From assembly GCF_009914755.1 (NCBI RefSeq), contig NC_060943.1: DNA of 64,000 nt, one strand, 5' to 3'. This stretch comes from the human T2T-CHM13v2.0 reference genome, Homo sapiens. The notes below the pieces were generated by a model that had not been told where the DNA came from, did not search any database, and saw nothing but the letters and a program-made list of their open reading frames with translations. This document shows positions 1-64,000 of the stretch, piece by piece. How positions within the stretch are numbered: the first letter of the stretch is position 1; each line of letters opens with the position of its first letter. The translations under genes were made by a program, and so were the position numbers.

Positions 1-2
1 AA

Positions 3-275
<273 letters not shown>

Positions 276-554
276 CTACCCACACTGAAGGAAAGAGAGA
301 GGGAAGGATCTGTTCAGATCCCAGTCTCCTTCTCACCCCCAGGCCAGGCATAGAGTCCACACCCTCATGGCATGTGGGGCGCCTGGAGGAGCTGCAGGCA
401 TTTAACTAAAAGCCAGCCAGATTCATCTCCAGCCAGAGCCAGGTGGATGCTGGGTCAGAAACTGCAGCGTCCTCTGAAGGAAAGGGTGCTCGTGTCTGTA
501 GCTTGCATTTACTAAGAGGGACACAGACTCAGTTACAGAAATGAGAAGAAAGAT

Positions 555-966
<412 letters not shown>

Positions 967-1189
967 CTACCCCATTTACTTTTCAGAAACTAGCTAATGG
1001 GCCGTGAGGCAAGGACTTCCCACTGTTTCTCTGACCCTCCATTGGGCTCCAGGTAACCCAACTTCAAGCTCTCAGCGTCGCCTCCTCAGTCCTGTCTCCC
1101 GTGCAGTGGGCGTCACTCCCTCCTCCTTTCTCCTTCCCAGCAAAGCCATTCACACCTTCTTGTCAGTTTGTCTTCTATAAAAGCTTCCC

Positions 1190-1262
1190 CCTCCTCCTCC
1201 TCCCCTGCCCACTCCTCCTCCTCCTCCTCCTCCTCCTCCTCCTCCTCCTCCTCGTTGTTGTC
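1190..1262. repeat. (CCT)n/(GTT)n trinucleotide microsatellite upstream of GALP
   Basis: Direct reading; explains the poly-Leu and poly-Glu ORFs in the track. Confidence 0.93.
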
Positions 1263-1924
1263 ATCCTCTGGATGAGAAGTGAGGGACTTGGAGAAACAGC
1301 GGAGGGGGCTCAGGAGCCCACCAGGGTGTCTGTAATCCCCCACGTCGTCTTCTCACTCCATCCCTCTCCTGGGGTCTCCCTTTCCCCTTGGGATGAGAAA
1401 GGATGGGGTAAGGGCTGATGGGGATGTGTAAAGACAGGACAGAGATACAAGTGCCAGCCACAAACCGACAGAATGCTGGAAGGACCTTGGAGGCAATGTG
1501 TCCTCCACGGTGGAGAGGAGGAGACAGAACCCAGCCAGGACCAGGGCGTCCCCTCTGTCCCTTAGACAGCAAAGGGCAACAGCAAGAGTAAAACCTCTTC
1601 CAAGGTTCTTTCCTCTGGAAAGCAGGTGACGTCGGGCAAAGAGAGAGCGTGCTGCAGAGACAGATAGATCAACACACATGACAGGAGAGAGACGCAGCAA
1701 CGACACACTCCTTATTCGTTCACCCAACAAGTATTGAGTGAGCTCCGGGCACTGTTTTAGGGGCTGCTGTGAGGTTTCTCATCTTTGGAGCTATTGACTT
1801 TCGGGGCTGGGTCCTTCCCATCGGGGAGGCCTTTCCTGAGCACTGTGGGAGGCTGAGCCGCGTCCCTGGCTTCCACCCACGAGATGCCGGGAGTCCCTCC
1901 CAAGTCCCAAGTAAAGATGTCTCC

Positions 1925-2442
<518 letters not shown>

Positions 2443-2868
2443 CTACCGTGCAAGACAGAAGAAATGCAACTCAGTGAGGGAGCTGCGGAGGCTTGGAGGG
2501 ATTGATGGGGGCAGAGGGGACAGGGCTACGGAGACACCAGTGGCAGGTGGAGACAACCAAGGAAGACACAGGTCAAGGCCCAGACGCAGATAAGAGGGAG
2601 GGAGGGAGCCCTCGAATAGCTGCAAAGCCTGGAACAGGACAGCTGGAAGATAAAGGGGCACAGAAGGAGGGGGAAGGGCAGGGTCTACCAGGGGAAACCA
2701 AGGCACAGCAGCATTTCCCGCGATGAAGTGTGTGTTTTGACCTCACAGACCAGCGTTTGAAAGCCCCTGGAGTGGATGACTGTTCCCCCACCTCCATCCT
2801 CTTCACTCCCTCTCCCTTCTTCTAATCCCCTCCCTTTCCCCCGTCCCTTCTATTGTCTCCTCAGAAGG

Positions 2869-2875
2869 CATAAAA
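2869..2875 (+). promoter_or_regulatory. GALP: TATA-like box (CATAAAA) of the GALP promoter
   Basis: CATAAAA lies about 25-30 bp upstream of a short segment ending in a GGG|GTGAGA donor, upstream of the ATG-bearing exon. Confidence 0.6.
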
Positions 2876-2899
2876 GCTCAGGGGGCGTGAAAGAGTCCA

Positions 2900-2953
2900 G
2901 GCGCTGGAGCGAGGAGCCAGAGAGAGCTGCGGAGAGCTGCCAGCTGCACCGGG
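2900..2953 (+). other. GALP: GALP exon 1 (non-coding; start approximate)
   Basis: Follows the TATA-like box and ends at ...CACCGGG|GTGAGA; would join the acceptor TTGCAG|CGTGTTCC at 3861, consistent with the recalled GALP 5'UTR. Confidence 0.7.
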
Positions 2954-3490
2954 GTGAGAGCCTAGGCCAGGAGGGCAGAGGGGCGGATCCCAGCTGCACC
3001 GGGGTGAGAGCCTAGGCCAGGAGGGCAGAGGGGCGGATGCCAGCTGCAGCGGGGTGAGAGCCTAGGCCAGGAGGGCACAGGGGCGGCTGCCAGCTGCAGC
3101 GGGGTGAGAGCCTAGGCCAGGAGGGCAGAGGGGCGGATCCCAGCTGCACCGGGGTGAGAGCCTAGGCCAGGAGGGCAGAGGGGCGGATGCCAGCTGCAGC
3201 GGGGTGAGAGCCTAGGCCAGGAGGGCACAGGGGCGGCTGCCAGCTGCAGCGGGGTGAGAGCCTAGGCCAGGAGGGCAGAGGGGCGGATGCCAGCTGCAGC
3301 GGGGTGAGAGCCTAGGCCAGGAGGGCAGAGGGGTGGATGCCAGCTGCACCGGGGTGAGAGCCTAGGCCAGGAGGGCAGAGGGGTGGATCCAAGCTGCACT
3401 GGGGTGAGAGCCTAGGCCAGGAGGGCAGAGGGGTGGCTGCCAGCTGCACCGGGGTGAGAGCCTAGGCCAGGAGGGCAGAGGGGTGGAGGG
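2941..3490 (+). repeat. 50-bp minisatellite, 11 copies (CAGCTGCACCGGGGTGAGAGCCTAGGCCAGGAGGGCAGAGGGGCGGATCC)
   Basis: Exact 50-bp periodicity counted directly; spans the exon 1/intron 1 junction of GALP. Confidence 0.97.
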
Positions 3491-3899
3491 AGTGAGGGGC
3501 TCCTGGGAGAGTGATGGGGGGCTTGAAGGGATGGGGATAACAGGAGAAACCCCAGCATTGGTGGCAGGGAAAAGGTGAGGGGCAGGTAAGGGGACGGAAA
3601 GGTTTGAAGATGGAGTGGTGGAGGCAGTGGGGCAGAAGGCATGGGCGCTGGGGGACCAGGTCGGCCTGATCCGATGATGGGGGAAGGAGAGGCTTAATTG
3701 CTTGCACACGTCCAAACTCCTCAAGATGTGTACATTAAATGTGCGCCATTTTTGTATCTCGATGATGCCTCCATAAAGCTAAAAAATAAATTCCTCTGTC
3801 CTTATCGGAAATGCACCTGGCCCCCGCTTCGGAAAATGACTGGCCGCTCTCTCCTTGCAGCGTGTTCCGCAGCTGTAGGCACCTGTCGTCCTGCCTTCG

Positions 3900-3986
3900 A
3901 TGGCTCCTCCCTCCGTCCCCCTGGTCCTCCTCCTCGTCCTCTTGCTGAGCCTGGCAGAGACTCCAGCATCCGCACCTGCCCACCGG
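3900..3986 (+). CDS. GALP: GALP exon 2 coding part: signal peptide plus APAHR (exon starts at 3861)
   Basis: Translates MAPPSVPLVLLLVLLLSLAETPASAPAHR; acceptor ends at 3860, donor GTAACG at 3987. Confidence 0.97.
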
Positions 3987-4055
3987 GTAACGCCTCCCTA
4001 AGTTCCTCGGAAACAACAGTGTCCCCAAATCCCTGCCCTCTGGGAAGAGTTTTTA

Positions 4056-8490
<4,435 letters not shown>

Positions 8491-8956
8491 CAACTTTTTT
8501 CTCTTTTCCTCCATTTGTCTCTCCCCATTTCTCCAGTTGCATCTTCCCTGGGCAATAGGTGTGCCCATGGCCACGTGCTGCATAGTGAGCATTACATCCA
8601 TAAAATACCGAGATTCCCGTGGTGCTCAAGGTTGGTTTCAGTTTGAGCTTCATTCAGGGAAACCCAGGCTGCAGAGACAGTGTGGCAGGAGCAGAAAGAA
8701 CGTGAGATGTGGACCCAGACCTAGGTGGGTTCAAGCCCCAGTCCTGCCATTAGCAGCAGGGTAATTTCGAGCAAGTGACCGCTTGCAGCTGCACGATTTC
8801 CCCACCGGTAGGTAGGGACGGTCAACACGCACCCCGTCCGACAGACTTGGTGGAGGCGCTGCGTCCGGTGAGCCATGCTGTTGAATTGATGGACGATGTG
8901 TTTCTTCAGTTCTACTTAACCGACCACCTGCTCTTGCTCTCTCCCTCCCTACCCAG

Positions 8957-9037
8957 TCCTCCACCTTCCCCAAATGGGTGACCAAGACGGAAAGAGGGAG
9001 ACAGCCCTTGAGATCCTAGACCTGTGGAAGGCCATGG
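8957..9037 (+). CDS. GALP: GALP exon 4 (81 nt); alarin frame 8957-9019 when exon 3 is skipped
   Basis: Encodes (V)LHLPQMGDQDGKRETALEILDLWKAM(D); alternative frame SSTFPKWVTKTERGRQPLRS*; canonical AG/GT. Confidence 0.97.
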
Positions 9038-9639
9038 GTGAGTGAGCGGGGAGTTAGACGTCTTCTCCTGCGTCCTCCCCTGCGGGCTCTCTCCTGGCTT
9101 TGGAAACTGGTAGATGTGAGCTCCAGCCCTCACCCTGCCGCTTACTATTTGGGGGGCCCTGGGCAAGTGATGCGTTTCCTTCAAGCTTCTGGGCCGTCAC
9201 CTGGAGCCCCAGCTTGCTTTAATGTTCTTTTGTTACCAACGTGAAATTCCGAATCCTGTTTGAACCATGGGCCCCGTGTTTTCTCTGCATCAGACCTCAC
9301 AGAATCCCTCCACTTTGAAATGACATAAATGGAATAATCCCATGATTTAGTTGTATGACTCAGTGAGAAAATGCACGTTAATTTCCTAGAAGTGTCTGGC
9401 ATATGGTAGAAATGGAATGGTTTGGCTGGGCATGGTGGCTCACGCCTGTCATCCATACTCAAGCCTCCGAGTAGCTGGGATTACAGGCACCTGACACCAC
9501 ACCCAGCAAATTTTGCATTTTTAGTAGAGATGGGGTTTCACCGTGTTGGCCAGGCTGGTCTTGAATTCCTGACCTCAGGAGATCTGCCCCCATCAGTCTC
9601 CCAAAGTGCTGGGATGAGCCGTCGCGCCCGGCCTTATTT

Positions 9640-9890
9640 ATTTTTTAAACTTTTATTTTAGGTTTGGGGGTACATGTGCAGGTTTGTTATATAGGAAAAC
9701 TTGTGTCACGGGCGTTTGTTGTACAGACTACTTCATCACCCAGGTACTAAGCCGAGTACCCAGTGGTTATTCTCTCTGCTCCTCTCCCTCCTCCCCCTGC
9801 TCCACCCTCGGGAAGGACCCAGTGTCTCTTGCTCCCGTCTTTGTGTCTGTGTGTTCTCATCGTTTAGCTCCCACTTGTAACTACGAACGT
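9640..9890 (-). mobile_element. L1 3'-end fragment directly upstream of GALP exon 5
   Basis: TTTTATTTTAGGTTTGGGGGTACATGTGCAGGTTTGTTATATAGG...CATCGTTTAGCTCCCACTTGTAA resembles an antisense L1PA/PB 3'UTR. Confidence 0.75.
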
Positions 9891-9919
9891 GTGTGTGAAT
9901 GTTGTATTTTTGTTTCTAG

Positions 9920-9997
9920 ACGGGCTCCCCTACTCCCACCCTCCACAGCCCTCCAAGAGGAATGTGATGGAGACGTTTGCCAAACCAGAGATTGGAG
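9920..9997 (+). CDS. GALP: GALP exon 5 (78 nt), includes the KR prohormone cleavage site
   Basis: Encodes (D)GLPYSHPPQPSKRNVMETFAKPEIG; TTCTAG acceptor, GTAAAG donor. Confidence 0.97.
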
Positions 9998-10342
9998 GTA
10001 AAGCCAGGAAACACAGAAGAGAGACACCGACAGGAGAGGGGGAACAAGGAAGTGGCAGGCAGAGCTTAGAGGGTAAAGGAAGAAAGGAAGGAAACTGGAA
10101 CCAACCAGGGACCTCCTCACCTGTAACCACAGCCACTACCCCGACCACTCAGCCTCGACTGTGAATCCCCATCCTGGCCTCGACTGCTCCCTTCACCTCG
10201 ATTCCTTCACTGCGAATCCCACCTCATGTTCCAACTCTCATTTCCCAGCCTGAATCTAGCACTTTTGCAATTAGGACCCCACACCCAACCTTGATCTCCC
10301 CCAGTATCACTCCCTCAAGCTTAGCCTCAGCTACAACATTGA

Positions 10343-11945
<1,603 letters not shown>

Positions 11946-11999
11946 TGGGGAGTGATAGTGAGAAAAACCATTCAAAGTTTACCTCTTTCTTTCCCACAG

Positions 12000-12055
12000 A
12001 TCTGGGCATGCTCAGCATGAAAATTCCCAAGGAGGAAGATGTCCTGAAGTCATAG
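12000..12055 (+). CDS. GALP: GALP exon 6 coding part with stop; total 116 aa
   Basis: CCCACAG|AT CTG GGC...; (D)LGMLSMKIPKEEDVLKS* with TAG at 12053-12055; exon phases are consistent. Confidence 0.97.
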
Positions 12056-12538
12056 ATGTCTTCAAATCCCTGTTCCTATCCTTCTTCTCCAGCTCCTCCT
12101 GCTCCCTCTGAAACCTTTTCTAGGTACCCTATGCTGAGACTAAGATCCTGAAGTTAAATACCCAGGTCTCATGAAGACATTGTAAAGCATTTGAATTATT
12201 CTAAAAAATTTCTGGAGTTTCTTAGGTTTTATTGATTCATCCTTGAAATCAGTATAATGTGCTATTAATGGAACCAATAGTAATTCGAGGACTAGTTGGG
12301 AGATTCTGGGGTAATCAGGGAATATTCCTGCAACACATTTAAAGGAATTGTGTTCTTTTGGAATCATCCCAATTATAACACGAGCTATTGCATAATACAA
12401 ATAACCCTCTTAAGTCTGAGAGTCTGTGTCTTTATTTGAAAAGATTCTTCAAATTGCGTACTTACTCCTCCATATTCTTTCAACCCACATGAGTCTCCTC
12501 GAGAAGTGAGGAGAGGCAGTTTGGAGCAGAATGGAGAG

Positions 12539-12544
12539 AATAAA
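12539..12544 (+). terminator. GALP: GALP polyadenylation signal AATAAA
   Basis: AATAAA about 480 nt after the stop, followed by U-rich sequence. Confidence 0.7.
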
Positions 12545-12787
12545 ATGTTTCTTGTCAAACACTCCATTTTTTCCCTTTTAATTAGTCTGGGAATTTTTTT
12601 AGGGGTAGCAGAATCCAGGATGATGGGGTCAGGTGTGGGACTGGGAAATCCAGGATGACAGAATCAGGTGAGGGACTGGGGAAAATATAACCTATTGGAG
12701 GCAATCCATTTTGGATTATTGTTTTGCTGAAAGTTTTACTTTCATTTTGGGTTTGAGGAGTCACAGGAAAAAGAAACCACAGTGTTA

Positions 12788-16350
<3,563 letters not shown>

Positions 16351-16611
16351 GTTTTTTTCTTATGAGATATTGGAAAATGATGAGACTTTGCTCATTGGAA
16401 GAGAAACAGCAACAGACACTAAAATAAATCTGTAAGAAAGCAACAGACATAATCAAACAGAAAACAAAACTCATGGGGGAGGATAAATATTTATTCAAAC
16501 ATCCGGGCAATTCCTACCAAGTGCTTTATGTGTATATGTCATCTGGTAACATTGGAGAAAAACCATCATTCACTGTCTCTTGGGGTGGAGGATGTGGACC
16601 TGACTCTGGAA

Positions 16612-17360
16612 TCACTGGGAGGTGGTTTCCCGGTGTGTTTTCAGGTGACGCTTGAATGTCCCCAGCTGACGGAAGGCCTTTTGACAGGTGGGACATTTGT
16701 AGGGCTTCTCTCCGGAGTGGGTGCGCTGGTGAACGTTCAGGTTCCCCTTGTGGCTGAAAACTTTGCTGCAGTATTTACATTTAAACGGCCTCTCCCCGGT
16801 GTGGATCCTCTTGTGGCCCTGTAAGGTGGACTCGTGGGCGAACCGCTTTTGGCAGACGTCACACATGTAGGGCCTCTCGCCAGTGTGGACTCGCTGGTGA
16901 ACTCGGAGGTCTGAGGGCTGCAAGAAGCGCTTCCGACAGAGATCACATTGAAAGGGTCTGTCTCCTGTGTGTGACCTCCTGTGGATGCTTAGCTGGGAAA
17001 AATACTTAAATGATTTATTGCACACGTCACATGCAAAGGGCGGCAGGGCCTTGGCTTCTTGGCCATCTGGGTGACTGACCGGGCCCGCAGGGCCTGGGGA
17101 ATGAACTGGATTGATCTCAGCTTGTCCTGGGGATTCTCTGTTGCCCACAGGTGTGGCTTCTCCTTGAGGCTCTTCTTGGGAAATGGAGGAGGCATCTGGT
17201 TTGCTTCTTTTGGGACTGCTCAGATTCAGAGCATCTCCTCTGTTCCCGCTGTGAGTCAAAGCTTCTCTCTCCACAACGCAGGCAGAAGGTGTGTCAGCAT
17301 CCACATTTTCCACAGAGGCTCTTTTCTGGGGTTCCTTCCCCTCCTTTGCTCTCACCAGAT
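16612..17360 (-). CDS. ZSCAN5B: ZSCAN5B last coding exon: linker plus five C2H2 zinc fingers
   Basis: Acceptor TTCCACCAG|ATCTGG; five CxxC...HxxxH units with TGERP/SGEKP-type linkers, ending RETTSQ*; the four coding exons sum to 1488 nt = 495 aa. Confidence 0.95.
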
Positions 17361-17621
17361 CTGGTGGAAGAAGGGATTCCACACACAACAGTTAACAAAG
17401 CCGATTTTCAATACACCAAACTCATTGCAACCAAACACTGACCTTGGCTGAGAACTTCCCCTCAACCTCAAGCCTAAGACATTGGACTGTAGGTCTCTGG
17501 AAAGTGGAGGAGAGATTTTGGCAGCTGATCGCCAGCCCCAGGGGATGATAATGCTGGGCCCCCAGCCCCGCACCCCAGAAGAGAGGGACTAACCCCTGTG
17601 GATCCAAGTCTTCATACTCAC

Positions 17622-17772
17622 TGGGACTCTTTGGAAGCTGAGGCTCTGGGGATGACAGTCCTGGGTTCTCTTCCCTGTTTTCCTTCAGATCCTTCTCCAA
17701 GGTCTGCTTGGGTCTCGGAGAGTTTGGGTCACCTGTTACGTCAATACTCTTGTGTAGCAGAAAGTCCTCTCC
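17622..17772 (-). CDS. ZSCAN5B: ZSCAN5B coding exon 3 (151 nt)
   Basis: [50 protein letters not shown]; AG/GT boundaries; same length as in both paralogs. Confidence 0.93.
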
Positions 17773-18634
17773 CTGAAGAGGAAAAACCAAGAGCAATGAC
17801 TGCCGTGTCTATACTGGTGGAAGTAGGGACATGTCTGTCCCCTCCTGACTGGACACACCAGACTTCCCATGGACCACCCCATCACCCCAAGTAAACATCA
17901 CCACCTCATTTCTGCGTCTGTCCCTAATCTGCACCCTCCATATTCTAAATCAGCTCCTTTGCCTGGCGGTTTTCACTGTTTGGTTCTCTGAGAATATTTC
18001 TCCCCGCCGTGCCAATGTCTCCCTGCCCCTGACGCTGGAAGAAGCATGACTCTAGGTGGAGGCCCCTAACCCCTGGCACCATTGGCATTGGGGCTGCATC
18101 ATCCTCCTGGAGGGGGCGCTCCTGTGCAGAGCAGAGACCCCGCCTCCACCCTCTAGATGCTATCAACACCCCACCACCCCTGAGAATGCCAAACAAAAAT
18201 GTCCTCAGACATTGCCAAATGTGTCCTTAAAGGCAAAATCACCAGTTGAGAAACACTCCTCAAATTAAGAAATCAACAGTCTGAGAAAGTGGGTTCCTTG
18301 CTGAATGACTTCATGAAATGTCTTTGCGGAAACTGGATGGGGTAGGGACCTTCAGTTCATTCATCTGTGCCAACTGCCTCCCTCACTTCACTGAGACCAT
18401 TTCTTACCCACCCCCCCACCCTAAATGCTAAAAGCTCTCATGGTGGAGAGAAAAGTAGATGAGGCTTCCCTCTCTGTGATGGCTCAGGAATGAATGTTTG
18501 GGGATGTATCATGTCCATGGGGAATGGCTCTAATCTTGTCCTGTGCCAAATCTCTCAATCAGTTCTGCAGCCACACGATTTCCTCCTGTTCCTTCTCCCA
18601 CCTCTGCCCAGACACCAAGGCCTCACACACTCAC

Positions 18635-18838
18635 CTGCCTCCTGGACAGTGCAGCGACCCTGGACAGGATCTGCTGCTCTCGGCGGGCCTGGCCTGTCCC
18701 CGGATGCATCTGGTTCACAGAGGAGGCCCACTGGCTGGACACGTCTCTCGGATCATCTCTGACACTGGCGGGGGCTTCAGCCATCTCGACATCTGAGTTC
18801 AGCATAAGATATTCTTTGCCGAGCAAGTTGACTATAGA
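18635..18838 (-). CDS. ZSCAN5B: ZSCAN5B coding exon 2 (204 nt)
   Basis: [23 protein letters not shown]...LSRRQ; canonical splice sites. Confidence 0.93.
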
Positions 18839-19453
18839 CTGTAGAGAGAAAAAAGACAATCAGACACTATGAGAACCTGAAAGTAGCTCTCATATTTCCT
18901 GGGTCCTGCCATAATGCTCACACTTTACTGTAATTAATGTTCAAATCTACCTTCCTGATGCAGAATCAGCTCTGTGGACACAGCAATCTGTCTGAATTTT
19001 TTTCTTCACTAGATAAGTACATAAATATGAGTCATTTAGATGAAAGGGTCTCTAACCAAAGAGAAGACAAGGAGAAATATTCTGGGTGAATCCAACTCAA
19101 TTGGCCAATGGCAGCTCACCTTGTGTTAGAACTTAGGGGCTCATTTGGGGACCTGGAGGCAGATCCCTGCATCTGATACCAACCACTTTCCCTGCCTCAG
19201 GATGGGACTTCTGGGCCCCCCTTCAGTTCACTCTAATGCCTCCTTCCCTACTTTCCATCAGGCCTAATATTTTACCAATGTCTTTCTTTCAGGTTGGCCT
19301 CACACAGTGTGTGGGTTCCTGTATCCCCTCTGCCTGTCCATCTCCTAGGTCAGGTATTTGCAATATTAGCTGTGCTGATATTTGAGACTGGAGAATTCTT
19401 TGGCCCCCATCCCAGCTCCCCTTCCCTGCACCAATCACGAGGTTCCCACTCAC

Positions 19454-19837
19454 CCATTTCTTGGGTCTTCTGTTATTTCGTAGCAGGTCCTCCAGGTCTT
19501 TGCAGCTCTGCACACCATTCACCTTGACTAAGACCTGGAGCTCCTGGGGCATGGAGATCATGAACTGCTCCATCACCAGCATGTCCAGGATCTGCTCTTT
19601 GGTGTGGAGGTCGGGCCTCAGCCACAGATGGCACAGCTCAGTGAGTTTCCTCAGAGCCTGGATGGGGTCCGACTCCTCTGGGCAGCTGAACATCCTGAAA
19701 TTCATGTGCCAAGTCTCAGGGTTCCTGTCGTGATTTCCAAGTTGAGTTTCTGGGGACGCCACAGACCGTGGAGTGTCTGACCCAGGGCTGTTGCAGGGTC
19801 CTCCCTGACCCCATGAGAGTGTCCAATTTGCAGCCAT
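19454..19837 (-). CDS. ZSCAN5B: ZSCAN5B first coding exon, SCAN domain (exon starts at about 19964)
   Basis: [15 protein letters not shown]...[47 protein letters not shown] (SCAN signature)...RRPKKW|GTGAGT. Confidence 0.96.
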
Positions 19838-21390
19838 ATCTACTGGAGAATATTTCAATCAGCCTCTGAGCAAGCTCTTCCAGTAGCCAGTATCAAATTG
19901 AGACCTATTTACACAGGCTGCCCCTGTTTCTTCTCAGTAATATATTCACAGTTTGTTCAGAAGTCTGCAGGAAAAAAGCATGAGCCCGATTATTTTAACT
20001 TTCTACTCCACACACCCCTCCCTTCCAAATCCCTCATCCCAATCCTGGACCCCACTTGTCCATGGGCATCGGACTCAGCCCTGTGGAAATGAATCCACTC
20101 TGTTCTTCTCTGACTACATGTTCTGGGGTAAAATCTGAATGCTCCCCTGGATTCTGATCTCTAGGGGATCATTGTGCAGAGGTGGAACTGGTTTTCCTTT
20201 CAACTGGAACAACACTGCTCTTGACTGTAAATTAAATCGGATATGTATGTGAAGCTCCTAGAATCTGATGTAACAATAATGTCAGTTCTTTATGTTTTCC
20301 CGTCAAGACAAGATCCAAGGCAAAGCCCTTAGTCATAATTATGTAAAAAGCTAGAGAAAAATATTAATAGTTACAACCTACGATTGTCCCCAACACATTT
20401 TTCCTGTTAACCCCAGGATATTTATTTGCTGCAGGGAAGAGGTGTCACTAAAAAATCCTATGAGAGGCCGGGCGCGGTGGCCCAGGCCTGTAATCCCAGC
20501 ACTTTGGGAGGCCGAGGCGGGTGGATCACGAGGTCAGGAGATCGAGACCATCCTGGCTAACACGGTGAAACCCCGTCTCTACTAAAAATACAAAAAATTA
20601 GCTGGGCATGGTGGCGGGCGTCTGTAGTCCCAGCTACTCGGGAGGCTGAGGCAGGAGAATGGCGTGAACCCGGGAGGCAGAGCTTGCAGTGAGATCGTGC
20701 CACTGCACTCCAGCCTGGGTGACAGAGTAAGACTCCATCTCAAAAAAAAAAAAAAAAAATCCTATGAGAATTAAGCTCCTGCACAGATATGTGGTTGTTT
20801 CGGTAAAACACACATTTATGAAATTCATCACTTTTACTAAGAACATGCGCTATGTTGTGCAACCATCACCACTTTCTAATTCCAGAATCACTGCATCACC
20901 CCAAAAGAGAACGCCATCCCCATCAGGAATTACCTCCTGCCCCAACCCCCTCCCCCAGCCCCTGGCCATCACTAATCTGCTTATTGTCTCTGGGAGTTTC
21001 TCTGTTCCTTATCTCATTCCATAAAATGGATTAAAGTCTTATGAAATTTCCAGGTAGTGGGATCATACCATAGAGCGGTTTTTTCTTTTTTCTTTTTGAG
21101 ACAGGGTCTTGCTCTGTCATCCAGGCTGGAGGGAAATTTGCAGTCATGGTTCCCTCGGCCTCAACCTGGGCTCCAGTGATCCTCCCACCTCAGCTTCCCA
21201 AGTAGCTGGGACTACAAGTGCATCACCACGCCCGGCTAATTTTTATAGGTTATTTTTGTAATAGAGATGGGGTTTCGCCATGTTGCCCAGGCTGGTCTCA
21301 AACTCTGGGCTCAAGCGATGTGCTTGCTTTGGCCTCCCAAAATTCGGGGATTACAGGCGTGATTGCATTGCAGCTGGCCTACATTTTTAA

Positions 21391-21522
<132 letters not shown>

Positions 21523-21749
21523 TAAGTAGCTGGGATTACAGGCCCCCGCCCAGCTAATTTTTATATTTTTAGTACAGACAGGGTTTCACCATGTTGAACA
21601 GGCTGGTCTCAAACTCCTGACCTCGGGTGACATGCCTCAGCCTCCCAAAGTGCTAGGATTATAGGCGTGAGCCATCGCGCACAGCCCAATTTTTTTTTCT
21701 TTTTAAATTTGGTTCTAAACGTAGCTTCAAAAGGCAAAAGCCACTGTAT

Positions 21750-22620
21750 GATACTCTCCAGGCATCAATTATCACCCAAGTTCAACAGCTATGAGAACAC
21801 AGCCCTGCTTTCCTAGACACAGGTGGGGGAAGCAACCTGAAGGTCTGCAGAGGGGAGAAAAAACTGGCAGGAGGGTCTCAGGAAAGGTCACTGGAAGCCT
21901 GGAGGGCGAGTACCCCACACTTCCTGGAAGGACTCTGAGCAAGTGCAGAACAGAGAGACAGCCAGGGAGACAATCGGCAGAGGCGGGAGACAACCCAGAG
22001 GAGGAGACAATATTTACACACCACACATCTCACAGGGCTCCTGTGCAAAACATAAGCAACTCAAACTCCTCCAGAGCGAGAAAACACATAACCCACTAGA
22101 AGGGCTTAAGGCGCCTGTGTGGACATCTCAGATGAAGACATGTGAATGGCCAGCAGGTCTAGGAAAAGGTGCTCGTCATCACTCATCATCAGGGACATGC
22201 AAATCCAAACCACAAGGCACCCCTCACGCCTGCTAGAGTGGCTGTTCCCAAAAAGACACATGGAACGAGTGTTGGTGAGGATTCGGGGGAAAGGGGTCCT
22301 CTGCGCCCTGTGCTGGGATGTAAATTAGAGCAGCCGATATGGGAGACAGTATAGAAGCTCCTCAGAAAATTGAAAGTCCAACAACTGCATGAGCCGGCAA
22401 TCCCGCTCTGGGGCAGGTACACAGAGGAAAGGAAATCAGGACGTGGACTCCAGAACAGTGAAACTCTGAAGTGACAGACGGTGGGAAGGTGGAAAAACTA
22501 CCTACTGGGTACTATCCTCATATCCTGGGTGACAGGTTCAGTGATACCCAAAACCTCAGCATCACTCAGTACACTCACGTAACAAATCTGCACAGGCACC
22601 CACCGAACCTAAAATAAAAG
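21750..22620 (+). mobile_element. Old L1 (ORF2 3' end/3'UTR) fragment in ZSCAN5B intron 1; near-identical copies at about 30800-31670 (-) and 52830-53700 (+)
   Basis: CATCACTCATCATCAGGGACATGCAAATCCAAACCAC and GATGTAAATTAGAGCAGCC resemble L1 ORF2 C-terminal DNA; three copies aligned by eye. Confidence 0.8.
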
Positions 22621-23934
22621 TGGAATTTTTTTTTAAGTTATCTATTTTTGTTTTTAAACTTGCAGCAGTGTCTTGCTCTGTCACCCAGGCTGGAATGCAG
22701 TGGTGCATCCTGGCTTGCTGCAGCCTTGACTTCTTGGGTCCAAGTGATCCTCCTGCCTCTGCTTCCCAAAATTCTGGGATTACGTGTGAGCCACTATACC
22801 TGGCCTACTTAAAATTATTTTTATTTTTATTTCGTTTTATTGATTTATTTTTTGAGACAGAATCTCACTCTATCCCCCAGGCTGCAGTGCAGTGGCCGAT
22901 CTGGGCTCACTGCCACCTCTGCCTCCCGGGTTCAAGCGATTCTCCTGCCTCAGCCTCCCGAGTAGCTGGGATTATAGGCGTGAGCCACCCCTCTCGGCTA
23001 AATTTTGTATTTTTAGTAGAGATGGGGTCTCGCCATGTTGGCCAGGCTGGTCTCAAACTCCTGAACTCAAGTGATCCCTATGCCTCGGCCTCCCAGAGTG
23101 CTGGGATTACAGGTGTGAGCCACCGCACCTGGCCATTAAAACTTTTTTTTAAAAAAATAAAAGAAATAAAGTTAAATAGGTCTACTGCACAGCATGGTGA
23201 CTATAGTTCACAGCAATGTACCGTATACTTGGAAATTGCTAAGGGAGTCGATTTCAAGTGTTGTCCAAAAATGATAAGACAGGTAGAGCCTATGGCAGTT
23301 TGCTCGATTTAGCCGTTGCACAATGCGTACACACCTTGACACACTATGCTGTGCACCGGACATATACACCATTATATATTTATATTTCTCAATTTGAAAG
23401 TAAATTAGGCCTGGTGCGATGGCTCACTCCTGTCACCCCAGTGCTCTGGGAGGCGGAGGTGGCAGGATCACTTCAGCCCAGCAGTGAACCGCGATTGTGC
23501 CACTGTGCTCCAGCCTGGGAGACACATCCAGCGGCCATCTCGTTTTGTTTATTTATTAAGTAAATCGATACATTTTTTAAAAGCATACAGATATGAGAAA
23601 AGGCAGCCTGAAATTCTGGGAATTAAAGAGGTTTTCCCGCCAGGTTCCCTAAGCGCCCCTGCTCAGAAAGCGGAGATCGAGGCTGAGGCGGGCAGATTGC
23701 TTGAGCCGAGGAGTTCGAGACCAGACTGGGCAAAGCAGCGAGACCACGTCTCTATAGTAAATAAAAAAATGCACTCGGGCGGTGTGGTGGTGTGCTCCTG
23801 CAGCCCCAGCTAGGTGGAGGCCGAGGAGGGCACATAGCTTGAGCCTGGGAGTTCCAGGCCAGCCTGGGAAATGAGCGAGACCCCGTCTCTGAAAAATAAA
23901 ATGAAACAAAACCTAACCATGATGAGAAAGTTAA

Positions 23935-24144
<210 letters not shown>

Positions 24145-24512
24145 TAGCGGGTATTACGGGCGCCCGCCACCACGCCCGGCTAATTTTTGTATTTTTGTTA
24201 GAGTCGGGGTTTCACCATGTTGGTCAGACTGGTCTTGAACTCCTGATCCCGTGATCTGCCCACCTCGGCCTCCAGAGTAGCTGGGATTACAGGCGTGCGC
24301 CACTGGGCCCGACCGAGAAAGTTAATATTATTCCTAGTTTACAGAAGCACTTCATCGCCAGTCAGAGTTAATCATGGGGTGCAAAGGAGACCCGCTGCCT
24401 TCACAAAGTCTCCGAGAAAATAAATGCATGAGAAAATAAACCCAAACTTTCTGAAACCAACCCCCCGCATGCCAGCTCCGAAACCCCACAGCCATCGCCG
24501 CTGGACACTCAC

Positions 24513-24700
24513 CTTCTTCCCGGCTTCTGCCTCCGACCTTCTCGGTCTGGGATGCGCTCTCCAACCGGCCTGGAGCTGAACTGCGTCTATTTATGGAGAA
24601 GCGGGACTCCAGGCCGCGTTTCCGGTTCCCTGCGCCGCGCCGTGATTGGTTTAGGGCCACAGAGTCCATTTTCGTAATCGGCGTTGATTACATTTCCCAC
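24513..24700 (-). promoter_or_regulatory. ZSCAN5B: ZSCAN5B promoter and non-coding exon 1 (donor after 24513; CATAAATA 24588-24595; CCAAT 24645-24649)
   Basis: CpG-rich; CCAAT, TATA and AAG|GTGAGT donor in the correct order on the minus strand; same layout upstream of both paralogs. Confidence 0.8.
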
Positions 24701-25898
24701 TGAAACCCCACCCACAGGAAATTAATGTATTAAACGTGCCTACTGTGCAAATAATACAGGTTTTCCCGCTCTACTGAGTTGTCATATTGCTGAAGTATGT
24801 GGAGGCCTCAGAAAATATAGATCTGCAAGTTTTAACCACTTTGGGTCCCCTCATGCCACAGACAGTAATATCCTAACAAGTAAAGGACGTGTTAAGAGCT
24901 GGTTGACTTCGCTTATTAAAACAAAACGGAAAAAGAAAAAAAAAAGAAAAATTCAAAATAGAGTTGGTTGATTAATATCAAACCAGTGATTTAATCTCAT
25001 TTTTAATCTCATTTGAGCGAAGCTTTCACACGCGAATTCCAAGATGTTGAAAATTGTGGACACTCGTTGATATGTAATGAATGTTTGTGATAATTTTTTA
25101 CTTTTTTATTTTTTTCAAAATCTTGGAATTGGCATGTGAAAGCTTTGTTCAAACTAAACTAAATCACTGATTTGATATCAGCCTTATATAAAAGCAGTGG
25201 GAACCAGAGAAAGGCACATGGTCCCCACTCTGCATTCATTCCAGGACGGTGATAGGGTGGTTTATAGATACACTGAGGGTCCTACGGGGTTCCCTAGTTC
25301 TCAGCCCCCTCAGTTAGGGCTCTCAAGCAAGAAAAGCCTTAACGGTGGGTGTGAATTTTACTGTGTGGATCATGGAGTTAATGTGGAATGATAATTAAGT
25401 GCTAGGCAGGATTAGATTACAATTTGGGAAGTTCACACCATCAGTTGGATGACACTAATCCATTCAAGTAGTGACTCATTCATTTTAATTTCAGAGGAAA
25501 CCTTCTCGTCTAACCTTTAGGACAAATTGGAGGGCTGTTAATTTTACACTGATTCTGGTTTAAATCCTTGGAAAATCTTAAGCCGCTTCACTCTGGGAAC
25601 TTCAAACTTCTTGTGACTAGAACCTTCCTGATGTGTTGTTTTGAAGATGCAATAAGACTGGGTCAATAAAGTGCTCGATACAAGGTCATTTTGCCAAACA
25701 GTTGTGACAATTATTTTCTGGTGCATTTTCTCATACTTTGTGATATTTTCCCTTCTTAACCACTGAGGTGTTGACAATGGGTTGGAGTTAAGAATGGAAT
25801 TAATGGCCGGGCGCGGAGGCTCACGCCTGTAATCCCAGCACTTTGGGAGGCCGAGGCGGGCGGATCACGAGGTCAGGAGATCGAGACCACCCTGGCTA

Positions 25899-26147
<249 letters not shown>

Positions 26148-26189
26148 CTATCTGCTTCCCCCGAATCCTCCCCTCTGGAAACTCACAGT

Positions 26190-26800
26190 CTATTTCTGTG
26201 AAGTATGTTGTTGGTATTTTGGTAGGGATCGCATTGAATCTGTAGATGTCTATTAATAGTATGGTCTTTTTCACAATGTTGATTCTTCCCCCTACGAACA
26301 TGTCTTCCCATTTTCTGGGGTCCGCTTTAATATTTTTCATTAGTGTTTAACAGTTTTCCTTGTGGAAATCTTTCACCTCCTTAGTTAAATTTACTTCCAG
26401 GGTTTTGGGGTGTCTTTTGCTCTTGTAAATGAGATTGCTTTCTTGATTTTTTTCTTGCCACTAGTTCGTTGTTGGTGTATAAAAACACTACTGATTTTTG
26501 CATATCGACTTAGTATCTGGCCACCTTACTGAATTGGTTTATCAATTCTAAGAGTTTTACTGGTGGAGGTTTCAGGGATTCTTATAGATGACATCATGTT
26601 GTTGGCAAAGAGAGACAATTCGACTTCCTCCTTCTGAATTTGGATGCCCTTTGTTCGTTGCTCTGGTTGAGACTTTCCCAACACATTATTATTAACGAAG
26701 GTCACCAGGCTGAAGTTTGGAAACAGGTATATATTGTGATGCAATCGCCAGGACCAAGCTAGTTAACATCTCCCTCAACTCACATAGATACCACGTTCTT
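26190..26800 (-). mobile_element. Degenerate L1 fragments upstream of ZSCAN5B (paralogs at about 27410-27610 + and 56410-57290 -)
   Basis: Minus-strand translation resembles L1 ORF2 (GRINIVK...IYRFNAIPTKIP; [15 protein letters not shown]). Confidence 0.75.
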
Positions 26801-27873
26801 TCCTTCTTCTTATTTGTTTAATTCTCAATTATTGGGCTCAAGCAATCCTGCTTCAGCCTCCCTAGCAGCTAAGACTACAGGCACGAGCCACATCTGGCTT
26901 TCTTTTGATATCGTTTTTTTTTTTTCTTTTTGAGATGGAGTCTCATTCCATCACCCAGGCTGCAGTTGCAGTGGTGCGATCTTGGCTCACTGCAACCTCT
27001 GGCAGGAGGATTGCTTGACCCAGGAATTATGGACATAAATAGATAATGAAAAGAAAATAGTCACTATGTGAGTTGACGAATACATTAATTAGCTTGATTG
27101 TAGTGATAATTACACCATGAATAGGGATATGTAAACACCAGCATGGTGACCTTAGTCACCAAGGACGGATAGAGGCCAGGAATTGGAGAGCAGCCTGGGC
27201 AACATAGCGATACCCCCATCTTTACAAAAAAGTTTGTTAATTAGCCCAGTGTGGTGGTGCTTGCCTGTAACTCCAGATACTCAGGAGGCTGGAGCAGGAG
27301 GCTCTCTTGAGCCCAGGGGTTCAAGGCTGCAGTGAGCTATGAGTTTTCCATTGCACCCAGCCAAGGTGACACAGTGAGACCTTGGCTCTAAAAATAAATC
27401 AATCAATAAACAAATTTATCCACACAGGTAGGAGATCTCTACAAGAAAAACTATAAAATACTGATGAGAGGAAATGAAGAGGGCACACAAATGGAAAGAT
27501 AGTCCATCTTCATAAATCGGAAGAATTCACATTGTGAAAATGACCACACTATTAAATAGAGATCTACAGATCCAACTCAATCCCTACCAAAATGTCAAGG
27601 ACATTCCTCATGAGAACATGACATGTTTCAAGAGGAGAGGATTGGAGGGAATTGGGTAGGTAGATGGTGGTTTTAGGCAGATTCTAGTTCATTCCACTTA
27701 ATAACTCCATCTGAACTCTGACTCACTATCAATACCTCAATTCTTAACAAGGAAAAACATCACAGAGTATGAGAAAATGCATCAGAAAATAAGTGTCAGA
27801 ACTTTTTGGCAAAATGACCTTGTATCGGGCACTTTACTGACATAATCTGGTTTTTTGTTTGTTTGCTTTTTGA

Positions 27874-27969
<96 letters not shown>

Positions 27970-28914
27970 TGAGCCTCCCGAGTAACTGGGATTACAGGCA
28001 TGCGCCACCACGCCTGGCTAATTTTGTATTTTTAGTAGAGATGGGGTTTCTCCATGTTGGTCAGGCTGGTCTCAAACTCCTGACCTTGTGATCCACCCGC
28101 CTCAGCCTCCCAAAGTGCTGGGATTATAGGCGGGAGCCACCACTTCCGGCCAACATAATCTTATTTAATCTTCAAAACAACATGTCAGGAAGGTAATAAT
28201 TCCCTGGTTCTAGTCACAGGGAGTTTGAAGTTTCCAGAATTCAGTGGGTTAAGATTTCCTAAGGATTGAAACCAGAATCAGTATAAAGTGCACTTAATTG
28301 TCATTCCACATGGTCTCCATGATCCACACAGTAAAATTCATACCACCATTAAGGCTTTTCTTGCTTGAGAGGCCTAACTGAGGGGGTTGAGAACTAGGGA
28401 GCACTCAGTATGTCTATAAACCACCTCCCATCATCCTAAAGTGAATGCAGAGTGGGGACCATGTGCCTTCCTCTGGTTCCCACTGTTTTTACCTAAGAGT
28501 AGGTTGGCTGATATCAAAGCAGTGATTTAGCCTAGTTCAAGCACAGCTTTCCCATGTCAATTCCCAGATTTTGAAAAGTGAAAAATTATCACTACTACTC
28601 ATTATGTATCAACAATGACTGTCCCTTTTTTTTTCAATATCTTGACATTCACATGTGAAAGCTTTCCTTAAACTAGAGCAAATCACTGGTTTGATATTAT
28701 TCAACCAACTCTTAACATGTCCTTTACTCATTAGGATATTACTGTCTGTGCCATGAGGGGACGCAAAGTGGTTAAAACTTGCAGATCTATAGTCCCTGAA
28801 GCCTCCAAATACTTCAGAAATATGAAATGTAATTCAGTAGAGCGGGAAAACCTATGTTATTTGCATGGTAGGCATGTTTAATACATTAATTTCCTGTGGG
28901 TGGGGTTTCATTGA

Positions 28915-29101
28915 GAAATGTAATCAATGCTAATCACCTTCAATGGATTCTATGGCCCTAAACCAATCATGTGGGGGCCCAGGGGACTGGAAGAGAGGCC
29001 TGGAGTCCCGGGGGTTCTCTATAAATAGACAGTTCAGCTCCAGAGCAGTTGGAGAGCACATCCTAGAAGAGAGGAGGCTGGAGGCAGAAGTCAGGAAGGA
29101 G
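28915..29101 (+). promoter_or_regulatory. ZSCAN5C: ZSCAN5C promoter and non-coding exon 1 (CCAAT 28963-28967; TATAAATA 29020-29027; donor GTAAGT at 29102)
   Basis: Inverted paralog of the ZSCAN5B/ZSCAN5A promoter. Confidence 0.75.
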
Positions 29102-32100
29102 GTAAGTGTCCACTGGGGATGTCTGTGGGGTTTTGGAGTTGGCCTGCAGGGGTTGGTTTCAGAAAGATTTGGATTGAGGGGTTGGTTTCAGAAAGATTTG
29201 GGTTGGGGTGTTGGTTTCAGAAAGATTTGGGTTTATTTTTTCATGCATTTGCCCGGACACCTTGTGAAGGCAGTGGGTCTGCTTTGCACCCTATTATTTA
29301 TTCTGACTTGTTATATAACTCTCCCTTAAAATAGGAATAATATTAACTTTCTCATCGTGGTTAGGCTACATTTTATTTTTTAGAGATGAGATCTCTCTCA
29401 TTGCCCAGACTAGACTGGAATTCCCGGACTCAAACGATCCGCCTGCCTCTGCTTCCCAAGTAGCAGGAACTACAGGCACTTGCCACCATGCCTGAATAAA
29501 TGTTTAATTTTTTTTGTACAGATGGGGTCTCAGTACATTGCCCAGGCTGGTCCTGAACTCCTGGGATCAAGCATGCTCCCATCTTGGTCTTCCAAACTGT
29601 TGGAATTACAGGTGTGAGCCACCTTGCTGGCCACACACCACTTGTTAAAAAGCATCGCTGGATTCTCCCTTTCCACAGGGTAAAATCAGCCATTGATGAA
29701 TGGGCATCAACCTACTAGGCCAATGAGAATCTGCACTAAGTGTCCCTACCTGGGGGTCCTGTGTGCTGTATACTCCCAGAATTGAATACTAACCCGCGTA
29801 CCTGCCTTTATTTTTTCCCATGTCCCATTGCTTGTTTTAATGGGAAATGAACTGACAGCGAATACAAAGTGGTTTCTAGGAACATGAACCCCTTTTTTTA
29901 GAGACAGGCTCTCACTATGTTGCCCAGGTGGTTGTCAAACTCCTGGGCTCGAGGGATCCTCCCTCCTCAGCCTCCTGAGCAGCAGCAGGTGCCCTGTGGC
30001 AAAATCATTTTTAATTCCAGAATTTCAGGCTGCCTTTTCTCTCTCATATCCATATGCTTTTTCAAAAAAAAAAATTTACTTTTAAATTGAAAAACAAGAA
30101 AGATACGTATTTATGGTGTACAGCATAATGTGCTTTGCAGGATAGAAACAATGTAAAATGGGTAAATTGAGCTGATATTCACATGCCTTACTTTATGGAC
30201 TAATCATTTTTGGTCATGAGGATGCTTAAAGTCTACTCTTTAAGCAATTTCCAATTATACAATACATTGTTATGAACTGAAGTCACCATGTTGGACAATT
30301 GCTCTCTTGAACTGATCTCTTCAACTGAAATTCATACCCTTAAACCTATATCTCCCCAACCCTCACCATAGCCCTGTTAACCACCATTCTACTCACTGCT
30401 ACTATGAGTCTACTGGGAATTTTTTTTTTTTTTTTTTTTTTTTTGGTGACAGAGTTTTGCTCTTGTTGCCCAGGCTGGAGTGCAATGGCGCGATCTCTGT
30501 TCACCACAACCTCTGGCTCCCGGGTTGAAGTGATTCTCCTGCCTCAGCTTCCCAAGTAGCTGGGATTACAGGCATGTGCCACCAAGCCTGGCTAATTTTG
30601 TATTTTTAGTACAGACGGGGTTTCTCCATGTTGGTCAGGCTGGTCTTGAACTCCCGACCTCAGGTGATCCGCCCATCTCAGCCGTCCAACGTGCTGGGAT
30701 TACAGGCGTGAGCCACCACACTCAGCCTGAGTCCACTAGGTTTTTAATTATTGTTTACATTACCTACTTCTTTTATTTTAAAAACTATTTTATAATTTCA
30801 AGTTTTATTTTAAATTTGGGGTGTACCTGTGCAGATGTGTTACATGAGTATATTGAGTGATGCTGAGGTTTGAGGTATGACTCTACCCATCACCCAGGAT
30901 GTGAGGATAGCAACCAATAGGTAGTTTTTCAACCCTCCCTCCCTCTATCCCTCCAGAGTTTCACTGTTTTGGAGTCCACGTCCTGATTTCCTTTCCTCTG
31001 TGTACCTGCCCCAGAGCGGGATTGCCGGCTCATGCAGTTGTTGGACTTTCAATTTTCTGAGGAGCTTCTATACTGTCTCCCATATCGGCTGCTCTAATTT
31101 ACATCCCAGCACAGGGCGCAGAGGACCCCTTTCCCCCGAATCCTCACCAACACTCGTTCCATGTGTCTTTTTGGGAACAGCCACTCTAGCAGGCGTGAGG
31201 GGTGCCTTGTGGTTTGGATTTGCATGTCCCTGATGATGAGTGATGACGAGCACCTTTTCCTAGACCTGCTGGCCATTCACATGTCTTCATCTGAGATGTC
31301 CACACGGGCGCCTTAAGCCCCTCTAGTGGGTTGTTTTCTCGCTCTGGAGGAGTTTGAGTTGCTTATGTTTTGCACAGGAGCCCCGTGAGATGTGTGGTGT
31401 GTAAATATTGTCTCCTCCTCTGGGTTGTCTCCCGCCTCTGCCGATTGTCTCCCTGGCTGTCTCTCTGTTCTGCACTTGCTCAAAGTCCTTCCAGGAAGTG
31501 TGGGGCACTCGCCCTCCAGGCTACCAGTGACTTTTCCCAAGACCCTCCTGCCAGTTTTTTCTCCCCTCTGCAGACCTTCAGGTTGCTTCCCCCACCTGTG
31601 TCTAGGAAAGCAGGGCTGTGTTCTCATAGCTGTTGAACTTGGGTGATAATTGATGCCTGGAGAGTATTACTCAGTGGCTCTTGCCTAATGAAGCTAGGTT
31701 TAGGAATTAATTTTTAAAAATCTTATTATTGTATCAACCCACTTCTTTAAAATATCAAAGAGCACTAGACTTTAAATCCATTTTCTGAGATGAGATTAGG
31801 AATAGAGAAACCCTTAGAGACAGAAGGTAGATTAGTGATTGCCAGGGGCTGGGGTGGGTGGGCAGGCGGTGATCACTGATGAGGATGGGGTTCCTTTTAG
31901 GGTGATGAGATAATTCTGGAGCTAGAAACTAGACAGTGGTAATGGTTGCACAACATGGTGCATGTCTTAGTCCCATGAAATTGTTCACCTGAAGAGGGTA
32001 AAAATGATGAAATTATGAATGTGCATTTCACCAAAATAACAAAATATCTGTGTAGGAGCTTAATCCTCATAGGATTCTTTAGTGCTGTCCCTTCTCTGGA

Positions 32101-32692
32101 GCGAATAATTCTGGGATTAAGAGGGTTTGTTGTGGGACAATATCTTACGTTGTAACTATTTTTATTTGTCTTATTGCATAATTATGACTAAGGATTTGCC
32201 TTGGATCTTATCTTGATAAGAAAACATAAAGAATTGACATGATTGTTATATCAGATTTTAGGCGCTTCACATTCCTGTCCTATTTTATTTACAGTCAAAA
32301 ACAATGTTGTTCGATGGGCAGGAAAACCAATTCAGCCTTTGCACAATGATCCCCTAGAGATCAGAATCCAGGGGAGTATTCAGATTTTACTCCAGAACAT
32401 GTGGTCAGGTGTAGACACTGGAAGAATAACAGAGTGGATTGATTTCCACGGTGCTGAGTCCAATGCTAGAGGGGAAGTGGGGTCTGGGATTGGGATGAGG
32501 GATTTGGAAGGATGGGGTGGGTAGAGTAGAAACTTTAACAGAGCTCATGCTTTTTTTCCCTGCAGACTTCTGAATGAACAGTGAATCTATTACTGAGAAA
32601 AACCAGGGGTGGCCTGTGTATATAGGTCGCAATTAGACACCGGCTTCTGGAAGAGCTTTCCCAGAGACAGATTGAAATATTCCCCAGTAGAC

Positions 32693-33076
32693 ATGGCTGC
32701 AAATTGCACATCCTCATGGAGTCTAGGAGAATCCTGCAACAGCCCTGGGTCAGAGCCACCACAGTCCATGCCATCCCCAGCAACTCAACTTGGAAATCAT
32801 GACAGTGATCCTGAGACTTGTCACGTGAACTTCAGGATGTTCAGCTGCCCGAAGGAGTCGGACCCCATCCAGGCTCTGAGGAAACTCACTGAGCTGTGCC
32901 ATCTGTGGCTGAGGCCCGACCTCCACACCAAAGAGCAGATCCTGGACATGCTGGTGATGGAGCAGTTCATGATCTCCATGCCCCAGGAGCTCCAGGTCTT
33001 AGTCATGATGAACGGTGTGCAGAGCTGCAAAGACCTGGAGGACCTGCTACGAAATAACAGAAGACCCAAGAAATGG
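32693..33076 (+). CDS. ZSCAN5C: ZSCAN5C first coding exon, SCAN domain (exon starts at about 32566)
   Basis: [25 protein letters not shown]...SCAN...RRPKKW|GTGAGT; 384 nt. Confidence 0.93.
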
Positions 33077-33837
33077 GTGAGTGGGACCCTCGTGATTGGT
33101 GCAGGGAAGGGGAGCTGGGATGGGGGCTGCATGGTGCAGCTGGACTCGAGAGGACCCGAGGGGCTGCTCTAGGTCAGGGCTTCCAAGTAGAGGAGAGTTT
33201 GCCCATCAGGGACACATGGCAGTGTCTGGGGACAGTTTTTATTGTCACAAGGGGGAGGACAGGAGACGCTGCTAAGCATTCTCCAAAGCTCAGGACAACC
33301 CATCATGACAAATAATCTTCCAGATTCCAATATCAGCTGTGCTGAGACGGCAAGTTCCTGGTGTAGGAGATGGACAGGCAGAGGGGGTACAGGGACCCAC
33401 ACACTGTGTGAGGCCAACATGAAAGAAAGACATTGGTGAAATATTAGGCCTGATGGAATGTAGGGAAGGAGGCATTAGAGTGAACTGAAGGGGGGCCCAG
33501 AAATACCATCCTGAGGCAGGGAAAGTGGCTGGTATCAGAGATTCAGGGATCTGCCTCCAGGTCCGCACATGAGCCCGCCATCAGCCAATTGAGTTGGATT
33601 CACCCAGAATATTTCTCCCTCTTTTCTCTTTGGTTTAGAGACCCTTTCATCTAAAGGACTCATATTTATATACTTATCTAGAAAAGAAAAAAGTTCACAC
33701 AGAGCTGATTCTGCATCGGGAAGGCAGATTTGAACATTAATTACAGTAAAGTGTGAGCATTATGGCAGGACCCAGGGAATATGAGAGCTACTTTCAGGTT
33801 CTCATAGTTAGTCTGATTGCTTTTTTTCTCTCTATAG

Positions 33838-34041
33838 TCTGTAGTCAGTTTTCTTGGCAAGGAATATCTTATGCAGGAATCAGATGTGGAGATGGCTGAA
33901 GCCCCCGCCAGTGTCAGAGATGATCCGAGACACGTGTCCAGCCAGCGGACCTCCTCTGTGAACCAGATGTGTCCGGAGGAAGGCCAGGCCAGCCAAGAGC
34001 TGCAGACCCTGCCCAGGGTCCCTGCACTGTTCAGGAGGCAG
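33838..34041 (+). CDS. ZSCAN5C: ZSCAN5C coding exon 2 (204 nt)
   Basis: [23 protein letters not shown]...LFRRQ; TATAG acceptor, GTGGGT donor. Confidence 0.9.
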
Positions 34042-34812
34042 GTGGGTGTGTGAGGCCTTGGTGTCTGGGCAGAGGTGGGAGAAGGAACGGGAGGAAATCG
34101 TGTGGCCACTGGACTGATTGAGAGATTTGGCACAGGACAAGATTACAGCCATTCCCCATGGACATGGTACATCCCCAAACATTCATTCCTGAGCCATCAC
34201 AGAGAGGGAAGCTTCATCTACTTTTCTCTCCACCATGAGAGCTTTTAGCATGTAGGGTGGGGGGTAAGAAATGGTCTCGGTGAAATAACGGAGGCAGTTG
34301 GCACAGATGAATGAACTGAAGGTCCCATCCCCATCCAGTTTCCTCAAAGACATTTAATGTAATAATTCAGCAGGGAACTCACCTCCTACAGATTGTCAAT
34401 TTCTTAATTTGAGGAGTGTTTCTCAACTGGGGTGATTCTGCCTTTCCGGACACATGGCCATGTCTAGAGACATTTTTGTTGTCATTGTAGGGGGTGGTGG
34501 GGTGTTGATAGCATCTAGAGGGTGGAGGCGGGGTCTCTGCTCTGCACAGGAGCGCCCCCTCCAGGAGGGTGATGCAGCCCCAATGCCAGTGGTGCCAGGG
34601 GTTAGGGGCCTCCACCTAGAGTCATGCTCCTTCCAGCGTCAGGGGCAAGGAGATGCTGGCACAGCGGGGAGAAATATGCCCAGAGAACCAAACAGTGAAA
34701 ACCACCACACCTGTGTCATTAGAAGAGTTGGTGCATCCAGTCAGGAAAAAGCAGACATGTCCTTCCACCGGTTTAGGCATGGCAGTCATTGCTGTTGGTT
34801 TTCCATTCTCAG

Positions 34813-34963
34813 GAAGAGGACTTCCTGCTGCCAGAGACTACTGTCATGAAAGGTGACCCAAAGGCTCTGAGACCCAAGCCGACCTTGGAGAAGGACCTGG
34901 AGGAAGACAGGGAGGAGAACCCAGGACTTACATCCCCAGAGCCTCAGCTTCCAAACAGTCCCA
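34813..34963 (+). CDS. ZSCAN5C: ZSCAN5C coding exon 3 (151 nt)
   Basis: [50 protein letters not shown]; AG/GTAAGT. Confidence 0.9.
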
Positions 34964-35227
34964 GTAAGTATGAAGACTTACACCTGTGTGGAGATAGCCC
35001 CTCTCTTCTGGGGTGTGGGGCTGGGGTCCCAGCATTATCATGTCTGGGGGAGTTGGCACTCAGCTGCCAAAGCCTCTCCATCCCTTACTCTCCAGAGACC
35101 TACAGTCCAATGTCTTAGGTTTAAGGTTGAGGGGAAGTTGTCAGCCAACATCAGTGTTTGGTTGCAATGAGTTTGGTGTATTGAAAATGCACCTTATTAA
35201 CTGTGTGTGTGGAATCCCTTCTTCCAG

Positions 35228-35979
35228 CAGGGGTGGTGGGAGCAAAGGAGGGGAAGGAACCCCAAAAAAGAGCCTCTGTGGAAAATGTGGATGCTGACAC
35301 ACCTTCTGCCTGCGTTGTGGAGAGAGAAGCTTCGACTCACAGCGGGAGCAGAGGAGACGCTCTGAATCTGAGAGGTCTCAAAAGAAGCAAACCAGACGCC
35401 ACCTCCATTTCCCAAGAAGAGCCTCAAGGAGAAGCCACACCTGTGGGCAACAGAGAATCCCCGGGACAAGCTGAGATCAATCCAGTTCATTCCCCAGGCC
35501 CTGCGGGCCCAGTCAGTCACCCCAGTGGCCAAGAAGTCAAGGAACTGCTGCCCTTTGCATGTGAGGTGTGCGGCAAGAGGTTTAAGTATCGCGGCAAGTT
35601 AGCCGTCCACACGAGATCACACACAGGCGAGAGACTCTTTCAGTGTAATCTCTGCGGGAAGCGCTTCATGCAGCGCATAGGCCTGCAATTTCACCAGCGA
35701 ACCCACACTGGCGAGAGGCCCTACACGTGTGACATCTGCCAGAAGCAGTTCACCCAGAAGTCCTACTTGAAGTGTCACAAGAGAAGCCACACAGGGGAGA
35801 AGCCCTTCGAATGTAAAGACTGCAAGAAAGTTTTCACCTACAAGGCAAATCTGAAGGAGCACCAGCGCATCCACTCTGGAGAGAAACCCCACAAATGTTC
35901 CAAGTGTCCAAGAGCCTTCGGTCGGCCGGCGACCTTAAGACGCCACCAGAAAACACATCGAGAAGCCACTTCACAGTGA
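35228..35979 (+). CDS. ZSCAN5C: ZSCAN5C last coding exon, five C2H2 fingers (CAGCAG acceptor; alternative start 35231); 496-aa ORF intact
   Basis: Five C2H2 motifs ending REATSQ*; AATAAA at 36210-36215. Confidence 0.93.
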
Positions 35980-37315
35980 CTTCACCATCGGGTCTGTCTT
36001 CTGCACCAAGAAAGTGTGAATGAAGATTTTTCACCGATGTTGTCAGATGACGTTTGACAGATGAAGGGCGCCTGGCACGCAGAGGAGTGCCCTAGATAGG
36101 AATTCCTAGGATGTTTGTTTAAATCTTTTTCCTCCCCGGGGGAATTTTGGTTTTTGTTTCATTATTTCTATTGTTTTAGGTTTATTTTGGTTTGTGTTGC
36201 TGTTCTTTCAATAAACATCTTATTAGTTTTCAATATTTTGTAACAAAAAACAGTCTCCTGATTGACATGCTGTTGTTATGCACTGTTTTGCTATAAAGTA
36301 CAATTGTCCAAGGAGGGTGTCCGGATTAAATACACGATATGCCTCGGGAAATCTGGGTTTCAGATAAACGTTTTTTGTTTTTTTAGTATCAGCTTGTTCT
36401 AAATTATTCATTATTTATCTGAAACTCAGCTTTTATTAGGTATCCTAAATAGTTTTCTTTTTTATTTTTTTTTCTATTCTTTTTTTTGAGATGGGGTCTC
36501 CCTCTGTCAACCAGGCTGGATTGCAGTAGCAGGATCATCGCCCACTGCAGCCTCGACCTTCCAGGCTCAGGCAGTCCTTCCGTCTAAGCCTCCCAAGTAG
36601 CTGGGACTACAGGATCATACCACCACTTCGGCCAATTTTTGTGTTTTTTTGTGGAGATGAAGATTTGCCTTGTTGCCCAGGCTGGTCTTGAACTCAGAAG
36701 TACAAGTGGTCCAACTGCCTCAGCCTCCTTAAGTGCTGGCATTACAGGCATGAGCCGCTGTGCCCTGTATTGTTTTTATTAGACTTTATTATAATTATGA
36801 TATTCAAATTTTTGGAAATAATTTTTTGTAGTGATGGGATTTTTTGTTGCCCAGGCTGGTGTGGGGTGAGCCACCACGCCTGGCTAACGACTTTCTTTTT
36901 CAGAGCTGTCTTAGGTTCACAGGGAAATTCAGTGGACAGCGCAGAGTCCCCGTAGACTCCCACCCCACACAGCACAGCCCCTCCCCGCCCAGCATCCCCA
37001 GCAGAGCGGTGCACCTGTTCCATCAGTGAGCCTGCCTGGACATATCACCACCACCCAGAGTCCATGGTGTTCATTAGGGCTCGCTCTGGGTGTTGTACAT
37101 CCTGTGGGTTTGGACAAAGGCCTCATGAGTACCCACCACTGGAGTATTGTGGGGGGGGTATTTTCACTGCCCCCCCCGAATCCTCTCTGCTCTGCCTATT
37201 TATCTCCCCGCCCCAGATGGTGTATTTTGTGGCCTAAATTTGGCAACCTCTAAATTCCTGATTTGACTCTTGAACTACGGAGGCATTGGGAGTCTCTGGT
37301 GACTAGTTGGTCTTA

Positions 37316-37777
<462 letters not shown>

Positions 37778-38529
37778 CTACTGTCCCCACACCATTTCCT
37801 CTATTATTTTTTGTTTGTTTGTTTGTTTGTTTGTTTTGAGATGGAGTCTCACTCAGTCACCCAGGCTGGATTGCAGAGGCACGATCTTGGCTCACTGCAA
37901 CTTCCACCTCCTGTGTTCAAGCGATTCTCCTACCTCAGCCTCCCATGTACTGGGACTACAGGCATGTGCCACCACACCCAGCTAATTTTTGTATTTTTTT
38001 AGTAGAGATGCGGTTTCACCACGTTACCCAAGCTGGTCTCGAATTCCTGACCTCAAGTCATCCGCCCATCTGGGCCTCCCAAAGAGCTGGGATTACAGGT
38101 GTGAGCCACTGCGCCTGGCCTCCCCTATTGTTAACATGGTACGTTAGTATGGCACATTTGCCACAAGCGATGAACTGACTGGATATATTGCCGTGATCTA
38201 AGGCCCATACCTTATTGAGGCCTCCTTAGTGTTTACACAATGACCTCCTCTTCCTTCCTCCCCATCCAGGATGCCACATTGCCTTGAGTTGTCACGTCTC
38301 CCTAGGATCCTCTTGGTGACAATTTCTTAGATTTTACTTGTTTGGGATCACCTGAGAATGTGCATTTTAGGTGGTGCTGATGCTGCTGGTCTTGGGAGAA
38401 CATTTTATGGATGAGCTGACAGGCAGAGTCCTGCAGTCTGCAGAGGTCTGGAAAGGTCCCTTCCCGAATAGGCTGGATTCATTTATTAAAGGCCACTTTT
38501 GTAAGACTTTGGTTCTTGTCATCTTAATT

Positions 38530-39066
38530 TAAAGGAAATTTATCAAGAGACACACAGCAAAGAGATGCATCATAGAGTAACTATTGCAAAGGAAATAGAG
38601 TATTTTGAAAGTTAAGGGCAGAATAGACAGGACATCCTGGGAGCAAGGATTCAGGGCCAACTGCTCCTAAGGATGAGACAGCAAAGACCCGCTAGAGGGA
38701 GACTCCCCTTTATGGGAGTCTCGGATCATTACACAAGGGGGTGGGAAGAGGTGTTACTAGTAAGCATGTTCTGGGTGGTCCCCTGGGCACACAGGTGCAG
38801 TAGCTGTGCACACGTCTCTTTAGCATCTTAAGTCTCCACCCAGGGGTGTGTTTTTTACTATTATAACGAGCAAAGGGTCAGTTTGTGAACAGGTAAAATC
38901 ACAATGCTCATGTTCTCTACAGGGAAAACTCCCTTTTGTAGATGGTTTTGTGTGAATGAACTCAATTAGAAAGTGAAGGCTGGGGCTGATTGTGTTGGCT
39001 GTACGGTCCCCATGGGTGCTGCGTTTGGAGGACATGGTCACCTTCTTGACTACCTATCCTGACTCA
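38530..39066 (-). mobile_element. ERV1-class solo LTR; inverted paralog at about 45871-46430 (+)
   Basis: The plus-strand copy begins TGAGGCAGGATAGGCAGTCAAGGAAATGACC and has CCCATAAAGGGGAGTCTCCC, typical of MER-type ERV1 LTRs; subfamily not determined. Confidence 0.6.
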
Positions 39067-40530
39067 CCCAGGTCCATTTAGGAGAAAGAGTCCTTGAGGT
39101 AGAAACCTGAATCCGCCATCAAATGTACACAGACTCCCGTTTAATTCAAGAAGTGGATGTTTGGTGGGTAGTGGTTCTCCATTTAGATATTGGGTCCAAC
39201 ATCCTTCTCCAGACACAGAAAATGTGTTGATGATACCACCTGCCCACTTAATTTAAATCATGTTTCTCTATGATCCATTAACCACATCCGACATTTCTTT
39301 AGAGCTTCATTTCCCAATTTTCCTACATGTTGGACTCACTTGAGGTGTTTTTTCAATATTTTTTTAAAAAGCAATGCCTGGGGTCCAGCCCCAAGGTAAT
39401 GATGTGATTGGTTGAGGATGTGGCCCCTGTGTTGAGAGTTTATAAAACTCCTCAGGTGATCAAATGTGTGGCTGAGTCTGGCAGGTCGGTTTTCTGATTG
39501 TCTGGTCACTCCAATTCCTGTTCTCTCATGGGGATCAGTGAGTTCATTTCCACGGAGAGTCATGCACCTCCATTCCCAGTCTAAAGAAGGTAGACTCCAC
39601 AGCTGGCTCCCACCCACCCTGCACGGGGGTCCCTCCCACTGTGGCTGGCTACATGCACCACTCCAGGGACTGCCCCTCATGGCTCTGGGCACATGTGGCA
39701 CTGGGTGGCCTTTGCACTGCTGCTCCTTATCCACCTATGTGCTCTGAGCCAAGAGCTTGATTTACCTGATGTGACAATGAAAACAGGATACCCACTGCAA
39801 CCTCAAAAAAGCCCAGTGCGGCTGGGCGCAGTGGCTCATGCCTGTAATCCTAGTATTTTGGGAGGCCGAGGTGGGTGGATCACCTGAGGTCAGGAGTTTG
39901 AGACCAGACTGGCCAACATGGTGAAACCCCATTTCTACTAAAAATAAAAATTAGCTGAGCATGGTGGTGCACGCCTGTAATCCCAGCATTGCATTCCAGC
40001 CTCGGTGACAGGGCAAGACTCAGTCTCAAAAAAAGCGCCATGCTAGGGATGACTGAATTGAATTTAGAAGGTGCCCTTGCTTTCAGAAAAACAACAACCC
40101 AACACTGCTTAATCTACCCAACCCGGAGCCAAATCTGCACCAACCAACCACCTGGCCCACCTGGTGGCTTTTCAGACTCTGACCTTGACGATGGGACATG
40201 AGGTGGGGAAGGAGGTGGAAGCACAGCTAGGGAAGAAGGGGCAAGAGACCCACTCCCCTGGCATGATCCCTGGGGTCTTGGAGGCTGGGCCGGTCAACAT
40301 GGCTGCAGTTATTTCTAGCTTTCTGGATTCCCAGAAAAAAACAGCTGTACTTCAAAGAAAATGCAGAACAAGGTGAGGTCGACGTGGAAAATCATCCCAA
40401 CATCAGCCAAACGGAACTGGGCTCTGCTATCCGAGTGCACTCAGGCCAAACACCCACGTGAAGCTTTTACAGTGAGAGAAAGGAAGACATTTATTTGCAG
40501 GGCACCAAGCAAGGAGAATCGGGCAGCTAA

Positions 40531-40752
<222 letters not shown>

Positions 40753-41345
40753 TAAATTTATAAAGTTAATATTGATAATGACAGACAGAAAATAATGCCT
40801 TCTCTAAGAATGTGTGACCAACCACCATCCTTCCCTCATGGGGATGTGGAGTTTCCCTTGTCTTGGATGCCTAACAGAGCTGTCAATCACCACACATCCT
40901 AGACCGACCACATCTTTCCCCACCTCACGTAAGGGTGGCTCCAGCCCCCTTGATGTGCAATCCACAAGATTTGTGGGGTTATCCTTGATTCCTGCATTTC
41001 CCTCACATGACACACTCAGTCTCTCAACAAATCCTATACCTTAATTAATGTGTTTACTGACATGAATTTCACGCGACATAAAATTAACTGTTTTATCTGT
41101 ACAGTTTAGTGGCATTTGGTGCATTTACACTGCTGTGCGGCAGCTCCTCTAGCTGGTTCCTGTGCCTGCATGTCCAGAGTCCAAGTTCTGACATTTGTAC
41201 ATACTCATGAAGTCATTGCCGTCATCAAGAAGCTGAACATCCCCACCATCCTCCAACGCTTCCCCAGGCTCTTCATCATCTGTCCCTCCCACAACTCCAT
41301 CCCTGGACAACCACTGGTGTTCTCTGTGTCATTACAGATCACTGA

Positions 41346-41573
<228 letters not shown>

Positions 41574-41920
41574 TAGAGCTGGGGTCTCACTATGTTGCCC
41601 AGGCTGATCCTGAACTCCTGGGCTCAAGCGATCTGCCTGCCTGGGCCTCCCAAAAAGTGCTGGGATTACATGCATGAGCCAGTGTGCCCAGCCTAGGGGT
41701 AGAATTTTCTAGCGATGGAATCATACCTTATGTACTCCTTTTCTATCTGCCCTCCTTCACCTTCATAATTATTTTGAAATTCACTCATGTTCTTGGGTGT
41801 AATCAATGATTCCTTTTTACTGCTGAGTAGTATTCTCAACTTCATTGAATTGTACCCTTTGCATATGTGTGATTTATTGTATATCAACTATACCTCAGTA
41901 AAACTATACGAAAAAGATAA

Positions 41921-42213
<293 letters not shown>

Positions 42214-43348
42214 TGAGCCACCATGCCTGGCCAGGATTTTCTTAAAACTTAAAAACAAATTCAGCATTTGACCAGTTCTCCCCATTTCAACTTTCAGTAT
42301 TCATGGTCAAGCCAACAGCCATCAACCTGGATGACTCTGTTGCCATCCTCACTGAGCTCCTGGTTCCTTCCCTTCCCCTATATGGGCTGTTATCTTTTTT
42401 CTCTTTTTTCTTATTTTGTTCTTTTTTTTTTTTTTTTTTTGAGACAGGGTCTTGCTCTGTCACCCAGGCTTGAGTGCAGTGACACAATCATAATGCCCTG
42501 CAGCCTCAACCTCTCAGGCTCAAACAATCCTCCCACCTCAGCCTCCCCAGTACCTGAGACTACAGGTGTGCACAACCAGGCCTTACAATTTTTTTTTTTT
42601 TGTATATTTTGTAGAGATGGGGTTTCATCATGTTGCCCAGGCTGGTCTTTAACTCCTGAACCCAAGCTATCCACCTGCCTCAGCTTCTCACAGTGCTGAG
42701 ATTACAGGCATGAGCCACCGCGGTTGGCTGTATGGGCTATTTTCAAGGCATCTTCTGAGAAAACGCTAAAGAGAAGTCAGAAAGCTACTCTATGAAGGCA
42801 GAGGCATTCGTTGGAGCTCTGAGTGATGTACCTGCAATGTCTAGATTCTAGTTTTAGGAGTCGGCAGAGTCAGCCCAATTCTATGTGTCAGACCAATTCA
42901 ATGACTGAAATAGTGGCAGCTCCACCTACTAGTACAATGGGTCAAGTTTTCACATTTCACTTGTTCCTACAGGATGGGGCCTGGCAGGCTTGAGTTGAGA
43001 TTTATGCTTGTTTCTATGTAGCTTTGGATCGTTGTGAAAGCCAGGTCATTTCAATCATTTTGTGCAAACATCATTGTGTGTAAAAACGGTGTCCACGTTT
43101 TGTCTTTGAAATGGTCCCCGCCCTCCGCTCGTTATCGTGTTGAGAATGAAATGAGAGGACATGCTTGGCACCTGGAGATGATTGGATATTACAGCTGTGC
43201 GCCATAAGGGCAAATGGTTCCATTGTTTGATGAGCCGTCCTGGCGGTGGGTGGGTCGGTCACTTCTAAACAGATAAGGAATGGCTAGAAAGCTCTTGTAC
43301 CAAACCAGCTTGAAGCAACCTCACCCACACCGAATCCCTCCACGTTTC

Positions 43349-43366
43349 TTTTCTTTTTTCTTTCTT

Positions 43367-43397
<31 letters not shown>

Positions 43398-43681
43398 GAG
43401 ATAGAGTCTCGCTCTGTCGCCCGGGCTGGAGGGCCGTGGTGCGACCTCGGGTCACTGCAAGCTCCGCCCCCCGGGTTCAAGCAATTCTCCTGCCTCAGCC
43501 TCCGGAGTAGCCGGGATTACAGGCACCCGCCACCATGCCCGGCTAATTTGTGTATTTTAGTAGAGACAGGGAGGGTTTCACTGTATTGTCCAGGCTGGTC
43601 TTGAACTCCTGAGCTCAGGCAATGCGCCCGCCTCGGCCTCCCAAAGTGATAGGATTACGGGCGTGAGCCACCGTGCCCAGC
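43349..43681 (-). mobile_element. Alu flanked by target-site duplications, absent from the paralogous site at about 60380
   Basis: Poly(T) at 43349-43398 then an antisense Alu body; TSD copies at 43332-43348 and 43682-43698. Confidence 0.9.
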
Positions 43682-43698
43682 AAATCCGTCTACTTTTC

Positions 43699-44792
43699 TT
43701 TTTTCTTTCTTTCTTTCTTTTCTTTCTTTTCTCCCAACCCCCCTCCCCCCGTCAAACAACCAACAGTTTTTTAACACAGAAAGTAAGGCATAATCCAGGG
43801 CTTGGACTGTCTTTCAAGAAAACCCCAAACCCGCTGCCAGGAAGTCACAGCCACTAAGTCCCATCCCAGGCCCAGTTGCTGCCAGGAAACACACCGCGTG
43901 GAGACCCAGCATGACTGCTGACTGATTGCAAGTCCCCAGGAGGGCTTTATTTTTGCTTTTCAACATCCTGTTCTGCAGGTTCCTTGGCTCTTTTTGCCCG
44001 TATGCCGAAGAGCCAGGCATTGGGACGGGCCATGCGGAGACTAGCGAAGGCTTTGAAATTCTTCTCCTCGATGATGACTCCAGCTTTCTCCTTCTAGGCA
44101 TTCCGGTTGGGCATGACCGGTCCTGTCAGCCGAGCGGCCAGTTTCAGTTCTTCAGCAGAACTGTCTCCCTTCTCGGAGGCCGAGGGCTTCCCGGGGAAGC
44201 GGATGCGTTTGGAGCGGGGCTCCTTCAGCCGCCGCACGTTGGCCTGCAGGGACTGCGCCTCCTCGGATCCGCAGAAATGCCGGCGTCCGGGCCCCCTTCT
44301 TCGCGTGCCGGCCACCCTGAGCTCCTCCAGGCGGAGGCCGCGGCCGTGCGCACCTTCGTGTGGTACCGAACCGTGGGGCAGCGCACGATGGGCCGGATGG
44401 GCCCCGACGCGGGGCAGGGGCGAGGCGGCGCGCCTTGGCTTGCCCGGCCTGGCGCCTGCGGATCTTCTGGGCCGGCTGGTTGAACCGCTTGGCCACGCGC
44501 CGCTGCAGTCCTTGGGGAAGCGGGGCTTCGAGATCGTGCCGTTCCGGCTGGGCGCCGTGGCTGCCTACGGCCCTGCGGCTGCAGACCAGAGGGGAGCCAC
44601 CGAGGGGAAGGTCCCTGCGCGCGCGCACCCCATCCCCGGCCTCCGCCTCTAACCTCCCAGCCTGGGCCGGAGGCCGCCCCTAGAGCCCGGGCCCCGGTCC
44701 AATGCTGTCTGCGAAGAAGGGGCCCATCCATGCCCGCGTTGGCGGCAGCGCCAGGCCGATGGCGCTGGATGGAGCCCGAAGGCCGAGACCCC
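43699..44792 (-). pseudogene. RPL13: Processed pseudogene of ribosomal protein L13 (CDS homolog 43947-44558), CpG-island-like
   Basis: Intronless minus-strand frames give [49 protein letters not shown] and [11 protein letters not shown]...[19 protein letters not shown], matching RPL13; start ATG is ACG; frameshifts; degenerate poly(A) at 43699-43730; flanking TSDs. Confidence 0.95.
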
Positions 44793-45124
44793 AAATCCCT
44801 CTGCTTTTCTAAGAAATCGCCCTCCAGTCTTTTTTTTTTTTTCAGATCTGTAACTTGTTTTCACCCCTGATTTAAAACAATACCACTGTTCTCCCCCAAA
44901 TTTTCCTTTGATACAGTAGGTGAACAAAATAGATTTTTTTCCCCACAAATATCAGCAGACACTTCTTGGCACCCCACACTGTATTGGCATGGGTGTTAAC
45001 AGTCCCAGTTCAGGTGTGCAGCCTTTCAGGTGGATGCACTGTAACAAGGATGTAAATGCGGAGCCATCCTAAGAATCACATTCAGTCATGGGGTTGCCCT
45101 TCCAAGCTGGCAGAAAAGGAACCC

Positions 45125-45478
<354 letters not shown>

Positions 45479-47662
45479 TCACCTGCGGAGTTTTATAAAC
45501 TCTCAACACAGGGGCCACATCCTCAGCCAATCACATCATTACCTTAGGGCTGGACCCCAGGCATTGCTTTTAAAAAAAATATTAAAAACTCCTCAAGTGA
45601 CTCCAACATGTAGCCAAATTAGAAAATGAAGCTCTAAAGAAACATTGGATGTCATTAATGGATCATAGAGCACCATGATTGAAATTAAACGGGCAGGTGG
45701 TATTATCAACACATTTTCTACGTCTGTGAAGAAGGTTGGACCCAATCACCAAAAGGGAGAACCACCACCCACCCCTACCTCCACTTCTTGAATGAAAGGG
45801 GAGTCTATGTACATTTTATGGTGGATTCCAGGTCCCTGCCTCAAAGAATGCTACTCCGAAACGGACCTGGGTGAGGCAGGATAGGCAGTCAAGGAAATGA
45901 CCACGTCCTCAGGATGCTGCACGCGTGGTGACTGTACAGTCAACACAGTAAGCCTCAGCGTTCACATTGGAATTGAGTTCATTCAAGCAAGGCCATCTCC
46001 AGTAGGGTATTTCCACTGTAGTATTTCCACTGTAGAGAGAATGTGCACGTTGATCTTACCCATCCACAAACCGACACATTTCTTGTTATGATAGTAAAAA
46101 ACACACACCTGGGCGGGCAGTTAAGACGCTAATGAGACATGTGCACAGCTACTGCACCTGTGTGCCCAGAAGAGCACCCAGAATATGCTTAGTAGTAACA
46201 CCTCTTCCCACCCCGCTAGGTGTAATCATCCAAGACTCCCATAAAGGGGAGTCTCCCTCAAGCAGGTCTTTGCTGTCTCATCCTTGGGAGCAGCTGGCCC
46301 TGAATCCTTGCTCCCAGGATGTCCTGTCTATTCTGCCCTTAACTTTCAAGATATTGTATTTCCTCTGTAATCAATTATTCTATGATGCATCTCTCTGCTG
46401 TGGGTCTCTTGATTAAATTCCTTTAAATTAAGATGACAAGAACCAAAGTCTTACAAAAGTAGTCTTTAATAAATGAATCCAGCCTATTTGGGAAGGGACC
46501 TTTCCAGACCTCTGCAGATTGCAGGACTCTGCCCGTCAGCTCAATCAGCCATCCATAAAATGTCCTCCCAAGACCAGCAGCATGAGCACCACCTAAAATG
46601 TACATTCTCAGGTAATCCCAAACAAGTAAAATCTGAGAAATTGTCACCAAGAGGATCCTAGGGAGACGTGACAACTCAAGGCAATGTGGTGTCTTGGATG
46701 GGGAGGAAGGAAGAGGAGGGCATTGTGTAAACACTAAGGAGGCCTCAATAAGGTATGGGCCTTAGATCACGGCAATATATCCAGTCAGTTCATCGCTCCA
46801 GTCAGTTCAAAGGTGCCATCCTAATGAACCATGTTGGCAATGGGGGAAGCCATGTGGGGCATTAGGGAGCTCCATGGACTTTAGAAAGCTATTCTAAAAT
46901 GAATTATATATTTTAATGCACACTCTCAGGCCCCATGCCCGGTCTGCTCAATCAGAAGCTGAGTCTGGGGCCCACCCACCTGAGGATTAACCACGCCTTC
47001 AGGGGATGGTAGTATCACTAAGACCAACTAGTCACCAGAGACTCCCAATGCCTCTGTAGTTCAAGAGTCAAATCGGGAATTTAGAGGTTGCCAAATTTAG
47101 GCCACAAAATACACCATCTGGGGCAGGGAGATAAATATGCAGAGCAGAGAGGATTCCGGGGGCAGTGAAAATACCCCCCAGGATACTCCAGTGGTGTGTA
47201 CTCATGAGGCCTTTGTCCAAACCCACAGCACGTACAACACCCAGAGCGAGCCCTAATGAACACTATGGACTCTGGGTGGTGGTGATATGTCCAGGCAGCC
47301 TCACTGATGGAACAGGTGCACCACTCTGCTGGGGATGCTGGGCAGGGAGAGGCTGTGTTGTGTGAGGAGGGAGTCTAGGGGAACTCTGTGCTGTCCACTG
47401 AATTTCCCTGTGAACCTAAACAGCTCTGAAAAAGAAAGTCTAGAGCCAGGCGTGGTGGCTCACCCCACACCAGCCTGGGCAACAAGAAATCCCATCACTA
47501 CAAAAAATTATTTCAAAAATTTGAATATCATAATTATAATAAAGTCTAATAAAAACAATACAGGGCACAGCGGCTCATGCCTGTAATGCCAGCACTTAAG
47601 GAGGCCGAGGCAGTTGGATCACTTGTACTTCGGAGTTCAAGACCAGCCTGGGCAACATATCA

Positions 47663-47968
<306 letters not shown>

Positions 47969-48353
47969 TCAAATTTCATCAGGCATTATGTATTTTATAT
48001 GGCCACCCTCCTTGGACAACTGTACTTTACAGCAAAACAGTGGGTAACCCCATGTCAATCAGGAAACTCAGTTTTCCGTTATACAATATTGAAAACTAAT
48101 AAGATGATCGTTTATTGGAAGAACAGCAACACAAACCAAAATAAACCTATAAGAAAACAATGGACATAATGAAACAGAAAACAAAGCTCAGTGGGGAGGA
48201 CACATATTTACTCAAACATCCTGGCAATTCATATCTAGGGCACTCCCTCTGTGTGTCAGACGCCCTTGCATGTGTCAAATGTCATCTGATAACATTGATG
48301 AAAAATATCATTCACTTCTTCTTGGTGCAGAAGGCATAGACCGGATTATGCAA

Positions 48354-49105
48354 TCACTGAGAAGTAGCTTCTGGATGTGTTTTCTGGTGGCGTCTTAACA
48401 ATTTCAGCCGACTGAAGGCTCTTGGACACTTGGAACATTTGTAGGGTTTCTCTCCGGAGTGGATGCGCTGGTGCTCCTTCAGGCTCCCCCTGTAGGTGAA
48501 AACTTTCTTGCAGTCTTTACATTCGAAGGGCTTCTCCCCTGTGTGGCTTCTCTTGTGACACTTCAAGTAGGACTTCTGGGTGAACTGCTTCTGGCAGACG
48601 TCACACGTGTAGGGCCTCTCGCCAGTGTGGGTTCGCTGGTGAAATTGGAGGCTAATAAGCTGCATGAAGCGCTTCCCACAGAGATTACATTGAAAGAGTC
48701 TCTCGCCTGTGTGTGATCTCTTGTGGATGACTAGCTTGGAATTACACGTAAACCTCTTCTCGCACACGTCACATGCAAAGGGCGGCAGTGCCTTGGCTTC
48801 TTGGCCATCCGGGTGACTGACTGGGCTCGCAGGGCCTGGGGAATGAATTGAATTCATCCCAGCTTGTCCCGGGGATTCTCTGTTGCCCACAGGTGTGGCT
48901 TCTCCTTGAGGCTCTTCTTGGGAAATGGAGGAGGCATCTGGTTTGCTTCTTTTGGGACTGCTCAGATTCAGAGCGTCTCCTCTGTTCCCGCTGTGAGTCG
49001 AAGCTTCTCTCTCCACAACGCAGGCAGAAGGTGTGTCAGCATCCACATTTTCCACAGAGGCTATTTTTGGGGGGTCCTTCCCCTCCTTTGCTCTCACCAG
49101 ATCTG
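48354..49105 (-). CDS. ZSCAN5A: ZSCAN5A last coding exon, five C2H2 fingers (CAGCAG acceptor; alternative start 49102); 496 aa total
   Basis: [20 protein letters not shown]...five C2H2 fingers...HPEATSQ*; AATAAA on the minus strand at 48111-48116. Confidence 0.95.
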
Positions 49106-49369
49106 CTGGAAGAAGGGATTCCACACACACAGTTAATAAAGCGCATTTTCAATACACCAAACTCATTGCAACCAAACACTGATGTTGGCTGACAACTTCC
49201 GCTCAAGCTCAAGCCTAAGACATTGGACTGTAGGTCTCTGGAAAGTAGAGGATGGGGAGGCTTTGACAGCTGAGTGCCAACTCCCCCAGGGGATGATAAT
49301 GCTGGGCCCCCAGCCCCGCACCCCAGAAGAGAGGGACTAACCCCTGTGGATCCAAGTCTTCATACTCAC

Positions 49370-49520
49370 TGGGACTCTTTGGAAGCTGAGGCTCTGGGGA
49401 TGTCAGTCCTGGGTTCTCTTCCCTGTTTTCCTTCAGATCCTTCTCCAAGGTCTGCTTGGGTCTCAGAGACTTTGGGTCACCTGTTACGTCAATACTCTTG
49501 TGTAGCAGAAAGTCCTCTCC
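49370..49520 (-). CDS. ZSCAN5A: ZSCAN5A coding exon 3 (151 nt)
   Basis: [50 protein letters not shown]; canonical splice sites. Confidence 0.93.
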
Positions 49521-50409
49521 CTGAAGAGGAAAAACCAAGAGTAATGACTGCTGTGTCCAAACTGGTGGAAGCAGGGACACATCTGTCCCCTTCTGATTGG
49601 ATGCAACAACTCTTCTAATGACACAGGTGTGGAAATACGTGCAGACTTCCCCTGGACCACCCCATCACCCCACGTAAACATCACCATCTCATTTCTGTGT
49701 CTGTCCCTAATCTGCACCCTCCATATTCCAAATCAGCTCCTGTGCCTGGTGGTTTTCACTGTTTGGTTCTCTGAGCATATTTCTCCCCGCCGTGCCAACG
49801 TCTCCCTGCACCTGACACTGGAAGGAGCATGACTCTAGTCGAGGCCCCTCAGCTGTGGCACCACTGGCATTGGGGCTGCATCACCCTGCTGGAGGGGGCG
49901 CTCCTGTGCAGAGCAGAGACCCCACCTCCACCCTCTAGATGCTATTAACACCCCACCATCCCCTACAATGACACACAAAAGCATCTCCAGACATGGCCAT
50001 GTGTCCGGAAAGGCAGAATCACCCCAGTTGAGAAACACTCCTCAAATTAAGAAATTGACAATCTGTAGAAAATGGTTTCCTTGCTGAATTATTACATTAA
50101 ATGTCTTTGAGGAAACTGGCTACGGGGAAGGAATCTTCATTCATCTGTGCAAACTGCCTCCCTCATTTCACTGAGATCATTTCTTATGCCCCACCCTAAA
50201 TGCTAAAAGCTCTCATGGTGGAGAGAAAAGTAGATGAGGCTTCCCTCTCTGTGATGGCTCAGGAATGAATGTTTGGGGATGTATCATGTCCATGGGGAAT
50301 GGCTCTAATCTTGTCCTGTGTCAAATCTCTCAATCAGTCCAGCGGCCACACGATTTCCTCCTGTTCCTTCTCCCACCTCTGCCCAGACACCAAGGCCTCA
50401 CACACTCAC

Positions 50410-50613
50410 CTGCCTCCTGGACAATGCAGGGACCCTGGGCAGGATCTGCAGCTCTCGGTGGGCCTGGCCTTCCCCTGGACGCATCTGGTTCACCGAGGAG
50501 GCCCGTTGGCTGGACACGTCTTTCAGATCATCTCTGACACTGGAGGGGGCTTCAGCCATCTCGATATCTGAGTCCTGCACAATATATTCCTTTCCGTGGA
50601 AGGTGACCACAGA
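50410..50613 (-). CDS. ZSCAN5A: ZSCAN5A coding exon 2 (204 nt)
   Basis: [23 protein letters not shown]...LSRRQ; canonical splice sites. Confidence 0.93.
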
Positions 50614-51441
50614 CTGTAGAGAGAAAAAAGACAATCAGACTCACCATGAGAACCTGAAAGTAGCTCTCATATTCCCTGGGTCCTGCCATAATGCTCACAC
50701 TTTACTGTAATTAATGTTCAAATCTGCCTTCCCAATAGAGAGTCAGCTCTGTGGACACAGCAATCCTGTCTGAATTTTTTCCTCTCTAGACTCCAGCACC
50801 TGCCTGCGCCTGGAATATTCTAGTTAAGTACATAAACATGGGTCCTTTAGATGAAATAGTCTCTAAACCAAAGAGAAGACAAGGAGAAATATTCTGGGTG
50901 AATCCAACTCAATTGGCCGATGGCAGCTCACCTTGTATTAGAACTTAGGGGCTCATTTGGGGACCTGGGGGCAGATCCCTGCATCTGATACCAACCACTT
51001 TCCCTGCTTCAGGATGGGACTCCTGGGCCCCCCTTCAGTTCACTCTAATGCCTCCTTCCCTACATTCCATCAGGCCTAATATTTCACCAATGTCTTTCTT
51101 TCATGTTGGCCTCACACAGTGTGTGGGTCCCTGTACCCCCTCTGCCTGTCCATCTCCTACACCAGGAACTTGCCGTCTCAGCACAGCTGATATTGGAATC
51201 TGGATGATTATTTGTCATGATGGGTTGTCCTGAGCGTTAGAGAACGCTTAGCAGCGTCTCCTGTCCTCCCTGACAACAAAAACTGTCCCCAGACACTGCC
51301 ATGTGTCCCCGACGGGCAAACTCTCCTCTACTTGGAAGCCCTGACCTAGAGCAGCCCCTCGGGTCCTCTCGAGTCCAGCTGCACCGTGCAGCCCCCATCC
51401 CAGCTCCCCTTCCCTGCACCAATCACGAGGGTCCCACTCAC

Positions 51442-51825
51442 CCATTTCTTGGGTCTTCTGTTATTTCGTAGCAGGTCCTCCAGGTCTTTGCAGCTCTGCA
51501 CACCGTTCATCATGACTAAGACCTGGAGCTCCTGGGGCATGGAGATCATGAACTGCTCCATCACCAGCATGTCCAGGATCTGCTCTTTGGTGTGGAGGTC
51601 GGGCCTCAGCCACAGATGGCACAGCTCAGTGAGTTTCCTCAGAGCCTGGATGGGGTCCGACTCCTTCGGGCAGCTGAACATCCTGAAGTTCACGTGAGAA
51701 ATCTCAGGGTCCACGTCGTGATTTCCAAGTTGAGTTTCTGAGGATGCCATAGACCGTGGCAGCTCCAACCCAGGTCTGTTGCAGGATTCTCCTAGACTCC
51801 ATGAGGATGTGCAATTTGCAGCCAT
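51442..51825 (-). CDS. ZSCAN5A: ZSCAN5A first coding exon, SCAN domain (exon starts at about 51952)
   Basis: [25 protein letters not shown]...SCAN...RRPKKW|GTGAGT. Confidence 0.95.
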
Positions 51826-54800
51826 ATCTAGTGGAGAATTTTTTAATCAGTCTCTGAGAAAGCTCTTCCAGTAGCTGGTATCTAATTGATACCTATCTAC
51901 ACAGGCTTCCTCTGGTTTTCCTCAGTAATAGATTCACTGTTCATTCAGAAGTCTGGGGGGGAAAAGTATGAGCCTCATTAGTTTAAGTTACTACTCCATC
52001 CATCCCTCCCTTCGAAATCCCTCATCCTGGATGCCACTTCTTCAGCAGCATCGAATTCAGCACAGTGGAAATCTTCCAGTGTCTATACCTGACTACATAC
52101 TCTGGTTTAAAATCTTAATGACCCCTGGATTCTGATCTCTAGGAAATCACTGTGCAGAGGCTGAATCAGTTTTCCTGTCAATTGGAACAACATTGTTCTT
52201 GACTATAAATTAAATAAGATAGTTAGGTGAAGCTCTGAAAATGTGATGCAACAATAAAGTAAGCCCTTTATGTTTCCCCATCAGGACAAGATCCAAGGCA
52301 AAGCCCTTAGTCATAATTATGCAAAAGGATAGAGAAAAAGAGTTAGAATGTAATATTTTCCCCAACACATATTCTTGTTAACTCCAGAACATTTACTTGC
52401 TCCAGGGAAGGGACAGCATTAAAGGATCCTATGAGGATTAAGCACCTACACAGATATTTTGTTATTTTGGTAAAATGTACATTCATAAATTTCATCATTT
52501 TTTACTCTCTTCAAGTTCACGATTTTATGGGACTAAGACATGCACCATGTTGTACAACCATTACCACTGTTTACTTCCAGAATTATCTCATCAACCCAAA
52601 AGCAACCCCATCCCCATCAGTGATCACCCCCTGCCCACCCACCCCAGCCCCTAGCAATCACTAATCTACCTTCTGTCTCTAAGGGTTTCTGTATTCCTAA
52701 TCTCATCTCAGAAAATGGATTTAAAGTCTAGTGCTCTTTGATATTTTAAAGAAGTGGGTTGATACAATAATAAGATTTTTAAAAATTAATTCCTAAACCT
52801 AGCTTCATTAGGCAGGAGCCACTGAGTGATACTCTCCAGGCATCAATTATCGTCCAAGTTCAACAGCTATGAGAACACAGCCCTGCTTTCCTAGACACAG
52901 GTGGGGGAAGCAACCTGAAGGTCTGCAGAGGGGAGAAAAAACTGGCAGAAGGGTCTTGGGAAAAGTCACTGGTAGCCTGGAGGGCGAGTGCCCCACACTT
53001 CCTGGAAGGACTTTGAGCAAGTGCAGAACAGAGAGACAGCCAGGGAGACAATCGGCAGAGGCGGGAGACAACCCAGAGGAGGAGACAATATTTACACACC
53101 ACACATCTCACGGGGCTCCTGTGCAAAACATAAGCAACTCAAACTCCTCCAGAGCGAGAAAACACATAACCCACTAGAAGGGCTTAAGGCGCCTGTGTGG
53201 ACATCTCAGATGAAGACATGTGAATGGCCAGCAGGTCTAGGAAAAGGTGCTCATTATCACTCATCATCAGGGACATGCAAATCCAAACCACAAGGCACCC
53301 CTCACGCCTGCTAGAGTGGCTGTTCCCAAAAAGACACATGGAACGAGTGTTGGTGAGGATTTGGGGGAAAGGGGTCCTCTGCGCCCTGTGCTGGGATGTA
53401 AATTAGAGCAGCCGATATGGGAGACAGTATAGAAGCTCCTCAGAAAATTGAAAGTCCAACAACTGCATGATCCGGCAATCCCGCTCCGGGGCAGGTACAC
53501 AGAGGAAAGGAAATCAGGACGTGGACTCCAAAACAGTGAAACTCTGGAGGGATAGAGGGAGGGAGGGTTGAAAAACTACCTATTGGGTACTATCCTCATA
53601 TCCTGGGTGATGGGTAGAGTCATACCTCACACCTCAGCATCACTCAATATACTCATGCAACAAATCTGCACAGGTACCCACTGAATCTAAAACACAAGTT
53701 CAAATTACAAAAAAAAATTTAAAAAGAAGTAAATAACATAAATAATAATTAAAAACCCAGTGGAACTCATAGTAGTAGTGAGTAGAATAGTTACCAGGGC
53801 TGGGGTAGGGGTTGGGAAGATATAGGTCAAAGAGTACAAATTTCAATTGAAGAAATCAATTCAAAAGAGCAATTGTCCAACATGGTGACTTCAGTTCATA
53901 ACAATGTATTGTATACTTGGAAACTGCTTAAAAAAAATTAGATTTCAAGTATTCTCAAAACCAAAAATGGTTAGTACATGAGGTAGGGCATATGAATATT
54001 AGCTCAATTTAGCCATTTAACAATGTTTGTAATACTACAAAGCATATTATGCTATATGCCATAAATATATACAATTTTTAGTTTTCAATTAGAAGCAAAT
54101 TAATTTTTATTGAAAAAGCACACAGATATGATAGAGAAAAGGGAGCCTGAAATTCTGGAATTAAAAGTGGTTTTGCCAGAGGGCGCCTGCTGCTGCTCAG
54201 GAGGCAGAGGCGGAGGTGGGAGGATCACTTGAGCCCAAGTGTTTGATAACAGCCTGGGCAACATAGTGAGATCCTGTCTCTAAAAAAGAAAGTGGTTTCA
54301 TGTTCCTAGAAATCACTTTGTATTTGATCTTAGTTCATTCCCCGTTAAAGTAAGAAACAAGACACAGGAAAAAATAAAGGCAGACACAGGAGTTAGTATT
54401 CAATTCTGGGAGTATATACCACACGGGTCACCCAGGTAGGGACACTTAGCTCAGATTCTCATTGGCCTAGTAGGTTGATGCTCATTCATCAATGATTTGA
54501 TTTCACCCTGTGCAAAGGGAAAATCCAGCAATGCTTTTTAAAAAGGGTGTGTGGCAGGCAAAGTGGCTCAGGCCTGTAATTCTAACAGGTTGGAAGACCG
54601 ACATGGGAACATGCTAGAGCCCAGGAGTTCAGGACCAGCCTGAGCAATATACCGAGACCCCATCTCTGCAAAAAAAAAATTAAAAATTTATCCAGTCGTT
54701 GTGGCATATGCCTGTAGTCCCAGCTACTCGGGAGGCGGAGGCGGGCGGATCGCTTGAGCCCAGGAATTCCAGGCTAGTCTGGAATTCAAGCGAGACCCTG

Positions 54801-55030
54801 TCTCTAAAATAAAATAAAATATAACCTAAGCTTGATGAGAAAGTTAGTATTATTCCTAGTTTACAGAAGCGTTACATAACGAGTCAGAGTTAATCATGGG
54901 GTGCAAAGGAGACCCGCTGCCTTCACAAAGTCTCCGAGAAAACGCACGAAAAAATAAACCCAAACTTTCTGAAACCAACCCCCGACATGCCAGCTCCTAA
55001 ACCCGACAGACATCCCCGCTGGACACTCAC

Positions 55031-55215
55031 CTCCTTCCCGGCTTCTGCCTCCGACCTTCTCGGTCTGGGATGCGCTCTCCAACCGGCCTGGAGCTGAACT
55101 GCGTCTATTTATGGAGAAGCGGGACTCCAGGCCGCGTTTCCGGTTCCCTGCGCCGCCCCGTGATTGGTTTAGGGCCATAGAGTCCATTTTACGTAATCGG
55201 CGTTGATTATGGTTC
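55031..55215 (-). promoter_or_regulatory. ZSCAN5A: ZSCAN5A proximal promoter and non-coding exon (donor after 55031; CATAAATA 55106-55113; CCAAT 55163-55167)
   Basis: Almost identical to the ZSCAN5B promoter at 24513-24700; further upstream first exons may lie outside the window. Confidence 0.75.
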
Positions 55216-55480
55216 CCACTGAAACCCCACCCACAGGAAATTAATGTACTAAACATGCCTACTGTGCAAATATTTCCCGCTCTACTGAGTTGTCATACTG
55301 CTGAAGTATTTGGTGGCCTCAGAAAATATAGATTTGCGAGTTTTAACCATTTTGGGTCCCCTCATGCCACAGACAGTAATATCCTAACAAGTAAAGAACA
55401 TGTTAAGAGCTGGTGGATTAGTATCAAACCAGTGATTTGATCTAGTTTGAGCAAAGCTCTCACATATGAATGTCAAGATA

Positions 55481-55594
55481 CTGAAAAAAAGAGACAGTCT
55501 TTGTTGATACATAATGAATATTGGTGATAATTTTTTACTGAAAAAAAGAGACAGTCTTTGTTGATACATAATGAATATTGGTGATAATTTTTTA
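55481..55594. repeat. Perfect 57-bp tandem duplication
   Basis: CTGAAAAAAAGAGACAGTCTTTGTTGATACATAATGAATATTGGTGATAATTTTTTA occurs twice. Confidence 0.92.
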
Positions 55595-57393
55595 TTTTTT
55601 AAAAAGAATATTGGAGTTGACATGGGAAAGCTTTGTTTGAACTAGACTAAATCAGTGGTTTGATATCAGCCAACCTACCCTTATATAAAAACAGTGGGAA
55701 CCAGAGAAAGGCACATGGTCCCCACTCTGCATTCATTCCAGGACGGTGATAGGGTGGTTTATAGATACACTGAGGGTCCTACGGGGTTCCCTAGTTCTCA
55801 GCCCCCCTCAGTTAGGGCTCTCAAGCACGAAAAGCCTTAACGGTGGGTGTGAATTTTACTGTGTGGATCATGGAGTTAATGTGGAATGATAATTAAGTGC
55901 TAGGCAGGATTAGATTACAATTTGGGAAGTTCACACCATCAGTTGGATGACACTAATCCATTCAAGTAGTGACTCATTCATTTTAATTTCAGAGGAAACC
56001 TTCTCGTCTAACCTTTAGGACAAATTGGAGGGCTGTTAATTTTACACTGATTCTGGTTTAAATCCTTGGAAAATCTTAAGCCGCTTCACTCTGGGAACTT
56101 CAAACTTCTTGGGAGTAGAACTTTCCTGATGTGTTGTTTTGAAGATGAAGTAAGACTATGTCAGTAAAGTGCTCAATACAAGGTTCATTTTGCCAAGAAA
56201 TTGTAACAATTATTTTCTGAGGCATGTTCTCATACTTTGTTACATTTTTTCTTGTTTACCACTGAGGTGTTGACTCTAACTCAACTCTAACAAATGAGTT
56301 AGAGTTAAGAATGGAATTATTCACTGGAATTAACTGGGAGCTGCCTAAGCCACTCTCTGGCTACCCAATTCCCGATTCCCCTAAATCCTCCCCTCTGTAA
56401 ACTCATAGTCTTATTTCTGTGAAGCTGCCGTTGGTATTTTGGAAGAGACCGCATCGAATCTGCTGATGTCTATTAATAGTATGGTCTTTTTCACATTCTA
56501 TGAACATGGCTTTCCATTTTTGGTGGTCTTTTTTGTTTTTTTTCATTAGCACTTAATAGTTTTTCTTGTGGAAATCTTTCACCTCCCTGGTTAAATTTAT
56601 TACCAGGTTTTTAGGGGTTCTTTTGCTATTGTAAATGGGATTGCTTTCTTGGTTTTTGTTCCACTAGCTTGTTGGTGTATAAAAACACTACTGATTTTTG
56701 CATGTTGACTTCGTATCCTGTAGTTTTACTGAATTCCTTTATCAGTTCTGTTTTACTGGTGGAGGTTTCAGGTGTTTTTATAGATGATAACATGTTGTTT
56801 GCAAAGAGAGACAATTCGACTTCCTCCTTCTGAATTTGGATGCCCTTTATTCCTTGCTCTGGCTAAGACTTTCCCAACACATTATTATTATATTATTATT
56901 ATTATTTTGAGACAAAGTGTCGCTCTGTCACCCAGGCTCACTGCAACCTCTGCCTCTTGGGTTCGAGCAATTATTTGCCTCAGCCTCCCAAGTAGCTGGG
57001 ATTTCAGGCACACGCCACCATGCCCGGTGAATTTTTCTATACTTAATAGAAATGGGGTTTTACCATCTTGCCCAGGCTGGTCTTGAACTCCTGACCTCGT
57101 GATCCACCCGCCTCGGCCTCCCAAAGTGCCGGGATTACAGGCATGAGCCACCATACCCGGCCCCAACATATTATTATTAACAAAGGTCACCAGGGTGAAG
57201 TTTGGAAACAGGTATACGTTGTGATGCAATCGTCAGAACCAAGCTAGTTAACATCTCCATCACCTCACATAGATACCATGTTCTTTCCTTCTTATTAGTT
57301 ATTTAACTCTTGGGCTCAAGCAATCCTGCTTCAGCCTCCCTAGCAGCTGGGGTTACAGGCACGAGCCACATCTGGCTTTCTTTTTATTTCTTG

Positions 57394-57397
<4 letters not shown>

Positions 57398-57435
<38 letters not shown>
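57398..57435. repeat. (TG)n microsatellite
   Basis: Direct reading. Confidence 0.95.
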
Positions 57436-57436
<1 letters not shown>

Positions 57437-57483
57437 GGAAACATTTAAGATACACCCTCTGAGCAAATTTCAAGTATACAGTA

Positions 57484-57780
57484 CAGATGCTCCTCGACTT
57501 ACAATGAAGTTACATCCTGATAAACCCTATTGTGAATGTAAAATATAGAAAATAAAAATGCATTTACTATTAGGTCACTTACTGAACATCAGCACTTAGC
57601 CTAGCCTACCTTCGACGTGCTCAGAACATTTACATTCCCCTGCAGTCAGGCAAAATCATTCACAGGAAACCTATTTTATAATAGAGCACTGAATATCTCA
57701 TGTCGTTTATTGAACATTGTACTGAAAGTGACAATCAGAATGGTGTGTGAATATTCCTCAGTAACGTACACAGCTGAAAG
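57484..57780 (+). mobile_element. TcMar-Tigger non-autonomous DNA transposon (MER47A-like), truncated; inverted paralog at about 63320-63610
   Basis: TA|CAGATGCTCCTCGACTTAC...CCTAGCCTACCTT...CCTATTTTATAAT matches the recalled MER47A consensus. Confidence 0.7.
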
Positions 57781-57846
57781 CAGAACTTTGAGATCAGACT
57801 GGCAACATGGCAAAACCCAGTCTCTACAAAAAAACACGAAAGTTCA

Positions 57847-58047
<201 letters not shown>

Positions 58048-59338
58048 TCACTCATATGTCAAATTATTAGATTTAGCATTGCACATTGTATATATGTATC
58101 AAAACATTATGTTGTACACCAAAAATGTGTATGTACCATTTTTATTTGTAAATTTATAAAGTTAATAATAATAATGACAAAAAGAAAATAATGCCTTCTC
58201 TAAGAATGCGTGACCAACCACCATCCTTCCCTCATGGGAATGTGGAGTTTCCCTTGTCTTGGATGCCTAACAGACCTGTCAATCACCACACATCCCAGAC
58301 CTACCACATCTTTCCCCACCTCACGTAAAGGTGGCTCCAGCCCCCTTGATGTGCAATCCACAAGATTTGTGGGGTTATCCTTGATTCCTGCATTTCCCTC
58401 ACATGACACACTCAGTCTCTCAACAAATCCTATACCTTAATTAATGTGTTTATTGACATGAATTTCACGTGACATAAAATTAACTGTTTTATCTGTACAG
58501 TTTAGCGGCATTTGGTGCATTTACACTGCTGTGCAGCAGCTCCTCTAGCAGGTTCCTGTGCCTGCATGTCCAGAGTCCAAGTTCTGACATTTGTACATAC
58601 TCATGAAGTCATTGCCGTCATCAAGAAGCTGAACATCCCCACCATCCTCCAACGCTTCCCCAGGCTCTTCATCATCTGTCCCTCCCACAGCTCCATCCCT
58701 GGACAACCACTGGTGTTCTCTGTGTCATTACAGATCACGGACAGAATTTTCTTTTTTCTTTCTTTTTTTCTTTTCTTTTTTTTTTTTTTTTTTTGAGACA
58801 GTGTCTTGCTCTGTTGCCCAGGCTGCAGTGCAGTGGTATGATCACGGCTCACTGCAGCCTCAACTTCTCAGCCTTAAGTGAACCTCCTACCTCAGCCCCC
58901 CCAGGTGGCTGGGACCACTATGTCCGGCTAATTTTTTCTACTTTTTGTAGAGATGGGTCTCACTACATTGCCTAGGCTGATCTTGAACTCCTGGGCTCAA
59001 GCAATCCACCTGCTTTTGCCTCCCAAAGTGCTGAGATTACATGTGTCAGCCACTGTGCCCAGCCTAGTAATAGAATTTTCTAGAATTTTATATTGATAGA
59101 ATCATACCAGATGCACTTTTTTTCTGGCTGTCCCCTTTCACCTTCGTAACTATTTTGAGATTCATCCATGTTCTTGGGTGTTATCAATGATTTCTTTTTA
59201 CTGCTGAGTAGTATTCCAAACTTTATTAAATTGGGCCCTTTGGATATGAGTTATTTATTTTATATCAACTGTACCTCAATAAGACCATGAAAAAAAAAGA
59301 GGATTCTCTTAAAACTTGAAAACAAGTTCAGAATCTGA

Positions 59339-59737
<399 letters not shown>

Positions 59738-61224
59738 TAGGATTACAGGCATCAGCCATCATGTCTGACTATATGGGCTTATTTCCAAGACTTTATTCCA
59801 AAAAAAATGTTAAACAGAAGTCAGAAAGCTACTCTATGAAGGCAGAGGCATTCGTTGGAGCTCTGAGTGATGTACCTGCAATGTCTAGATTCTAATTTTA
59901 GGAGTTGGCAGTGTCAACCCAATTCTGTCTCAACACTATTCAATGACTCAAATAATGGCAGCTCCACCTACTAGTACAATGGGTCAAGTTTTTACATTTC
60001 ACATGTGCCTACAGGATGGGGCCTGGCAGGCTTGAGATGAGACTTCTGCTTGTTTCTATTTAGCTTCAGACTGTTGAGAAAGTCAGGTCATGGCATTCAT
60101 TTAGTCCAAACATCATTGTCTATAAAAACGGTGTCCACGTTTTGTCTTTGAAATGGTCCCCGCCCTCCGCTCGTTATCGTGTTGAGAATGAAATGAGAGG
60201 ACATGCTTGGCACCTGGAGATGATTGGATATTACAGCTGTGCACCATAAGGGCAAATGGTTCCATTGTTTGATGAGCCATCCTGGCGGTGGGTGGATCAT
60301 TCACTTCTAAACAGATAAGGAATGGCTAGAAAGTTCTTGTACCAAACCAACTTGAAGCAACCTCACCCACACCGAATCCTATACTTTTCTATGAAATCAC
60401 CTTTTTTTTTTTTTTGGAGATCTCCAACTTTTTTTCACAGCTGCTTAAAAAAAAATACTACTGTTCACCCCAGACTTTCTTTTGATACACTAAGTAAACA
60501 AAACAGATTTTTTTTTTTTGCCATAAATATCAGCAGACACTTCCTGGCACCCCACACTGTATCAGCATGTGTGTTAACAGTCCCAGTTCAGATGTGCAGT
60601 GTTTCAAGTGGATGCACTGTAACAAGGATGCAAATGCGGAGCCACCCTCAGAATAACATTCAGTCATGGGGTTGCCCTTCCAAGCTGGCAGAAAAGGAAC
60701 CCGGGCCAGGCACCGTGAGCACGCACAGTAACTCACGCCTGTAATCCCAGCACTCTAGAAGGCTGAGGCAGGAGGATTTCTTGAGACCAGGAATTTGAGA
60801 CCAGCCTGGGCAACATAGTGAGACCCAACTCTACAAATAAGAGATTGTGTGTCCGGAGGCTGAACTCACAAAGATTTCAGAATGTCAGTAGGAGAGGAGG
60901 TGTGTGGGATAGCAGCCAATTCCTCAGTGAATGAGGCAGAGAAATTGGTAAAAAGAAGGAAAGTGAAAACAAGAAGCATGTTCCCATCTTCAAGGTCTTC
61001 CTGGTTCACAAAGTGGGAAGGAAGAAACTACTGAAGAGGAAAGAGTTCTCTTGAAGAGTACAGAATTCCTGGGCTCCCCGGTTCAGGTCATAAAAAGAAA
61101 AGAGAAAACGTTTGCAGCCATGCAGGGTGAACAAGCTCTGAAGATATATTATACGGACTAGGGGTTGTAATCAATGTTAGGGACCATCCCCTACTTCTGA
61201 TGGCTCTGAGGCAGGAGAATAGGG

Positions 61225-61707
61225 TGAGGGAAGAGAGAGACCCTCTCATATTGTTTTATATTGTTTTATACTCAATACCTGTTTTAAAAAAAAAACAACA
61301 AGGAAGTAAAACCAAAGACAGGCAGCCCGGCGCCAGGCCCGAAACCAGGCCTGGGCCTGCCTGGCCTAAACCCAGTAGTTAAAAATCAACTGATAACTTA
61401 AAAACCGATGTTATTCATAGATTCCAGACATTGTATAGAACAACATTGTGAAACTCCCTGCCCTGTTCTGTTTCTCTCTGACCACCGGTGCATGCAGCCC
61501 CTGTCACGTACCCCTTGCTTGCTCAAATCAATCACAACCCTTTCATGTGAAATCCTTAGAGTTGTGAGCCCTTAAAAGGGACAGGAATTGCTCACTCGGG
61601 GAGCTCGGATTTCAAGGCAGTAGCTTGCCAATGCTCCCAGCTGAATAAAGCCCTTCCTTCTACAACTCGGTGTCTGAGAGGTTTCGTCTGCGGCTCGTCC
61701 TACTACA
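61225..61707 (+). mobile_element. LTR2B-like (HERV-E family) solo LTR
   Basis: TGAGGGAAGAGAGAGACCCTCTCATATTG...GGCTCGTCCTACTACA; TSD AGGG at 61221-61224 and 61708-61711; TATA-like CTTAAAA and AATAAA present. Confidence 0.85.
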
Positions 61708-61824
61708 AGGGAATTAGGGTAACCAGGGGTTAAGGTAGAAGCAAAAGAACCGCACTTGCAGCCAGTTCTAGGCAAGATTAGGCAGCACACAGGCCACATC
61801 CTCACTCCTGTGATAACGAGACAG

Positions 61825-63015
61825 AAGCCTCCACTCCAGCCTCTGATGGACGGTGGGCCAAGCCTCCACTCCAGCCTCTGATTGACCGTGGGCCAAGCCT
61901 CCACTCCAGCCTCTGATGGACGGTGGGCCAAGTCTCCATTCCAGCCTCTGATGGACGGTGGGCCAAGCCTCCACTCCAGCCTCTGATGGACGGTGGGCCA
62001 AGCCTCCATTCCAGCCTCTGATGGACGGTGGGCCAAGCCTCCATTCCAGCCTCTGATGGACGGTGGGCCAAGTCTCCACTCCAGCCTCTGATGGACGGTG
62101 GGCCAAGTCTCCACTCCAGCCTCTGATTGACCGTGGGCCAAGTCTCCACTCCAGCCTCTGATGGACGGTGGGCCAAGCCTCCACTCCAGCCTCTGACTGA
62201 CCGTGGGCCAAGCCTCCACTCCAACCTCTGATGGACGGTGGGCCAAGCCTCCACTCCAACCTCTGATGGACGGTGGGCCAAGCCTCCACTCCAGCCTCTG
62301 ATGGACGGTGGGCCAAGTCTCCACTCCAGCCTCTGATGGACGGTGGGCCAAGCCTCCACTCCAGCCTCTGATGGACGGTGGGCCAAGCCTCCACTCCAGC
62401 CTCTGATGGACGGTGGGCCAAGCCTCCACTCCAGCCTCTGATTGACCGTGGGCCAAGCCTCCACTCCAACCTCTGATGGACGGTGGGCCAAGCCTCCACT
62501 CCAACCTCTGATGGACGGTGGGCCAAGCCTCCACTCCAGCCTCTGATGGACGGTGGGCCAAGCCTCCATTCCAGCCTCTGATTGACCGTGGGCCAAGCCT
62601 CCACTCCAGCCTCTGATGGACGGTGGGCCAAGCCTCCATTCCAGCCTCTGATGGACGGTGGGCCAAGTCTCCACTCCAGCCTCTGATGGACGGTGGGCCA
62701 AGCCTCCATTCCAGCCTCTGATGGACGGTGGGCCACGCCTCCACTCCAACCTCTGATTGACCGTGGGCCAAGCCTCCACTCCAGCCTCTGATGGACGGTG
62801 GGCCAAGCCTCCATTCCAGCCTCTGATGGACGGTGGGCCAAGCCTCCACTCCAACCTCTGATGGACCGTGGGCCAAGCCTCCACTCCAGCCTCTGATGGA
62901 CGGTGGGCCAAGTCTCCACTCCAGCCTCTGATGGATGGTGGGCCAAGCCTCCACTCCAGCCTCTGACGGACGGTGGGCCAAGTCTGCACGTCAGCCTCTG
63001 ACTGGTCGCAGGTCA
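61825..63015 (+). repeat. 35-bp minisatellite, 33 full copies plus 1 degenerate (AAGCCTCCACTCCAGCCTCTGATGGACGGTGGGCC)
   Basis: Exact 35-bp periodicity over 61825-62979 with interspersed variant units. Confidence 0.97.
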
Positions 63016-63654
63016 GTCCTTCACGGGGTGTAGCCAATGGGAGGCCTGTCAAAGACACCGAGGGGTATTGCCGGGTTCCTTTTAATAAAAACCCTAATTG
63101 AGGAAGCTCTTGGGCCTCTTGCTGGAGCCCCGCTCCCAGTCTGTGAATTGTCTTCAATAAACCTGTGCTTTCCTTACTCCGTTTTTTTGTGTTTTTGTCT
63201 TTCGTTGCTTTGTTCTTTTGTTACTTTGTGCGTTTCATTCAATTCTCTGTTCAACACGCCTAGAACGTGGACAACTCCATCCGGTAACAGCTCCACGTAC
63301 AATTTTTCTCCTTTGCGGCGGTGCTTTCAGCTGTGCACATTGCTGAGGAGGGTCCACACCGCCATTCTGATTGTCACTTTCAGTTCAGTATTCAATAAAC
63401 TACAGGAGAGAGTCAACACTTTATTATAAAATAGGTTTTCTGTTGGACGATTTTGCCCAACTGTAGGGGAAGGTACGTGTTCGGGGCGGGTTTAGGGTAG
63501 GCTAGGCTAAACTCTGATGTTTTGTAGGTGACATAATATTAAATGCATTTTTTATCTTCTATATTTTCAATTTATCAGGATGTGACTTCGCTGTACGTTG
63601 AAGAGCATCCACACTGTATCGCATACTTGAAATTTGCTGAGAAGATCGATTATG

Positions 63655-63955
63655 GGCCGGGGCGCGGTGGCTCATGCCTGTAATTCCATTAATTTGGGAA
63701 GCTGAGACGGGCGGATCGCTTGAGCTCAGGAGTTTGAGACCAGCCTGGGCAACATGGCGAAACCCCGTCTCTACAAATAATATAAAAATTAGCCGGGCAT
63801 GGGTGGCGCCTGTATTCCCAGCTGCTTGGGAGGAAGAGGCAGTAGGATCATTTGAGCCCAGGAGGCGGAGGTTGCAGTGACCTGAGATTGTGCCACTGTG
63901 CTCCAGCCTGGGTGGCAGAGTGAGGTTCTGTCTCAAAAATAAAAAAAATTTAAAA
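63655..63955 (+). mobile_element. Alu, full length
   Basis: Alu consensus with an A-rich tail. Confidence 0.9.
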
Positions 63956-64000
63956 AATGATAGATCATAAGTGTTTCACCACAGACACACGGACACACAC

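What the first reader, a model, noticed from the sequence alone, without database searches (positions are those of the whole stretch)
43699..44809. RPL13 retrocopy that gained CpGs and became a CpG island inside the ZSCAN5C/ZSCAN5A inverted-repeat spacer
Processed pseudogenes normally lose CpG through methyl-C deamination. Compared with the recalled RPL13 mRNA, the differences here look mostly A/T to G/C and create CpGs: ATG GCG to ACG GCG, AATGGCATG to AACGGCACG, TTGAAG to TCGAAG, CCCCACTTC to CCCCGCTTC, GTGCAGCGG to GTGCGGCGG, CCCAGGAAG to CCCGGGAAG. Meanwhile frameshifts destroy the protein. The neighbouring Alu (43349-43681) shows the same bias (CCCAGG to CCCGGG, TAGCTGGG to TAGCCGGG, TTACAGG to TTACGGG). 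Inference: the site is unmethylated in the germline and/or subject to strong GC-biased gene conversion. It is a candidate new regulatory island (promoter, DMR or recombination hotspot) born from a dead retrocopy, analogous to the retrocopy-derived imprinted CpG island in RB1 intron 2.
Basis: partly seen in the sequence, partly recalled or inferred. Interest (0 to 1): 0.8.

Follow-up and report, generated by a model that had tools for sequence, protein, structure and literature searches.

The report
RPL13 retrocopy kept as CpG island
A dead copy of the ribosomal protein gene RPL13 carried part of its parent's CpG island into a zinc-finger gene cluster and, unlike its sister copies, has gained G/C bases and CpGs instead of losing them, probably through a known recombination-linked bias.

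Summary
RPL13P13 (minus strand, insert about 43700-44792, with 18-nt target-site duplications) matches the parent RPL13 from inside intron 1, through spliced exons 2-6, into a long 3'UTR. So it was born a CpG island: the parent stretch has 85 CpGs and the copy has 86.

Compared with 13 sister retrocopies over exons 2-6, it kept 41 of 54 parental CpGs and gained 21 (sisters gained 1-7). Weak-to-strong (W>S) changes number 36 against 17 strong-to-weak (S>W); the pooled sisters show 262 against 897 (p=1e-11). Equilibrium GC is 0.78 against 0.21-0.43. GpC gains rise as well (17), so the bias favours GC in general and is not specific to CpG.

The bias peaks in the exon 2-4 part. It reaches the later-inserted Alu and about 0.2-0.6 kb of unique flank, but not an insert-free paralogue 16 kb away.

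Best reading (0.55): an inherited island, probably unmethylated in the germline, subject to local GC-biased gene conversion. This is a member of known island classes. A promoter, imprinting or other regulatory role is untested. Methylation, recombination maps and primate orthologues could not be examined.

The parts
43332..43368 (.). Left copy of the Alu's long target-site duplication. It repeats the retrocopy's left duplication plus the first part of the retrocopy tail.
   Evidence: Direct-repeat family D1 and the sequence itself. The T/C-rich part is absent from the empty-site paralogue, so the Alu inserted after the retrocopy. That order is an inference.
43369..43681 (-). Alu element, inserted later. 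The T-run tail is 43369-43398 and the body 43399-43681. It shows GC-biased change.
   Evidence: 13 of 23 consensus CpGs kept, 5 gained, W>S 11 against S>W 15. This is the highest W>S share of 52 Alus.
43682..43699 (.). Left target-site duplication of the retrocopy (AAATCCGTCTACTTTTCT).
   Evidence: 16 of 18 bases identical to 44793-44810. A single copy is present at the empty site.
43700..43752 (-). Degenerate poly(A) tail of the retrocopy, now an A/G-rich tract on the minus strand.
43753..44099 (-). Part derived from exon 6, including about 175 nt of 3'UTR beyond the canonical RPL13 poly(A) site.
   Evidence: 91.1% identity to the parent. W>S:S>W is 4:4 up to the canonical end and 6:9 beyond it.
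44100..44156 (-). Part derived from exon 5.
   Evidence: 87.7% identity. W>S:S>W is 2:4.
44157..44315 (-). Part derived from exon 4, the strongest GC-biased segment. It carries frame-breaking indels.
   Evidence: W>S 15, S>W 4, 86.6% identity.
44316..44455 (-). Part derived from exon 3.
   Evidence: W>S 8, S>W 2, and two 1-nt deletions.
44456..44578 (-). Part derived from exon 2, with the start codon changed from ATG to ACG.
   Evidence: W>S 7, S>W 3, and one 1-nt deletion.
44579..44792 (-). Retained RPL13 intron 1. It starts about 11 nt after the exon 1 donor site and is part of the parent's CpG island.
   Evidence: a contiguous 342-nt match at 85% running from L021 2275 to 2614; 76% identity over the intron part, which cannot be polarised.
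44793..44810 (.). Right target-site duplication of the retrocopy (AAATCCCTCTGCTTTTCT).
60375..60390 (.). Empty (pre-insertion) site in a direct paralogue of the flanks. It holds one copy of the target sequence, with no Alu and no RPL13 sequence.
   Evidence: 42700-43337 matches 59741-60379, and 44788-45261 matches 60369-60840.

Best explanation
RPL13P13 is an L1-type processed copy of an unusual RPL13 transcript that kept intron 1 and had a long 3'UTR. It inserted into the spacer of the ZSCAN5C/ZSCAN5A inverted repeat after the early-anthropoid ZSCAN5 duplications.

Its 5' two-thirds are the transcribed part of the parent's CpG island, so it arrived as a ready-made island of about 1 kb (GC about 0.63, CpG o/e about 0.8).

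Shown: since insertion, its substitutions have been strongly GC-biased in a domain of about 2 kb centred on the exon 2-4 part. W>S fixations are raised about two-fold and S>W fixations are lowered. CpG losses are balanced by CpG gains.

Inferred: the dense CpG block stayed largely unmethylated in the germline, which gives low deamination. Either as an open island or simply as a local hotspot, it underwent repeated meiotic recombination in ancestral anthropoids. GC-biased gene conversion then drove AT>GC changes to fixation, at a long-term B of about 2-3 by the standard model. New CpGs survived because they were not methylated.
For: Anatomy. Introns 2-5 are absent and intron 1 is contiguous with exon 2. 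There are 18-nt target-site duplications and an empty-site paralogue.

Born an island. The parent's colinear stretch is 1070 nt with 85 CpG and o/e 0.80. P13 is 1041 nt with 86 CpG and o/e 0.78.

GC bias.
- W>S:S>W is 36:17 against 262:897 in the 13 sisters, 30:7 after polarisation, and 24:10 under the strict filter.
- GC* is 0.78 (0.88 in exons 2-4), against 0.21-0.43 in the sisters.
- The bias is not limited to CpG. The per-site W>S transition rate is 0.108, against 0.047-0.065 in the three sisters with similar transversion rates. The non-CpG S>W transition rate is 0.020 against 0.030-0.049.
- GpC gains number 17, against 5-6 in sisters of similar age, and 65 of 68 GpCs are kept.

Low CpG decay. 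41 of 54 parental CpGs are kept, against 1-25 kept in the 10 more diverged sisters covered over most of their length. Alus in the window mostly keep 2-11 of about 23. CpG o/e in exons 2-4 is 0.95.

Local and tied to the insert.
- The bias is 30:9 in exons 2-4 and 12:17 in exon 5 through the 3'UTR.
- The Alu that inserted later into the tail has the top W>S share of 52 Alus.
- In the near unique flanks the P13 side has S where the paralogue has W at 52 sites, against 23 the other way (p=0.001; non-CpG 43:23, CpG 9:0). In the far flanks the counts are 87:82.

Literature.
- Island classes with hypodeamination or BGC regimes: passages of PMC8286816 and PMC4121359.
- Hypomethylated islands act as PRDM9-independent hotspots in most mammals: PMC11161765, abstract and section 8.
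- Punctuated ancestral gBGC occurred just downstream of human transcription start sites: PMC13712754, abstract and section 12.
Against: - No methylation, recombination or polymorphism data could be consulted, so both mechanistic steps are inferred.
- CpGs still decay faster than GpCs: 13 of 54 lost against 3 of 68.
- The ratio of CpG to non-CpG S>W transition rates is 3.6, no lower than in the sisters (2.2-8.0). Hypomethylation is therefore not shown by that test. gBGC at B about 2 could by itself explain most of the CpG retention.
- PMC11161765 reports a deficit of recombination at conserved hypomethylated loci on the human branch. Any island-linked gBGC would have to be ancestral.
- The PRDM9 13-mer pattern has only one degenerate hit, in the tail.
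- The flank comparison is unpolarised. The one polarised stretch, the right flank with a chr3 outgroup, is weak: 12:9 against 6:8.
- Counts are small: 8 GC-neutral transversions serve as the clock.
- The B estimate mixes methylation and conversion effects.
- The intron 1 part cannot be polarised (18:17).
Confidence: 0.55

Rival explanations
1. A methylated BGC island. An ordinary PRDM9-directed or subtelomeric recombination hotspot happened to sit here. GC-biased gene conversion alone both created and preserved the CpGs, the island is methylated in the germline, and the retrocopy's own CpG density played no causal part.
For: S>W is lowered at CpG and non-CpG sites alike, and the CpG to non-CpG rate ratio (3.6) is like that of the sisters. 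CpGs are still lost about six times more often than GpCs. GpC gains equal CpG gains. By the coordinates supplied with the finding, the window lies in the distal part of chr19q. BGC islands and CpG-gain clusters are reported to be enriched near telomeres: passages of PMC3469460.
Against: The insert-free paralogue 16 kb away, in the same chromosomal setting, lacks the bias. The far flanks are symmetric at 87:82. The bias peaks on the inherited island core. CpG o/e of 0.95 in exons 2-4 is hard to hold under full methylation. PRDM9 hotspots are described as short-lived (PMC11161765), yet the bias acted both before and after the Alu insertion.
Confidence: 0.2
2. Hypomethylation only. The inherited island escaped germline methylation, so CpGs were simply not lost. 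No recombination-linked bias is needed.
For: 41 of 54 parental CpGs are retained. [quoted passage not shown] This fits the 13 of 23 CpGs kept in the adjacent Alu and the 9:0 CpG asymmetry in the near flanks.
Against: It cannot raise W>S. The W>S transition rate is about twice that of peers. There are 21 CpG and 17 GpC gains. GC* is 0.78. The non-CpG flank asymmetry is 43:23.
Confidence: 0.1
3. A selected regulatory island. CpG and GC content has been maintained and increased by selection because the island works as a promoter, a germline DMR or imprint, or a Polycomb/CFP1 platform inside ZSCAN5B intron 1, in the manner of PPP1R26P1/CpG85 in RB1.
For: By the supplied gene table it is an intronic, same-strand retrocopy island in ZSCAN5B. 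16 of 26 W>S transitions fall in TG/CA contexts that create CpG, against 32% expected from site counts (p=0.002). Retrocopy islands can be imprinted promoters (PMC4537222, abstract in the search listing; PMC4509998 discussion).
Against: The supplied table has no exon, transcript or RefSeq functional element here. GpC gains are as raised as CpG gains, so the rise is not CpG-specific. The bias spills into an Alu and unique flanks. Published analyses attribute island CpG density and GC content near transcription start sites mainly to non-adaptive forces (passages of PMC8286816; PMC13712754 section 12). There are 0 papers on RPL13P13.
Confidence: 0.1
4. An artefact. The apparent gains come from misalignment around indels, from changes on the parent lineage, or from gene conversion by the parent gene.
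For: The exon 4 stretch near parent positions 3138-3165 is poorly aligned and carries 4 of the 21 gains. About 10 of the 61 differences are really parent-lineage changes.
Against: The strict filter (no indel within 6 nt, at most 2 other mismatches) still gives 24:10, with 15 CpG-making changes. Polarisation strengthens the bias to 30:7. Conversion by the parent cannot create non-parental CpGs.
Confidence: 0.03

Closest known systems
Evolutionary classes of primate CpG islands (hypodeaminated, BGC, exonic, pseudo) of Cohen, Kenigsberg and Tanay 2011. Known here only through passages of PMC8286816 and PMC4121359; the original was not read.
   Same: An island maintained by non-selective substitution regimes. 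It shows the W>S excess of BGC islands and the low CpG loss of hypodeaminated islands.
   Different: It combines both signatures. BGC islands are described as highly methylated with rapid deamination, whereas here CpG loss is low and o/e is 0.95 in the core. Its origin is datable: a retrocopy with an empty-site paralogue.
Retrotransposed CpG islands with 'sloping shores' (Grandi et al. 2015, PMC4509998; abstract and passages read).
   Same: An L1-mobilised CpG-dense sequence makes a new island. The adjacent Alu and near flanks keep or gain CpGs, as a hypomethylated shore would.
   Different: That work measured methylation of a GFP transgene and genome-wide methylomes. Here only the long-term substitution footprint is seen, and it includes non-CpG W>S change that a shore effect does not explain.
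CpG beacon clusters (Bell et al. 2012, PMC3469460; passages read).
   Same: Local clusters of lineage-specific CpG gain that overlap BGC regions, are often distal on chromosomes, and are often hypomethylated in sperm. The GpC control used here is theirs.
   Different: Beacons are human-specific gains scored against chimpanzee and macaque. Here the gains are scored against a parent gene over the whole life of the copy. CpG gains (21) do not outweigh GpC gains (17).
PRDM9-independent hotspots at hypomethylated islands (Joseph et al. 2024, PMC11161765) and ancestral TSS-associated gBGC (Qiu et al. 2026, PMC13712754). Abstracts and one section of each were read.
   Same: High GC* centred on an island, about 1-2 kb wide and long-lived.
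   Different: Both papers report little such activity on the recent human branch. Activity at this particular locus is not shown by any map.
PPP1R26P1/CpG85 in RB1 intron 2 (PMC4537222; abstract in the search listing only).
   Same: An island derived from a processed pseudogene inside an intron of a host gene.
   Different: No evidence here for parent-of-origin methylation or for an alternative transcript.
Retrocopies that inherit parental promoter or 5' sequence (Carelli et al. 2016, PMC4772013, passages read; Okamura and Nakai 2008, PMC2386082, listing only).
   Same: The copied RNA included parental non-exonic 5' island sequence.
   Different: The copy starts about 43 nt downstream of the parental start site. 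It therefore lacks the core promoter, and no transcription is documented.

Membership tests
L1-mediated processed pseudogene | Parental introns removed | tested here: met
   Introns 2-5 are absent. Intron 1 is retained from parent position about 2274, which is atypical.
L1-mediated processed pseudogene | 3' poly(A) remnant and flanking target-site duplications | tested here: met
   A/G-rich tail at 43700-43752. The 18-nt duplications are 16/18 identical. A single target copy sits at the empty site 60375-60390.
L1-mediated processed pseudogene | Disabled reading frame | tested here: met
   ATG changed to ACG, with frame-breaking deletions in exons 2, 3 and 4. No RPL13-length ORF is present.
CpG island (sequence criteria, recalled: length over 500, GC at least 0.55, o/e at least 0.65) | Length, GC content and CpG o/e | tested here: met
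   43971-44880: 910 nt, GC 0.66, o/e 0.85.
BGC island (Cohen 2011 class, as summarised in PMC8286816) | Excess of W>S substitution | tested here: met
   36:17 against 262:897. GC* 0.78.
BGC island (Cohen 2011 class, as summarised in PMC8286816) | High germline methylation with rapid deamination | tested here: inconclusive
   The CpG transition rate is 0.073 per site, lower than in 12 of 13 sisters. The ratio to the non-CpG rate (3.6) is not lower. Methylation itself cannot be tested here.
Hypodeaminated (unmethylated) island | Low CpG>TpG loss | tested here: met
   8 of 54 CpGs lost by transition and 41 kept. Typical Alus in the window keep 2-11 of about 23.
Hypodeaminated (unmethylated) island | Unmethylated in the germline, with H3K4me3 | not testable with these tools
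   No methylome or chromatin data are reachable.
Imprinted retrocopy DMR (RB1/PPP1R26P1 type) | Retrocopy-derived island within a host-gene intron | tested here: met
   By the supplied gene table the island lies within the ZSCAN5B span 16471-55080, between exons at 19454-19964 and 55031-55080. Both are on the minus strand.
Imprinted retrocopy DMR (RB1/PPP1R26P1 type) | Parent-of-origin methylation and an alternative transcript from the island | not testable with these tools
   The supplied table lists no exon in 43699-44809. No methylation data are available.
PRDM9-directed hotspot | Match to the 13-mer CCNCCNTNNCCNC (motif recalled from memory) | tested here: inconclusive
   One low-complexity hit at 43738-43750 in the tail. 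The window has 7 hits against 3.05 expected.

The most novel reading that the evidence does not exclude
The insertion itself created the hotspot. Dropping a ready-made, CpG-dense piece of a housekeeping gene's island into neutral DNA nucleated a long-lived, PRDM9-independent recombination and gene-conversion focus in anthropoid ancestors. That focus then fed the island with new CpGs and spread GC into its shores, forming a self-sustaining loop. The insert-free paralogue 16 kb away serves as a built-in control for the causal direction, island first and gBGC second. Such an island inside ZSCAN5B intron 1 could also be a germline-specific DMR or a cryptic promoter.
Probability: 0.3. Interest if true: 0.6.

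Novelty: new member of a known kind. Interest (0 to 1): 0.4.

Why it matters
Processed pseudogenes are the standard neutral yardstick for CpG decay. This one breaks the rule in a clean, quantifiable way. It has 13 sister copies and an insert-free paralogue as internal controls.

It is a compact natural experiment on two linked questions. The first is whether CpG-dense DNA placed in a new location keeps itself unmethylated. The second is whether such an island attracts recombination-linked GC bias. Both bear on how orphan CpG islands arise and persist.

It is also a caution for annotation. An orphan island in a gene cluster can be a non-adaptive by-product rather than a regulatory element.

Tried and rejected
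- Full-text search for RPL13P13 found 0 papers. A search on ZSCAN5B, ZSCAN5C and 'CpG island' gave nothing about this island.
- The Rfam scan of 42500-45600 found 0 families.
- ORFs of at least 60 aa in the region are out-of-frame, GC-rich readings, and none is an intact RPL13 frame.
- The PRDM9 13-mer search was uninformative.
- Polarising the right flank with a chr3 copy of the same low-copy repeat gave only weak counts, and a shifted alignment near 44873-44892 spoils part of it.
- A second genome search with the youngest sister returned the same 13 copies plus one very diverged copy (C8:20865228-20865801), which was not used.
- RNA editing of the source transcript was considered for the A>G changes. 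It was rejected because the gains are both T>C (7) and A>G (9) on the sense strand.
- Refreshment by conversion from the parent gene was rejected, because the gained CpGs are not parental.
- CpG-specific gain was rejected by the GpC control.
Full report
**Observation.** The stretch is the most CpG-dense part of the window. 43699-44809 has GC 0.637, 87 CpG and o/e 0.77, against o/e 0.35 for the whole window. The core 44150-44800 has GC 0.73 and o/e 0.85. A sliding scan merges 43971-44880 into the largest island-like segment, 910 nt with 84 CpG.

**Anatomy.**
- *Copies found.* A search of the same genome with the pseudogene found the parent RPL13 exon by exon on C16, plus 13 other retrocopies (20 rows). 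A second search with the youngest copy returned the same 13 and one very diverged copy that I did not use.
- *Parent structure.* I fetched the parent as L021. From the sister copies and splice sites I placed exon 1 at 2231-2262, intron 1 at 2263-2489, exon 2 at 2490-2613, exon 3 at 2777-2918, exon 4 at 3128-3301, exon 5 at 3885-3941, and exon 6 from 4434 with the canonical AATAAA at 4588.
- *Source transcript.* RPL13P13 differs from every sister. Its 5' end matches the parent contiguously from 2275, inside intron 1, to the end of exon 2 (342 nt, 85%). Introns 2-5 are spliced out, and the 3' end runs to about 4789, about 175 nt past the canonical poly(A) site. The source RNA was therefore an intron-1-retaining (or intron-1-initiated), long-3'UTR transcript.
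- *Segments in window coordinates.* Intron 1 is 44579-44792, exon 2 is 44456-44578, exon 3 is 44316-44455, exon 4 is 44157-44315, exon 5 is 44100-44156, exon 6 plus 3'UTR is 43753-44099, and the tail is 43700-43752.
- *Disablement.* The start codon is ACG, and exons 2-4 carry frame-breaking deletions.
- *Insertion site.* Eighteen-nt target-site duplications lie at 43682-43699 and 44793-44810.
- *Order of insertions.* A third, longer copy at 43332-43368 also contains T/C-rich tail sequence. I read it as the duplication made when the Alu (43369-43681) inserted into the retrocopy's tail, so the Alu is younger. This is an inference.
- *Inverted repeat.* The arms are 28577-39495 and 55539-45443, and the copy sits in the 5.9-kb spacer.
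- *Empty-site paralogue.* The flanks have a direct paralogue. 42700-43337 matches 59741-60379 and 44788-45261 matches 60369-60840, with a single target copy at 60375-60390 and neither Alu nor RPL13 sequence. This is an empty site.
- *Dating.* The paralogues differ by about 9-16%, similar to the ZSCAN5 arms. ZSCAN5A, C and D are reported to have arisen after the split from Galago and before New World monkeys (passages of PMC5340127). The insertion therefore probably dates to early anthropoids. This is an inference.

**Born an island.** The parental stretch colinear with the copy is 1070 nt, GC 0.632, 85 CpG, o/e 0.80. The copy is 1041 nt, GC 0.651, 86 CpG, o/e 0.78. In the exon 2-4 part the parent has 43 CpGs, the copy has 53 (o/e 0.95), and the sisters have 2-43. 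The title's 'became a CpG island' is not right. The copy arrived as one and, uniquely among its sisters, never decayed.

**Substitution spectrum (exons 2-6 up to the canonical end, 650 aligned bases).**
- *CpG retention and gain.* The copy differs from the parent at 9.4% of sites. It keeps 41 of 54 parental CpGs, loses 8 by transition and 5 otherwise, and has 21 new CpGs, 16 of them from TG or CA. The 13 sisters gained 1-7. The 10 more diverged sisters covered over most of their length kept 1-25.
- *W>S against S>W.* The copy shows 36:17. All 13 sisters are S>W-dominated, 262:897 pooled (Fisher p=1e-11).
- *Polarisation.* Using the sisters to polarise, 30 W>S and 7 S>W changes are firmly on the P13 lineage. 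About 10 differences are really parent-lineage changes.
- *Strict filter.* Dropping anything near an indel or in a mismatch cluster (21 of 61 differences dropped) still gives 24:10, with 15 CpG-making against 9 CpG-breaking changes. The pooled sisters give 126:427 and 29 against 268.
- *Per-site rates.* The W>S transition rate is 0.108, against 0.047-0.065 in the three sisters with similar transversion rates (L003, L004, L008). The non-CpG S>W transition rate is 0.020 against 0.030-0.049. The CpG transition rate is 0.073 against 0.105-0.318.
- *Equilibrium GC.* GC* is 0.78 (0.88 in exons 2-4), against 0.21-0.43 in the sisters and 0.33 pooled. By my arithmetic under the standard fixation model this corresponds to B of about 2-3. 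That is an overestimate if part of the S>W deficit is due to lack of methylation.
- *CpG context.* 16 of 26 W>S transitions lie in TG/CA contexts, against 32% expected from site counts (p=0.002).
- *GpC control.* The rise is not CpG-specific. There are 17 GpC gains, against 5-6 in sisters of similar age, and 65 of 68 GpCs are kept.

**Spatial extent.**
- The bias is 30:9 in the exon 2-4 part and 12:17 from exon 5 to the 3'UTR end. The intron-1 part gives 18:17 but cannot be polarised.
- The Alu in the tail keeps 13 of 23 consensus CpGs, has 5 new ones, and shows W>S:S>W 11:15. This is the highest W>S share of 52 Alus from the window and fetched loci (pooled others 250:1239, p=0.002). Eight of its 11 W>S changes are shared with at most 2 other Alus.
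- The Alu at 45146-45418 shows 1:15 and no gains.
- Against the empty-site paralogue, the near unique flanks (42701-43337 and 44794-45000) have S on the P13 side and W in the paralogue at 52 sites, against 23 the other way (p=0.001; non-CpG 43:23, p=0.02; CpG 9:0). The far flanks give 87:82.
- One partly polarised stretch of right flank is weak: 12:9 against 6:8.
- The domain is thus about 2 kb, centred on the inherited island core, and absent from the paralogue without the insert.

**Mechanism.**
- Pure escape from methylation explains the retention but not the raised W>S, the GpC gains or the non-CpG flank asymmetry.
- A generic GC-favouring fixation bias, meaning GC-biased gene conversion, explains all of these.
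- The near-unity o/e, the low CpG loss compared with Alus of similar or lesser age, and the 9:0 CpG asymmetry in the shores suggest low germline methylation as well.
- This combination matches published regimes. Islands have been classed as hypodeaminated or BGC-driven, with little selection on CpG density (passages of PMC8286816 and PMC4121359; the original Cohen 2011 paper was not read). [quoted passage not shown] CpG-gain clusters overlap BGC regions, and those co-located with islands are mostly hypomethylated in sperm (PMC3469460). Hypomethylated islands act as PRDM9-independent hotspots in most mammals, though with a deficit on the human branch (PMC11161765). Human start-site regions carry the trace of ancestral, punctuated gBGC (PMC13712754).
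- I therefore rate 'inherited island, probably hypomethylated, plus local gBGC' at 0.55. The rivals are a methylated BGC island unrelated to the insert at 0.2, hypomethylation alone at 0.1, a selected regulatory island at 0.1, and artefact at 0.03.

**What is not supported or not testable.**
- Nothing here shows promoter, DMR, imprint or present-day hotspot activity.
- The supplied gene table lists no exon or functional element in the interval. Rfam finds nothing. The ORFs are chance readings. The PRDM9 pattern is uninformative. No paper mentions RPL13P13.
- The CpG to non-CpG rate ratio (3.6) does not itself demonstrate hypomethylation, and CpGs are still lost more often than GpCs.
- Supplementary tables of the cited papers were not opened and might list this island.

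**Limits.** The analysis rests on one genome. Counts are small in several classes. The flank test is unpolarised. The sister copies sit in different genomic contexts. Alignment in exon 4 is poor; this is handled by the strict filter.

Noticed in passing
window 61825-63001: Tandem array of a 35-nt unit, 33.6 copies at 94% match. It overlaps the RefSeq enhancer 62053-63252 listed in the supplied table.
   Followed up: partly
window 40740-41300 vs 58136-58700: This block of the direct paralogues differs by only 3.2% (18 of 561), while the adjoining block differs by about 14% (87 of 602). This suggests more recent gene conversion between the paralogues.
   Followed up: no
window 45112-45418 vs 60690-60840: The Alu right of the retrocopy shares an odd first 60 nt or so, including a CACACAGTAA-type insertion, with an old Alu-like element at the same place in the paralogue. 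It then continues as a much younger-looking Alu. This looks like partial replacement or Alu-Alu conversion.
   Followed up: partly
window 25751-26090: An Alu at 25806-26077 inside another island-like segment keeps 14 of 23 consensus CpGs, has 4 new ones, and has the second-highest W>S share (5:11). It lies near the paralogous upstream regions of ZSCAN5B and ZSCAN5A.
   Followed up: no
L009 (C12:6893240-6893876): Another RPL13 retrocopy whose match to the parent begins 26 nt upstream of exon 2, inside intron 1. It may also come from an intron-1-containing transcript.
   Followed up: no
L021 4614-4789 (parent) / window 43753-43930: RPL13P13 records a distal RPL13 3' end about 175 nt past the canonical poly(A) site, with no obvious AATAAA nearby. 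None of the 13 sisters extends that far.
   Followed up: partly
window 44794-45125; L024 (C3:155934386-155934674); L025 (C5:180486106-180486352): The right flank of the retrocopy is a low-copy repeat with only two other detectable copies in the genome, at 85% and 71% identity. Its family was not identified.
   Followed up: partly
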